From Rugosimonospora sp. (GTDB lineage: Bacteria > Actinomycetota > Actinomycetes > Mycobacteriales > Micromonosporaceae), in the NCBI GenBank assembly GCA_035278125.1, contig DATEJJ010000852.1, positions 757 through 64,756 on the forward strand: a stretch of DNA of 64,000 nucleotides. Reading direction: 5' to 3'. The first letter of the stretch is position 1, and every line of letters begins with the position of its first letter. Under the pieces are notes generated by a model. That model saw only the letters and a program-made list of their open reading frames with translations. It searched no databases and was not told where the DNA came from. The translations under genes were made by a program, and so were the position numbers. Below are positions 1 through 64,000 of this stretch, one piece after another.

Positions 1-173
1 TGGTCGATGAGCGAGACCGGCAAGCCCAGTGCGGCCAGCCCGACGGCGACGTTGTCCCCGGTCTGCCCGGCTCGACGCACGATGGCCGGCACCACGCAAC
101 TGTCGATCCCGGCGACCCCCAGCCTGGGTATGTATACCACCGTGTCGACACCCGTGCCGCCCAGCACGAGCAC
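1..173 (-). CDS. PfkB/ribokinase-family carbohydrate kinase, 5' fragment (gene runs off window start); AcbK-like by context
   Basis: Not in the ORF track (no stop in window). Manual minus-strand translation from GTG at 171-173 gives VLVLGGTGVDTVVYIPRLGVAGIDSCVVPAIVRRAGQTGDNVAVGLAALGLPVSLID. This has the PfkB N-terminal pattern (GG, G.N.A..LA.LG). It lies 7 nt downstream of the preceding GT stop on the same strand. Confidence 0.5.
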   Translation of the reverse strand, partial: MLVLGGTGVDTVVYIPRLGVAGIDSCVVPAIVRRAGQTGDNVAVGLAALGLPVSLID

Positions 174-180
174 CCGAGTG

Positions 181-2373
181 TCAGCCGTCATCCGCACCCA
201 CTCCGGAAGGATAACGGTCCCGCCGGCCGGCGACCCGGTGCGACCGGACCGGCACCATGTCCCAGGCGATACGTCCCGAGGCGAGCGTCAGCAGGAACAC
301 CAGATCCCGGGACTCGAAGCCCGGCGGCAGATCAGCCTCGAAGCCGCCGGGCCGCCGGGCCAGCGGACAGGTATACCGGTTGCCCCGGCCGGTATCGGGG
401 CCCTGTACCGAGTCGAGGATGAGATCCACCCGGTCGGCGTGCGGGAAGCGGTACGTGACCCGGTATCCGCCGCCGCCCGCTCGTACCCGGCACCGCTCCG
501 CCACCAGCGCGCGGGAGTCCGGGCCGGCCAGTTCCGCGAGCTCCGCACAGCGTTCGAAGTCGGCGCGGCGGTAGGCGGCGTCGAAGAGCCGCCGCACCGA
601 CGCGGCGTCGACCACGGCACAGCGTGCGTACACGTCCAGATCCCCGCGCTCCCGGGCCGCCTCGGCCACCCGGGCCCGCTGGGCCGTCCATCCGCTCTCA
701 CTGACCCGGTCGAACCAGCCGCTGTCGATGGCGAAGGCATCGGCCTCAGCACCCGCCCCGACCGGCGGCCCGGCGCGGAACCGCTCCAGGCGGCGCCCGG
801 CACACCGCTCCCACGTGAAGCTCCGGCCCACCTCCCGAGCGTTGCGCGACAACCGCCGGTAGGTCGCTGGGTCGTGCCGGAAAATGTCGACCGCGTGCTC
901 GATCGCGGTGACCAGGTTGGCGACCAGGCGCTCGTCCTTCGCCCGGAACGACCGTGGTACGGCGAAGCCGGTGGCCGCCGGATCCGACAGGGGCAGGGTG
1001 CAGCGGTAGTGGGTGAACGTCTGTTGGGCCGTGATGATGGGCACCGTGCCGCAGGCCATCGCCTCACCGAGCGCGATATGGAACGTGTCGAGTTCGAACT
1101 TGGACGGGAAAACGCAGAAGTCGGCCGCGGCGGCCTCATCGAAGAGGGCCTCCTCGTCGACCATGTTCCAGTCCAGGTACACGCGGCCCGGGTACCGGTC
1201 GGCGACCTCCTGGAAGTACGGGACGGCGGCCGAGGCGCGTACCGCGCCCGTGCCAACCGCGCACCGGATGACGAAGTTCAGGCCGGGGTCGTCGGCGAGA
1301 ACCCGATCCACCGCGCGCATGAGCTCGAACTGGCCCTTGTGGTTCTGGTCGAGGCGGGCCGCGTGGTAGAAGGTGGGGAGGCGCGCGTCCAGTCCACGCT
1401 CGGCGAGAACCCGGCTACGGTCCACTGTGGACGGATCGCGGGCCAGCCACCAGTCCGGCAGGGCACACCCGCCGACGAACTGCTTGTGGGCCGTCTCCTT
1501 GACGATGCGGGAGACGGTCCACCGCTCGAACCCGCGCTCCGACGGCGCGTCCCGGAAGGTGGAGTAGTACTGTCGCTGGCCCGGGGACAGGAAGTCGATG
1601 ATGTCGGTGTAGGCCGCCACCAGCGAGAAGTAGCAGGTGTAGTCGGGTCCGTAGTCAAACTGCCGGTAGGACGGGCGCAGGTAGTTGGCCATCGCGGTGT
1701 CCAGCGCGTCGCCCGGCGGCGGATCAGCGAACCGGTCGAGGTCGACGGTGGTGGAGAACATCCGCAGCAGGCGTTCGAGCTGCGGCCGGTACACCTTCTC
1801 GTTGATGGGTGAGTTGAGCGCGACGGTGCTGACGAGGGTACGGCCGGGCACACCACCCAGGACGGCTGGGAGCAGGTAGTGGTGGTAGGGCTCGTGGCAG
1901 TGTACGACCCCGGGCTCTCCGGCGAGCAGCCGCTCCACGAGGCGGACGGCGTCGACCTGGAACACCATCGGCTTGAAGTAGGCGAAATCGGTGCCGTGCG
2001 TCTCGTTGTCCGGGTAGAGCCGGTCGGGCAGCAGGTCGAGGTACTCGTTGGCCAGGAAGTAGATGTCCACGCCGTCCCGGCGGAGCAGGAATACCCGGGT
2101 GGACAAGGCGAGCGTCAACTCGACCGGATGGTCCGGCCACACCTTCGGATCGAGCACCAGCGGTACCGCGTGCGCTTCCCGGTACGGCAGTTCGCGCGCG
2201 CCGTACCGGTCCACCAGGTAGTCCGCGTGGCCGTGGGCCGGCGTGATCAGAGATACCCGGTGTCCGGTGGCCGCGTACTGCTGGGCCAGGTGCCACACGA
2301 GAGTGGCCGCACCGCCGCGCTTGAGCCGCCCGTCGAAGGCTATCGACTCGAAGGCGACCTTCACGATATGCAT
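181..2373 (-). CDS. Glycogen-synthase-like GT-B glycosyltransferase with ~230 aa C-terminal extension (AcbS/AcbI-like), paralog 1
   Basis: ORF 181..2532(-). Start moved to ATG 2373 (MHIVKVAFES), which matches the N-termini of paralogs 2 and 3. Motifs: HCHEPYHHY, FPSKFELDTF, GEAMACG. Overlaps the upstream gene stop by 13 nt. Confidence 0.85.
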   Translation of the reverse strand: MHIVKVAFESIAFDGRLKRGGAATLVWHLAQQYAATGHRVSLITPAHGHADYLVDRYGARELPYREAHAVPLVLDPKVWPDHPVELTLALSTRVFLLRRDGVDIYFLANEYLDLLPDRLYPDNETHGTDFAYFKPMVFQVDAVRLVERLLAGEPGVVHCHEPYHHYLLPAVLGGVPGRTLVSTVALNSPINEKVYRPQLERLLRMFSTTVDLDRFADPPPGDALDTAMANYLRPSYRQFDYGPDYTCYFSLVAAYTDIIDFLSPGQRQYYSTFRDAPSERGFERWTVSRIVKETAHKQFVGGCALPDWWLARDPSTVDRSRVLAERGLDARLPTFYHAARLDQNHKGQFELMRAVDRVLADDPGLNFVIRCAVGTGAVRASAAVPYFQEVADRYPGRVYLDWNMVDEEALFDEAAAADFCVFPSKFELDTFHIALGEAMACGTVPIITAQQTFTHYRCTLPLSDPAATGFAVPRSFRAKDERLVANLVTAIEHAVDIFRHDPATYRRLSRNAREVGRSFTWERCAGRRLERFRAGPPVGAGAEADAFAIDSGWFDRVSESGWTAQRARVAEAARERGDLDVYARCAVVDAASVRRLFDAAYRRADFERCAELAELAGPDSRALVAERCRVRAGGGGYRVTYRFPHADRVDLILDSVQGPDTGRGNRYTCPLARRPGGFEADLPPGFESRDLVFLLTLASGRIAWDMVPVRSHRVAGRRDRYPSGVGADDG

Positions 2374-3440
2374 GCGCGATCCCCCTCCGCGTCCGGATGG
2401 CTCCCCGGTTGCTGCACGCCCGGCCGCCCCGCCGCGCGCTGGCTCAGCAGGATCCGGGTGCCGGCCGCCACCCCGTGCCGGGCCAGGGACCTGACGGGCA
2501 CAAGCCGGTCCAGCCGGGTACTGGTCAGGCACGCGTTCACCGGCCGGCAGGCGTACCTGGTCTGCTCCCGCCGGACCGGCGCGACCAGATCACGGGATCG
2601 CCCCAGCGCCTGCCCGATCGCCACCGCCCAGCCGTACCGCGAGATCCGGTCCGGACCGCCGAGGTGAAGCGGCCCCGACGGCGGCGCGGGCAGCAGCGCG
2701 GCGATGACCCGCACCACATCGTCCACGAGCAGCGGGGTGTTCCAGTGGTCGTACGGCGCGGCCACCGGCTGTCCGCGCTCCAGTTGCTGGACGCAGTGGG
2801 CGAAGAAGTTCAGCCACTGCCCCCCGCCCGGCTGCCACCCGTAGACCGCGCTGGCCCGAAGGACGGTGACGCGGGCGGACCGCTCCCGCAGGATCTGCTC
2901 GGCGCCCAGCTTCGCGCGCCCGTATGCGTTGGCCGGGTGCGGGATGGCGGACTCGTCGTAGGTGTCCGCGTCGCCACGGAAGACGTTGTCGGTGGACACG
3001 CCGATGAAGTGGGCGGCGGGCACCGCCGCGACGAGGTTGGCGGCGGCCCGGGTGTGCGCGGCGAGCGCCTCCGCCGGATGCGACTGGCACCAGGTCACGT
3101 CGGAAGGGCCGTGGACCAGCACGACGGCGTCCGGCTGCGCGAGATCGGCGGCGGCGCGGCAGGCGGCGGCATCGGTGACGTCCAGCGCGAGCCAGGCCGG
3201 CGGCAGATCGGCCGAATCCTCCACAGTGGACGATCCGGCACCGGCCGGCCGGGTAGTGACCGGCCCCGCACTGACCGGCGCCACGCCGGACGGTCCCACA
3301 CTGGCCGGCGCCACGGCGGCCGGGCCGGGTTGCGAAACCGGTGGCCGACGGGAGCACATGACGGCCGGAATTCCGGTACCGGCCAGGTGGTGGGCCAGTG
3401 CCCCACCGATCAGCCCACTACCCGCGATCATGACCCGCAT
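2361..3440 (-). CDS. NAD(P)-dependent RmlD-like sugar/cyclitol reductase-epimerase (extended SDR) with P/A/V/G-rich insertion
   Basis: Rossmann motif [20 protein letters not shown] (YxxxK), and RmlD substrate-binding-like C-terminal half. Residues ~31-81 are a low-complexity insert. TGATG junction with the ROK gene. Confidence 0.8.
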   Translation of the reverse strand: MRVMIAGSGLIGGALAHHLAGTGIPAVMCSRRPPVSQPGPAAVAPASVGPSGVAPVSAGPVTTRPAGAGSSTVEDSADLPPAWLALDVTDAAACRAAADLAQPDAVVLVHGPSDVTWCQSHPAEALAAHTRAAANLVAAVPAAHFIGVSTDNVFRGDADTYDESAIPHPANAYGRAKLGAEQILRERSARVTVLRASAVYGWQPGGGQWLNFFAHCVQQLERGQPVAAPYDHWNTPLLVDDVVRVIAALLPAPPSGPLHLGGPDRISRYGWAVAIGQALGRSRDLVAPVRREQTRYACRPVNACLTSTRLDRLVPVRSLARHGVAAGTRILLSQRAAGRPGVQQPGSHPDAEGDRACIS

Positions 3441-4489
3441 CAGCCCGTCCTCACCGTCGATCCGCCACCCGGGACCGTGGGTTCCGGCTGCGGTTCCGGG
3501 GCGGCGGTCGTGATCCGGCCGGCGCCGATCAGCGCGTGGTCGTCGTCCGGCTCACCCAACTGGGCCATCCGCCGGATGCGTTCCGGCGGCAGCCCGAAGC
3601 AGCCACGCGCGTCGAGCTGTTCGGCGAGCAGGTCCACATAGGACTGGCCGATCGCCTGAGCGAACCCGCCGACGATCACGTAGTGGCAGATTCCGGCCGC
3701 GGTGAACAGCGCGGTGACGGCGGACGCGAGGTGGGCCAGCCCGGTGCGCAGCACGTCCAGGGCGAAGGCGTCGCCGCCGGCCACTGCGCGGGCCAGGCCG
3801 ACCGCGTCGATCTCGGCCTGCCGAGCCAGGACCGAGCGGCGAAACGGCCCTGGGTCCCGGACCGCACGGCGTCGCGCAAGGGCCACCGCGCCCCGCCCCG
3901 AGGCAATGCCCCCCAGGTGTCCCCGCCCACCGCACTCGCACGGCAGCGCGTCCGGCCCGGTGTCGCAGGTCCAGTGGCCCAGCTCACCGCCGATCCCGTC
4001 CGGATCCACCATGACGCGGCCGGCGTGCACAACCTTGTTGCCGATCCCGGAGCTGACGGTGATCAGGCAGAAGGGCTCGGGAACCCGGCCGAGGTAGCGC
4101 CACGCGGCGGCGGTCAGATCGTTGACGACGACCACCGGGGCGTCGAGCCGGTCGCGCAGTTCCGCGGTCAGCGGCACCGGTTCGGCCGGGCCGCCCCAGA
4201 TGGTGGGGGCCGCCGTGACGACGCCGCCGTCGGTGACCGGACCGGCGAAGGCGACGACGATCTCGGCCGGATCACGCGGACCGGTCCGGATCCGCTCAAT
4301 CTCCCGGCCGATCTGGGCCACCACCCGCTCCTGCAGCACCGCTGCCGGGTCGTCCGGGTGGCGCGCCATGCCCTCAACGGGTACCCGGCGGACCTCCGAC
4401 AAGCGGCCCGTGTGCCTTTCGTAGCGCGCGGTGCGCAGCGTGGTTCCGCCGACGTCGAGCACGATGCGGTTGGCGGGAGAGGGCCTCAT
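3440..4489 (-). CDS. ROK-family kinase (AcbM/ValC-like C7-cyclitol kinase candidate)
   Basis: ORF 3440..4753(-). Start set at ATG 4489 ([19 protein letters not shown]), in an ATGA overlap with the upstream stop. Motifs: [27 protein letters not shown] (ROK Cys motif). Confidence 0.85.
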
Positions 4490-5589
4490 ACCGGCACCGC
4501 CGCTCCGGCGACCGGGGCCACCACACCGGCCTCGGTCACGATGGCGGACTCCACCACGGCACCGGGGCCGATCCGCGCACCGGGCAGCAGCACCGCGTCG
4601 CGGACGTGGGCGCCGGCGCCAATGCGTACCCCCGGAAAGGCCACGCTCGTCGCCAGTAGCCCGTCGTTGACCAGATCCGCCGGCACAATGCTGCGCTCCA
4701 CCCCGGGCGCCTTGCGCACGAAGCCCCGCGCCACCGCCGGAGCGACCAGGCACGGCATCTCGCCCAGAGTCATCGTCGGTGGGTCGGACACCAACGACAG
4801 GTGCGCCCGGTGGTACCGCTGCACCGTGCCGATGTCCGCCCAGTAGCCGCGTACCTCGTACCCCCGGATCAACTCGCCCCCGGCGAGCATGGCGGGAATC
4901 ACATCATGGCTGACGTCGTGCTGCCAGCCGGTACCGTCGAGCAGTTCCAGGTAGCGCCGCAGGATCGCGGCGTCGAATACGCAGAACGCCGCGAACACCA
5001 GGTCCGAGGTGACCGTCCGGGGCTTCTCCTCGAACCGGGTCAGCACGCCGTCCGGCCCGAACTCCACCATGCCGAACAGGTGGACGTACCGCCGCTCGAT
5101 GCGCTGGAAGGTGAGGGTGAGCGCGGCCCCGCTGTCCCGGTGGGTCCGGATCAGGTCGCGGTAGTCGAACGAGTAGACGTGGTCGGCGTGCAGCAGGAGC
5201 ACCTCCGTGACATCGGGCTGGAAGATGTACGCACCCTTGCGGATGAGCGCGTCAGCGGTACCGCGCTCGGGCGGGCCGGCGGGCGGGGCGGGCGCCGGTA
5301 CCGAGGCGTCCCGGGCCGCCCGGCGGTAGGCCGCGTCGTACGGTCCGAAGTGGACCCGGAAGCCGGGGCGCCACCACACCCGGAACAGGTCGTCCATGAG
5401 CTCGCGCTCCTCATGCTGCGAGAGCAGCAGTACCTCGCTGAAGCCTGAATTCCAGGCGTTGGCGATGCTGAAGTCGACGAGCCGGCAGGACCCCCCGAAA
5501 GGGATCAGCGGCTTGAGGCGCCCCGCGCCGAGTTGAGCCATGCGGGTACCCGCGCCCCCCGCCAGCAGTACCGCCCGCACGTCACCCAC
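4486..5589 (-). CDS. GlgC-like sugar/cyclitol-1-phosphate nucleotidyltransferase (AcbR/ValB-like)
   Basis: N-terminal [13 protein letters not shown]-transferase loop, GTADAL, and C-terminal left-handed beta-helix repeats ([26 protein letters not shown]). GTG start overlaps the GT2 stop by 8 nt. Confidence 0.85.
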
Positions 5590-7702
5590 GGGTCACCACA
5601 TCCCAGGCCACGCGCCCGCTGTCGAGGGTCAGCAGGAAGCACAGCGGCGACCCGTCCGGCGGATCCGGAAGGGTGGCGGTGAACGCGTCTCCATCGCGAC
5701 CCAGGGTCAGCACCTGAGCCCCGTCACCGATCCCCTGGAATACCAGCTCGACCCGCTGCGCGCTGGCCATGCGGTACCGCAGCCGGCGGGATGCTCCACT
5801 GTGGACGATCTCCAGCCGGTTCCGCACCGCGCTGAGCAACGGGAGCCGGGTTCCAACCGGTGCCTCCGACGCGATGGTCTCGCAGGCCGCGAAGTCGGCC
5901 CGCGCGTAGGCCGCGTCGAACAGCCGCCGCGCGGACTCCGGCGTCAGCGGCTGGCACCGGGTGAACGCCCGCACGTCGCCCCGGGCGAGCGCCCGCTCGG
6001 CGATGTCGGCGGCCCGGCTCCGCCAGCCGGCGGCGGAGACGCGGTCGAACCAACCGTTACGCAGTGCCGTGTCATCGCCGAGCACGGGGCGGCGCCCGTC
6101 GTGCACCTCCTGGAATGCGGCCAGGTGCTGCCGCGCGCAGCGTTCCCAGGTGAACTGCCGGGCGGTCCTGGCGGCGTTGCCGGACAGCCGGCGGTACTCG
6201 TCGGGCTGCTCGCGCCGCAGTCGCACCGCCGCGCGCATCGCCGCCGCCAGATCGTCGACGAGGATCGGGGCGTCCTCGGCAAAGGCGCGCGTGAGCGCGA
6301 ACCCGGTGGCCGAGTCCCGGTCCGGTCCGTGGTGCGGATCGGGGACGTGGCCGAAGTGAGCCATGCCCTCCTGGGCGGTGGCGATCGGCACCGCGCCGCA
6401 GGCCATTGCCTCCCCCTGTGCGATGAGGAACGTGTCCATCTCGTACTTGGACGGGAAAACGCAGTAGTCGGCGCTGGCCGCGTAGCCGAAGATGCGGTCC
6501 TCGGGAACCTGGTGCCATTCCAGATAGACCCGACCGGGGTACCGGCGGGCCACCTCGTGGAAGTAGGGGTCGTCGATGCCCGCCGGGGCCAGGCAACGGA
6601 TGATGAAGTTGGCCGCCAGGCCATCACCGAGCACCCGGTCAACCGCCCGCATCAACTCCCGCTGGCCCTTGTGCTCGACCGCGTAGCGGGCGTTGTGGAA
6701 GAACGTCACCCGGTCAGGCGCCAGCCCGAGCTCCGCGCGTACCGCCGCGCGGTCCACGGTGGACGGATCGGTGGACAGCCAGCGGTCGGACAGCGCGCAG
6801 CCGCCGACGAAGAACTTGTGTGCGTTGCGGGCCACCACGTCCGACACCGCGAGCCGGGTGAACAGCGCCTCGAACGGGGTATCGGCGAACGTCGAGTAGA
6901 AGTGCAGCTGGCCGGGCGACAGGAAGTCCACCAGGTCGGCGTGCTCGGCTACCAGGGCGAAGATGTTCACGTACTCCGGCGGGTACTCGTAGTGCAGGTG
7001 GGTGCGGCGCTGGTACCGGCTCATCGCGGCGTTCGCGGGGCCGTCCGGTACCGGGTCGGCGGCCGGCAGTTCGACCTTCACGTCGAGGGCGGCCAGCAGC
7101 GACTCGACCTCCCGGCGGTACACCATCTTGGTGATGGGCATGTTGCTCTGCACGGTGCTGGCGACAACCGTGTCGGGGTCGTCACGGAAGGCCGCCGGTA
7201 CCAGGTAATGGTAGAAGGGTTCGTGCGTGTGGATGACCGCGCGCTCGCCGCGGAACTGGTGCCGCATGAACCGCACACTGTCCACCTGGAACACCAGCGG
7301 CTTGAAGAACACCAGATCCCGGCCCTTGGTGTGGTACGGCGGGTAGAACGTGTCCGGCAGCCGGTCGAGCATGTCGTTGGACAGGAAGTACAGGTCCACC
7401 CCCTCGATCGTGACGCGGTGCGCCGTCGTCCGCAGCGGGATATCGACGGTCTCGGGGTAGTCCCGCCACACCCGCCGATCGAGTGGGATGGTCACCGTGT
7501 GTACGCCGTCGAACGGCACAGGCGTGACCGTGTGGTACCGGCGCAGATCCTCCAGCCGGCCGTGTGCCGGGGCGACAACGCTCACCCGGTGCCCTGCGGC
7601 GGCCATCGAACGGGAGAGATTCCACAGGTACACGGAGGTGCCCCCCTGAACCAGCCGGTGGTCGAACCCGCCGACGTCGAAGTAGTGCTCGATGATGTGC
7701 AT
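5582..7702 (-). CDS. Glycogen-synthase-like GT-B glycosyltransferase with C-terminal extension, paralog 2
   Basis: ORF 5582..7867(-). Start set at ATG 7702 ([17 protein letters not shown]). Motifs: [26 protein letters not shown]. The C-terminal [11 protein letters not shown]...[14 protein letters not shown] is conserved with paralogs 1 and 3. Confidence 0.85.
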
Positions 7703-7727
7703 CGATGTCCTCCACGCCCCATGCCTG

Positions 7728-9032
7728 TTAGCTGACTCCCGCCTCGCGGCCGGCCAGTCCGATCGCGCGATCCAGCCGGTCCAACCCCTCCTCCAGCACC
7801 TCCTCCGGCACGTTGAACGGTGGGGCCAGGCGGATGACGTTGCCGCCGAAGGCAACGCGGACGCCACCGTCGAGCGCGGCGCGGTACACCCGCCGGGCGA
7901 GATCCGGGGCCGGCGCGCGGGTACGCCGGTCAGTGACGAACTCCAGGCCGTACAGCAACCCCAGCCCGCGCACGTCGCCCAGCCCGGAATGCTTGTCCCG
8001 CAACGCGTGCAGCCGCTCGGCGAGCCGGCCGGCCAGGGCGTTCACCCGGTCGATCAGCCGGTCCCGCTCGACGACCCGCAGGGTGGCCTCGGCCACGGCG
8101 ATGCCCAGCGGGTTGCCGCCGTAGGTCGACGCGGTGGACCCGGCGACCGCCGCCGCCCCGGCCAGCGGTTCCGACCGGCCGGCGAGGACCGCGAAGGGGA
8201 AGCCGGAGCCGAGCCCCTTGGCCAGCGTCACCAGGTCGGGCTCGATGCCGAACCGCTCGCTGGCCAGGAACGTGCCGGTACGCCCGCCACCCGTGAGCAC
8301 CTCGTCGGCGATCAGCAGGACGCCGTTGGCGCGGCAGGCGTCCTGAATCAGTTCCCAGTAGCCCGGAGGCGGCACGATAACCCCGGCCGCGCCGAGTACC
8401 GGCTCGAAGAACAGCGCGCTGATGTTGGGTTTCTCCGCGATGTGCCGGCGGACCAGCTTCGCGCACCGCAGTTCGCACGAGGGGTACGTGAGGTCGAGTG
8501 GACAGCGGTAGCAGTACGGCGCATAGCCGAGCACGCTGTTGCCGGCGAGCGCCTGGTTGCCGATGTCCCAGTGCACCAGCATCCGGGCGCCCTGCGTTTT
8601 CCCGTGGAAGCCGTGGCGCAGCGCGCCGACCCGGTTGCGCCCGGGCGCCGCGCTCGCGAGTACCACGCGCAGCGCGGCCTCCACCACCTCGGCGCCGGTG
8701 CTGAAGAAGCTCAGCGTGTGCAGGTACGGCGGGAGCATCCGGGCCAGGGTGCGGCACAACTCGGCCCGGCCGGTGGTGGCGCTGTCATGGACATTCCACA
8801 GGCGCGCCGCTTGCCGGGTCAGGGCCTCGACGACCTCCGGATGGCAGTGCCCGACGGACTGGGTCAGGGTGCCCGCCGCGAGATCGATGTACTGGTTGCC
8901 ATCCAGGTCGGTCAGGATGGCACCCTGGCCCCGGTCGAACACCCGCTGCCCGGCGGTCGTCTCCTCGGAGGCGCCGGGCGCGAGATACGGTGCCTCGGCG
9001 CGCAGGGCGTCGCGCTGGCGTTCAGCCGTCAT
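7728..9032 (-). CDS. Class-III (GabT-like) PLP aminotransferase (AcbV/ValM-like)
   Basis: Motifs: DEVLTGGGRTG, TLAKGLGSG (Schiff-base Lys), STYGGNPLG. ATG 9032 preferred. A GTG at 9050 is the alternative start. Confidence 0.85.
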   Translation of the reverse strand: MTAERQRDALRAEAPYLAPGASEETTAGQRVFDRGQGAILTDLDGNQYIDLAAGTLTQSVGHCHPEVVEALTRQAARLWNVHDSATTGRAELCRTLARMLPPYLHTLSFFSTGAEVVEAALRVVLASAAPGRNRVGALRHGFHGKTQGARMLVHWDIGNQALAGNSVLGYAPYCYRCPLDLTYPSCELRCAKLVRRHIAEKPNISALFFEPVLGAAGVIVPPPGYWELIQDACRANGVLLIADEVLTGGGRTGTFLASERFGIEPDLVTLAKGLGSGFPFAVLAGRSEPLAGAAAVAGSTASTYGGNPLGIAVAEATLRVVERDRLIDRVNALAGRLAERLHALRDKHSGLGDVRGLGLLYGLEFVTDRRTRAPAPDLARRVYRAALDGGVRVAFGGNVIRLAPPFNVPEEVLEEGLDRLDRAIGLAGREAGVS

Positions 9033-10629
9033 GGGCCGCCCGGTCCTCACCGGCCGCCTCGAAGACCAGAAGCTCCAAGGGTACCGTCGAGTCGTTCCGC
9101 AGCCCGTGCTCGCCGAACGGCCCGTTGACGATCACGTCGCCGGCCCGTACCGGGAACTCCTCACCATCCACGCTCATCATCCCCTGGCCCCGCAGCACGA
9201 TGTACGTCTCCTGGTCGTCACCGTGCCGGTGCCGGCCGATGGAGCTGGCCGGCGGAATGGTCACCAGATCGATGAAGGCCACCGGCGCCAGACCGGCCAG
9301 CCGGTCGTACGCCCGGTGGACGCGGATCGGCCCGTCGCCACCGTGGTCGCCGTACACGGCCCGCATCAGATCGTCGTACACGTTGCCGCGCCGGGGTTCC
9401 GGCCGACCGGAGGACACGGCACCGGTCGCCGGCCCCGGGACGGATGGACTGACTCCCGGCGCCCCCGCCGCCCCCGATCGCCCGCGCAGCGCGGCCAACG
9501 CCTCCTCCAGCACCGGCAGCGGCAGGTCCTCCAACGATTCCACGAAGACGGTCTTGCCCAGCGCCGACGGCAGAACGAGGTTGAGCCGGCGACCGCGCCG
9601 CTCCCAGGCCGCCGTCAACGCCCGCCGCATGAACTCCGGCGTACAGGTCTGCGGGTCGAACACGGGCAGCCCGAGCCGGGCGATCAGGTCGACGATCCGC
9701 TCGCACTCCCCGGCCGGGCAGACACCGATCACCCGGGCGATGTGGCTGGAGATGGCCATGTCGATCGCGACCGACTCGCCGTGCGCGACCCGGTACCCGC
9801 TGGCGGTCTCGATGACGGGCCCGAAGGTGTGCCCGAAGTCCACGATCCGCGCGAGGTCCGTCTCGCACAGGTTGTCGCACAGTTCGTCGAGCATCAGCCG
9901 GATCGCGGTTCGGCTGACGCGGCGCCCGACCTCTCCCCCACGATCGCTCATCGGGTGCTGCAGCGCGTGGGCGTTCTCGTCGATGACGCGGAAGAGCTCC
10001 TCGTCGCGGATGACCGCCATCTTGACGATCTCCGCCAGCCCACACCGCGTCTCCCGGAGGGGCAGCGTGGCGAGGAAGGACATGTCGTTGAGTGACGCGT
10101 CGGGAGCGTGGTAGGCGCCGAGCATGTTCTTGGCCCCCACGCCGTTGACGCCGGTCTTCACGCCCACCCCGGCGTCCACCTGCGCGACCAGCGTCGTGTT
10201 GATTTTGACGTACGAAACGCCCCGCGCATAGATGGACGCGGCGAAACCCACCACGTCGCTGACCACACCGCCGCCGAACGCCATCATCACGCCGTGCCGG
10301 TCGAGGCCGAACCGCTTCGCGAACGCGCAGGTACGTTCGACATTGGCCAGCGTCTTGTTCGCCTCGCCGCTCGGTACCTCCGTCATGGTCCAGTCGCCCG
10401 GCTCCAGGTGCGCACCGAGATACTCGCGAAGCTGCCGGCCGTACAGCCGGTCGACCGTCGGGCTGACGAACGCGCACAACCGGCGGCCGCCAATGTAGTT
10501 GGCCAGCAGAGGGTTCTCCGGTGCGAGAATCCGTTCGCCCAGATCGACGCGGTACGAGATGCCTTCGGGCGAGCGGAGGGTGAACCATCCCTCTTCCTCG
10601 ACAACGGCGGACGTGATGCTTCGAGTCAT
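9022..10629 (-). CDS. Sedoheptulose-7-phosphate cyclase (2-epi-5-epi-valiolone synthase-like, DHQS superfamily) fused to a C-terminal metal-binding cupin
   Basis: ORF 9022..10701(-). Start set at ATG 10629 (MTRSITSAVV). DHQS-like motifs: GGGVVSDVVGFAASIY, DFGHTFGPVIE, HGESVAIDM. After an A/G/P/S linker come cupin motif 1 (GRHRHGDDQETYIVLRGQG) and motif 2 (GDVIVNGPFGEHGLRN). Confidence 0.85.
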   Translation of the reverse strand: MTRSITSAVVEEEGWFTLRSPEGISYRVDLGERILAPENPLLANYIGGRRLCAFVSPTVDRLYGRQLREYLGAHLEPGDWTMTEVPSGEANKTLANVERTCAFAKRFGLDRHGVMMAFGGGVVSDVVGFAASIYARGVSYVKINTTLVAQVDAGVGVKTGVNGVGAKNMLGAYHAPDASLNDMSFLATLPLRETRCGLAEIVKMAVIRDEELFRVIDENAHALQHPMSDRGGEVGRRVSRTAIRLMLDELCDNLCETDLARIVDFGHTFGPVIETASGYRVAHGESVAIDMAISSHIARVIGVCPAGECERIVDLIARLGLPVFDPQTCTPEFMRRALTAAWERRGRRLNLVLPSALGKTVFVESLEDLPLPVLEEALAALRGRSGAAGAPGVSPSVPGPATGAVSSGRPEPRRGNVYDDLMRAVYGDHGGDGPIRVHRAYDRLAGLAPVAFIDLVTIPPASSIGRHRHGDDQETYIVLRGQGMMSVDGEEFPVRAGDVIVNGPFGEHGLRNDSTVPLELLVFEAAGEDRAAHDG

Positions 10630-10744
10630 CGATAGCTTCCCCTGACAGCCCATTGAGTGGTGCGGTGGAGAACGCAGGCGAAACACCGCGCGCACAGGCA
10701 TCGCTGTATGCGCGTACCGTCATGGTGTATTCGCTGTTGCTCTG

Positions 10745-10758
10745 TCGCGTCGACGCGA
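10745..10758. promoter_or_regulatory. 14-bp perfect palindrome TCGCGTCGACGCGA in the divergent cyclase/ABC promoter region
   Basis: Read directly from the sequence. It lies in the 226-bp intergenic region between ATG 10629(-) and GTG 10856(+). It is flanked by the imperfect inverted repeat (IR) GTTGCTCTG (10736-44) / CAGCGGAAC (10766-74). Confidence 0.4.
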
Positions 10759-10855
10759 TTCATTCCAGCGGAACGTGAGCCAAGGTAGCCGAGGGTTCCA
10801 GGCTCCGCAAGCAACGGCCTTGTGCCCTTGCTACGCCGGTGTTTGACTCTCCCGG

Positions 10856-11890
10856 GTGGAGCGCGCGGTGGTCGTCGACAATCTGGTCAAGGAGTTCAAG
10901 GTCTATGAGCGGGGCTCGGGCCTGACCGGCAGCCTGCGCACTTTGCTGAGCCGCGACTACCGGCTGGTGCGCGCGGTTGACCATGTGTCCTTCGAGATCG
11001 AGGAGGGTGCGAAGGTCGCCTACATCGGCGCCAACGGCGCGGGTAAGTCAACGACCATCAAAATGCTGACCGGTGTGATGACCCCCACATCGGGCAGCTG
11101 CCTGGTGGGTGGCATCGAACCGTACCGGCAGCGGCGCCTCGCGGCGCGTCGCATGGGTGTCGTATTCGGCCAGCGTACCCAGCTCTGGTGGGACCTTTCC
11201 GTGCCCGACGCATTCCGCATTCTGCGGCGAGTCTACGAGATCCCCGATCCGGTGTACCACCGAAACATGGCGCTGTACCGGGAACTGCTGGACATCGATG
11301 CCCTCGGTACCGCGCCGGTGCGCACCCTCAGTCTCGGACAGCGCATGCGGGCCGAGGTGGCGGCGAGTCTGGTACACGATCCCGCCGTGCTCTTCCTGGA
11401 CGAGCCGACGATCGGCCTGGATCTGTTCCTCAAGGACGCCGTGCGGGAACTGATCAATCGGGTGAACCGGGACCTGGGCACCACCGTCGTGCTGACCAGT
11501 CATGACCTCAACGACATCGCCGCCATCTGCGACTGGGTTCTGGTCATCGACCGGGGGCGCGTCATCCACCAGGGCACGATCTCCGGGCTGCTGGCCACGG
11601 CCGACCAACGCTGCATTGTGGTCAACGCCAACGGCCGGCACCCGGCCGCCGAGATCGCCTCGGCGGTACACCGTCATCTGCCCGGTGTGCGGGCGCAGCC
11701 GACCGACGGCGGGCGCGTCGAGGTGTGCTACCCGCCCGATCGGGTCTCCTCCCGGGCCGTGCTGAGCTTCCTGCTGGACCGGTTCGATATCGGCGAGTGG
11801 TACGCCCCGGAGCCGGATCTGGCCGGCGTCATCCGCGCCATCTACGCCTCACCGGCCGTACCCGCCGGTCGGGACGGCACCGCGTGCTGA
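10856..11890 (+). CDS. ABC transporter ATP-binding protein (AcbW-like, ABC-2 exporter type)
   Basis: Walker A GANGAGKST, signature LSLGQRMR, Walker B VLFLDEPTIGLD, H-loop TSHD. GTG start. Confidence 0.9.
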   Translation: MERAVVVDNLVKEFKVYERGSGLTGSLRTLLSRDYRLVRAVDHVSFEIEEGAKVAYIGANGAGKSTTIKMLTGVMTPTSGSCLVGGIEPYRQRRLAARRMGVVFGQRTQLWWDLSVPDAFRILRRVYEIPDPVYHRNMALYRELLDIDALGTAPVRTLSLGQRMRAEVAASLVHDPAVLFLDEPTIGLDLFLKDAVRELINRVNRDLGTTVVLTSHDLNDIAAICDWVLVIDRGRVIHQGTISGLLATADQRCIVVNANGRHPAAEIASAVHRHLPGVRAQPTDGGRVEVCYPPDRVSSRAVLSFLLDRFDIGEWYAPEPDLAGVIRAIYASPAVPAGRDGTAC

Positions 11891-12687
11891 CCGCCCGGTA
11901 CACGGCATTCATGAGCGCGAAGACGCACACCTTCCTGCAGTACCGGGGGGCGCTGGCGATGACCGCGACGGGCGGTGTCATCAGCGTCGCGGTCCAGGTG
12001 TTCCTGTGGCGGGCCGTGGCGGCCAACGCGGCGGGTGGCCGGGTGGGCGGCTTTGACGGCCGGCAATTGACCACCTACATCCTCGTCGCGCAGCTGCTCG
12101 CCCTGGTCCACGCGAACCGGGTCGACGAGGAGATCGCGGAGGACATCTACACGGGATCCATCGTCGCGTCGGTCATCCGGCCGGTCAGCTATCCGCTGAT
12201 GCGCCTGGCGGTGGCGATTCCGGTGGTCACGCTCAACGCCGTATTCGTGGCGGGCCCGGTGCTCGTACCGTTCCTACTGCTGGTTCCGCTGTCGGTACCC
12301 ACACCGGCCCGAGCGGTCATGTTCGTGGCCAGCGTGCTGCTATCGGTCGTCATCGCGTTCCTGGTCAACCTGCTCGTCGGATATGCCGGCCTGCTGACCA
12401 CCAACAACTGGGGACTGCGCAACGTGAAGGATGGTGTCGTTTCGTTCCTGGCCGGCCGGCTGATGCCGATCTCGGTCATGCCCGGCGCGCTCGCCACGGT
12501 CTGCGCCGCGCTGCCGTTCCAGGGCATGGTCTACGCACCGACCCGGCTCCTGCTGGGCGGCTACCACGGAACCGGCGAGGCGGTCGGCATCCTCGGTCAG
12601 CAGGCCGCCTGGGTGCTGGTCCTGTCGCTGCTTTCCGGGTTGGTGTGGCGGCGGGTGCGCCGCCGGCTGGAGGTGTTCGGCGGATGA
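11884..12687 (+). CDS. ABC-2 type exporter permease (AcbX/Y-like)
   Basis: ORF 11725..12687. Start at GTG 11884 (GTGCTGA overlap with the ATPase stop) or ATG 11911. Multiple hydrophobic helices. Confidence 0.75.
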   Translation: MLTARYTAFMSAKTHTFLQYRGALAMTATGGVISVAVQVFLWRAVAANAAGGRVGGFDGRQLTTYILVAQLLALVHANRVDEEIAEDIYTGSIVASVIRPVSYPLMRLAVAIPVVTLNAVFVAGPVLVPFLLLVPLSVPTPARAVMFVASVLLSVVIAFLVNLLVGYAGLLTTNNWGLRNVKDGVVSFLAGRLMPISVMPGALATVCAALPFQGMVYAPTRLLLGGYHGTGEAVGILGQQAAWVLVLSLLSGLVWRRVRRRLEVFGG

Positions 12688-13505
12688 AGGGCAGCCCACC
12701 GACCGCCATCGCCAGTCTCACGCGGTACCTGAAGCTGACCATCTTCTTCGGCGGCGTGGGCCTGCACCGGCTCACCGCGTACCGGTTGGACTTCATGCTC
12801 GGCGCGGGCAGCTTCTTCGTCCGGGTCGGCACGCAGGCGGCGGTGCTCATGTTCATTTTCCGCCAGGTACCGGTCATCGAGGGCTGGGGGTACCGCCAGA
12901 CGCTGTTCCTGTTCGGCTTTTCGCTGATACCACGCGGACTGGACCACCTGTTCACCGACCAGCTGTGGGAGGTCGGGCGCAAGCTGGTGCTCACCGGTGA
13001 CTTCCACCGGTACCTGATCCGGCCCCTCGGTCCGCTGTTCGGTGTGTTGTCGGAGCGCTTTCTCTACCCGGACGGGTTCGGTGAGTTGCTCGTCGGCGTG
13101 GCCATCACCGGGTACGCCGGGCACCGGCTCGGCCTGCACCTGTCGCCGGGACAGCTGCTGCTGCTCCCGCTGCTGATCCTGTCCGGCGCGCTCATCTACG
13201 CCGGTATCAAGCTCCTGCTGGCCTCCGCCGCGTTCTGGACGACCACCAGCATGCCGGCCATGGCCGCCACCTACCAGGCATCGGATTTCGCGGCCTATCC
13301 GCTGGAGATCTACGGGACGGCCGTGCGCCGCCTGCTGACCTGGGTACTGCCGTTCGCGTTCACCTCGTACGCACCCGTGTCGTATCTGCTCTACGGGCGT
13401 ACCCACTTGTTGGTCTGGACGCCCCTCGTGGTCGTGGTGGTCCTGTTGCTGGCCGCTGCGGCGTGGTCCCGGGGCGTCCGGCGGTACGAGATGAGCGGCA
13501 CCTGA
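12684..13505 (+). CDS. ABC-2 type exporter permease (AcbX/Y-like), second subunit
   Basis: ORF 12645..13505. Start at ATG 12684 (MKGSPPTAIA), in an ATGA overlap with the previous stop. Polytopic hydrophobic profile. Confidence 0.8.
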   Translation: MKGSPPTAIASLTRYLKLTIFFGGVGLHRLTAYRLDFMLGAGSFFVRVGTQAAVLMFIFRQVPVIEGWGYRQTLFLFGFSLIPRGLDHLFTDQLWEVGRKLVLTGDFHRYLIRPLGPLFGVLSERFLYPDGFGELLVGVAITGYAGHRLGLHLSPGQLLLLPLLILSGALIYAGIKLLLASAAFWTTTSMPAMAATYQASDFAAYPLEIYGTAVRRLLTWVLPFAFTSYAPVSYLLYGRTHLLVWTPLVVVVVLLLAAAAWSRGVRRYEMSGT

Positions 13506-13532
13506 CACGCCTCGATCCGGGAAGGCCGGTCC

Positions 13533-15347
13533 ATGACGATTCACCACGACGGCTCCGCGCGCTACGTGCCCAACCAGAGCCCGCGGATCGGCGATGTCGT
13601 CGACGTCTACGCCCGCGCCTCCGGGACGGCCGGCGTCGGGGAAGTCTGGCTGCGCGCGACCCAGGACGGCGGGGTCCGCTTCCTACCGGCGACCGTCGAG
13701 CCGGTACCCGGTGCGGAGCCGGGCGTCGTATGGTTCCGGGCCCCGCTGCCGGTACACAACCGCGTCACCCGGTACCGGTTCCTGCTCGCCGGAGCGGGCG
13801 GTTACCGGTGGCTGACCGCGGCCGGCATCCGCGCCGGGCACATACCCGATGACACCGACTTCCGGTTGGTGTGCGGAGACGGGCCACCGGCCTGGTCCGC
13901 CGACGCCATCGGGTATCTCATCTTCCCCGACCGGTTCGCCCGCTCGGCCGGCGCCGACCGCCGGCCGGTGCCGGACTGGGCCCTCGTCCGCCGCTGGGAC
14001 GCGCCGGTCAACGGCGCGGCGCCCGACTGCGAGCGCGAGTTCTTCGGCGGCGATCTGGACGGCATCCGCGAGCACCTGGATCATGTGGCCGCGTTGAGCG
14101 CCGACACCATCTGCCTGACCCCGTTCTTCGCGTCGCCGACAAACCACCGCTACCGCGCCAGTTCGTTCGAGCGCGTCGACCCGGCGCTCGGCGGGGAGGA
14201 GGCATTCACCCGGCTGGCGGGCGCGCTGCACGGCCGGGGGTGGCGCCTGATCGGCGACCTGACCACCAACCACACCGGCGCCGAGCATGAGTGGTTCCAG
14301 CGGGCGCGTGCCGGAGCGCACCGCGACCTGTACTACTTCGATGATCGCGTGGAGCACGGCTACGAAACCTGGGCGAACGTCGAGCACCTGCCGAAGTTGA
14401 ACTGGGGCAGCCGCGAACTGCGCCGGAGGTTCTTCGACGGGCCCGACTCGGTGGCCCGGCGCTGGCTGGCGGCGGGGCTGGACGGCTGGCGGGTCGACGT
14501 GGGGCACCGTACCGGCCGGCGGGGCGCGGACGACGACAACCATGAGGTGGCCGCCGCGATGCTCGCCGCCGTGCGGGCATCCCGGCCGGACGCGCTGCTC
14601 ATCGCGGAGCACATGCACGACGCCAGCGGCGACATCGACATCGGCGGCTGGCACGGCGTGTTGAACTACGCGGGCTTCAGCCGTCCCGTGTGGAGCTGGC
14701 TGGGCGCCGAGCCGTTGTCCTGTCTCGGCCTGCCGGTCGGCGTGCCCCGGCTGTCCGCGGCGAGCATGGTGAAGTCCATGCGGGCCTTTGCCGCCCGGAT
14801 GTCCTGGCGCACCCTGACCACGTCGTGGTCGCTGCTCGACTCGCACGACACACCACGCATCCGGACGGTGGTCGGCGACGACGCGGCCCTCGTCGAAGTC
14901 GCCGCCGGCCTGATGGCCACCCTGCCCGGCACGCCGATGGTCTACGCGGGCAGCGAAATCGGCCTGCGGGGACGGTGGGCCGAGGACGGGCGGCGGCCGA
15001 TTCCGTGGCAGGACAGGGAATCGTGGGACCGGGTGACCCTGACCCGGTACCGGTCGCTGCTGGGGTTGCGCCGCGAAAACGCCGCCCTGCGGCGGGGCGG
15101 GCTGCGCTTCCTGCACGCGGGTGAGCACGAACTGGTGTACCTGCGCGAGACGGCCGACGAGCGCCTGCTCGTGTACGCCGCGCGCCAGCGACCGGCGCAC
15201 CCTGTCGGGCTGACCGAACCGGCGGACGGCGAGAACATCTACGGCGGCGCCCCCGACCTCCGCTCCGGTCGGCCACTGCCGGCCGACGGGCCGACCTTCC
15301 AGGTGTGGCGGCTGCGGGAGGGGGGCGGGCGCGGCCGTGGGCACTGA
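13533..15347 (+). CDS. GH13 alpha-amylase-family hydrolase/transferase (neopullulanase/cyclomaltodextrinase-like), no signal peptide
   Basis: GH13 regions I-IV: DLTTNHTG, GWRVDVGH, IAEHMHD, LLDSHDTPR. N-terminal beta-sandwich domain. RBS-like GGGAAGG upstream. Confidence 0.9.
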   Translation: MTIHHDGSARYVPNQSPRIGDVVDVYARASGTAGVGEVWLRATQDGGVRFLPATVEPVPGAEPGVVWFRAPLPVHNRVTRYRFLLAGAGGYRWLTAAGIRAGHIPDDTDFRLVCGDGPPAWSADAIGYLIFPDRFARSAGADRRPVPDWALVRRWDAPVNGAAPDCEREFFGGDLDGIREHLDHVAALSADTICLTPFFASPTNHRYRASSFERVDPALGGEEAFTRLAGALHGRGWRLIGDLTTNHTGAEHEWFQRARAGAHRDLYYFDDRVEHGYETWANVEHLPKLNWGSRELRRRFFDGPDSVARRWLAAGLDGWRVDVGHRTGRRGADDDNHEVAAAMLAAVRASRPDALLIAEHMHDASGDIDIGGWHGVLNYAGFSRPVWSWLGAEPLSCLGLPVGVPRLSAASMVKSMRAFAARMSWRTLTTSWSLLDSHDTPRIRTVVGDDAALVEVAAGLMATLPGTPMVYAGSEIGLRGRWAEDGRRPIPWQDRESWDRVTLTRYRSLLGLRRENAALRRGGLRFLHAGEHELVYLRETADERLLVYAARQRPAHPVGLTEPADGENIYGGAPDLRSGRPLPADGPTFQVWRLREGGGRGRGH

Positions 15348-16974
15348 GCACCGGGGTACGCCCGGAGCCGGCGAGCCGGCACCGGACCGCATCGCCGATA
15401 CGACGCTGCTGCCACCGGCCGGACGCGGGTACCACCCGTCACCCGAGGACTGGCGGGACGAGGTGATGTACTCCATCCTCATCGACCGGTTCCAGGCCGG
15501 CCCGGGGCGGGTCATCGAGGGTGACCCCGCGGATGGCGGCAGCCGGCATGGCGGGAACCTCCGCGGTATCACCGGCCGCCTGAACTACCTGAGCGACCTG
15601 GGCGTCACCGCGATCCAACTCTCGCCCGTCACGTGGACCGCGCCCGGCACCTACCACGGGTACGCCCCGGTGCACCTGATGTCGGTGGACCCGCGCCTGG
15701 GCCGGATGGCCGATCTCGTCGAGCTGATCGACCGGGCCCACCGTCGGGGCATCCGGGTCCTGCTCGACCTCGTCGTCAACCACACCGGCCCGGTGTTCCA
15801 GTACGCGGACGGGCACAACCGCTGGAAGGATGCGCCGGCCCCGGTGGCCGGCGGGGTCGTACACATCCGTCCCCGGGAACTGGCCGACCCGGCGCACTTC
15901 TCCCGGCGGGGCATCATCGCGGACTGGAAGGATCCGGAACAGGCGGCGTTCGGGGACTTCCCACCGAGCCACCGGCACCTCGCCACGGACAACCCGGCGA
16001 CGGCCCGCCTGCTGGAGCATGTGGCCTGCTGGTGGCTGCGGGAAACCGACGCCGACGGCCTGCGGCTGGACGCGATCCGCCACCTGTATCCGCCCTTCCT
16101 CACCGCCCTGTGCGCGACCGTCCGGCAGTACGCGGCGCGTCTCGGCAAACACAACCTGCTCATCGTCGGGGAGTATTCGAGTACCACCGACGCACCCATC
16201 GCGGAGAGCCTGCGCCTGGGAGTGGACACCGGATACAACTATCCCGAGTACCGGCGCCAGAGCTGGGCGCTGCACGGGCAGGCGCCCACGCGCGACCTGG
16301 AGACCAGCTCCGGAACGGCGGTGGCGGCGTTCGGTCCGGCGCACGGGCGGCTCATCAGGTTCGTCGACAACCACGACGTGTTCCGCTTCCTGCGCTACGG
16401 CGAGCCGGCCAGCCGGTTGCGCCCGGCCCTGGCCTTCCTGCTGTTCTCACCCGGCATCCCGATGCTGTACTACGGCACCGAGCAGGGGATGCGCCAGCCC
16501 TCCCAACGGCTGGACCGGGAGTGCTCGGCCGACCGGGCGGCGCCCCGCAACCGGGAGGACATGTTCGCCGAAGGCCAGTTCACCTCGGCCAGTTCGGCCG
16601 GCGACAAGTTCGACCCGTCGTCGGAGATGTTCCGGTGGACCCAGCGGCTCATCCAGATCCGGCAACGCTTCCCGGCACTGCGCCACGGCCGGCAGATCGT
16701 GCGCTGGTCGGACCCTCGGGGCCCGGGCCTGTACGCGCTGAGCCGGATCGATGAGGGGCAGGAGGTACTCGTCGTGCTGAACACGGCGGCCGAGGAGCGG
16801 CGCGAGTTCATCCCGGTCGGACCGGTGCTGGGCGGTCGCCCACTCGTCGACGCACTGGGCGGCGGTCCCCCGATACCGGCGACCACACCAGCGGGCGACC
16901 CGGGGGAGGTGCCCGTCACCGTTCCGGCGCACGGGGTCCGGGTTCTGGTCCCGGCGGCGGGGGCGGACCGGTGA
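15337..16974 (+). CDS. GH13 alpha-amylase-family enzyme, no signal peptide
   Basis: GH13 regions: DLVVNHTG, GLRLDAIRHL, IVGEYS, FVDNHDVFR. GTG start overlaps the upstream stop by 11 nt. Confidence 0.85.
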   Translation: MGTEHRGTPGAGEPAPDRIADTTLLPPAGRGYHPSPEDWRDEVMYSILIDRFQAGPGRVIEGDPADGGSRHGGNLRGITGRLNYLSDLGVTAIQLSPVTWTAPGTYHGYAPVHLMSVDPRLGRMADLVELIDRAHRRGIRVLLDLVVNHTGPVFQYADGHNRWKDAPAPVAGGVVHIRPRELADPAHFSRRGIIADWKDPEQAAFGDFPPSHRHLATDNPATARLLEHVACWWLRETDADGLRLDAIRHLYPPFLTALCATVRQYAARLGKHNLLIVGEYSSTTDAPIAESLRLGVDTGYNYPEYRRQSWALHGQAPTRDLETSSGTAVAAFGPAHGRLIRFVDNHDVFRFLRYGEPASRLRPALAFLLFSPGIPMLYYGTEQGMRQPSQRLDRECSADRAAPRNREDMFAEGQFTSASSAGDKFDPSSEMFRWTQRLIQIRQRFPALRHGRQIVRWSDPRGPGLYALSRIDEGQEVLVVLNTAAEERREFIPVGPVLGGRPLVDALGGGPPIPATTPAGDPGEVPVTVPAHGVRVLVPAAGADR

Positions 16975-18728
16975 CCGGGCGAGTGATCATCGAGGCGGTC
17001 ACGCCGGCCGTCGACGGCGGGCGGTACCCGGCCAAGGCCGTCGTCGACGAACGCATACACGTCGAGGCGACCGTGTGGCGTGAGGGGGACTGGCCGTTGT
17101 CGGTCTGCGTCAGGTGGCACGGGCCGGCGGACGACGGCTCGGGCGAACTGGTACCGATGGCGCAGACCGGCAAGGGTACCGACCGCTGGTACGCGGAACT
17201 GGTACCGCACCGGGTCGGCCGCTGGCGCTTCCAGGTGGTGGCCTGGACCGACCGGCGGGACGGCGGAGGCATACCGCGCCGCACCTTCGTCACCACCGGC
17301 CCCTGGTACGACGTGTGCGTCGACCCCGTACTGGCGCGGTTCAGCTCCTGGTACCAGTGCTTCCCGCGCTCGACCGGCGGTTGGGACGCGGACGGCCGGC
17401 CGATCCACGGGACCCTGCGCACGGCAGCCGCCGACCTGCCGCGCATCGCTGCCATGGGCTTCGATGTCGTATACCTGGCCCCGTTCCACCCCATCGGAGT
17501 CACCGGCCGGAAGGGGCGCAACGGCGCGCCGACGGCCGGGCCGGACGACCCGGGGTGCCCGTGGGCGGTCGGCTCGGCGGACGGCGGGCACGACGCGGTC
17601 GATCCGCGGCTGGGTACGGTCGACGACCTCGTCGCCTACGTGTCCGCCGCGCGGTCGATCGGAGTGGCGGTGGCCATGGACCTCGCCCTCCAGTGCTCAC
17701 CGGACCACCCGTGGGTCTCCGAGCACCCCGAGTGGTTCCGCGACGGTGGCACCGCCCAGAGCGGCGGGCACGGCCCCTGGACCGACGTGTACCCGCTGGA
17801 CTTCGACGCCGACCCGCGCGAGCTGTACAGCGAACTGCTGCGGGTCGTGCTGTTCTGGGTCGACCGGGGGATCCGGGTCTTCCGCGTGGACAACCCACAC
17901 ACCAAACCCATGGACTTCTGGGTATGGCTGATCCGCACCGTCAAGCAGCGCCATCCGGATGTCACCTTCCTGGCCGAGGCGTTCACCCGCTCGGCAGTTC
18001 AGCGGGGCCTGTCCAAACTGGGGTTCAGCCAGAGCCTCACATACTTCATCTGGCGCACCACCAAGGCGGAGCTGACCAGGTTCGGCGAGGAGCTGGTGGA
18101 CACCGCCTGGTACCTGCGACCCAACCTGTTCCCCAGTACCCACGATGTACTGCACGAGATTCTCCAGTCCGGTGAGCCGGCCGTGTTCGCGATCCGCGCG
18201 GCGCTGGCGGCCACGCTGTCGCCGAGTTGGGGCGTCTACTCCGGGTACGAACTCTTCGAACACGAGGCTCTCCAGGCGGGCAGCCGCGAGTACCGGGATT
18301 CGGAGAAGTTCGAGCTGCGACCGCGGGACTTCTCGGCCGCCCGGTCCGCCGGGTGCGACCTGGCGGCCTGGCTCACCACCCTCAACGCGATCCGCCGGGC
18401 GCACCCCGCGCTCCAGCAGTTGCGGACGCTGCGCTTCCACGCGGTGGACAACGACGAGCTGCTCGCGTACTCCAAGACCGACCCGGTCACCGGCGACGCG
18501 GTGCTGTGCGTGGTCAACCTGAATCCGCGCACCGTGCAACGCGGAACCGTACGGCTGGCCGGCATTCCCGGCCTGTCCGACGCCCCGTGCCGCACCGTGG
18601 TCGACGAGCTCAGCGGCGCCCAGCGGCCGTGGGCCAACGACCAGGAGGTCACCCTCGATCCGGCCCACGCGGTCGCCCTCATCGTGTCCACGCGGATCGC
18701 GGTTCCCGAGGACGCGCTGCCGCACTGA
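16971..18728 (+). CDS. GlgE-like (GH13_3) alpha-1,4-glucan:maltose-1-phosphate maltosyltransferase homolog, shortened (585 aa)
   Basis: GlgE-type motifs: WYQCFPRS, GFDVVYLAPFHPIG, GRKGRNG, LQCSPDHPWV, FRVDNPHTKP (nucleophile Asp), FLAEAFT (acid/base Glu), FIWRTTK. GTGA overlap with the upstream stop. Confidence 0.85.
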   Translation: MTGRVIIEAVTPAVDGGRYPAKAVVDERIHVEATVWREGDWPLSVCVRWHGPADDGSGELVPMAQTGKGTDRWYAELVPHRVGRWRFQVVAWTDRRDGGGIPRRTFVTTGPWYDVCVDPVLARFSSWYQCFPRSTGGWDADGRPIHGTLRTAAADLPRIAAMGFDVVYLAPFHPIGVTGRKGRNGAPTAGPDDPGCPWAVGSADGGHDAVDPRLGTVDDLVAYVSAARSIGVAVAMDLALQCSPDHPWVSEHPEWFRDGGTAQSGGHGPWTDVYPLDFDADPRELYSELLRVVLFWVDRGIRVFRVDNPHTKPMDFWVWLIRTVKQRHPDVTFLAEAFTRSAVQRGLSKLGFSQSLTYFIWRTTKAELTRFGEELVDTAWYLRPNLFPSTHDVLHEILQSGEPAVFAIRAALAATLSPSWGVYSGYELFEHEALQAGSREYRDSEKFELRPRDFSAARSAGCDLAAWLTTLNAIRRAHPALQQLRTLRFHAVDNDELLAYSKTDPVTGDAVLCVVNLNPRTVQRGTVRLAGIPGLSDAPCRTVVDELSGAQRPWANDQEVTLDPAHAVALIVSTRIAVPEDALPH

Positions 18729-18756
18729 AACCAGGCGGCGTCCAACCGCTCATTCC

Positions 18757-18768
18757 GTTCAGTTGAAC
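18757..18768. promoter_or_regulatory. Near-palindrome GTTCAGTTGAAC flanked by direct CATTCC repeats (18751-56, 18771-76)
   Basis: Read directly from the sequence. It lies in the 80-130 bp gap between the GlgE-like stop and the AKR start. Confidence 0.3.
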
Positions 18769-18862
18769 AGCATTCCCGCCCGCTTGGGGTGCACCGGCCG
18801 ATCGCCGGATGACAGACTGTCCACCGGCGGACGAGCGCCTCGCGAAGAGGGTGGGCCTAGCG

Positions 18863-19819
18863 ATGACGTCGCACACCGACATGCGCCGGCACCGGCTGCT
18901 GTACGGCTGCATGGGGCTCGGTGGCGACTGGGACACCCGCCCGTACGGTGCCCGGGACATCGGGACAGCCGAGGCCGCGATCACCGCCGCCCTGGACATC
19001 GGCATCACCGCCTTCGACCACGCGGACATCTACCGGTGCGGCAAGGCGGAGGCGGTCTTCGGGGAGGTCCTCGCCCGCGCGCCGGAGTTGCGCCCACGCA
19101 TCGTGCTGCAGACCAAGTGCGGGATACGGCCGGCCGACGACGCCGGGCCGGACCGGTACGATCTGCGCGGGTCGCACATCCGGCGCTGCGTCGAGGAGAG
19201 CCTCACCCGGCTGCGTACCGACGTCATCGACGTCCTGCTGTTGCACCGGCCGGATCCGCTGGCCGATCCCGAGGACACCGCCGAGGCCCTGACCTCGCTG
19301 CGGCGTCAGGGTCTGGTGCGCGACGTCGGCGTCTCGAACATGGCCGCCCCGCAGATCGCCTACCTGCGGGCGCACCTGGACTTCCCGCTGGTCGCCAACC
19401 AGCTCGAAATGAGCCTGGCCCGGCGGGACTGGCTGGAAGGCGGAGTTCTGGTCAACACGCCCCAGTCCGCGGCGACCGGCTTTCCGCTCGGTACCGTTGA
19501 ATACTGCCGGACGAACCGGATCGGCATCCAGGCGTGGGGACCGCTCGCGCGCGGGCGTTTCACCGGAGCCGCGCAGTCACCGGCGGACCAGGCCGTCGCC
19601 GGGCGCCTCGCTGACCTGGCCCGGCAGAAGGACACCACCCCCGAGACCGTCCTGCTGTGGTGGATACAACGGCATCCGGCGGGCATCGCGCCGGTGATCG
19701 GCACCGCGCGCCCCGAACGCATCCGCGCCTGCGCGGGCGCGGCGCGGCGGGAGCCTGAGCTGTCCCGCGAGGAATGGTACGAGCTGTGGGTCACTGCCCG
19801 GGGCGGCCGGCTGCCGTAG
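18863..19819 (+). CDS. Aldo/keto reductase (YdhF-like)
   Basis: ORF 18809..19819. Motifs: GITAFDHADIY, LLHRPD, GVSN, and a C-terminal AKR fold. ATG 18863 has GAGGGTGGG upstream. ATG 18809 and 18881 are alternative starts. Confidence 0.8.
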   Translation: MTSHTDMRRHRLLYGCMGLGGDWDTRPYGARDIGTAEAAITAALDIGITAFDHADIYRCGKAEAVFGEVLARAPELRPRIVLQTKCGIRPADDAGPDRYDLRGSHIRRCVEESLTRLRTDVIDVLLLHRPDPLADPEDTAEALTSLRRQGLVRDVGVSNMAAPQIAYLRAHLDFPLVANQLEMSLARRDWLEGGVLVNTPQSAATGFPLGTVEYCRTNRIGIQAWGPLARGRFTGAAQSPADQAVAGRLADLARQKDTTPETVLLWWIQRHPAGIAPVIGTARPERIRACAGAARREPELSREEWYELWVTARGGRLP

Positions 19820-19844
19820 GCCGGCTGCCCCGCGGTACCCGTTC

Positions 19845-28433: not shown

Positions 28434-28601
28434 TCAATGCGGGCCGGTCGGGTCGGTGCTCGGCGGTGGGTCCGTCTTCGGGTCAGCAACCTGCATGACA
28501 TGGCCACCAACGCGGATCGCGGTGTAGGCCCCGATCACACCGGGAGGCGCCAGGGTTACCGCTGCCAGCGCCATCGCGGCGAGTAGTTGCCTGATCTTCA
28601 A
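28434..28601 (-). CDS. Small (55 aa) secreted hypothetical protein
   Basis: TTG start at 28601 preceded by GGAGG at 7 nt. Hydrophobic N-terminus LKIRQLLAAMALAAVTLAPP and a Pro/Thr/Asp-rich tail. Sits 22 nt upstream of the next gene. Confidence 0.5.
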   Translation of the reverse strand: MKIRQLLAAMALAAVTLAPPGVIGAYTAIRVGGHVMQVADPKTDPPPSTDPTGPH

Positions 28602-28724
28602 GGTGGCACCTCCTACCGGTAGACCCGTTCCACCCCGTTCCATCCCCAGACCTGTGGTGCCGGGACGCCTAGTCGCGTTGTCGGCGTGGTCGCGCCTCGC
28701 TCAGGTCTGCGCTACGAAACAGCT

Positions 28725-29552
28725 TTACGCGGTGTCCGACTGGTATTGGTCGAAGGTCATGCCCACCTGAACCTCAAACTCAACCGCGAAGACGTCGCCA
28801 GTGGGGCCGGCCATATGAACCTCGCCGTGCTGCCAGATCCGCTTCCACTCCAACGTGATCTGCACGCACACACCGGGGGGCACCGCGACGGTGATCTCTT
28901 CCTCGAACACCTGCCGTGTCGCCGTATCGATCATGTAGTTGCGCTGTATCGCCCTCTCGACGTCGGCCTTCGCGTTGAGCCAGACAGGTCCCGCAGTCAG
29001 GCTGGTGTGCTGCCTGGCTGCCTGCTCGAAGTGAACCGTGTAGTTGCGGGTCCACTCGTGGCTGAAACTGATACCGCGCGTCGTGGCAACCGCGCTGGCA
29101 CGGTTGTCGATCTTGCGCGACTCGTCACCGATCCGCTCGGTCGAGCGGCGGGTCTCCTTGATGTCCAAGACTCTCAACAGCCGGGCGTCGCGTGTCACCG
29201 GTTCGCCTGCGACCGTCGTTGCCTGCGGTGTCGAAGACGCGGTCGGCGCTCTTGGTTCCGGACCTATCTCCCGAATGATGTGGATATTGTTGCCAACGGC
29301 GCTGGACTCGGCACGACATACAAGCTCCACGTCCTCGCCCGCTCCCAACTCGATCTCGAGCTGGCGACTCTTGCTTGACCAGCAGAGAAGCTGAACGGTG
29401 TGCCGGCCAGTCGCGACGCCGATCATGAGTTCTCGATCTTCCCTGATCCGGCCGACCTCGCGACCGTCGATGCGCACGACGAATGCGGACGCCCTGTACG
29501 CCGATCCGGGCTGGCGCAGCAGGTGGATGTGCGTTTGCGCTTCTGCCGCCAT
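28725..29552 (-). CDS. Hypothetical protein (275 aa), no family recognised
   Basis: Balanced amino-acid composition (E, K, I, T, Q), unlike the R-rich antisense ORF 28686..29378. Lies in a visibly lower-GC region. Confidence 0.55.
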   Translation of the reverse strand: MAAEAQTHIHLLRQPGSAYRASAFVVRIDGREVGRIREDRELMIGVATGRHTVQLLCWSSKSRQLEIELGAGEDVELVCRAESSAVGNNIHIIREIGPEPRAPTASSTPQATTVAGEPVTRDARLLRVLDIKETRRSTERIGDESRKIDNRASAVATTRGISFSHEWTRNYTVHFEQAARQHTSLTAGPVWLNAKADVERAIQRNYMIDTATRQVFEEEITVAVPPGVCVQITLEWKRIWQHGEVHMAGPTGDVFAVEFEVQVGMTFDQYQSDTA

Positions 29553-30256
29553 CGGATGATCCGCCCTGGGTCGTCAGGCTCGTACAAGCGCGCTCGACCC
29601 ATGCATCGATAGGTCTGCGCCGACGTCGTCGTCGAACCGCTCGCGCGAACGGGGCCGAGCGCGATCGGACCGGTCAAGTATCGCGCGGCGTCCGCCGCCA
29701 CAACCGCGAGAAGACGCATGACCGTCGCGATGCGTCCATGATCCGACACCCAGCACCGTGATCAACACGCGGCTCAGACCCGTGCGGCAGGACGCCCACC
29801 CCGTTACGCAATCTTCGCCGCGTGGACCACCCCGCTACTGCTTACCGCCGCCATGCCACCGCGACGCCTGAACGGAGCGGTCTGAGTTTGACCCGGCCAC
29901 CTGTCTGTGAGACTTCCCGGCGCGCGGCGGGTCGATCCCCAAGGCCACGGTGACCAGCGATGTGATCTTCATCGGTGGTGGGCTCGACGCCACCACCACC
30001 ACGCTGGTCGTCGCTCTCGTCGTCACGGCCGGCGTCACGCCGCTGCCGTTCAACATCAAATTGACCCAGCGGACCGCCCGCAGAGGGTCAGTTTTCAGCC
30101 GCCGTCGACATCTGACGTAGGTGGATTTCGGTTGCGCCGTTGACACCCGGAATCGGATGCCCCGACGTAGCCTCCGGTGCCGGCCCGGCTTTCTGATGCC
30201 GGAAACGCGGGGAACGACGGCGCTACGCGGTAGTCGCCGCGCACCGCTCAAGCCGG

Positions 30257-30655
30257 CTAGGGATCGCGGGTGCCCTGTATCCGGCGACGGCGCATCGCAG
30301 CGAAGAGACCGACGTCGATGACGGTGGTGGGGGCGGCGATCAGCCCAACCAGCACGAGTTTGCCGATGCGCTTCTCGTCGCAGGCGGTGTTGATGGCCTG
30401 AGCTGTGGCGGCCAGACCGTTGGTGAGGTAACCGGCATCGTAGGCATCGTCACCGTTGTCCTTGCCGGCGGCGACCGCGGCGAGGGAATGGCAGGTCGCA
30501 CGCGAGCCGGAGGGCGAGGTGTAGACGGTGACGGTCGGGGTGGAGAACAACAGCCACCCCAGCCAGGCGGTCAGGCCGGCCGCGGCCACGGTGGCCGTCG
30601 TCCACGCCAACGCCTTCGTCCAGGCCGACGCATTCACGTCAATATGATGAGGCAC
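30257..30655 (-). CDS. Hypothetical membrane protein (two predicted TM helices)
   Basis: Hydrophobic segments ALAWTTATVAAAGLTAWLGWLLF and LVLVGLIAAPTTVIDVGLFAAM. GTG start is uncertain (30655 or 30637). Confidence 0.45.
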   Translation of the reverse strand: MPHHIDVNASAWTKALAWTTATVAAAGLTAWLGWLLFSTPTVTVYTSPSGSRATCHSLAAVAAGKDNGDDAYDAGYLTNGLAATAQAINTACDEKRIGKLVLVGLIAAPTTVIDVGLFAAMRRRRIQGTRDP

Positions 30656-31216
30656 GCCCGGCAGAATCGATACCTGGCGTCAGCATTCCCGGGTTGCGCT
30701 TCGGGGGTGGGTCGGGTGCGGGCGCCAGGAGTACCCCCGCCGCAGCCGATGAGGGGTTCGACGACGCCACCCCACCCTGCCACCATCGCCCACCTACGCA
30801 TTCGCCGACGCAACCGCCTTGGCGGCCTCATCCATGAATATCAACATGCCGCCTGAGCTGGATGGACGAGGTTCGGCAAGCAGGCCGACGGGGCGCGCGG
30901 TTGATGGCCGCCCAGGGCTGGCAGGACGAGTTCTGCGCTCGGCGCTGGCGGCTGCGCTCGACCCAGTCCGATCCGCAGCTTTGGTCACTATATGGGCGTC
31001 ATTACCAGAGTCAAAACGGGGTTCTCCCTCAGCGCCCCTGGGTGCGACCACATCTCGGTCGCGTACACTCCAGTCCTATTGTCCCGGCCCAGTCGGCACA
31101 AGCTCACCGGCGCGGGAGCGTAATGTCTACCATCGACCGGGCGTTTCCTGAGGTGCCCGGGGTTTCGTGCGTCTGGCCACCGCCAGTCGGCGCACGTCCC
31201 ACGGAGGCTGATCGGC

Positions 31217-31759
31217 GTGAACTTGTCCCGTCTCGTCGTGCTGGGTCTTCTGGCCGGAGGCCCGATGCACGGCCATGCTATCCGGCGGGAAGCCGAGCGC
31301 ATGAACGTCGGCAACTGGGGCGGGGTCAGCCCGGGTGCGCTCTACCGGGAGCTGCGGCGCGTCGAGGAAGAGGGCTTCATCGAGCCGACTCGGGTCGAGC
31401 AGGAAGGGCTGCGCCCGACGCGCACCATCTACCAGATCACCGGCGCCGGCCAGACCGAGTTGGAGAAGATCCTTCAGGAGTGCATCGCCGAGGTGCACGG
31501 CGCGCCGGACGTGCTCGGCATGGCGCTGGTATTCGGTCAGATCCTCGACCGCGACAGGACGCTCGAGATGCTCCACCGCCGCCGGAGGGAACTCACCGCC
31601 ATGCTCAGCTCGATCTCCGAGCACATCAGGACGTTGACCGAGATGGGTGTGCTGAGTCCGATCGGTGTCACCATGTTCCGGCGGCGGGAGCTCCAGCTCG
31701 AGGCAGAATTGCGCTGGCAGGACGAGTTCGAGGACCAGTTGGGCAAGACCGCCGATTGA
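31217..31759 (+). CDS. PadR-family transcriptional regulator
   Basis: Winged-HTH segment LVVLGLLAGGPMHGHAIRREAERM...SPGALYRELRRVEEEGFI...RTIYQITGAGQTEL, plus a C-terminal coiled-coil domain. GTG start. Confidence 0.85.
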   Translation: MNLSRLVVLGLLAGGPMHGHAIRREAERMNVGNWGGVSPGALYRELRRVEEEGFIEPTRVEQEGLRPTRTIYQITGAGQTELEKILQECIAEVHGAPDVLGMALVFGQILDRDRTLEMLHRRRRELTAMLSSISEHIRTLTEMGVLSPIGVTMFRRRELQLEAELRWQDEFEDQLGKTAD

Positions 31760-31889
31760 TCCGTCACCCGGTTGGTACCGGCGTCTTCGAGTAGGGCGAG
31801 AGCGAACCACGAGGTTCGGCGCCCACGATCGTTATGCGCACCGACACGCCGGGATGCCTACCCCGGCCTGTCGTCCACGTGGATCGCGG

Positions 31890-32852
31890 ATGCATAAGCA
31901 TCAGGCAAGTCGGCGGAACGGAGCGACAAGGGTGGTCGACAAGACACAGGTGTGCGTGGTCGGCGCCGACGGCTTCGTCGGCAGTTGGCTGCGCCGGACA
32001 CTCGCCCGGCGAGGCATGCGGGTGGCCGAATTGAACCGTAAGACACCGATGCTGGAAAGTAGCGACCGGCCGGTGCCGGCGCTGCGTACCGCACACACGA
32101 TTTTCTATTTGGCAATGTCCGTCAATATTTCATTGGCGGAGGAGTCGCCACGCCTAGTCGCGGCTGACCGAAGTACGTTCGCCAAGTTTCTGGACGCCAT
32201 GGCCGAAACTCCGGAACGGCCCACCGTCGTGCTCACCAGTACCGGTGGCGCGATTTACGACATGGAAGCGGAACCCCCGCATTCCGAGTCGAGCCAGGTG
32301 CTGCCGCTGTCGGCGTACGGCCGCGCCAAGCTCGAGATGGAGCGTCAACTGCTGGCACACCGCGGCGTCGTACGGCCGATCGTCCTTCGTCTGTCCAACG
32401 TGTACGGTCCCGGTCAGCGCACGGATCGCAGCCAGGGTGTGGTGGGCCACTGGCTCGACGCGGCCCGGCGCGGCGTGCCGTTGCGGGTGTACGGCAGCTT
32501 GCGCAGTGTCCGCGACTACATCTACGTGCAGGACGCCGTCGACGCGATGATCTGCGCGCATTGCCGGGCCGCCGAACTCGAATCCGGCTGGCCCGACCCC
32601 ATTTTCAACATCGGCTCCGGCGCCGCGACGTCGTTGGCCGACCTGCTCGACGCGGCGACGCGGGCCGTCGACCGCCGTGTCGTTGCGATCCACGAACCGG
32701 GCCGCCCCTTCGACGACCGTCGTTCTTGGCTGGACATCACGCGCGCGGAGAAGGCGTTGGACTGGCGGCCCCGGACCCGGTTGAACGACGGAGTGGCGCG
32801 CACCTGGCACTGGACTGATCGCCCCGGTGACGATGACCACGGACGGTCGTGA
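31890..32852 (+). CDS. NAD-dependent epimerase/dehydratase (extended SDR)
   Basis: ORF 31665..32852. Start at ATG 31890 (MHKHQ). Motifs: VVGADGFVGSWL, YGRAKLEME (YxxxK). Contains a stretch of AT-rich codons (ATT TTC TAT TTG GCA ATG TCC GTC AAT ATT TCA TTG). Confidence 0.8.
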   Translation: MHKHQASRRNGATRVVDKTQVCVVGADGFVGSWLRRTLARRGMRVAELNRKTPMLESSDRPVPALRTAHTIFYLAMSVNISLAEESPRLVAADRSTFAKFLDAMAETPERPTVVLTSTGGAIYDMEAEPPHSESSQVLPLSAYGRAKLEMERQLLAHRGVVRPIVLRLSNVYGPGQRTDRSQGVVGHWLDAARRGVPLRVYGSLRSVRDYIYVQDAVDAMICAHCRAAELESGWPDPIFNIGSGAATSLADLLDAATRAVDRRVVAIHEPGRPFDDRRSWLDITRAEKALDWRPRTRLNDGVARTWHWTDRPGDDDHGRS

Positions 32853-33099
32853 TGATTTGTGTTGTGTTTCTTCGAGCGTCATTGGTACCGCAATCCTAGT
32901 CAGGAGAATTCGAACGCTCGACCGTTCCGTGACGGTCCCGTGCGTAAATCGTCCAGGTGAGGACGCCATGACCAGGTCCCATTGCAAAGAGCGCATTTCT
33001 CCCACGATGAATCTGACCGACGGCCGGCCGCCCGGCGGCAAATCGAGAAGCATTCCACCTCCTGCGACGTCCACCGGACGGTCCGGCTGTTACGGCGAG

Positions 33100-33680
33100 T
33101 CCACGACGCGTACCTCGCCGAATGATTACGCATTTCGCGAGTTACACGACCGGATCAGCAACGCGATCGTCGCCCGTCGACTGCACGCTGAGCCATCACA
33201 TCGCCGTCGCCAGCACGCATCCCGAGCCGGCCTCGGCGTCCGTCGAACAGGCGCAACGCACGCTGCGCCAAGTCAGCGCGGAGTTGCGCTCCCTGACGTC
33301 CCAGCTGAGGCGGCGCCGCGGGCGAGAGGAGCCTGGAGGACACGCTGTTCCGCGATCTCTCGAAGTGGGAGTCGGCTCCACCGCGCACCATCGATCTGCG
33401 CGACGGCGACCGGGCATTGGACGGCCCGGCCCGGGTGGAGCTCTTCCTGATTGTCCGGGACGGCCTGCGCGCGCGTTCCTGCACGGGCGGGCCGACCACC
33501 TCGCGGTCCGCAACCGGGCGATGCCGGAGGAGGTCACGGTCTGGATCGACGGCGCCGGCGTCATCGCCACGATCCCGGCGCCGAGCCCGCCCTCGATGCG
33601 CGAGCGCGCCGGTATGCTCGGCGGCACGATCGAGGCGCACCAGAGGCCCGGCCTCAAGTTCACCGTCGAGACCAGGCCGC
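33100..33680 (+). pseudogene. NarL/LiaS-type sensor histidine kinase remnant (no sensor domain, several frameshifts)
   Basis: The H-box (YAFRELHDRISNAIV), ELFLIVRDGLRA, FLHGRADHLAV, and EEVTVWIDGAGV...MRERAGMLGGTIEAHQRPGLKFTVE are spread over three reading frames. Confidence 0.55.
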
Positions 33681-33689
33681 GGCCGGTGG

Positions 33690-34131
33690 CGGTGGACCTC
33701 AACCATCCGGACGGGTCGACCACATCGCGATCGCCGACACCACACGCTCTTCCGCCAGGCGATACACGACCTGCTCGGTGTCACGGCGATCTGGTGGTGG
33801 TCGGCGGAGGCCGCCCACCGACGAGGAGGTGACCACGAGTCGCGCCGGCACACCGACGCCGACCGGCACGTGTTCTCCACCTCGAGGGCGAGCGTCCTCC
33901 AACCTCGTCGGCGTCGCGGCGCCGCTGCCGTCCGAGCGCGAGCGGGAATCCTCACGCAGGCCGCACGGGGCCTGAGCAACGCCCGGATCGCCGCCGTGCT
34001 CGCAATCGCCGACGGAACCGTAAAACGGCACCTGCACAACATCTCGGCAAGCTCGGCGCATTCTCCCGTATCGACGCGGTGAATCGCGCCGCCGAGGCGA
34101 AGGTCATCAACTGGCCGAGCGGTACCGGTTG
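33690..34131 (+). pseudogene. LuxR/NarL-type response regulator remnant (multiple frameshifts, shortened receiver)
   Basis: The pieces IAIAD, TLFRQAIHDLLG, GDLVVVG, LSERERE, ILTQAARGLSNARIAAVLAIADGTVKRHLHNI and GKLGAFSRIDAVNRAAEAKVI occur in different frames. The 3' end overlaps the SARP stop. Confidence 0.55.
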
Positions 34132-34961
34132 ACCAGTTCCCCCGGCACCGGTGCGGCCAGCGCCGCCGCGTCCCGCCGGCGCGACACGAGCCGCTGACCG
34201 CCGTTGAGCATGTCGAACTGCAGCCGCTGGAGTTCCACCGACGGTTCCAGACCCAGCTCGCTGCCGAGCAGCTGGCGGAGATTCTGGTATGCCCGCAACG
34301 CTTCTCCGCGTCGGCCGGTGCGGTACAGCGCGTCGATGAGCTGCGCGTGGAACCACTCGTTGAACGGGTAGGCGGACACGATTTCGCGGAGTTCGGAGAT
34401 GAGTTCGGCCTGCCGGCCCAACTGCAGATCGCATTGGATCCGCAGCGCGAGCGCCGAGATCTTCTCCTCGTCCAGGTAGGCCGCGTGGGCCTCCAGGAGC
34501 CGCCCGTAGTTGACGTTGCTCAGGGCCCGACCCCGCCACAGCGCGAGCGCGTCGTTCAGATGTCGGCGGGCCTCGGCCGGGCGACGCTGCTGCAACAAGT
34601 CCCGGCCGATCTCGACGCTTTGAGCGAACTCGTTCGCGTCGATCTGATGCGGCTCGATCTGCAACAGATACCCGGGTGTCCGGGTCACGATGACCGGAGG
34701 CCCGTCGTTGCCCGCCTCGATCCGCCGGAACATCCGCCGCAGCTGGTACACGTACGTCTGGGTGGTGGTCATCGCGCTCTGGGGCGGCATATCGCCCCAG
34801 AGCTCCTCGGTGATCGCGTCGACTCCCACGACATGATTGGCCCGCAGCAGCAGTAGCGCGAGCACTTGGCAGACCTTCGGCGCGCTCGGACTGAACACTT
34901 CGTCTCCGAGACGGACATCTAGCCGCCCCAGGACGCTGAACCGTACGGCACGACTCAACAC
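34107..34961 (-). CDS. SARP-family (AfsR/DnrI/RedD) pathway activator
   Basis: OmpR-type winged-helix domain (FSVLGRLDVRLGDEVF...TRTPGYLLQI) followed by a BTA domain (ALALWRGRAL...HAQLIDALYRTGRRGEALRAYQNLRQLL). GTG start with GGGGGTGA RBS. Confidence 0.9.
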   Translation of the reverse strand: MLSRAVRFSVLGRLDVRLGDEVFSPSAPKVCQVLALLLLRANHVVGVDAITEELWGDMPPQSAMTTTQTYVYQLRRMFRRIEAGNDGPPVIVTRTPGYLLQIEPHQIDANEFAQSVEIGRDLLQQRRPAEARRHLNDALALWRGRALSNVNYGRLLEAHAAYLDEEKISALALRIQCDLQLGRQAELISELREIVSAYPFNEWFHAQLIDALYRTGRRGEALRAYQNLRQLLGSELGLEPSVELQRLQFDMLNGGQRLVSRRRDAAALAAPVPGELVNRYRSAS

Positions 34962-35031
34962 ACGATCACCCCCGTGATGTTCAGCAACAGCTTCGGCATG
35001 GTCAGCAAGGCATCAACATGCACCAACTCTG

Positions 35032-35043
35032 GAGACTAGTCTC
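35032..35043. promoter_or_regulatory. 12-bp perfect palindrome GAGACTAGTCTC upstream of the SARP gene
   Basis: Read directly from the sequence, 71 nt upstream of the SARP start. A near-identical copy sits at 63394-63405. Confidence 0.45.
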
Positions 35044-35076
35044 AATGTTAGTCAGGCTTCAAGGTAAGAGGGGTGT

Positions 35077-35715
35077 CTACTCGTCCACGCTCAGGATCTC
35101 GTAGAAGCCGTACGGCTGGGAACGACGGCGGTCGAGGTACGGTCGCAGCGGTGCGGTCTGGACCCGGTGTACTGCGGTCACCTCCCATTCGCGGAAGGCG
35201 GCCACGTCGCTCCACTCGCTGATGACGAGGTACTCGTCCGGGGCCGACAGCGACCGGTGCAGTTCAGCTTTGACCAGACCGGGCGTGCCGCACACCGAGG
35301 TCTCGATCTGCCGGTGCGCGGCCCGGATCGTCGCCTCGTCGGTGTCTCCGGCGTAGTACCAGACCATGACGCGCACCGGCCGCGCTGGCGGATTCGCCTT
35401 GGCGACCTGGTGCACCACCCGGCTCGTCGTCATCGATCCCTCGGCGCGATGCCGGCGCAGCGCGGAGACGGCGGCGCGGTGCTCGTGGGTCGCCTCGTGC
35501 GACCGGAACGCCTCCTCACTGTCCCAGTCGCTGAACACCAGCACCTCGCTGGGATCGTCGGCCGAGCGCATGATCCACTGTTGCAGGTTGTGGCGGTTGT
35601 CCGCGGCCACCTGGGCCACGTCGGCGAGCGCGGCGTCGAATGCCTCCTGCGCGCCGGTGGCGACCCGCATCCGCAGCATGACCTGGAACACTTGCTCCGG
35701 AAGCGTCGCCGTCAT
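35077..35715 (-). CDS. Tandem two-domain ABM (antibiotic biosynthesis monooxygenase) protein
   Basis: Two ABM repeats (VFQVMLRMRV...FSDWDSEEAFRSH and VRVMVWYY...ISEWSDVAAFREW). ATG 35715 is in an ATGA overlap with the upstream stop. Confidence 0.8.
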   Translation of the reverse strand: MTATLPEQVFQVMLRMRVATGAQEAFDAALADVAQVAADNRHNLQQWIMRSADDPSEVLVFSDWDSEEAFRSHEATHEHRAAVSALRRHRAEGSMTTSRVVHQVAKANPPARPVRVMVWYYAGDTDEATIRAAHRQIETSVCGTPGLVKAELHRSLSAPDEYLVISEWSDVAAFREWEVTAVHRVQTAPLRPYLDRRRSQPYGFYEILSVDE

Positions 35716-36026
35716 GCCGCGTGCCACTCGTGGAACTGGGGCGCCATCGCGTCGCGCGGGCCGCTGCTGGCCGGGTCGTATGCCTTGGCGTGTCGACTCA
35801 GTTCGCTGTTGACCTGAACGAACAACGGGTTCGTCCGGGCCGCCTCGACATCGGCGTCGGAGTCGTCGCGTCGCTGGACGAGGTGCAGGTACAGATCGTG
35901 GAACGTGAACAGGGCGCGGGACGAGGCGCGCATGAGATGCGGCAGGTCGGTGGGGTCGGACCGGACAACGACGTCCCCCACGGCGCCGGCGGCCGGGTCG
36001 ATACGCACGACGAGGGTCCGTTTCAC
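35712..36026 (-). CDS. TcmI-family polyketide cyclase
   Basis: Matches TcmI as I recall it: LFTFHDLYLHLV, NPLFVQVNSELSRHAKAYD, C-terminal F..W.A. GTGA overlap with the OMT stop. Confidence 0.85.
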   Translation of the reverse strand: MKRTLVVRIDPAAGAVGDVVVRSDPTDLPHLMRASSRALFTFHDLYLHLVQRRDDSDADVEAARTNPLFVQVNSELSRHAKAYDPASSGPRDAMAPQFHEWHAA

Positions 36027-37045
36027 GGCACCTCCCGATCCGCGATCAGCACCGACAGCGGCATCGACGCAAGACGATGCAGCATCGGTACGCGGAAGCC
36101 GGCCCGTTTGAACATCCGCTCATACTCGTCGACGCTGTGCACCTCGCCGTTGGCGGTCCAGACGAGCATCAGCACCGAGAACAGGTATGGCGCCGGGTCC
36201 TGCTCCGGCGTCTCGTCGTCGGTGGTGAAGCCGACGACGACGAGGCGGCTGTCCGGCCGCAACGCGTCGTGGACCCGCTGCAGCAACTCGACCGCGCGGT
36301 CCTCCGAGAAATGGTGTAGCACGTTGGTTACCATGGCGACGTCGTACGGGCCGCCCAGCGGGACGGTGAACATGTCGCCTTCGATGAAATTCGCGCGCTC
36401 GAGGACACCGAGCCGGGCAGCGTGTTCCCGGGTGTGCGGCAGCACGTTGGGCCAGTCGACGCTGGTGACGCGGGCCTGCGGCTGGGCGGCGGCCAGCGTG
36501 TAGCCGTAGATGCCGTGCCCGCAGGCAACGTCGAGTACCGAGAGCGCCTCGCGGTCACGTGCCCACGGCCCCAAGATCTCGGCGATGAGTACGGCGAGCG
36601 GACTGGTGGCGAACGTAGCGTGCTTGGCGAAGTCCTCCCAGTACGCGTACCCGGGTGTTTCGGCATTCTCGGCGGCCACCGTGCCGCCCCGGCGTACCGC
36701 ATCGGAGAGGGTCTTCAACGCGTCCCACTCCGCGTCGCCGGCCAGGATCGGGGCCAGGTGCCCGACGTATGGGCCGGCCGACGGGTCGAGCAGTTCGCCC
36801 GCGCCGGGTGCGGCCTGGAACCGTTCGCCGATCCGCTGCACGAGGCCGATCGCGCTGAGCGCGTCGAGCAGGATGCGGGTGCCGCGCGGGTCCGCCCCGA
36901 TCCGCTGGGCGACGGCCGGCGCCTCGACCGGCCCGGCCGCCAGCGCTCCGAACAGGCCCAGGTCGATCGCGGCGCGCAGCAGGCCGGTGTCCCGATAGCC
37001 CTGCATGAGCTTGAACACCCGCTCGCGGGTCACGACCTCCGTCAT
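36023..37045 (-). CDS. SAM-dependent O-methyltransferase (family 2, with dimerisation domain)
   Basis: N-terminal dimerisation/wHTH segment (LLRAAIDLGLFGALA), SAM motif LDVACGHGIYG, and VLHHF. Confidence 0.9.
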   Translation of the reverse strand: MTEVVTRERVFKLMQGYRDTGLLRAAIDLGLFGALAAGPVEAPAVAQRIGADPRGTRILLDALSAIGLVQRIGERFQAAPGAGELLDPSAGPYVGHLAPILAGDAEWDALKTLSDAVRRGGTVAAENAETPGYAYWEDFAKHATFATSPLAVLIAEILGPWARDREALSVLDVACGHGIYGYTLAAAQPQARVTSVDWPNVLPHTREHAARLGVLERANFIEGDMFTVPLGGPYDVAMVTNVLHHFSEDRAVELLQRVHDALRPDSRLVVVGFTTDDETPEQDPAPYLFSVLMLVWTANGEVHSVDEYERMFKRAGFRVPMLHRLASMPLSVLIADREVP

Positions 37046-37371
37046 GTGCTGCCTCCTCCGTCCGGACGTGGCCAGCGGGTGCCGGTCATCGTCATGAAGT
37101 CACCCTTGAGCCGGTAGGGGTGCAACACCGCCCGGTGGCGCAGGTGCTCGTCGCTGTTCTCGAAATCCCGGAAGCCCGCCTCGTCGACCCAGTCGCTCAC
37201 GATGTGGTACTCGCCGGTGGTGTCGCAGCGCGCCAGCCATTGGCCGCGATTGGCCGGATGGTCGGTGACCGTACCGGTGTTGGCCGCCCAGATCTGCTCG
37301 AACGTCGTCTCCATGCCGGCCCGGATCTGCATCCGCAGCAGCACCCGGTACACCGGCGCATCGATTGCCAT
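37042..37371 (-). CDS. ABM-domain monooxygenase (TcmH/ActVA-Orf6-like)
   Basis: ABM fold pattern VYRVLLRMQIRAGMETTFEQIW...VSDWVDEAGFRDFENSDEH. Start at ATG 37371 (109 aa) or ATG 37443. Confidence 0.7.
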   Translation of the reverse strand: MAIDAPVYRVLLRMQIRAGMETTFEQIWAANTGTVTDHPANRGQWLARCDTTGEYHIVSDWVDEAGFRDFENSDEHLRHRAVLHPYRLKGDFMTMTGTRWPRPDGGGST

Positions 37372-37394
37372 GCCGGCAGCGTTGCGCCAACCGG

Positions 37395-37412
37395 TCGAGC
37401 CTCGTTCGAGGC
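37395..37412 (+). promoter_or_regulatory. SARP-box candidate: TCGAGCC-N4-TCGAGGC upstream of GT-A
   Basis: Two heptamers at exact 11-bp phasing, read directly from the sequence. They lie 83 nt upstream of ATG 37495. TAGGCA and TAGCGT -10-like hexamers follow. Confidence 0.5.
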
Positions 37413-37494
37413 GACCATAGGCATAGCGTGCGGCTCCAGGCATCCGCGAGCGGCCGATGCGACGATTCCCGTCCGAACCCGGAGGAGCATCGGC

Positions 37495-38688
37495 ATGAAA
37501 GTGCTATTCACAACCTGGGCCTGGCGGTCGCACTACTTCCCGATGGTGCCGCTCGGCTGGGCATTCCTGGCCGCCGGCCACGAGGTCCGGGTGGCGAGCC
37601 GGCCCGGCCTGGTCGACGACATCACCGGCTCCGGCCTGCCGGCCGTGGCGGTCGGGCCGGACCTGGACTTCCAGACCGTCTTCCGGGAGCAGATCGGCAA
37701 TCCGCTCGAGCGGACACACGACGCCACCCAGAGCCTGAGCGAGATGCGCCGCACGGGCCGGCTGGAGCGGGTGCTGCGGGCGATCGGCGTGGCGCGACGC
37801 TACGCCGACGCCATGGCCGATGACATCCTCGCATTCGCGCAGACGTGGCGGCCGGACCTCGTCGTGTTCGAGCCGCTGAACATGGCCGGCCCGCTCGTCG
37901 GCAAGCTGCTGCGGGTGCCGACCGCGCGGCACCTGTGGAGCGCCGACTTCACCGGAGGTATCGGCGAGATCGAGGCGGAGGTGACCGCACCGCTGGCCGC
38001 GCGGTTCGGCCTGCAGACCCTGCACCTGCTCGGCGACGTGACGGTCGATCCGTGCCCGCCGTCGATGCAGACACCGGCTCCGGTACGGCGGGAGCTCATG
38101 CGGTACGTGCCCTACAACGGCCGAGCGATGGCACCCACCTGGGTGCTGGAACCGCCCGTGCGTCCGCGGGTGTGCCTCACGTGGGGCACGCAGACAGCCG
38201 GCATCGGCCAGAATGACCTGTTCCTCGTCTCCCAGGTGCTGGGGGCACTGGCCGGACTCGACGCGGAGATCGTGGTAGCGGTGACGCCGGAGCAACGCGC
38301 GCAGCTGACCGAGGTGCCGGCGAACGCACGCGTCCTCGACGAGCCGCTGGCCCTGCATCTGTGGGTCGGCACCTGTGACCTGCTGATCCATCAGGGCGGT
38401 TCGGGCACCACGATGACGTCGTTGCTCAACGGCGTGCCGAACCTGGTGCTGCCGCAGATCATGGACCAGGTGTTCACCGCGCGCCAGATCGCGTCCACCG
38501 GCGCGGGCCGGTATGTCCAGGGCAGCGAGGCCACCCCGGGGGTCGTGCGCGACACCGTCGTCGAGATGCTCGCCGACCGCCGCTACCAGCAGGCCGCGCG
38601 CGAGGTCGGCGACGAGATGCGGGCAATGCCGCCGGCCCCGAGCGTTGTCGCTGCGCTTGAGGGGTTCGCGCAGGCGTCGGCGAACTGA
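37495..38688 (+). CDS. GT1-family (macrolide/aromatic-polyketide type) glycosyltransferase A
   Basis: ORF 37120..38688. Start at ATG 37495 after GGAGGAG. N-terminus MKVLFTTWAWRSHYFPMVPLGWAFLAAGHEVRV. C-terminal HQGGSGTTMTSLLNGVPNLVLPQIMDQ. Confidence 0.9.
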   Translation: MKVLFTTWAWRSHYFPMVPLGWAFLAAGHEVRVASRPGLVDDITGSGLPAVAVGPDLDFQTVFREQIGNPLERTHDATQSLSEMRRTGRLERVLRAIGVARRYADAMADDILAFAQTWRPDLVVFEPLNMAGPLVGKLLRVPTARHLWSADFTGGIGEIEAEVTAPLAARFGLQTLHLLGDVTVDPCPPSMQTPAPVRRELMRYVPYNGRAMAPTWVLEPPVRPRVCLTWGTQTAGIGQNDLFLVSQVLGALAGLDAEIVVAVTPEQRAQLTEVPANARVLDEPLALHLWVGTCDLLIHQGGSGTTMTSLLNGVPNLVLPQIMDQVFTARQIASTGAGRYVQGSEATPGVVRDTVVEMLADRRYQQAAREVGDEMRAMPPAPSVVAALEGFAQASAN

Positions 38689-38694
38689 GGCGTA

Positions 38695-38720
38695 GCCGGC
38701 GCCAGCGAGAGATCGCCGGC
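38695..38720. terminator. Hairpin GCCGGCG-N12-CGCCGGC between convergent genes
   Basis: 7-bp GC stem read directly from the sequence. No clear U-tract. Confidence 0.25.
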
Positions 38721-38744
38721 GCGCGGGCTCCCCTCAGTGACTCC

Positions 38745-39773
38745 TCAGTCGCCGACGCCCGAGCGGCGCCAGGCGTCCGCGAGAGCGCGTACCGTCGCCC
38801 GCTGCTCCCCCTCGCCACGCGCCAGGACCGTGGCGCCCAGCGTTGTCACGCCGGCCTTGCGGTACTCGCCGAGCCGGTTGGCGACGCGCTGCAGCGGGCC
38901 GATGAGCGACACCTCGTCCATCAGTTCGACCGGGACCGCTGCGGCCGCGGCGCGCATGTCCCCGGCACGATGGCGCTCGTGGATCGCGGCCACCGCGTCG
39001 CCGTAGCCGAGGCTGGTGAACAGCCGCGCGTAGAAGTTCCGCGTAGCCTCGCCCATGCCGAGATAGCGTGCGAAGTAGTCCCGTACGCGATCGGCGCCTT
39101 CGGCGACCGTGTCGGCGATGCCGACCGGTACCGACGGCAACACCTCGAACCGGGAGCCGCGGCCGCCCGGACGACGACTGCGACCGGCCTCGATTTGCTC
39201 GATCGCGGCCGCGATACGGGCGGGCGAGGCGAACACGCCGATCCAGCCGTCGGCGATCTCCCCGGTCAGCCGGAGGCTCGCGTCGCCCACCGCGGCCAGA
39301 AAGATGGGAATATCCTGCCGCGCACCAGGTGTGTCGAGCCGGGCGGGCATCGCGCCCGCCGCACCGGGCAACCGGAAATGGCGCCCGGCGTAGACCACCG
39401 GCTCCCGGCTCAGTGCCAGCCTGACGATCTCGACGTACTCGCGGACGCGTTGCAGCGGCTCGGCGAACGGCACGCCGTACCAGCCCTCGCTGACCGCGGC
39501 ATTGGACACGCCGAGCCCGAGATGGAACCGGCCGCCGGACAGCGCGTCGAGCGTCGCGGCGGTGAGCGCCGCCATCACCGGCGTCCGGGCCGCCAGCTGG
39601 GCGACGCCGGTGCCCAGACCGATCGTGCCGGTGGAGGCGGCCACCGCGCCCAGCACGCTCATCGCGTCGGACTTGAATCCCTCCGGCGCCAGCGCCATCG
39701 CGTAGCCCAGCCGTTCGGCCTCGCGGGCCACGGCCGGTGCGGTCGAGTACGACAGAAACACTCCAAGCCGCAT
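38745..39773 (-). CDS. Luciferase-like (LLM class, probably F420-dependent) oxidoreductase
   Basis: ORF 38745..40244(-). Start at ATG 39773 (MRLGVFLSY) with GAGGAG 8 nt upstream. LLM pattern: FHLGLGVS, PIFLAAVG. Confidence 0.85.
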   Translation of the reverse strand: MRLGVFLSYSTAPAVAREAERLGYAMALAPEGFKSDAMSVLGAVAASTGTIGLGTGVAQLAARTPVMAALTAATLDALSGGRFHLGLGVSNAAVSEGWYGVPFAEPLQRVREYVEIVRLALSREPVVYAGRHFRLPGAAGAMPARLDTPGARQDIPIFLAAVGDASLRLTGEIADGWIGVFASPARIAAAIEQIEAGRSRRPGGRGSRFEVLPSVPVGIADTVAEGADRVRDYFARYLGMGEATRNFYARLFTSLGYGDAVAAIHERHRAGDMRAAAAAVPVELMDEVSLIGPLQRVANRLGEYRKAGVTTLGATVLARGEGEQRATVRALADAWRRSGVGD

Positions 39774-39807
39774 AGGACACTCCTCGCTCATCGTCGCGTC
39801 GTGGGAC

Positions 39808-39850
39808 AGCGTCGCGCATGGCGGTCCAAGACTCGTCGAGACGACTTCGA
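39808..39850 (-). promoter_or_regulatory. SARP-type promoter candidate for LLM gene: TCGAAGT-N4-TCGACGA-N4-TGGACCG-N8-GACGCT (minus strand)
   Basis: Read directly from the sequence. It shares the palindromic TCGA cores with the plus-strand array at 39836-39878. Confidence 0.35.
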
Positions 39851-39878
39851 GCGGCCCGCGAACGCCGGGCGGCAACCT
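39836..39878 (+). promoter_or_regulatory. SARP-type promoter candidate for GT-B: TCGAGAC-N4-TCGAGCG-N4-GCGAACG-N8-CAACCT
   Basis: Three heptamers at 11-bp phasing, then an 8-bp gap and a -10-like hexamer that ends 6 nt before ATG 39885. This implies a leaderless transcript. Confidence 0.5.
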
Positions 39879-39884
39879 GTCCAC

Positions 39885-41045
39885 ATGCGGGTATTGATGA
39901 CGACGTGGTCGTGGGCCACCCACTTCTATCCGGTGGTGCCCATCGGCTGGGCCCTGCGAGCGGCCGGCCACGAGGTCCGCGTGGCCTGCCCGCCCGGCTT
40001 CGCGTCCGTGGTGGCCGGCAGCGGGCTGACGCCGGTGCCGGTGGGTGCGGACGTCGATGCGGCCGACTTCATGTACCGCCAGCCTCGGGCAGCTGACGAG
40101 GGCTCGCCCGACGAGCCGGTCGAGGATCGGCGGGCACCGAGCCGACTGCGGCGGGCAGTGGCCACGATCACCGCCTGCGCCGAGAACATCGCCGACGACA
40201 TGGTCGAGTTCGCCCGGCAGTGGCGGCCCGATCTGATCATCCACGAACCGATGGGATACGCCGGCCCGATCGTGGCCCAGGTACTCGGCGTGCCGGCCGT
40301 TCGCGTGCTCTGGGCGCTGGACATCAGCGAGCTGACCCGCCCGGCGGAGCAGGAACTACTGGCACCGCTGGCCGCGCGGTTCGGACTCGACGCCGTCGAC
40401 ACGTACAGCCCGGTCACGATCGACCCGAACCCGGTGTCGCTGCGAACGCCGTCGCCCGGTGAACACTGGCCGGTGCGGTACGTGCCGCACAACGGTCCGG
40501 GTGTCGTCCCGGACTGGCTGTTCGAACCGCCGCAGCGGCCACGGGTCTGCGTCACCTGGGGCACGTCGCTCGCGGTCATCGGCGGCAATTCGATGTTCCA
40601 CGCGCCGGTGGTGGTCGACGTCCTCGCGGACATGGACGCCGAGGTGGTCGTCGCGGTCGAGGACTCGCACCGGCAGTACTTCGGGAACCTGCCGCCCAAC
40701 GTGCGCCACGTCGGCCGGTTGCCGCTGGACCCGTTGTTCGCCGGCTGCGCCGCGGTCGTGCACCAGAGCGGCGGCGGCACCATGATGAACGCGCTGGTGC
40801 ACGGACTCCCGCAGGTGCTCGTGCCGCACGTGCCGGACCAGGTGTACTACGCGCGCCGGATCGAACCGACGGGCGCGGCGAGCCACCTGCTCGCCAGCCG
40901 GCTGGACACGGAGACGCTGCGTGGGCAGATCGACCGGATGCTGCACGAGCAGAAGCCCCGTGCCGCAGCCGAGTCGATCCGCGACGAGATGCGCGGCTTC
41001 CCGACCCCGAGCGACCTCGTGGACCGGCTCGTCGCGCTCACCTGA
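39885..41045 (+). CDS. GT1-family glycosyltransferase B
   Basis: ORF 38970..41045. Start at ATG 39885 (MRVLMTTWSWATHFYPVVPIGWALRAAGHEVRV). C-terminal HQSGGGTMMNALVHGLPQVLVPHVPDQ. Confidence 0.9.
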   Translation: MRVLMTTWSWATHFYPVVPIGWALRAAGHEVRVACPPGFASVVAGSGLTPVPVGADVDAADFMYRQPRAADEGSPDEPVEDRRAPSRLRRAVATITACAENIADDMVEFARQWRPDLIIHEPMGYAGPIVAQVLGVPAVRVLWALDISELTRPAEQELLAPLAARFGLDAVDTYSPVTIDPNPVSLRTPSPGEHWPVRYVPHNGPGVVPDWLFEPPQRPRVCVTWGTSLAVIGGNSMFHAPVVVDVLADMDAEVVVAVEDSHRQYFGNLPPNVRHVGRLPLDPLFAGCAAVVHQSGGGTMMNALVHGLPQVLVPHVPDQVYYARRIEPTGAASHLLASRLDTETLRGQIDRMLHEQKPRAAAESIRDEMRGFPTPSDLVDRLVALT

Positions 41046-42300
41046 ACGCACGCACCACGTACATCTTCAGGTCCGGCGGGAGTTCGGGCACGCTCTCCAC
41101 CTCGACCTGGAAACCCTGTCCGGTCAACAGTCCGGTCACCGCGTCGAGCCGGCCGTCCACGTCGTAGACCTCGACCGCGATCCGCTGCACGCGGGGCCAG
41201 TGCCGGGCGTCCACACCGTGCAGGACGGCCAGTTCGGCCCCCTCCACGTCGACCTTCAGCAGCGCTATCGGGCGGTCGTCGCGCCGCCGATCCAGCAACG
41301 CCGTCAACGTGTCGACGTCGGCGATCACCGGTTCGGCCGCGAACAGCCGCTGGGCCCGCTCCTCGCCCGCGTACCGGGCGACGACCGCGACCTGACCGTC
41401 CTTCTCCCGGGGGTACCGGGTGGAGTTGGCCGGGCGCCGCGGGTAGTACGTGAAACCGACGCCGAGCTCCGGTTCGCTGCCCAGCGCGATCGGGTACACC
41501 TCGACGCCCTCGGCGCCGTGCCGGGCCAGGTTCTTCCGCAGCGCCGTCACGAGCAGCGGTACCGGCTCCACAGCGACCACGGTGGCGTCGGGCAGCTGCC
41601 GCTTAACGAACAGCGAGAATAGCCCGATGTTCGCGCCCACATCGACGATCAGCTGGCCGGGATCGGTGGGCAGCGGATCGCGGACGTACTGGCCGGACTC
41701 GAAGATTTCCCGGTAAACGAAGCGCGTCTCGGTCTCCTCAGGTGCGTAACAGGCGAAATCGTCGGTCAGCCGCACCAGCCGCAGCCCGTCCTCGCCGATC
41801 TCCTCCTCGTGTGCTGCCCCGTCCGGTTCGGCAAGCCAGCGCCCGTCGCGCATGACGACCCTCGTGTCGATCTCCTGCGGTCCGCGCCAGGCCAGGACGG
41901 TCCGCGGGCGCAGCCGTATGCAGACCATCCCGGGCGCTCGCAGCGGGCTGATCGGCAGTGTCGCAAGCTTGACGGCAGTGGCGGTGTCTACGTCGTGGAC
42001 GGACACCAGGTCGACCGTGCCGTCGATCAGCACGACGTCGCGGGTGTGGCCGAGCGCGATGCGCGTCCGGCCGGCCGCACGCAGGTTGCGAGCGGTGCGG
42101 CTGGCCGCACTCGTCGCCATCAGCACCTCGCCCTTGTGCCAGACGAACGCGACCGGGATCAGGTGCGCGTCGCCATCCGCGGCGGATGCAAGCCACAGGT
42201 GCCGTTCGCTTTCGAGCAACGCCAGCACGTCGGCCCGCCGCCGACCGGCGCTGCGCGACGGGCCGAACGGCCCCGGCCCGGCGACCACGGTTTCAGCCAT
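41038..42300 (-). CDS. Fusion protein: N-terminal PNPOx-like (FMN/F420 split-barrel) domain + C-terminal FkbM-family methyltransferase
   Basis: N-terminal half: HLWLASAADGDAHLIPVAFVWHKGEVLMATSAASRTARNL. C-terminal half: VDVGANIGLFSL, LLKVDVEGAELAVL (Methyltransf_21-like). Confidence 0.8.
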   Translation of the reverse strand: MAETVVAGPGPFGPSRSAGRRRADVLALLESERHLWLASAADGDAHLIPVAFVWHKGEVLMATSAASRTARNLRAAGRTRIALGHTRDVVLIDGTVDLVSVHDVDTATAVKLATLPISPLRAPGMVCIRLRPRTVLAWRGPQEIDTRVVMRDGRWLAEPDGAAHEEEIGEDGLRLVRLTDDFACYAPEETETRFVYREIFESGQYVRDPLPTDPGQLIVDVGANIGLFSLFVKRQLPDATVVAVEPVPLLVTALRKNLARHGAEGVEVYPIALGSEPELGVGFTYYPRRPANSTRYPREKDGQVAVVARYAGEERAQRLFAAEPVIADVDTLTALLDRRRDDRPIALLKVDVEGAELAVLHGVDARHWPRVQRIAVEVYDVDGRLDAVTGLLTGQGFQVEVESVPELPPDLKMYVVRAFR

Positions 42301-43495
42301 CGTTCGCTCCCTTCAGATCGGCGAGTCGCCGCGCCACCGCGGCGGGCGCGGGCATGCCTTCGATCTCTGTACGCAGTTGCCGGGCGCGTTCGGCGAACGC
42401 CGCGGTGTCGAGCATCGTCGCGCCGGCCTCGCGGATCGCGTCCGTGGTCGCCTCGGTCGTGGGCAGGAACATCGCGGCGCCGGTATCCGCGACCTGGCGG
42501 GCGTAGAACAGCTGATCGGGCAGGTGCGGCACGATGAGCTGTGGCACGCCCGCGGCCGTCGCGGTCATCGCGGTACCCATCCCGCCCTGGTGGACCACCA
42601 GATCGCAGCTGCCAAGCACCAGGTGCAGCGGCATCGAGCACGCCACACGCACGTCGTCCGGCAGCGGGCCGAGCAACTCGAGATCGGCCTCGGCGACCGC
42701 CACGACGAGTTCGCCACCGACCGTGCGCAACGCCTCGACCGCCCGCGCGGCGAGGTGCTCGCTGGGTGCCACCATGCGCCCGGTCGACGTGCCCCAGGTG
42801 ACGCAGATCCGGGGCCGCTTCGGCTCCTCCAGCAGCCACCGGGGCGCCAGCCCAGATCCGTTGTACGGCACGTACCGCATGAGCAGGCGGCGACGCACGG
42901 TCGAGGGCACCTGCATGCTCGGCGGGCACGGATCGACCGTCGCGGCGCCAAGCATGTCCACACTGGACAGTCCGAGCCGGTCGGCGATCGGCGCGACGAG
43001 GTCCGGTTCGAGCTGGCGGCCCTGGTAGGTGATATCGACGCCGTATGTGTGCCGCACCGACGGGATGCCGAGCGCCTTGGCGGCGATCGGCCCGGCGTAG
43101 GTCGTCGGCTCGTGCACGACGACGTCGGCTCCCCAGTCGTCGCCGACGCTGATCAGGTCGTCGACCATGAGGTCCGCCCGCGCCGCGAACACCGCGAAGA
43201 CCTGCCGTACGCGTTCGCGCCGCCGCTCGTCCCACTCCTGCACGGTGGCGCCCGCGGGTGGTGGCGCGGGTACGGCCGAGATCGCGCCGCCGCCGAGCAC
43301 CCGCGCCCGCAGCGCGGCGTGGTCGACGTCCTCCCCGGTGGCCACGCCGGTCAGGCCGGCCGCCATGATCTGCGGTATCAGCGCGGGCTGGCTGGCCACC
43401 AGCACGTCGTGGCCTGCGGTACGCATCGCCCAAGCCAGCGTCACCATCGGATACAGGTGCGACGGCCACGCCCACGTGGTGAACAGGGCCCTCAT
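42293..43495 (-). CDS. GT1-family glycosyltransferase C
   Basis: Starts MRALFTTWAWPSHLYPMVTLAWAMRTAGHDVLV. C-terminal HQGGMGTAMTATAAGVPQLIVPHLPDQ. ATGA overlap with the ferredoxin stop. Confidence 0.9.
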   Translation of the reverse strand: MRALFTTWAWPSHLYPMVTLAWAMRTAGHDVLVASQPALIPQIMAAGLTGVATGEDVDHAALRARVLGGGAISAVPAPPPAGATVQEWDERRRERVRQVFAVFAARADLMVDDLISVGDDWGADVVVHEPTTYAGPIAAKALGIPSVRHTYGVDITYQGRQLEPDLVAPIADRLGLSSVDMLGAATVDPCPPSMQVPSTVRRRLLMRYVPYNGSGLAPRWLLEEPKRPRICVTWGTSTGRMVAPSEHLAARAVEALRTVGGELVVAVAEADLELLGPLPDDVRVACSMPLHLVLGSCDLVVHQGGMGTAMTATAAGVPQLIVPHLPDQLFYARQVADTGAAMFLPTTEATTDAIREAGATMLDTAAFAERARQLRTEIEGMPAPAAVARRLADLKGANDG

Positions 43496-43695
43496 CCCGC
43501 GTCCTGCCCGTCGATCCGGATCGTGCCGGTGGGACAGCGCCGGGCGGCCTCGCGTACCGCGTCGTGCAATGCCTCCGGCGGTTCGGGAAGGCGGACGACC
43601 ACGACGCAGTCGTCGTCCAACCCGAACACCTCCGGCGTGGCGAGTTCACATTGACCGGTGCTGCAGCACAGGTCCCGCATCACCGTCACCTTCAT
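43492..43695 (-). CDS. Small [3Fe-4S]-type ferredoxin
   Basis: 67 aa. Contains CCSTGQC...CP, the Cys pattern typical of P450-partner ferredoxins. Immediately downstream of the two P450 genes. Confidence 0.8.
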   Translation of the reverse strand: MKVTVMRDLCCSTGQCELATPEVFGLDDDCVVVVRLPEPPEALHDAVREAARRCPTGTIRIDGQDAG

Positions 43696-43702
43696 CGTTC
43701 AC

Positions 43703-44896
43703 TCACCACGCGACCGGCACCTCGACGAAGCCCTCCAGCAGTGCGCCCTCGTAGCGGCGCAGTTCACCGGGTGGCACGCCGAGATGGAGCTTGGGGAACC
43801 GGGCGAGCAGCGTGCTGAGCGCGATCTGCAGTTCGAGTCGGGCCAGCGCGGCGCCGATGCAGAAGTGCGGACCGGCGCTGAACGTGAGGTGGTGATTGTC
43901 GGTGCGGGTCACATCGAAGCGCCACGGATCGGCGAAGACGCGCTCGTCCTGATTCGCCGAGTCGGCGGCCGGGATTACACTGGTCCCGGCGGGTATCACC
44001 TCGCCACCGACCTCGATGTCCTCGGTGACGTAGCGCAGCATCGAGACCGACGAGCCGACGAGCTTCCAGCGCAGCATCTCTTCGATGGCGCCGGGCAGCA
44101 GCGTCATGTCCTCGCGTACGGCATGAAGCTGATCCGGGTGGGCCAGCAACAGCGCCACGCTGCCGGCGATCTGGGTCGCCGTGGTCTCATAGCCGACCAG
44201 CAGCAGCAGCCTCGTCCACCAGTGCAGCTCGTACTCGGTGAGCCGACCGTCGTCGTCATCGTGCACGGCGATGAGCCCGCTGATGAGGTCTTCGCCGGGT
44301 GCCACCCGCTTCGCCTCGATGAGGTCGCCGATGTACTGGCGCAACTCCATCATCGAGGCGCGGATCTGCTCGGGCGGGAACCGGCTGACGGAGAGGAACG
44401 CGTCGGTCCAATCGCGGAACCTGTCGCGGTCCTCGCCAGGCACGCCGAGCAGTTCGCAGACCACCTGGATGCTCAGTGGGAACGCCAGCGCCTCGTTCAC
44501 GTCGGCTGGCGGCGAACCGGCGGCCATGGTGTCGACGAGGGAGTCGGCGATCGCCTGCACCGACGGGCGCAGCGACTCCACCCGCGCGGCCGAGAACGTG
44601 TGCATCACCAGGCGCCGCACCCGCGTGTGCTCCGGTGGGTCGGGATTGATCCGCTCGTCGTTGAACATCGCGTTGCCGTGCGTGATCCGCGCCGCGCCGG
44701 GCCGGTTCATGTTGCGGCTGACCCGCGGGTCACATAGCACCGACCGCACGTCCTCGTGCCGGGTAACCAGCACCGCCCGGTCACCGCTGGGCAGCGTTAC
44801 CGGTACGGCCGGGCGCTTGCGCAGGTCGGCAAGCTCCTTGGGCGGGTCGAGCGCGGACGGCCGCTTGAACGGGTAGGCGACGGGTTCGGTTGTCAT
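43703..44896 (-). CDS. Cytochrome P450 (paralog 1)
   Basis: I-helix LLLLVGYETT, EELLR (ExxR-like: EEMLRW), heme loop FSAGPHFCIGAALARLE. Confidence 0.9.
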   Translation of the reverse strand: MTTEPVAYPFKRPSALDPPKELADLRKRPAVPVTLPSGDRAVLVTRHEDVRSVLCDPRVSRNMNRPGAARITHGNAMFNDERINPDPPEHTRVRRLVMHTFSAARVESLRPSVQAIADSLVDTMAAGSPPADVNEALAFPLSIQVVCELLGVPGEDRDRFRDWTDAFLSVSRFPPEQIRASMMELRQYIGDLIEAKRVAPGEDLISGLIAVHDDDDGRLTEYELHWWTRLLLLVGYETTATQIAGSVALLLAHPDQLHAVREDMTLLPGAIEEMLRWKLVGSSVSMLRYVTEDIEVGGEVIPAGTSVIPAADSANQDERVFADPWRFDVTRTDNHHLTFSAGPHFCIGAALARLELQIALSTLLARFPKLHLGVPPGELRRYEGALLEGFVEVPVAW

Positions 44897-44897
44897 C

Positions 44898-46058
44898 TCA
44901 GACCCCCTCCGGGACGTCGCCCCAGGCGACGGGAATATCCACGAACGACTGCAGGAACGGGTCGTCCTTGCGGTTGAGTTGCTCCGGCGCGACGGCGAGC
45001 CGCAGGGCCGGAATCCGGGCCAGCCGGTTGAGTGCCACCTGCATCTCCAGCCGGGCCAGCGCGGCGCCCACGCAGAAGTGCGGGCCCGCGCTGAACAGCA
45101 GCTGCCGGTTGTCCCGGCGCGTGATGTCCAGGAGGTCCGGGTCCTCGAACACCGTCTCGTCGAGATTCGCCGACTCGAGCGCGGCGATCACGCTGGCCCC
45201 CTTGGGGATCCGGACCCCGCCAACCTCGATGTCGTCGGTGACGTAGCGCAGCATGGACAACGACGCACCCACGACCTGGCGGCGCAGTAGCTCCTCCACG
45301 GCCGAGGGCGCCAGCGTGGGATCCTCCCGCAGCAATCGGAACTGCCCCGGGTGGGCCAGCAGGCTGACGACGGCCCCGCCCAGCTGCGCAGCCGTGGTCT
45401 CGTAGCCGGCGAGCAGAAGCAGCATGCACCACCAGCGCAGTTCGTGATCGCTGAGCCGGCTGTTGTCCTCGTCGTGGACCGCGATCAGCGCGCTGATCAG
45501 GCCGTCGTCGGGCTGCCGGCGCTTGTCCTCGATGAGGCCGCGCATGTAGTCCCACGCCGGCGCGGCCGTACCGCCCTCGAAGTGGTGCTTGTCCTGAGCG
45601 GGCACGCCCAGCAACGTACAGATGACGTTGATGCTCAACGGCAGCGTGAGTTGCGAGTTCAGCTCGCCCGGCGAACCGCCCGCCAGCATGGCGCCGACAA
45701 GGTCGTCCACCATGGACTCGACCGCCGGACGCATCGCCTCGACCCGGGTCGCGGTGAACGCCTGCATCACAAGACGGCGCATCCGCGTGTGCGCGGGCGG
45801 ATCCATATCGACCTGGCGCTGGAACACCTTGGTCTTGGTGGCCGTCATCCGTGCCACATCCGGGCGGTTGCGGTTCTTGCTCAGCCGCGGATCCGACAAC
45901 ATCGTGCGGATGTCGTGGTAGCGGGTGACGAGCCACGCGACATCGCCGCTCGGCAGGCGTACGCGAAGGGCCGGCCGGTCGCGCAGCTTCGCCATCTCGG
46001 GTGGCGTGTCGACCGGCCCGGTCCACGCGAACGGGTAGTCGGGCAGGGGTTCTCCCAT
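44898..46058 (-). CDS. Cytochrome P450 (paralog 2)
   Basis: ORF 44898..46682(-). Start at ATG 46058 (MGEPLPDYPF), in a TGATG junction with the KR stop. Motifs: LLLLAGYETT, FSAGPHFCVGAALARLE. Confidence 0.9.
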   Translation of the reverse strand: MGEPLPDYPFAWTGPVDTPPEMAKLRDRPALRVRLPSGDVAWLVTRYHDIRTMLSDPRLSKNRNRPDVARMTATKTKVFQRQVDMDPPAHTRMRRLVMQAFTATRVEAMRPAVESMVDDLVGAMLAGGSPGELNSQLTLPLSINVICTLLGVPAQDKHHFEGGTAAPAWDYMRGLIEDKRRQPDDGLISALIAVHDEDNSRLSDHELRWWCMLLLLAGYETTAAQLGGAVVSLLAHPGQFRLLREDPTLAPSAVEELLRRQVVGASLSMLRYVTDDIEVGGVRIPKGASVIAALESANLDETVFEDPDLLDITRRDNRQLLFSAGPHFCVGAALARLEMQVALNRLARIPALRLAVAPEQLNRKDDPFLQSFVDIPVAWGDVPEGV

Positions 46059-46804
46059 CAGATGCCCCCGTCGACGTGGATGATCTCGCCGCTGACGTAG
46101 GAGGACAGGTCGCTGGCGAGGAAGAGCACCACGCCACCGATCTCGGCGGGCCGCCCGAGGCGGCCGAGGGCGGTCATGGTGTCGTACCGTCGGCGCACGG
46201 CCTCGGGCAACTCGACCTCGGTATCGATCACGCCGGGGGAGACGAGGTTCACCCGGATCCCCTGCGGGCCGAGTTCCTTGCACAGGCTCCGGGTCAGCCC
46301 GATCAGGCCCGCCTTGGCCGCAGTGTAATGCGCCCGCAACGGCAGGCCCACCGTGGCCACTCGCGACCCGATGTTGACGATACTGGCGCCCGGGCCGAGC
46401 AACGGCAGGGCCCGCTGCGTCACAAGGAACGCCGCGGTGAGGTCCGTGTCGACCACCCGCCGCCACTCGGCCAGCGACAGCTCGGCGAACGGCACGTGGC
46501 TGATGGCGCCGGCGTTGTTCACCACGACGTCGAGTCCGCCGAGCCGGTCGCGGCACTCGCCGGTCAGGCGCGCCACCTCGTCTGGATCGGACACGTCGGC
46601 GGTGATGATGTGGTGGTTGCCGCCGGTCGCCTTCAACTCGGCGGCGAGGCTGTCCGCCAGTTCGCTGCGCTGCCGGTGGCACACCAGCACGTCGGCGCCG
46701 GCGGCCGCAAGCGTCGTCGCGATGCCGCGGCCCACGCCGCGGGTACCTCCGGTCACCAGCACTCGACGGCCGGCAACGCTGATCTTCGACGGGTCTGCTT
46801 GCAT
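46058..46804 (-). CDS. SDR-family ketoreductase (FabG/ActIII-like)
   Basis: ORF 46058..47065(-). Start at ATG 46804 with GGAGGT RBS. Motifs: VTGGTRGVGRG, NNAG, YTAAKAG. Confidence 0.9.
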   Translation of the reverse strand: MQADPSKISVAGRRVLVTGGTRGVGRGIATTLAAAGADVLVCHRQRSELADSLAAELKATGGNHHIITADVSDPDEVARLTGECRDRLGGLDVVVNNAGAISHVPFAELSLAEWRRVVDTDLTAAFLVTQRALPLLGPGASIVNIGSRVATVGLPLRAHYTAAKAGLIGLTRSLCKELGPQGIRVNLVSPGVIDTEVELPEAVRRRYDTMTALGRLGRPAEIGGVVLFLASDLSSYVSGEIIHVDGGI

Positions 46805-46824
46805 CGCGGTACCTCCAGGACGGG

Positions 46825-47994
<1,170 letters not shown>

Positions 47995-48007
<13 letters not shown>

Positions 48008-49233
48008 GTCGGCTCCTTCGCCGCGTCGTTCGGCCCGGTGATCACCACGGCCGAGTTGAACCCGCCGTATCCGCGGGCGACGACCAACGCCGCGCGCACG
48101 TTCACCGCTCGCGGTTCGTCCCTGACGAGGTCGATCGGGCAGTTCGGGGCGAGCTCTGCGACACCGACGGTGGGCGGCACCACCCCGTCGCGGATCGCCA
48201 GCAGCGCGCACACGACGTCGAGCGGCCCGCCACCGGCGTAGAGGCGTCCGACCATGCTCTTCGGCGCGGTGACCGGCACCGCACCGGCGCCGAAGACCTC
48301 GGCGATGGCCTGCGCCTCGTCCCGGTCGCTGCCGCGCTCCCCAGCCGCGTCGGCGAACACCACGTCGATGTCGGCCGCGCTCAGCCCAGCGTCCCCGAGT
48401 GCCCGCTCGATCGCCCGGCGAAGCGTCGGCGGGCGACCCGAACCGGGGCGCGGGTCGAACGTGGACGCGTAGCCCGCGAGCCTCCCCAGTGGATGTTGCG
48501 CGGACCTGCCGTGCCCGGCGTCCTCCATGAGTAGCATCGCCCCGCCCTCACCGGGCACGTGGCCCTGCGCATCGGCGCCGAACGGCTGGTAGGCGCGGGC
48601 CGGGTCGTCGCAGGAGCTGAGCCGCGCGCCGCCGATCTGGCAGGTCAGCGCGAACGGAGACAGAGGTGCCTCGGTACCGCCGGTGAGCACTGCGCGGGCG
48701 CCCCGGGCCAGCACTCGCCGCGCCTCGCCGATCGCGTCGAGCCCGCCGGCCTGTTCGCCGACGAACACGCCGCACGGTCCCCGCATGCCGTGCCGGATGG
48801 ACAGCTGACCGGTCGTCGCGGCGTAGAACCACGCGATCGACTGGTACACGCCGACGAACTGCGGGCCTTGGGACCACAGTTGTGAGATCTCCCGCTGGCC
48901 GAACTCGTTGCCACCCGACGACGAGGCAGTGACGACCGCCATCTCGTACTCGTCGAGCTGCGCCGGGTCGAAGCCGGCCATCCGTATCGCCTCGTCGGCC
49001 GCGACGAACGCGAACTGCGTCCACCTGTCGGTCTGCACCGCGAGCCTGCCGGGAACCCGTTCCGGGCCGAACGACGCCGCCACCTCGCCAGCGAGCCGGG
49101 TCGAGTAACCCCCCGACTCGAACCGGCTGATCCGGGCGATGGCCCGCCGGCCGCTCAGCGTCGCCTCCCAGAACTTCTCGACGCCGAGTCCGTTGGGCGC
49201 GACGACGCCGACGCCGGTGAAGACCGCCCTCAT
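47995..49233 (-). CDS. Ketosynthase beta / chain-length factor
   Basis: Start at ATG 49233, in an ATGA overlap with KSalpha. The KS fold has Gln in place of the active-site Cys ([12 protein letters not shown]). Confidence 0.9.
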
Positions 49234-50537
49234 CCGCGTGCCGCCTTTCCGGGACCCGCCAGGAGCACCGCGGTCTGAAAGCCGCCGAACCCGCTGCCGA
49301 CGCTGAGCACGACGTCCACGGCGTGCTCCCGGGCCGCGTTGGGGACGTAGTCGAGGTCGCACTCCGGATCACTGGTGTGCAGGTTCGCCGTGGGCGGCAC
49401 GACCTGGTGCTCGATACTCAGCGCGCACGCCGCCAGTTCGATCGCGCCGATCGCGCCGAGCGAGTGACCGACCATCGACTTGATGGAGCTCACCGGGATC
49501 CTGTACGCGGCCTCGCCGAGGCTGCGCTTGAACGCGGCCGTCTCATGCCGGTCGTTCTGGCGGGTGCCCGAGCCGTGCGCGTTGATGTAGTCGATGTCGT
49601 CCGGGCTGACCCGCGCGCGGTCCATGGCCACCCGGATCGCCTCGGCCATCTCCCGACCGTCGGGTTTGAGCCCGGTCATGTGGAACGCGTTGCTGCGATT
49701 GGCGAAGCCGATGAGCTTCGCGTACACGTGCGCGCCGCGCTTGCGGGCGCGTTCCTCCTCCTCCAGGACGAGCACGGCGGCGCCCTCACCGAGGACGAAC
49801 CCGTCGCGATGCAGATCGAATGGTCGCGAGGCGGTGGCCGGCGAGTCGTTGGCGACCGAGGTGGCCTTGATCGCGTCGAAGCAGGCGATGGTGATCGGCG
49901 AGATCGGGGCGTCTGTCGCGCCCGCCACGACGACGTCGGCCGAGCCCTCGGTGATGAGCGCGGCGGCGTGCCCAATGCTGTCCAGCCCGGAGGTGCAGCC
50001 GGTGGAGACCGTGGTCACCGGCCCCTGCGCCCCGCACAGCCACGCCACCTCGGCGGCGAAGCTGCTGGGCACGAGATGGTGGTACAGGCCCGGTGTGCCG
50101 TAGCCGCTGTCGACGATCCACTGCCGGCCGCTGTCGCTGACCACCTGGTACTCCCGCTCCAGGCTCACCGTCGCCCCGACCGCGGAGCCGATCACCACGC
50201 CGCAGCGCTCCGGGGGCAGGTCGTGCGTCAGCTCGATCGCGTCGCCCTGGTCGCCGGTGAGCGTCGCACCACTGTCGGCCAGCGCCTCCCGGGCGGCCAC
50301 CACGGCGAACTGCGCGGCCCGGTCCATACGGCGCACCTGCCGCGGGCTCAGCCCGGCAGCGATCGGGTCGAAGTCGCACTCGGCGGCCAGCTGCGAGCGA
50401 AACGGTGCCGGGTCGCAGTGGGTCAACCGGCGGGTCGCCGTACGGCCCGAGCTGAGCAGGTCCCAGAACTCCTTGGTGCCGATCGCACCCGGCGCGACCA
50501 CGCCGATACCGGTCACGACGGCACGCCGTCCGCTCAT
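49230..50537 (-). CDS. Ketosynthase alpha (type II PKS)
   Basis: Active-site [20 protein letters not shown] and GHSLGA His motifs. Confidence 0.95.
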
Positions 50538-50962
50538 CGGGCGCCGCCCACAGGCGAGTCAGGTCCGGCGGGGATGGGCACCGGCTCGGTGTCGACGTGG
50601 CCGAGATCCGGGCGGGGTGCCAGCGGCGCCAGGAAGAACACCGCCGACATCTCGTCCGGCCCGTGGTTCTCCACCCGGTGCCGGACACCGATCGGCATCA
50701 GCAGGCCCTCCTCGGCTGCCAGCTCGACGGGCTCGCCGTCCACCTGGACGACGGCCGATCCCCGCACGACGTAGAGGTACTCCTCCGAATACGGGTGATA
50801 GTGCTCCGACACGGACTCCCCCGGCGCGAGCACGAGCGAGCCCAGGAAACCCGACGTGGCACCGACGGTCGCCGGGCCGAGCACGACTCGGATGTCGCCG
50901 CCGCGCCGACGGTTGGACTTCACCTCTGCTCGCGCCATCCGACGTGGTAATGCTTGGCTCAC
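50534..50962 (-). CDS. TcmJ/WhiE-II-like cupin (auxiliary cyclase)
   Basis: Contains [14 protein letters not shown]...[24 protein letters not shown] 50962 has GAGGGGGG upstream (ATG 50938 is the alternative). ATGA overlap with KSalpha. Confidence 0.8.
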
Positions 50963-50996
50963 CGCGCGCCCCCCTCACTCCGTCGCTGCCGACGCC

Positions 50997-51039
50997 ATCG
51001 TCGGATCGGCGGCTCGCGCAGCGCTCAAGCCGTCCTGGA
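50997..51039 (-). promoter_or_regulatory. SARP-type promoter candidate for the minimal-PKS operon: TCCAGGA-N4-TTGAGCG-N4-GCGAGCC-N8-GACGAT (minus strand)
   Basis: Read directly from the minus strand in the 95-bp gap upstream of the cupin gene. 11-bp phasing, with the canonical 8-bp gap to a -10-like hexamer. Confidence 0.5.
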
Positions 51040-51057
51040 AGCGGCGCCTGCCGGGTG

Positions 51058-51750
51058 TCACCACGGCACCAGGCGCCGGCGCAGCCGGTCGAGGTCGGCA
51101 TCGGCGACACCGGCCGAGCGTAGATACGCCACCGCGCCGCCATAGGCCGTGTCGAGGTGGTCAAGCAGCTGCGGTGCGACATTCGCAGCGAGTCCGATCT
51201 GGTCGGCGGCGAAGTGCTCGGCCGACATGCTGGCGAGGAAGTCCTCGGCGATGGCCTCGGCGGTGACGCCGACGGCGGCGAGCAGCACCGCCGCGAGCGT
51301 GCCGGTCCGCCCCGCCCCCGAGTGGCAGTGGAACACGATCGGTCCGCTCTCCTCCGCAATGGCGCGCACGATCGGCCGCACCCGGTCGGCGGCGGCCGCA
51401 GCGCCCAGCAGCGCGCAGTACCCGCCTTCGAGGGGAATCGGGAACGGAAAACCAGGCGGCACCAACGGCAGTGCCACGACTCGCGGGCCGGTGCCGGCGG
51501 CCCGGAACGGATGCGGTTGCGCCTCCTGCAGCGGCCCCTCCCGTAAATCGACCACGAGGGACACACCGGCCGCGCGGACCGCGGCCCGACCGGCGGCGGT
51601 GAGCCGGAACAGCGAGTCGGACCGGTACAACCGGCCCCATCGGGTCTGGCCCGCACCCACCGGCAGGCCACCGAGATCACGGACGTTCTGGCAGCCGGGC
51701 CAGTCGACACTGCGCTGGACCGGCGACGCACCTGTACGCATGGCGTCCAT
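51058..51750 (-). CDS. Tyrosine/dual-specificity phosphatase-fold protein (Y_phosphatase3-like)
   Basis: CX5R P-loop HCHSGAGRTG. N-terminal NVRDLGG...LYRSD. Confidence 0.8.
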   Translation of the reverse strand: MDAMRTGASPVQRSVDWPGCQNVRDLGGLPVGAGQTRWGRLYRSDSLFRLTAAGRAAVRAAGVSLVVDLREGPLQEAQPHPFRAAGTGPRVVALPLVPPGFPFPIPLEGGYCALLGAAAAADRVRPIVRAIAEESGPIVFHCHSGAGRTGTLAAVLLAAVGVTAEAIAEDFLASMSAEHFAADQIGLAANVAPQLLDHLDTAYGGAVAYLRSAGVADADLDRLRRRLVPW

Positions 51751-51833
51751 GGAATTCGACGACCGGCCGGTTTGGACAGCCGAGCGGATCGAACCTCGAC
51801 CGGGCCACGAGCCGGCCGTGGCACGGTCCGCTC

Positions 51834-53321
51834 ATGCCTGAAGCGGTGCGTGGCGGCTCATCGTTCCGAATCCTGTTCGTCGTCGACATCTGGGAACGGT
51901 TCAGCTTCTACGGCATGCAGGCGATCCTGTACCTGTACCTGGTCGCCGACCGCGGCGACGGCGGCGTCGGCCTGTCGGCGTCCGCGGGTGCCGCGATCTT
52001 CGGTGCCTACCTGGCACTGGTGTTCGCCGCGGCACTGCCCGGGGGCTGGCTGTGCGACCGGGTCCTCGGTGCCGCACCGTCGACGATGTACGGCGGCGTG
52101 CTCGTCATGCTCGGGCACCTGCTGCTCGCCGTGCCGGCCACCGTCTGCCTGCCACTCGGACTCGTCGCCATCGTCGCCGGCACCGGGCTCATCAAACCGG
52201 CCATGCTGTCGATGATCGGCGGTCTGCACCCGGAGGGCCGGGGCCGGCGCGAGGCGGCATTCTCGTTCTTCTACATGAGCATCCAGGTCAGCGCGATCCT
52301 CGCCCCGCTGCTGGTCGGCTTCCTCGGTGAGCGTGTGAACTGGCACCTCGGCTTCGCCTGCGCTGGTGTGGGCATGGGCCTCGGCGTGGTGACGTTCGCT
52401 GCGGGTCGGCGGCACTTCGCCGAAGCGGACACCCGTCCCCGCCATCCGGTCGCGCCAGAGGCCGCCCGGCCCGTCGTGCGACGGGCCGGCACCGTCGTCC
52501 TCGTCGCGGTCGCGGCGGTCGTCGCCGTGGTCAGCGCGGCCGGCCCGCGCGCGGCGCTGGCGCTGGTCGCGCTCGGCCTGATCCTCGCGCCGTTCCTGGC
52601 GTACCACTCGCTGATGCGCGCCCCCGAGATGACCGACGGCCATCGCCACCAACTGCGGGCGTTGCGCTGGCTGCTGTTGTCCGCCGCGTTGTTCTGGGGC
52701 CTGTACGCGCAGAGCGGCTCGGTGCTGAGCCAGTTCACGCACGACCACGTCCGGCGCGGCATGGGCGGCTTCACCGTTCCGGTGAGCTGGTTCCTCGCCG
52801 CGCATCCGTTCTTCCTGCTGGTGCTGGCACCGGCGTTCGGCTGGCTGTGGCTGCACCGGGGCCGGCTGGTCCCGCCGGTCCCGAAGGTCGCGGCCGGTCT
52901 CCTGCTCATGGGCGTCAGCTTCCTGGTGATGCTGTTCGCCGCGCTGCAGGCCCGATCCGGTCCGGTCGGGCCGGTCTGGCTCGTCGGCGTCTACCTGTTG
53001 CAGGTCTGCGGTGAACTCAGCCTGGCCCCGATCCTGCTGAGTCTCTGCGCCGAGGTCGGGCCGCCCGGCCACGGCGGCCGGCTGATCGGGCTGTTCTGGC
53101 TCTTTTCAGCACTCGGCGCCGGTGTGTTCGGTCAAGTGGCACAGGGGGCCTCGGTCGCCGGCGCCGGATATTACCTCGGGATCGCCGTGGTGACCTGTGC
53201 GGCCGCCGTCGGCCTGGCGGTCGCGGCACGAGCACTCGACCACCGGCTGCCGGCCGATGTCCAACGGCCGTCCGCGATCCCGGTGTCCCAGTCGTTCCCG
53301 ATCGACCAGGAGGTAGCGTGA
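51834..53321 (+). CDS. POT/PTR2-family proton-dependent transporter (MFS)
   Basis: Contains WERFSFYGMQAILYLYL (ExxERFxYY-type motif) and GGWLCDRVLG. About 12 or more hydrophobic helices. Confidence 0.85.
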   Translation: MPEAVRGGSSFRILFVVDIWERFSFYGMQAILYLYLVADRGDGGVGLSASAGAAIFGAYLALVFAAALPGGWLCDRVLGAAPSTMYGGVLVMLGHLLLAVPATVCLPLGLVAIVAGTGLIKPAMLSMIGGLHPEGRGRREAAFSFFYMSIQVSAILAPLLVGFLGERVNWHLGFACAGVGMGLGVVTFAAGRRHFAEADTRPRHPVAPEAARPVVRRAGTVVLVAVAAVVAVVSAAGPRAALALVALGLILAPFLAYHSLMRAPEMTDGHRHQLRALRWLLLSAALFWGLYAQSGSVLSQFTHDHVRRGMGGFTVPVSWFLAAHPFFLLVLAPAFGWLWLHRGRLVPPVPKVAAGLLLMGVSFLVMLFAALQARSGPVGPVWLVGVYLLQVCGELSLAPILLSLCAEVGPPGHGGRLIGLFWLFSALGAGVFGQVAQGASVAGAGYYLGIAVVTCAAAVGLAVAARALDHRLPADVQRPSAIPVSQSFPIDQEVA

Positions 53322-54055
53322 TCACAGAACTGATGGCCAGCTACGGCAAGAAGATCCTCGCCCAACGGCCGCCCGACGGACGCAGGTACTGGGCCGCGCG
53401 GTTCTGGGACCGCGACACGGCCGAGCAGCATCAGATCCTCGGCGACACGTTCCGGGATCAGAAGGCCGCCATCGAAACGTTCTTCGACCGGTACGCGGCA
53501 GATGTCGAAACCGTCGGCGAATTCGCGTGCGGCACGGGCGAGTTCACCAGGATGGCCACCGACCGGATCGACGCGCGCAGCATCCTCGCCCTCGACATCT
53601 CCCCGGACGGGCTGCGGATCGCCCGGGGGCGGGTGCCCGAGGCGCACGTGACATTCCTGCAAGCCGACTTCTGGAAGACCGACGACATCGGCCTATTCGA
53701 CCTCGTCGTGTGCGTCGACGCGATCCATCACCTCGGCGACCTGCGGCAGGTGCTGACCCGCCTGCACAGCTTCGTCAAACCCGGCGGCCTGTTCATCGGC
53801 AACGTCTGGACCGCCGACAACTACCACGACTTCCAGCGCAAGCGGTACGGCAGTATGCGGCATCTGGTGCGCACGGCCGGGTTCCTGTCGACCGCGGTAC
53901 TCGTCCGAGTGTCCGGCGGGCGACTGCGCACCGGGTCGTACCGCACCCAGCTGTCCACGAGCGCCGAAACGATCGCCGCGCTGAACGACATCTTCGCAGA
54001 CGTGAAGGACATCGCCGTGCAGCCGTACTTCACCGGATTCGTCTGCCAGGCATGA
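53318..54055 (+). CDS. Class I SAM-dependent methyltransferase
   Basis: Motif I VGEFACGTGEF, plus LDISPDGL. GTG start in a GTGA overlap with the transporter stop. Confidence 0.8.
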   Translation: MITELMASYGKKILAQRPPDGRRYWAARFWDRDTAEQHQILGDTFRDQKAAIETFFDRYAADVETVGEFACGTGEFTRMATDRIDARSILALDISPDGLRIARGRVPEAHVTFLQADFWKTDDIGLFDLVVCVDAIHHLGDLRQVLTRLHSFVKPGGLFIGNVWTADNYHDFQRKRYGSMRHLVRTAGFLSTAVLVRVSGGRLRTGSYRTQLSTSAETIAALNDIFADVKDIAVQPYFTGFVCQA

Positions 54056-54061
54056 GGAGCT

Positions 54062-54098
54062 GGACCTCCGCTCGCCCATCCCGGCGGGCGGAGGGTCC
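54062..54098. terminator. Hairpin GGACCTCCGC...GCGGAGGGTCC between convergent genes
   Basis: 10-bp stem with a one-base bulge, read directly from the sequence. Confidence 0.3.
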
Positions 54099-54105
54099 GC
54101 CTGGT

Positions 54106-55233
54106 CTACCGGCCCGCGATGCGCTCGATGTCGACGACCACGGCCGCGGGTGCCGGCGCGGCCCGCACCTCCGCACGGACCCGGGCGGCCGCTTCGCGGT
54201 ACGCGACGTCGTCCAATAGCTGCCAGACTTCGCGGCCGATCGTCGCGGGTCCGAACTCGTCGAGCGCTATCCGGCGGCCAACGCCCGCGTGCACGATGCG
54301 TTCGGCGTTGAGTGGATGGTCGCCGCGTGCCGGCACCGTCAGTTGCGGCACCCCGCAGCTGACCGCAGTGAGGTTCGTGCCGGCGCCCCCGTGGTGCACG
54401 ACCACGCCGCAATGTGGCAGGAGCAGGTGCAGCGGCACGTCGGCCACGACCCGCACGCCCGGCGGCAACGCGCCGACGTGGTCACGCTGGGCGGCCGTGA
54501 CGGCGACCACCACCTCGACGCTGAGGCCGGCCAGTCCCTCACTGACCACCTCCACCGGGTTGACCTTGTCCGTACCGAACGTCGTGCCCCAGGTGACGCA
54601 GGCCCGTCTCGTCCGCGACAGGTCGTGGACGGCATCCCGCAGCGCCCAGCCCGGCGCGTGCTCCAGCCCGTTGTAGGGAACGTAGCGCTGCCGCAACACC
54701 GGCAGACCGGTGTCGAGCTGCAGGCTCGGCGGGCACGGGTCGACGGTCAGCGCACCGAACGGGTCGACGTCGGCGGCGCCGTGCCGCTGGAAGAACGCGT
54801 CGAGCTGCGGCCGTTCCCGGTCGCGTTGGTCGTGTGCGAAGTCGATGCCCCACAGATGGCGTACGGCCGGCACGCCGATCTCTGCGGCGGCGAGCACACC
54901 GGCGTAGGCGCGCGGCCCGTAGACGATGACGTGGGGACGCCAGCGGCCGGCGAGTGTACGCAGTTCGCCCGCCATCGCCTCGGCGGCGGTGAGGAACATG
55001 CCCAGCGACCGGCTGCCCCGCCCGGCGCCCGGTGCGGCGCCGGTGTAGGCGCTGCGCAGATCCGGCTCGTCGCCGACCGGCACGGCGACAAGACCGGCCG
55101 CCGCGACGGTGCCGGCGAACGACGGGGCGGCCGCCACCCGCACCTCGTGCCCGGCGGCCGCCAGCGCCCAGCCGAGCGGCACCATCGAGTAGAAGTGCGA
55201 CCCGCCGTTGAACGTGACAAAAAGGACCCGCAT
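54106..55233 (-). CDS. GT1-family glycosyltransferase D
   Basis: ORF 54106..56982(-) is a read-through artefact. The real start is ATG 55233 (MRVLFVTFNGGSHFYSMVPLGWALAAAGHEVRV). C-terminal HHGGAGTNLTAVSCGVPQL. Confidence 0.9.
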   Translation of the reverse strand: MRVLFVTFNGGSHFYSMVPLGWALAAAGHEVRVAAAPSFAGTVAAAGLVAVPVGDEPDLRSAYTGAAPGAGRGSRSLGMFLTAAEAMAGELRTLAGRWRPHVIVYGPRAYAGVLAAAEIGVPAVRHLWGIDFAHDQRDRERPQLDAFFQRHGAADVDPFGALTVDPCPPSLQLDTGLPVLRQRYVPYNGLEHAPGWALRDAVHDLSRTRRACVTWGTTFGTDKVNPVEVVSEGLAGLSVEVVVAVTAAQRDHVGALPPGVRVVADVPLHLLLPHCGVVVHHGGAGTNLTAVSCGVPQLTVPARGDHPLNAERIVHAGVGRRIALDEFGPATIGREVWQLLDDVAYREAAARVRAEVRAAPAPAAVVVDIERIAGR

Positions 55234-55238
55234 GCCGG

Positions 55239-56264
55239 TCACTTCCGCCGGTAGCCGATCACCAACGTGTCGTTGGCACCGAGGGGGCGGGCGGTCACGT
55301 CGGTGAATCCGGCGAGGCGGTACCAGTCGCGGCAGTCCGCGACCGGGTACTCGGCGCCGCGCGCCGTCACCAGCAGCATGTTGAGGCTCACCAGCATACG
55401 GGCGAGGTCCGGGACGTCCGGGTCGAGCATCGCGTCGTAGACCAGCACGGCGCCGCCGACCGGCACCGACTCGTACGCGTTGGCGAGCAGCGCCGCGTTC
55501 TGCGCCGCGGACCAGTCGTGCAGGACGTGGCCGAAGATCAGGACATCGGCGGAGGGCAGCGGATCGGCGAAGAAGTCGCCGCCGGTGAACAACACCGACG
55601 CGGCCGTGCCGTGCCGGTCCATGTGCTCGGCGAACGGCTCCGCCATCTCCGGCAGGTCGAATACCGTCGCCGAGAGGTGCGGCCGCGCCGTGACGAGCCG
55701 CGCGGCCAGGTTGCCGCGGGCACCGCCGATGTCGGCGAAGCTGCGGTACTGCGACCAGTCGAACGCGTCGGCGAGTAGTCCGGCCACCGGGCCGTTCATC
55801 GCGTCCATCATGCCGAGGAACTGGCGCAGCCGGGCCGGGTCGGCGATCATGTGCCCGAAGCTGCCGTCGCCGGCGTCGGCCACCTGCGGCTCGCCGGTGC
55901 GCAGCGCGTCGCCCAACCGGCCCCACACCGGATAGAGCATGGCGTCGGCCCGATGCAGGAATCCGCCCAGGTACTCCCCGCCGGCTCGCGCCAGGAAGCG
56001 GTCGGCGATCTCGGTGTTCGCATACTGCTCGCCGGATCTGAGCAGCAGCCCGAGCGCCACCAACGAACCGAGGAAGTCGCGGAGCCCGCGGCCGTTGAGC
56101 CCGAGCCGCGCCACGATCTCGCTTTCGGTCGCCGGACCAGCGGCGAGCGTTTCGAACAGGCCGAGTTCGGCGCCGGTCAAGAGGATCTTGGCGGTGCAGA
56201 ACCCGTTGGCGAGTCGCTTCACGCTCGCCGCGTCCACGGGCACCCGCACTTCGGTGGATGTCAT
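55239..56264 (-). CDS. SAM-dependent O-methyltransferase (family 2), second copy
   Basis: Dimerisation domain (ILLTGAELGLFETLA), SAM motif FADIGGARGNLA, and VLHDW. Confidence 0.9.
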   Translation of the reverse strand: MTSTEVRVPVDAASVKRLANGFCTAKILLTGAELGLFETLAAGPATESEIVARLGLNGRGLRDFLGSLVALGLLLRSGEQYANTEIADRFLARAGGEYLGGFLHRADAMLYPVWGRLGDALRTGEPQVADAGDGSFGHMIADPARLRQFLGMMDAMNGPVAGLLADAFDWSQYRSFADIGGARGNLAARLVTARPHLSATVFDLPEMAEPFAEHMDRHGTAASVLFTGGDFFADPLPSADVLIFGHVLHDWSAAQNAALLANAYESVPVGGAVLVYDAMLDPDVPDLARMLVSLNMLLVTARGAEYPVADCRDWYRLAGFTDVTARPLGANDTLVIGYRRK

Positions 56265-56300
56265 CCGTTGCCTTCCTGATTCGGCCGCACCACGCCCGCT

Positions 56301-56759
56301 TCAGCGCAACGACACCGCGGTCGTCGCGGCGGTGCAGAGGGCGAGCACGGCAAACGACGTGCGGATCAGATGGAGGCGACCCCACGCGGCACGCGGATCG
56401 TGCCAGCCGGCCGGGACCGGCCCGGCGGCCAGCGCCTTGACCCGGCGGTTGATCGGGACGTTGCCGAGCTGCGACACCGCCGACACGCCGCCGAGGAACA
56501 CCGCCGCGGCGGCGAACAGCACCCGGCTCGCCGAGGCCGGTGCCAGGACGGCACCGGTCACGGCGGTGACGATCGTGGTGAGTACCAGCGGTGGCATGAG
56601 CCGGTCGAAGTAGCGCCCGACAAGCTTGTGCGTCTCGACGTAGCGCTCCGGCGCAAGGGCCGCGAACGCCGGCACGATGCTGAGCGCCACTGCCATCATC
56701 ACTCCCGCCGTGATGCCTGCACCGACCAGCACCGCGATCGCGAGCGTCCAAGCCACCAT
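56301..56759 (-). CDS. DUF1772-family membrane protein (anthrone-oxygenase-like), copy 2
   Basis: 152 aa with four hydrophobic segments. Shares motifs with the copy at 46825..47295. Confidence 0.65.
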   Translation of the reverse strand: MVAWTLAIAVLVGAGITAGVMMAVALSIVPAFAALAPERYVETHKLVGRYFDRLMPPLVLTTIVTAVTGAVLAPASASRVLFAAAAVFLGGVSAVSQLGNVPINRRVKALAAGPVPAGWHDPRAAWGRLHLIRTSFAVLALCTAATTAVSLR

Positions 56760-56843
56760 GCCGCCTCACCTCCGGCAGCAGCGTCCGGCACCGGCGTCGA
56801 GGCCGGCTGGAGGCGTGGTGGACTGCGGCCGGCGGCCCACGCG

Positions 56844-56940
56844 TCGAGCGAGCCTTCAGCACCCGTCGAGCCGCTACCAGAAAGCTTTGTCCAGCCGCTA
56901 CCCGAAAGCGATTCAAGCCGGTACCGGAAAGATGCCTGTC
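56844..56940 (+). repeat. Heptamer array TCGAGCG/TTCAGCA/TCGAGCC followed by a triplicated 23/24-bp module (TCNAGCC-N8-AAAGNN)
   Basis: Read directly from the sequence. The 17-mer cores are AGCCGCTACCAGAAAGC (56869), AGCCGCTACCCGAAAGC (56893) and AGCCGGTACCGGAAAGA (56916). The array lies in the 363-bp divergent intergenic region. Confidence 0.7.
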
Positions 56941-57122
56941 GGATCCGCTCGAACGTTGGAGGACGCTCATGCGCGTCGGCACGCTCCTGCGCCACCTCGG
57001 TCGTGGCGCCGAACTTCTTGGCTGGCTCAGCGGCTACGCCTTCGTGCCGGGAGGTGTGGAGGTGCCGGTGCGCGTTCCGGACGAACCGACGACCGTCGAT
57101 CGCTTCGCCTCGAGGAGGCTCC

Positions 57123-58187
57123 ATGCACATCCTGTTGACGGGCGGAGCCGGGTTCATCGGCGCCCGCGTGGTCGAAGCGCTGCTCGCTGACGGACACCGG
57201 GTCCGGGTTCTCGACGCGTTACTCGGCAGCGCGCACAGTGAGCCGCCGGCGATACCAGACGGGGTCGAGTTCATCCACGGCGATCTCCGCGACGAGGACA
57301 CGGTCGACGCAGCGCTGCGGGGCGTGGATCTGGTGAACCACCATGCCGCCATGGTCGGACGGGGCAAGGAGATCCGCGAAGCGCCCAACTACGCCGGCAA
57401 CTCCGACCTCGCGACCGCCGTCCTGATCGCCGGCATGCTGCGTCGCGACGTCGGCCGGCTGGTGCTGGCCGGCTCCGTCGTCGTCTACGGCGACTGCCGC
57501 TACCACTGCGCCGAGCACGGCCGGGTCCGTCCCCGCCGCCGCGAGTCGAGCGACCTCGATGCGGGCCGGTTCGAGCCGCGGTGCCCGCGGTGCGGCGCCG
57601 ACGTGACCGCGAGCGCGGCGACCGAGGACGACCTGCCCGACCCGCCACGCAACATGTACGCGGTGACGAAGCTGGCCCAGGAGCTTCTTGTCGCGGCGTG
57701 GGCGGTGCAGACCGGTGGCCGGGCGATCGCCTTGCGCTACCACAACGTCTACGGCCCCGGCATGCCGTTCGCGAGTCCGTACTCCGGCGTCGCGTCGACG
57801 TTCCGGTCGGCCGTGGCGGCCGGTGAACCGCCCCGCGTATACGAGGACGGTGGCCCGCTGCGCGACTTCGTCCACCTGACCGACGTGGCCGCCGCGAACG
57901 TCACCGCGCTGAGCCTGCCGGTCGACGGGTTCCGGGCGTACAACGTCGCCTCCGACACACCGCACACCATCCTGGACCTCGCCGCCGCGCTCGCCGAAGC
58001 GGTGGGCGGGCCGCCGCCCATCGTCACCGGCGAGTACCGCGTCGGCGACGTCCGGCATATCTTCGCTACTGCCGCGCGGCTGCGCGCGGAGAGCGGCTGG
58101 CGGCCCACCGTCGGCTTCACCGAGGGCGTCGCCGAGTTCGCCACCGCACCGATGCGCGGACTCGCCGGGGCGGTGGTGCCGCGATGA
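57123..58187 (+). CDS. NAD-dependent epimerase/dehydratase with a Cys4 (Zn-ribbon-like) insertion
   Basis: ORF 56370..58187. Start at ATG 57123 after GAGGAGG. Motifs: LLTGGAGFIGARV, YAVTKLAQE (YxxxK). Insert: CRYHCAEHG...RCPRCGADV. Confidence 0.85.
   Translation: MHILLTGGAGFIGARVVEALLADGHRVRVLDALLGSAHSEPPAIPDGVEFIHGDLRDEDTVDAALRGVDLVNHHAAMVGRGKEIREAPNYAGNSDLATAVLIAGMLRRDVGRLVLAGSVVVYGDCRYHCAEHGRVRPRRRESSDLDAGRFEPRCPRCGADVTASAATEDDLPDPPRNMYAVTKLAQELLVAAWAVQTGGRAIALRYHNVYGPGMPFASPYSGVASTFRSAVAAGEPPRVYEDGGPLRDFVHLTDVAAANVTALSLPVDGFRAYNVASDTPHTILDLAAALAEAVGGPPPIVTGEYRVGDVRHIFATAARLRAESGWRPTVGFTEGVAEFATAPMRGLAGAVVPR

Positions 58188-64000: not shown

Follow-up and report, generated by a model that had tools for sequence, protein, structure and literature searches.

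Two questions are raised by a gene on the minus strand (positions 9022..10629) of a 64,000-nucleotide stretch of Rugosimonospora sp. DNA, hereafter the window: whether its fusion of a sedoheptulose-7-P (SH7P) cyclase with a cupin is genuine, and what the cupin would contribute to the pathway. The open reading frame spans 9022-10701 and encodes 535 amino acids from the ATG at 10629, a start that agrees with the N-termini of aligned homologues. A putative ribosome-binding site, AGGGGAAG (10636..10643, minus strand), can be read 6 nt upstream of this ATG, and the TGA stop occupies 9022-9024 on the same strand. An identical protein is recorded in NCBI as an annotation of a Rugosimonospora sp. metagenome-assembled genome (MAG; P0001). 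An earlier sequence-only reading had described a DHQS-like cyclase, an A/G/P/S linker, and a cupin in one frame, and this is upheld by the sequence, by AlphaFold2, and by the domain scan it had suggested: Pfam places DHQ_synthase (PF01761, aa 84-195, 1e-36), DHQS_C (PF24621, aa 197-325, 1.5e-24), and Cupin_2 (PF07883, aa 455-522, 6e-15) in the single protein. No stop or frame change is seen in the sequence between the two halves. Both domains are modeled confidently by AlphaFold2, and they are joined by a disordered A/G/P/S-rich linker (aa 390-416; 9382..9462, minus strand; pLDDT < 50) with a GC3 of 0.75-0.80, compared with 0.85-1.0 elsewhere. Judging from unfused junctions such as that of Polymorphospora (L008, with an ATGA overlap), these 27 residues correspond to the former C-terminal tail of the cyclase plus the N-terminal extension of the cupin. 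The full-length model has a pTM of 0.70 and gives no sign of a fixed interdomain channel.

The N-terminal domain (aa 1-389; 9463..10629, minus strand) is assigned to the DHQS-like SH7P cyclases of the SctC/GacC type on the basis of Pfam, NCBIfam, PDB match, and identity to SctC (61%; 60-61% to the gac/sct cyclases), and most of its residues have a pLDDT above 85. Its best PDB match is ValA (4P53; 2e-70, 240 bits), followed by DDGS (5TPR; 2e-53). It is not a true AroB because its TIGR01357 score, 226 bits, falls short of the 305 required by the aroB equivalog cut-off. The glycine-rich NAD+ motif GGGVVSD (aa 119-125) as well as E200, H267, and H283 align with the ValA residues and are invariant in 86/86 relatives; the latter three are probably the metal ligands. 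Asp264 (in VDFGH) is aligned to residue 287 of the ValA chain (Asp281 when a six-residue tag is discounted), while DDGS 5TPR has Ala there; work by Kean in 2014 is reportedly the source of the fingerprint at this position. The column of ValA His360, which we take to be the second EEVS fingerprint site, holds Arg344 here, Arg in 84/86 of the SctC-type relatives, and Thr in DDGS. An active-site comparison, also suggested by the sequence-only reading, thus gave a divided answer at the two positions of the 14-residue EEVS fingerprint that were compared, as Asp264 matches ValA and Arg344 differs. Use of the Asp281 position to distinguish EEVS from DDGS appears in Fig. 1D of PMC4426668. The identity to the gac/sct cyclases, whose producers make valienamine-type units, suggests that the domain converts SH7P to 2-epi-5-epi-valiolone.

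The C-terminal domain (aa 417-531; 9037..9381, minus strand) is an SctJ-type Cupin_2 domain with 61% identity to SctJ. Its AlphaFold2 model is a beta-barrel (pLDDT 92.8), for which Foldseek returns TM1287 (1o4t, TM 0.84) as the top match. Both cupin motifs are intact, as had been claimed, and are read directly as HRHGDDQE (aa 467-474; 9208..9231, minus strand), with the ligands H467, H469, and E474 and invariant in 44 family members, and PFGEHGLRN (aa 504-512; 9094..9120, minus strand), with the ligand H508. Together they form a 3-His/1-Glu site (H467-x-H469-x4-E474 and P504-x-G-x-H508-x3-N512), in which the spacing of motif 2 is one residue below the textbook pattern. In the alignments, the four ligands are invariant across the SctJ-type family, and so are H429, Y476, N502, and N512; of these, H429 and Y476 are candidate acid/base residues. 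DHGG (with H429) lies on the conserved N-terminal strand, and the N-L...DHGG-x-G...HR extension of SctJ is present, with N, H, G, G, and R invariant (alignment A1). The structural neighbors retrieved by Foldseek and PDB profile search (TM1287, TM1459, DddK, KdgF, and archaeal PMI) are generic small monocupins; these matches fail to discriminate reaction types, and an assignment of function from structure was rejected. Pfam found no Glyoxalase/VOC domain on the 535-aa protein, the predicted fold being a cupin barrel. In a literature search, no published assay of any SctJ-family enzyme was found, nor any paper about this protein; the one match for EEV and cupin dealt with an unrelated JmjC cupin.

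How common this architecture is was addressed by searching 1.84 billion representatives with a profile. In the collections searched, five same-order cyclase-cupin fusions, including that of the window, and one reverse-order cupin-DHQS fusion (P0250) were found, and the notion of a unique architecture was rejected. The four further same-order proteins are 52-63% identical to that of the window and comprise a metagenomic sequence with the same gene context (P0002), two proteins from Streptomyces genomes (P0003 and P0004), and P0176 (63% identity). The linkers differ among the same-order sequences, the gene neighborhood of a fused JGI homologue equals that of the window, and phylogeny indicates that the same-order fusion arose at least twice independently. 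None of 80 species-representative loci with an SctJ-type cupin and a cyclase is fused, which together with the six database sequences answers the earlier question about the architecture: it is rare. The accompanying statement that EEVS, EVS, and DDGS enzymes stand alone holds for the characterized enzymes, but the databases contain, besides the reverse-order fusion, an SDR-DHQS cyclase fusion in a Myxococcota protein.

The pairing of the two genes is by contrast common. Of the 80 species genomes that have the cupin, 79 place the cyclase gene immediately upstream of it on the same strand (in the exceptional locus, L016, the cyclase gene lies 3 kb downstream), and an overlap of 4 or 8 nt between the cyclase stop and the cupin start is the usual arrangement in the unfused loci. 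The association extends to Planctomycetota, Myxococcota, and Bradyrhizobium. The expectation that the step after cyclization is left to a separate AcbO or to a VOC enzyme fails for the gac and sct clusters, which use neither and carry a cupin gene overlapping the cyclase gene. Since the cupin is already a separate, overlapping gene there, it is the covalent fusion alone that is unusual, and the fusion is thus a real, rare single-gene form of a known enzyme pairing and not a new kind of system. Elsewhere, members of the SctJ-type cupin family are joined to ROK kinases (in both orders) as well as to domains of the NTP-transferase, NUDIX, GFO/IDH/MocA, and radical-SAM types. That the family is found fused with the cyclase and with the ROK kinase alike fits a cupin step between the two and supports the order cyclase, cupin, kinase.

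The other genes of the operon also have sct counterparts. Directly following the fused gene is a class-III, AcbV/SctV-like aminotransferase (7728..9032, minus strand; Aminotran_3, 6e-85; 75% identity to the gene that follows the fused homologue in L003), whose ATG (9030-9032) lies within the 3' end of the fused gene, an 11-nt overlap suggestive of translational coupling. Further along the minus strand, identified by Pfam and by identity to sct proteins, lie a 761-aa GT5-like (pseudo)glycosyltransferase of the AcbS/SctS type (5582..7867; 57% to SctS), an SctR/AcbR-like cyclitol nucleotidyltransferase (4486..5589; NTP_transferase, 64% to SctR), an SctM-like ROK-family C7-cyclitol kinase (3440..4490, start approximate, placed also by frame plot; 59% to SctM), an SctO-like RmlD-like extended SDR (2361..3440; RmlD_sub_bind, 1e-33, 44% to SctO), and a second, 783-aa GT5-like glycosyltransferase resembling SctI/AcbI (181..2532; 46% to SctI). 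A divergent ABC exporter of the AcbWXY/SctWXY type, consisting of an ATPase and two ABC-2 permeases, is encoded on the plus strand (10856..13505; Pfam; ATPase 72% identical to that of L003). The cluster has three GT5 paralogues in total, and Pfam detected neither a VOC nor a Zn-ADH (AcbL-type) domain among the cluster open reading frames scanned. Across clusters, the conserved core consists of cyclase, cupin, ROK kinase, and RmlD-like SDR, and GMC and aldo-keto reductases often occur nearby.

The reading that we favor, while giving it only about an even chance, is that two adjacent, normally translationally coupled genes of gac/sct-type C7N pseudo-oligosaccharide biosynthesis have fused naturally and that the cupin epimerizes the product of the cyclase. 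The N-terminal domain is a SctC/GacC-clade SH7P cyclase dependent on NAD+ and Zn(Co), and the 3-His/1-Glu cupin, tethered by the flexible linker of about 27 residues, would most likely take up the free ketocyclitol released by it. The cupin metal would bind the C1-keto/C2-hydroxy pair, and epimerization at C-2 via an enediolate would yield 5-epi-valiolone. Phosphorylation of C-7 by the SctM-like ROK kinase would come next, and further processing by the SDR and the nucleotidyltransferase would lead towards a donor of the NDP-valienol type, to be used by the AcbS-like glycosyltransferases. C-2 epimerization is the most likely chemistry of the cupin, dehydration or ketol isomerization being possible. 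In this picture, the architecture, the homologies, the conserved pairing of the genes, and the repeated occurrence of fusions are shown, and the product of the cyclase, the substrate and reaction of the cupin, and the sequence of steps are inferred.

RmlD-type SDRs are ketoreductases, and the core of cyclase, cupin, ROK kinase, and SDR is one enzyme short for valienol-7-P, which requires epimerization, dehydration, and reduction; the cupin may thus go beyond epimerization or catalyze a different reaction. It could be a dehydratase or a bifunctional epimerase/dehydratase, in which case the C-5 hydroxyl would be lost by an E1cB mechanism via C-6 deprotonation and a metal-stabilized enolate, and the fused protein would convert SH7P to valienone or the 2-epimer enone in place of AcbO and AcbL. 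We consider this unlikely, even though epimerization and dehydration are both uncovered in the core cassette unless the cupin performs both, small monocupins include beta-eliminating lyases (e.g., the structural neighbor DddK), and the sct cluster is without AcbL and AcbN (PMC8234114): dehydration has been assigned to SctO in the literature proposal (PMC8234114), and the nearby GMC and aldo-keto reductases could cover the reduction. Slightly less probable is a more far-reaching version, according to which SctJ-type cupins would be a third, structurally unrelated C7-cyclitol tailoring class that carries out C-2 epimerization as well as C-5/C-6 dehydration on the free ketocyclitol, making the fused protein a 'valienone synthase' that delivers the enone from SH7P before phosphorylation and replaces AcbO and AcbL.

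It is improbable that the cupin performs some other transformation that alters the cyclitol product, be it a ketol (C1/C2) isomerization as in cupin-type sugar isomerases or an O2-dependent oxidation as in 3-His/1-Glu dioxygenases. Weak Pfam and JGI annotations as mannose-6-P-isomerase-like, PDB profile matches to quercetin 2,3-dioxygenase and PMI, and the differences between the window and sct (the aminotransferase directly next, the three GT5 paralogues, and no visible dTDP-sugar genes) would fit such a change, but the 3-His/1-Glu site does not tell reaction types apart, and the producers with unfused pairs (S. glaucescens with gac and S. coelicoflavus with sct) make ordinary valienamine-type units (PMC8234114). 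A cupin that precedes the cyclase, as a sugar-phosphate isomerase or anomerase supplying the correct form of the heptulose-7-P, is quite improbable. The family does resemble PMI-type cupins, and Kean and coworkers are said to have proposed in 2014 that the stereochemistry of SH7P cyclases depends on the substrate anomer bound; yet SH7P belongs to primary metabolism, the cyclase gene directly precedes the cupin gene in 79 of the 80 loci, and the ROK kinases, NUDIX domains, and nucleotidyltransferases with which the family is also found fused have the cyclitol and not SH7P as their substrate. There is very little to recommend a noncatalytic role in oligomerization, regulation, or metal delivery: cupins can serve as dimerization modules and CENP-C cupins are among the fold matches, but all four metal ligands and several more polar residues are invariant across phyla, and in biosynthetic operons the domain is also encoded by a separate gene that is translationally coupled. 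Finally, a MAG assembly or sequencing artefact (a lost stop or frameshift at an overlapping junction) is hardly credible and was rejected, for although the source DNA is a metagenome-assembled genome and a single indel would fuse genes that overlap by 4-8 nt in relatives, the four other same-order fusions stem from independent sources (including two isolate genomes) and have different linkers, coding GC3 is kept up through the linker, the fused JGI homologue shares the neighborhood, and the hidden stop that the sequence-only reading had itself considered finds no support in the unbroken coding statistics.

Valienamine-type pseudo-sugars (e.g., acarbose, validamycin, and acarviostatins) are important in medicine and agriculture. 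To our knowledge, there is no biochemical demonstration of the early steps in the gac/sct route of Streptomyces. The cyclase-cupin, reverse-order, and cupin-ROK fusions are Rosetta-stone evidence which suggests that the cupin acts on the cyclase product before the kinase. If so, it would be a third nonhomologous solution to EEV processing beside AcbO and the VOC enzymes ValD and CetB. The fused enzyme also offers a handy single construct with which to test the chemistry of the cupin and perhaps to engineer the production of valienone or valienol.

Among known systems, ValA resembles the window cyclase in its DHQS-like fold, its NAD motif, its Glu/His/His metal ligands, and the Asp in VDFGH (ValA Asp281), but it is only a moderate match (240 bits), stands alone, and has His360 in place of Arg344; its partner epimerase ValD has a VOC fold, whereas the partner in the window is a cupin. 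ValD and CetB, VOC-type EEV epimerases with a metal-dependent fold, catalyze on free EEV the reaction that is here proposed for the cupin. The vicinal oxygen chelate fold of both (ValD is cited as reference 27 of PMC7081202) is unrelated to the cupin beta-barrel. With AcbC/AcbM/AcbO from Actinoplanes sp. SE50/110, which makes acarbose, the window shares the logic of cyclization, C-7 phosphorylation, and C-2 epimerization (PMC9200736, PMC7081202), but AcbO has the 7-phosphate as its substrate and follows the kinase, while the fusion of the cupin to the cyclase suggests that epimerization precedes phosphorylation in the window pathway. The closest solved structures, TM1287 (1o4t) and TM1459 of Thermotoga maritima (TM-scores 0.84 and about 0.77), have the 3-His/1-Glu site and an N-terminal GG-x-G strand in common with the cupin, but they are only about 24-29% identical to it and have no link to a cyclitol pathway. 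In AROM, AroK-AroB, the cupin-DHQS protein P0250, and the Myxococcota SDR-DHQS protein, a DHQS-like cyclase is likewise joined to a neighboring pathway enzyme, although the partner domain or the domain order differs from the window.

The nearest counterpart is SctC and SctJ from the sct cluster for acarviostatins in Streptomyces coelicoflavus ZG0656, with the same two families in the same order and 61% identity for each half; an equivalent cyclase and cupin pair is found in the S. glaucescens gac acarbose cluster. Like the window, sct has a ROK kinase, an RmlD-like SDR, AcbS/AcbI-like glycosyltransferases, a nucleotidyltransferase, and an ABC exporter. The gene order differs in that the aminotransferase directly follows the fused gene in the window, and dTDP-sugar genes, a PfkB kinase, and GH77 are not seen in the window cluster. 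The sct cluster is without AcbO, AcbL, and AcbN (PMC8234114); in Table 1 of that paper, AcbO has no sct homologue and SctJ no acb homologue. The same table and its text, citing Guo et al. 2012, propose SctJ on bioinformatic grounds as an EEV 2-epimerase acting before SctM, and the in-cis epimerase envisaged by the sequence-only reading amounts to the same idea as this lone published proposal for the stand-alone orthologue. In sct, the pair consists of two genes with an 8-nt stop/start overlap, whereas in the window it has become one polypeptide with a disordered 27-aa linker.

The fusion lies in a minus-strand ORF at 9022-10701, in which the ATG at 10629 is the preferred start because a AGGGGAAG box lies 6 nt upstream and the resulting 535-aa protein agrees with homologue N-termini. 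The domain scan proposed by the sequence-only reading was performed with Pfam and gave DHQ_synthase (aa 84-195, 1e-36), DHQS_C (aa 197-325, 1.5e-24), and Cupin_2 (aa 455-522, 6e-15). Third-position GC is at least 0.75 across the A/G/P/S linker, and AlphaFold2 predicts two confident domains in the full-length protein with a disordered stretch (aa 390-416) between them (mean pLDDT 84.7, pTM 0.70; pLDDT 92.8 for the cupin alone). Pfam domains, GC3, and models thus bear out the description of a DHQS-like cyclase, linker, and cupin in one ORF, and both cupin motifs, as read from the sequence, are intact exactly as first given (HRHGDDQE, aa 467-474; PFGEHGLRN, aa 504-512).

As the protein scores well under the equivalog cut-offs of the NCBIfam aroB models, AroB identity was ruled out, and the cyclase is therefore regarded as a DHQS-like enzyme. 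[quoted passage not shown] We take the positions of ValA Asp281 and His360 to be subtype fingerprint sites, as Kean et al. 2014 reportedly do. Their fingerprint role rests partly on PMC4426668. Inspection of such active-site residues, also proposed earlier, gave a mixed signature at these two sites: Asp264 in VDFGH is of the EEVS type, aligning with ValA Asp281 where DDGS has Ala, but Arg344 replaces ValA His360 in the window protein and 84 of the 86 relatives, where DDGS has Thr. Arg344 (window 9598-9600) is spanned by a conserved W(E/Q)RRGR motif in SctC-type cyclases, and two distant cyclases (loci L016 and L084) carry Asn in place of the EEVS-type Asp264. The Asp264/Arg344 pattern places the window cyclase, at the sequence level, in a distinct SctC/GacC clade. 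Producers that carry the clade make valienamine units, from which we infer by analogy that the product of the window cyclase would be EEV.

The structural neighbours of the cupin are generic small metal monocupins, namely TM1287 (TM 0.84), TM1459, DddK, KdgF, and archaeal PMI, and judged from the model the fold alone assigns no reaction. The metal ligands H467, H469, E474, and H508 are invariant, as are H429, Y476, N502, and N512, and R439, D454, and R468 are nearly so. In EEV a C-1 ketone adjoins the C-2 hydroxyl, and metal-dependent VOC epimerases and cupin sugar isomerases share a metal-bound enediolate logic. Applied to the cupin, this established chemistry would lead through a metal-bound enediolate of EEV to C-2 epimerisation, and by this analogy we give roughly even chances to the cupin being an EEV C-2 epimerase. 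A dehydratase or bifunctional role is improbable, yet a serious rival, because reaching valienol-7-P takes more steps than there are enzymes in the core cassette (cyclase, cupin, ROK, SDR). Less likely are a ketol isomerase or oxygenase, an action upstream of the cyclase, and a non-catalytic cupin.

The identical protein has already been recorded as 'MAG TPA: cupin domain-containing protein [Rugosimonospora sp.]', and the same-order architecture is found in five sequences including it, the others being P0002 (JGI metagenome, 561 aa, 56-58% identical), P0003 (Streptomyces europaeiscabiei, 547 aa), P0004 (Streptomyces sp. NPDC047880, 547 aa), and P0176, an N-terminally truncated homologue (63% identical, A/P-rich linker) from the profile search. 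An assembly artefact is very unlikely, because these independent homologues have linkers of differing length and sequence and because P0002 shares the context of the window (divergent ABC exporter, then fusion, class-III aminotransferase, AcbS-like glycosyltransferase (GT), and nucleotidyltransferase), its neighbours being 67-75% identical to their window counterparts. At L002, the locus of Streptomyces sp. NPDC047880, the fused gene is the first of only four (fusion, ROK, SDR, NUDIX) in a minimal cassette that lacks GTs and is bordered by helicase and nuclease genes, which suggests a small free-cyclitol pathway.

When the cupin alignment was run against one genome per GTDB species, 80 loci were obtained (78 Streptomyces or Kitasatospora, one Polymorphospora, and one Planctomycetota MAG), none of which holds a fused gene. 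A DHQS-like cyclase lies directly upstream of the cupin on the same strand in 79 of them, always in a different frame and thus as a separate gene; in the sole exception, L016, it lies 3 kb downstream. At most loci the end of the cyclase gene and the beginning of the cupin gene share 4 or 8 nt (ATGA or GTGA), a classic signature of translational coupling. In Polymorphospora, of the same family as the window, the cyclase has the tail ...ALVALAAAGRAGRPG... and the cupin the N-terminus MTGPTPGAG...RRTRVPNLHRDLMREV; the window linker, ...ALAALRGRSGAAGAPG...GRPEPRRGNVYDDLMRAV, resembles the two combined and is what stop loss at an overlapping junction would give. NJ trees built from cyclase plus cupin and bootstrapped with 200 replicates never showed the four full-length same-order fusions as monophyletic (0/200); the two Streptomyces fusions clustered with unfused relatives (88-94%), and the window and JGI proteins clustered together (79%). 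This splitting points to at least two independent origins of the same-order fusion. The usual order at full-length surveyed loci is cyclase, cupin, ROK, SDR; that of the window (cyclase, cupin, class-III aminotransferase) recurs, unfused and with an aminotransferase about 72% identical, in 7 of 74 (among them L005-L010, with the Polymorphospora locus L008), which points to a distinct cluster subtype containing the window.

Distant family members (43-46% identity) likewise lie beside DHQS-like cyclases, both in a Myxococcota MAG, described below, and in Bradyrhizobium, where the cyclase is 1.4 kb away and divergently transcribed. Searching 1.84 billion representative proteins by profile gave 81 cupin-family representatives with E no higher than 1e-30, and Pfam scans of long matches revealed many bicupin forms as well as cupin-DHQS (P0250), cupin-ROK (P0202, P0229), ROK-cupin (P0211), cupin-nucleotidyltransferase, cupin-NUDIX, GFO/IDH/MocA-cupin, radical-SAM/SPASM-cupin, and PRK-like kinase-cupin fusions (the non-cyclase partners together: P0183, P0200, P0202, P0211, P0227, P0229, P0192/P0240/P0286, P0243). 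The reverse-order P0250 (L088:8001-9563, JGI metagenome 3300048574; 520 aa), has an N-terminal cupin and a C-terminal cyclase, its two halves sharing 38% and 42% identity with the window protein, and comes first in a compact operon with ROK, HAD phosphatase, and GFO/IDH/MocA oxidoreductase genes and a divergent sugar transporter. The Myxococcota MAG has another uncharacterised cyclase fusion (L085:10415-12592; 725 aa), in which the partner of the DHQS-like cyclase is an NAD-dependent epimerase/SDR domain; its operon also encodes a cupin from this family as a separate protein, ROK, radical SAM, an NTP-transferase/NUDIX protein, and a DegT aminotransferase. The cupin family is a recurrent fusion partner of exactly the cyclitol-cassette enzymes, and because it fuses to both cyclase and kinase, a cupin step between the two would fit. 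The fusion offers Rosetta-stone evidence for the order of early steps in gac (the S. glaucescens acarbose cluster) and sct (the acarviostatin cluster), and a practical construct with which to test what is probably a third class of EEV-processing enzyme, not homologous to the other two.

The C7N cluster spans about 0.2-24.8 kb and reaches the left edge of the window. It holds three paralogous GT5-like AcbS/AcbI-type GTs of 713-783 aa (181-2532, 5582-7867, 21378-23519) and a class-III aminotransferase; no dTDP-glucose synthase, 4,6-dehydratase, PfkB kinase, or GH77 gene occurs in its visible part. From its gene content, its product may differ from acarbose and acarviostatins. Between 24800 and 34100, G+C is lower (0.66-0.68) and few ORFs have convincing codon bias or Pfam matches. 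Between 34 and 64 kb lies an unrelated cluster for a glycosylated aromatic type II polyketide (34107-63422), with a SARP regulator, ABM monooxygenase, O-methyltransferases, three EryCIII-like glycosyltransferases, a P450, a polyketide cyclase, a KS-alpha/KS-beta pair (47995-50537), and a DrrAB-like exporter.

The supposed novelty of the architecture survives in part: as a covalent fusion it is rare, has arisen repeatedly, and is uncharacterised, and a literature search found no papers testing SctJ, the sct cupin, or mentioning the fusion, but the two activities are commonly paired and a function has already been proposed for the pair. The cupin domain retrieves stand-alone cupins of 117-156 aa (54-64% identity) in Streptomyces, Kitasatospora, and Streptacidiphilus. 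Streptomyces sp. Edi4 and S. coelicoflavus show the order cyclase, cupin, ROK kinase, RmlD-like SDR, with AcbS/AcbI-like GTs, a nucleotidyltransferase, a PfkB kinase, and a GH77 gene upstream, which is the gene set of the published sct cluster. This cluster encodes SctC (393 aa), SctJ (138 aa), SctM (350 aa), and SctO (324 aa) (PMC8234114), lacks AcbO, AcbL, and AcbN, and has in SctJ a protein without homologue in the Actinoplanes acb cluster (PMC8234114, Table 1 and text); SctJ was proposed, from bioinformatics only, to be an EEV epimerase acting ahead of SctM phosphorylation (PMC8234114, citing Guo et al. 2012). SctC and SctJ each share 61% identity with the window protein, and the rest of its minus-strand operon follows the same cluster, with GT761 matching SctS (57%), NTP367 SctR (64%), the ROK protein SctM (59%), SDR359 SctO (44%), and GT783 SctI (46%).

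Follow-up and report, generated by a model that had tools for sequence, protein, structure and literature searches.

The GlgE-like gene and its cluster

The gene considered here lies in a 64-kb window, the whole stretch of DNA that was analysed, and encodes a GlgE-like protein of family GH13. Its neighbours are C7-cyclitol (acarbose-like) genes and not those of an alpha-glucan locus, as the original prediction had proposed, and the following features were recognised.

3..191, reverse strand: N-terminus of a PfkB (AcbK-like) kinase, cut by the start of the window
181..2532, reverse strand: AcbS/AcbI-like GT5, copy 1
2361..3440, reverse strand: RmlD-like NAD-dependent reductase/epimerase
3440..4753, reverse strand: ROK-family kinase (AcbM-like), true start probably downstream of 4753
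4486..5589, reverse strand: GlgC-like (AcbR-type) nucleotidyltransferase
5582..7867, reverse strand: AcbS/AcbI-like GT5 (pseudo)glycosyltransferase, copy 2
7728..9050, reverse strand: class III aminotransferase, 68-70% identical to those of related clusters
9022..10701, reverse strand: 2-epi-5-epi-valiolone-synthase-like cyclase fused to a cupin domain
10856..13505, forward strand: ABC exporter (ATPase and two ABC2_membrane_6 permeases), upstream of three GH13 genes
13533..15347, forward strand: MalZ-like GH13, 604 aa; top PDB matches maltodextrin glucosidase and the 'acarbose hydrolase' Apg
15337..16974, forward strand: partner GH13, alpha-amylase-like, 545 aa, no signal peptide, regions I-IV intact (sequence, tblastn)
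16971..18728, forward strand: GlgE-like GH13 gene, 585 aa, member of a clade linked to biosynthetic gene clusters (profiles, PDB matches, tree)
18809..19819, forward strand: aldo-keto reductase, 60% identical to that of the Hamadaea cluster
19845..21365, reverse strand: GMC oxidoreductase, also in Hamadaea L001, L016 and L017
21378..23519, reverse strand: AcbS/AcbI-like GT5, copy 3
23657..24811, reverse strand: HTH regulator, probable edge of the cyclitol cluster

The stop of the partner GH13 gene overlaps the start of the GlgE-like gene by 4 nt (GTGA), and the partner gene itself overlaps the MalZ-like gene by 11 nt. Coupling had been predicted with both GH13 genes and with the exporter; the overlaps bear out the former, but the exporter ends 27 nt before the MalZ-like gene. 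A partner orthologue was present in all seven related loci compared, at 57-65% identity (tblastn).

The GlgE-like ORF begins with GTG and runs for 585 codons in an intact frame with a GC3 of 0.91, and its product has no signal peptide. That it is a GlgE homologue, as predicted, was confirmed by its top match among solved structures, the M. thermoresistibile GlgE 5cgm (E 3.1e-195), followed by M. tuberculosis GlgE 4u33 (E 1.4e-189) and S. coelicolor GlgEI 5vsj (E 5.9e-155). Pfam matches were to GLGE_C (E 1.9e-18) and to GlgE_dom_N_S (E 1.9e-26), the latter covering only positions 1-90 of the 179 in the profile. All Pfam and PDB matches were to GH13/GlgE, with none to GH77. The AF2 model (pLDDT 88.3) superimposed on GlgE structures with TM 0.92-0.93 and 42-49% identity in the structural alignment (Foldseek).

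A canonical glgE was not found in the 64-kb window, and treS, pep2 and glgB were found neither there nor in the flanks of nine related loci. A protein search with P0101, the only canonical GlgE from the Micromonosporaceae in hand, brought up nothing from Hamadaea, Polymorphospora or Rugosimonospora; the sequences nearest to P0101 shared only 73% identity with it and came mostly from the Pseudonocardiaceae.

Catalytic core, phosphate pocket and domain S

Alignment to canonical GlgE, here numbered as in S. coelicolor GlgEI, defined five segments of the protein, all on the forward strand.

17253..17273, forward strand: junction, aa 95-101, RRDGGGI, in place of the ~79-residue four-helix domain S (alignment, AF2)
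17739..17795, forward strand: rewritten domain-B loop, aa 257-275, RDGGTAQSGGHGPWTDVYP, in place of RPDGTIAxAENPPKKYQDIYP (alignment, AF2)
17880..17909, forward strand: FRVDNPHTKP, aa 304-313, with R305 (R392), the nucleophile D307 (D394), N308 (N395) and H310 (H397) all conserved (alignment)
17967..17987, forward strand: FLAEAFT, aa 333-339, with the acid/base E336 (E423) conserved (alignment)
18135..18152, forward strand: STHDVL, aa 389-394, with D392 (D480) conserved and H391 replacing the canonical Pro479 (alignment)

The catalytic triad is intact. Of three GH13_3 signatures that had been called intact, FRVDNPHTKP and FLAEAFT are so, but STHDVL is not a GlgE signature, the canonical form being NTPD: Pro479 occurs in 148 of 151 canonical GlgE sequences and His479 in all 14 members of the clade described below. 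A His-Asp pair in region IV of GH13 is usual in those members that cleave O-glycosides, and P479H would restore this motif. D394, E423, D480, R392, Q324, H397, K264, D359 and K534 are conserved in both the GlgE-like protein and its clade, as are all the acceptor residues (T426, R427, Y445, W448 and R449), with P428S in the GlgE-like protein. In donor subsites -1/-2, A282 is kept together with Q324, K264, D359 and K534, while N268G, S279C and Y535F are changed, V277P being a further change in the -2 subsite. The secondary alpha-glucan site Y646 on domain C matters only for polymer extension (PMC5076824); the equivalent residue here is Glu, and an aromatic residue was absent from all 12 clade members scored, compared with Y or F in 123/151 canonical sequences.

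The phosphate of maltose-1-phosphate is bound in S. coelicolor GlgEI by N352, K355, Y357 and N395 (PMC4526890), the first three of which were invariant in the 151 canonical sequences. Three of the four ligands have gone from the GlgE-like protein, N352 and K355 having no equivalent and Y357 being replaced by W270, and only N395 is kept (N308). The donor-phosphate segment, SGGHGPWTDVYP at aa 264-275, is thus altered just as had been claimed. Residues 263-268 of the loop form the sole internal segment with a pLDDT below 50 in the AF2 model, so that its geometry is modelled at low confidence.

A missing helical insert of ~90 residues had also been predicted, and the absence was confirmed with a smaller size. 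Residues 2-94 of the protein align with 18-109 of S. coelicolor GlgEI and residues 102-570 with 189-657, so that 79 residues (110-188) are replaced by 7, a net loss of ~72, and the AF2 model contains only beta strands and no helix before residue 132. In M. thermoresistibile GlgE numbering the gap spans about 126-204, and since domain S of that enzyme is 123-204 (PMC4663749) the domain has been removed precisely. Domain S was lacking in 6 of the 14 clade members through at least four independent losses. It is not strictly a defining feature of GlgE, since homologues in other lineages lack it and keep both ENPPKKY and NTPD, and the shortening alone therefore says little about the donor; the idea that it implies a new one was rejected on these grounds.

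A clade of GlgE-like proteins in acarbose-like clusters

Phylogenetic analysis placed the protein in a clade of 14 proteins, with neighbour-joining bootstraps of 200/200 (10 versus 37 sequences) and 178/200 (14 plus others). It carries the hallmarks of the clade, namely H479 (H391), W357 (W270), C279 (C196), P277 (P194), the loss of Y646 and a linked partner GH13 gene. Each of the 14 has an orthologue of this GH13 gene linked to it, P0167 being a natural in-frame fusion of the two proteins, and wherever enough flank was visible the setting was a cluster of the valiolone-synthase/AcbS-like pseudo-oligosaccharide kind. The combination of cyclase, aminotransferase, AcbS-like glycosyltransferase, nucleotidyltransferase and exporter was shared by the window, Hamadaea tsunoensis, Nonomuraea sp. 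and two contigs from metagenomes, and in none of these clusters was a GH77 gene found. A PfkB (AcbK-like) kinase gene immediately follows the GlgE-like gene in several of the related loci, but the two are not adjacent in the window. It is apparent that the clade is a small, undescribed GlgE-like group tied to acarbose-like clusters; a literature search linking GlgE or maltosyltransferase to valiolone, acarbose, pseudo-oligosaccharide clusters or Hamadaea found nothing relevant. The existence of a conserved clade with P479H and Y646 loss, and the recurrence of domain S loss, are observations that go beyond the original prediction.

Judged from the aligned sequences, the phosphate site is relaxed across the clade. 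Position 355, Lys in 151/151 canonical sequences, is Arg in nine members, Ser in two and absent from three, and Trp357 occurs in 12/14. The ENPP-K/R loop has been rewritten twice independently, in the lineage of the GlgE-like protein (P0001+P0003, 152/200) and in P0164+P0167 (200/200, sister to the RVW subclade at 195/200), and this independent rewriting led us to reject the view that the gene is unique and aberrant. The loop contains no cationic residue or Asn in the GlgE-like protein, nor in P0164, P0167 and P0124. A scan of genome contigs for the Trp-variant motif gave seven matches, of which those in Hamadaea and Polymorphospora were real and the other five lacked GlgE similarity, and a scan of metagenomes gave one.

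Proposed function and known systems

Homology, residue states, clade membership and synteny are established by the comparisons above, from which donor type, acceptor and physiological role were inferred. The reading that we favour, tentatively and at somewhat less than an even chance, is that the protein works in the cytoplasm and independently of phosphate, either as an alpha-1,4 maltosyl transferase or as a disproportionating enzyme, with oligosaccharide or pseudo-oligosaccharide chains as its substrates and a function like that of AcbQ. It is suggested by the catalytic and sugar/acceptor residues kept beside a relaxed phosphate site, by P479H throughout the clade, by the losses of Y646 and domain S, by clusters without treS, pep2, glgB or GH77, and by the known ability of GlgE to disproportionate maltooligosaccharides without maltose-1-phosphate (PMC11046441). 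The protein would be a GH13 enzyme descended from GlgE and devoted to a C7N-aminocyclitol pseudo-oligosaccharide pathway. It keeps the retaining double-displacement machinery (D307, E336, D392), the greater part of the -1/-2 'maltosyl' subsites and, for alpha-1,4 chains, the +3/+4 acceptor platform. The traits of a maltose-1-phosphate polymerase have been given up, namely domain S, the pocket for the phosphate and the secondary site on domain C that guides the polymer. From an oligosaccharide donor instead of maltose-1-phosphate the enzyme would form a covalent maltosyl-type intermediate carrying a disaccharide unit, and would hand this unit on either to water or to a short acceptor at its 4-OH, so that an activity that is minor in GlgE, disproportionation, would have become the main one. 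Together with the partner and the MalZ-like GH13, the enzyme could size or extend a glucose tail, or supply a maltose or maltooligosaccharide acceptor, before export.

The altered -2 subsite may mean that the transferred unit is not plain maltosyl. A bolder proposal, which we consider rather improbable, is that the clade has a new GH13_3-derived activity, the non-phosphate transfer of a non-maltose disaccharide unit (e.g. acarviosyl-like or amino/keto-modified maltosyl), possibly as a heteromer with the partner GH13. If true, a non-maltose transferase would set the repeat/tail architecture of a family of pseudo-oligosaccharide glycosidase inhibitors. The earlier suggestion of a different donor fits the clade-wide relaxation of the phosphate site, but there is no pointer specifically to a pseudo-oligosaccharyl donor.

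An argument against phosphate independence comes from the relatives, among which Arg occurs at 355 or 356 in 10 of 12 scored, N352 in 11 of 12, and N395 in most. The ancestral enzyme could have used an anionic leaving group, with the GlgE-like protein an outlier of changed or lost function. That the protein itself is still a sugar-1-phosphate-dependent transferase is unlikely, even though N395 and the whole -1 subsite are retained and the four -2 changes could suit a non-glucose unit; loops with neither a cation nor Asn in four members suggest that such residues are not needed if the orthologous clusters share one function. APH/maltokinase-like proteins (461-487 aa) encoded in related clusters might supply such a donor, but they gave weak Pfam matches (one to Mak_N_cap, E 0.008) and no PDB match, and no such gene was found inside the window. 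Their identity as maltokinase (Pep2) was rejected and they were read as AcbU-like, cyclitol 1-kinases of this type being the simpler explanation (PMC9200736).

That the GlgE-like protein is catalytically dead or decaying, either a remnant or a partner that binds carbohydrate for the neighbouring GH13 without catalysis of its own, is distinctly unlikely. The protein does have the lowest score of any member on the clade profile (1015 bits, less than two canonical GlgEs reach), conserved sites in it bear 18 changes specific to its lineage, the loop at the entrance to the active site is modelled with low confidence, and lineages of the GlgE family without the nucleophile exist outside the clade. 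However, the frame is intact with a high GC3 and a start coupled by 4 nt, the triad and subsites are all kept, and 10 of the 18 changes fall inside the domain-B loop. The remaining eight, at otherwise universally conserved sites, are within the range of the relatives (0-11), which argues for local remodelling and not decay.

Less probable again is a maltose-releasing exo-hydrolase that feeds an AcbI-type glycosyltransferase from internal alpha-glucan. AcbI needs maltose (PMC9200736), GlgE slowly hydrolyses its substrates (PMC4663749, PMC5076824) and the restored His-Asp motif resembles that of hydrolytic GH13 members, but the +3/+4 platform (W448, Y445, R449) is kept, arguing for a chain bound on the acceptor side; hydrolysis and transfer are inseparable by sequence alone. 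Least probable is an inhibitor-insensitive GlgE copy conferring self-resistance, which would sustain alpha-glucan synthesis while a valienamine-type compound blocks the housekeeping GlgE. S. coelicolor GlgEI is reported to bind amylostatin-like compounds and glucosides of valienamine (PMC8238978, PMC9501709), and AcbE and AcbZ are annotated as acarbose-resistant alpha-amylases in acarbose clusters (PMC7682106), but a replacement would be expected to retain domain S, Y646 and the pocket for maltose-1-phosphate, each of which is lost or relaxed, and no glgB, treS or pep2 lies nearby.

GlgE is a validated tuberculosis drug target with a donor pocket that, to our knowledge, is considered invariant. 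A natural clade with the catalytic core but a dismantled phosphate pocket, polymer site and domain S shows which parts polymerase activity needs and offers a set of 'natural mutants' of GlgE. The clade also marks a family of acarbose-like clusters in Hamadaea, Polymorphospora, Nonomuraea, Rugosimonospora and several metagenome contigs, in which sugar-tail tailoring would proceed by GH13_3 chemistry in place of the GH77 AcbQ. The hypothesis should be directly testable, since the carriers include a strain from a culture collection, Hamadaea tsunoensis DSM 44101.

Among known systems, canonical GlgE (GH13_3, EC 2.4.99.16; S. coelicolor GlgEI, M. tuberculosis Rv1327c, M. thermoresistibile) has in common with the GlgE-like protein the fold, domains N/A/B/C and the inserts, along with the catalytic triad, the acceptor residues at +3/+4 and the majority of those at -1/-2. 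It differs in possessing domain S, the three phosphate ligands, Pro479 (here His), Y646 and an unaltered -2 subsite (here N268G, S279C and Y535F), and the biosynthetic-cluster context without treS, pep2 and glgB is unlike its own. The domain-S-less homologues of other lineages (~590-650 aa), for example P0222, P0231, P0254 and P0279, likewise give a single continuous match without the helical insert, but keep ENPPKKY or ENPPKRY together with NTPD and are 35-47% identical to the GlgE-like protein. The secreted CGTase- or amylase-type GH13 enzymes of acarbose clusters, the acarviosyltransferase AcbD and the acarbose-resistant amylases AcbE and AcbZ, act on alpha-1,4 chains or acarviosyl units, whereas the GlgE-like protein is of GlgE descent and lacks a signal peptide. 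A proposed counterpart in function is AcbQ, the GH77 amylomaltase (acarbose 4-alpha-glucanotransferase) of Actinoplanes sp. SE50/110, an intracellular alpha-1,4 transglycosylase of an acarbose-type cluster. The analogy is drawn partly from gene order, acbQ presumably preceding acbK in the acarbose cluster much as the GlgE-like gene precedes the PfkB gene in several related loci. AcbQ elongates acarbose and acarbose-7-phosphate inside the cell (PMC10146171), and the role proposed for the GlgE-like protein would be analogous, a likeness of function only between unrelated fold families (GH77 and GH13_3).

A GlgE homologue trimmed of domain S

The ORF at 16971-18728 (+) has a GTG start and encodes a GlgE-like protein of 585 residues (P0001, the query), with a GC3 of 0.91 that is normal for genuine genes in the window (70% GC). 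An identical database entry, from a Rugosimonospora sp. metagenome-assembled genome, is annotated 'maltotransferase domain-containing protein'. The best solved structures were the GlgE enzymes of M. thermoresistibile (5cgm, E 3.1e-195), M. tuberculosis (4u33) and S. coelicolor (5vsj, E 5.9e-155). Pfam detected the GlgE C-terminal domain and a match to only the first 90 of the 179 positions of the GlgE N/S domain model. Alignment to S. coelicolor GlgEI (Sco, whose numbering is used for conserved sites) paired query residues 2-94 with Sco 18-109 and 102-570 with Sco 189-657, leaving 7 residues where Sco has 79. The missing block (~126-204 in M. thermoresistibile numbering) coincides with domain S, a four-helix bundle of residues 123-204 in that enzyme (PMC4663749), and domain S has thus been cleanly excised. 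The original prediction of a missing helical insert was right as to the domain but not its size, the net loss in the Sco alignment being ~72 rather than ~90 residues. An AlphaFold2 model of the query (mean pLDDT 88.3, pTM 0.89) contains only beta strands before residue 132, with a short hairpin closing the N-domain sandwich, and superposes on GlgE structures with TM 0.92-0.93.

Donor site and the clade that shares its changes

In S. coelicolor GlgEI the phosphate (phosphonate) of a donor analogue is held by N352, K355, Y357 and N395 (PMC4526890), and the first three were invariant among 151 canonical GlgE sequences. The canonical phosphate-loop segment, 'RPDGTIAxAENPPKKYQDIYP', is replaced in the query by the shorter 'RDGGTAQSGGHGPWTDVYP'. 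Neither N352 nor K355 has a counterpart in the alignment to GlgE, and Trp270 stands at Tyr357, bearing out the suggestion of an altered donor-phosphate segment; N395 (N308 in the query) is the sole phosphate ligand remaining. Within the model, pLDDT falls below 50 at no internal position other than query loop residues 263-268. The leaving-group site would, we infer, no longer serve phosphate. Continued use of a sugar-1-phosphate donor is unlikely; in its favour, most relatives keep N352 and an Arg at 355 or 356.

Retained in the query are the catalytic triad, R392, H397, Q324, K264, D359 and K534, together with all of the acceptor residues T426, R427, Y445, W448 and R449. The -2 subsite is altered (N268 to G, S279 to C, Y535 to F). 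The motif 'STHDVL' had been mistaken for a GlgE signature: canonical GlgE has 'NTPD', with Pro479 in 148 of 151 sequences. The query has His at 479, making the His-Asp pair that is typical of most other GH13 enzymes.

Trp357 and His479 were common to 10 of the best 120 database matches. A profile search built on these ten proteins added P0121 and P0124, and P0164 and P0167 emerged when representatives were searched exhaustively, which gave a clade of 14 proteins. Under simple neighbour joining, used for all clade trees, the split between the clade and canonical actinobacterial GlgE was supported by 200/200 bootstraps in a tree of 10 versus 37 sequences, and by 178/200 once all 14 members were included along with more canonical sequences and distant homologues. 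P479H occurs in every member and Y357W in 12/14, and V277P, S279C, Y349C, A435S and V476P are further clade-wide changes. Also lost, in all 12 clade members scored, is the domain-C residue Y646, which aids polymer extension by S. coelicolor GlgE and is dispensable with short acceptors (PMC5076824). Residue 355, Lys in all canonical sequences, has become Arg in nine members and Ser in two, and three members lack it.

Complete rewriting of the loop, as in the query, was also found in P0164 ('DGRLQSVDQPGGGWSDV') and P0167, which cluster together (200/200) beside another subclade (195/200), and the nearest tree partner of the query is P0003 (152-197/200). Since these two pairs sit apart, the loop has been dismantled independently at least twice. 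Domain S is absent from six of the 14 members (P0001, P0002, P0029, P0124, P0164 and P0167), and because these differ in their junctions and form no group, at least four losses are indicated. The query carries ten loop substitutions and eight lineage-specific changes elsewhere at universally conserved sites, the eight falling inside the range of its relatives (0-11). Judged from its sequence, the gene is locally remodelled and not decaying. A dead or merely binding protein is improbable.

When 185,579 species genomes were scanned for the Trp-variant motif, true matches came only from Hamadaea tsunoensis and Polymorphospora sp. 2-325, so the clade is rare; five other matches had no GlgE similarity and were rejected as members. 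Elsewhere in the family, the distant representatives P0214, P0247, P0280 and P0312 either no longer have the nucleophile motif ('VRASSADQKP', 'FFSKSTHHKP') or show 'NTPQ' for 'NTPD', and may be pseudo-enzymes or have other specificities in non-actinobacterial lineages. P0101, a canonical GlgE of Micromonospora sp. SCSIO 07396, had no close Micromonospora relatives in a protein search; the next best match was 73% identical and matches were mostly from Pseudonocardiaceae. Either P0101 arrived by horizontal transfer, or the usual GlgE of Micromonosporaceae is of a different lineage.

Gene neighbourhood and related loci

The gene set around the query is that of acarbose-type pseudo-oligosaccharide pathways (PMC9200736).

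Features of the cyclitol cluster
3-191 (-), PfkB (AcbK-like) kinase, N-terminal 60-63 residues, running off the window start
9022-10701 (-), cyclase fused to cupin; closest structure 2-epi-5-epi-valiolone synthase ValA (4p53, E 7e-71)
10856-13505 (+), ABC exporter, upstream of the query on the same strand
13533-15347 (+), MalZ-like GH13; best PDB matches maltodextrin glucosidase and 'acarbose hydrolase'
15337-16974 (+), alpha-amylase-like partner GH13; stop overlaps the query start within GTGA
18809-21365, aldo-keto reductase and GMC oxidoreductase
Also around the query: class III aminotransferase; three AcbS/AcbI-like GT5 proteins; GlgC-like nucleotidyltransferase and ROK kinase

Because the PfkB kinase is cut at the window start, the cluster extends past it; within the window no counterpart was found of the APH-like kinase and HAD phosphatase genes that related clusters carry. 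The cupin domain occupies residues 479-546 of the cyclase ORF, and in Hamadaea, Nonomuraea and one metagenome locus it is a separate gene of 109-132 aa directly after the cyclase. No RmlA/RmlB-type dTDP-glucose genes occur in the cyclitol cluster, and the GMC oxidoreductase is kept with the aldo-keto reductase (here and in Hamadaea, L001 12645-15031) or instead with a GH4 enzyme (L016 11590-16210, L017 5620-8474), which hints at an amino sugar made by a keto-sugar route unlike that of the acarbose pathway.

The same cyclase/aminotransferase/GT5/exporter cluster was found in Hamadaea tsunoensis, Nonomuraea sp. NPDC050153 and two metagenome contigs, with the gene order GH13, GlgE-like, PfkB in several of these loci. 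In Hamadaea tsunoensis DSM 44101 the GlgE-like orthologue maps to about 130-132 kb of AUAX01000004. An orthologue of the partner GH13 (57-65% identity, tblastn) was present in 7/7 related loci compared; it usually sits immediately before the GlgE-like gene, the two overlapping by 4 nt. P0167 joins the C-terminal part of the partner in frame to the GlgE-like protein. This 870-aa gene call (L017 2073-4685, L018 326-2938), without domain S and with H397Q, is followed by PfkB, GMC and GH4 genes; the joining, present in two sequencing runs, may be natural or may stem from an assembly/indel artefact. In L003, the metagenome locus of P0002, a 726-aa radical SAM protein (5996-8176) is flanked by the partner GH13 and the MalZ-like GH13, with a 2OG-Fe(II) oxygenase close by. 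As no cyclase is visible in the 22 kb covered at L003, P0002 may serve a different pathway.

A Mutator-family transposase fragment, 25265-26065 (-), separates the cyclitol cluster from a second, unrelated biosynthetic cluster at ~31000-64000.

Features of the second cluster
34107-34961, SARP regulator
37120-38688, 38970-41045 and 42293-43495, three EryCIII-like glycosyltransferases; two ORFs with long N-terminal extensions
47995-50537, type II PKS ketosynthase alpha/beta
58184-60604, PEP-utilising enzyme
Also present: P450, O-methyltransferases and ABM monooxygenase

Proposed function and known systems

GlgE works by double displacement via a maltosyl-enzyme intermediate. It can disproportionate maltooligosaccharides without maltose-1-phosphate (PMC11046441) and slowly hydrolyses its substrates (PMC4663749; PMC5076824). 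Across the clade the catalytic core and acceptor platform are kept and the region IV histidine is restored; the phosphate pocket, polymer site and domain S are relaxed or destroyed. We tentatively propose from these sequence features that the query is a cytoplasmic transferase of disaccharide-sized alpha-1,4 units that needs no phosphate donor. It would carry such units from chain to chain, whether oligosaccharide or pseudo-oligosaccharide, or transfer them to water, acting jointly with the partner GH13 before export. With slow hydrolysis by GlgE on one side and the intact acceptor residues on the other, a maltose-releasing hydrolase is very doubtful. The GlgE-pathway genes treS, pep2 and glgB were seen at none of the loci examined, and a self-resistant GlgE copy is the least probable explanation.

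A literature search for GlgE-like genes tied to aminocyclitol clusters found no paper. The query is homologous to GlgE by fold and descent, but departs from several traits that characterise GlgE enzymatically: the phosphate tetrad, Pro479 and Y646, as well as domain S and the pathway context. It should therefore not carry the annotation alpha-1,4-glucan:maltose-1-phosphate maltosyltransferase. Domain S loss is not diagnostic by itself, since in other lineages GlgE homologues without this domain still carry ENPPKKY and NTPD. The GH77 4-alpha-glucanotransferase AcbQ of the acarbose cluster tailors acarbose and acarbose-7-phosphate (PMC10146171); this is the same kind of tailoring as proposed for the query, but by an unrelated enzyme.
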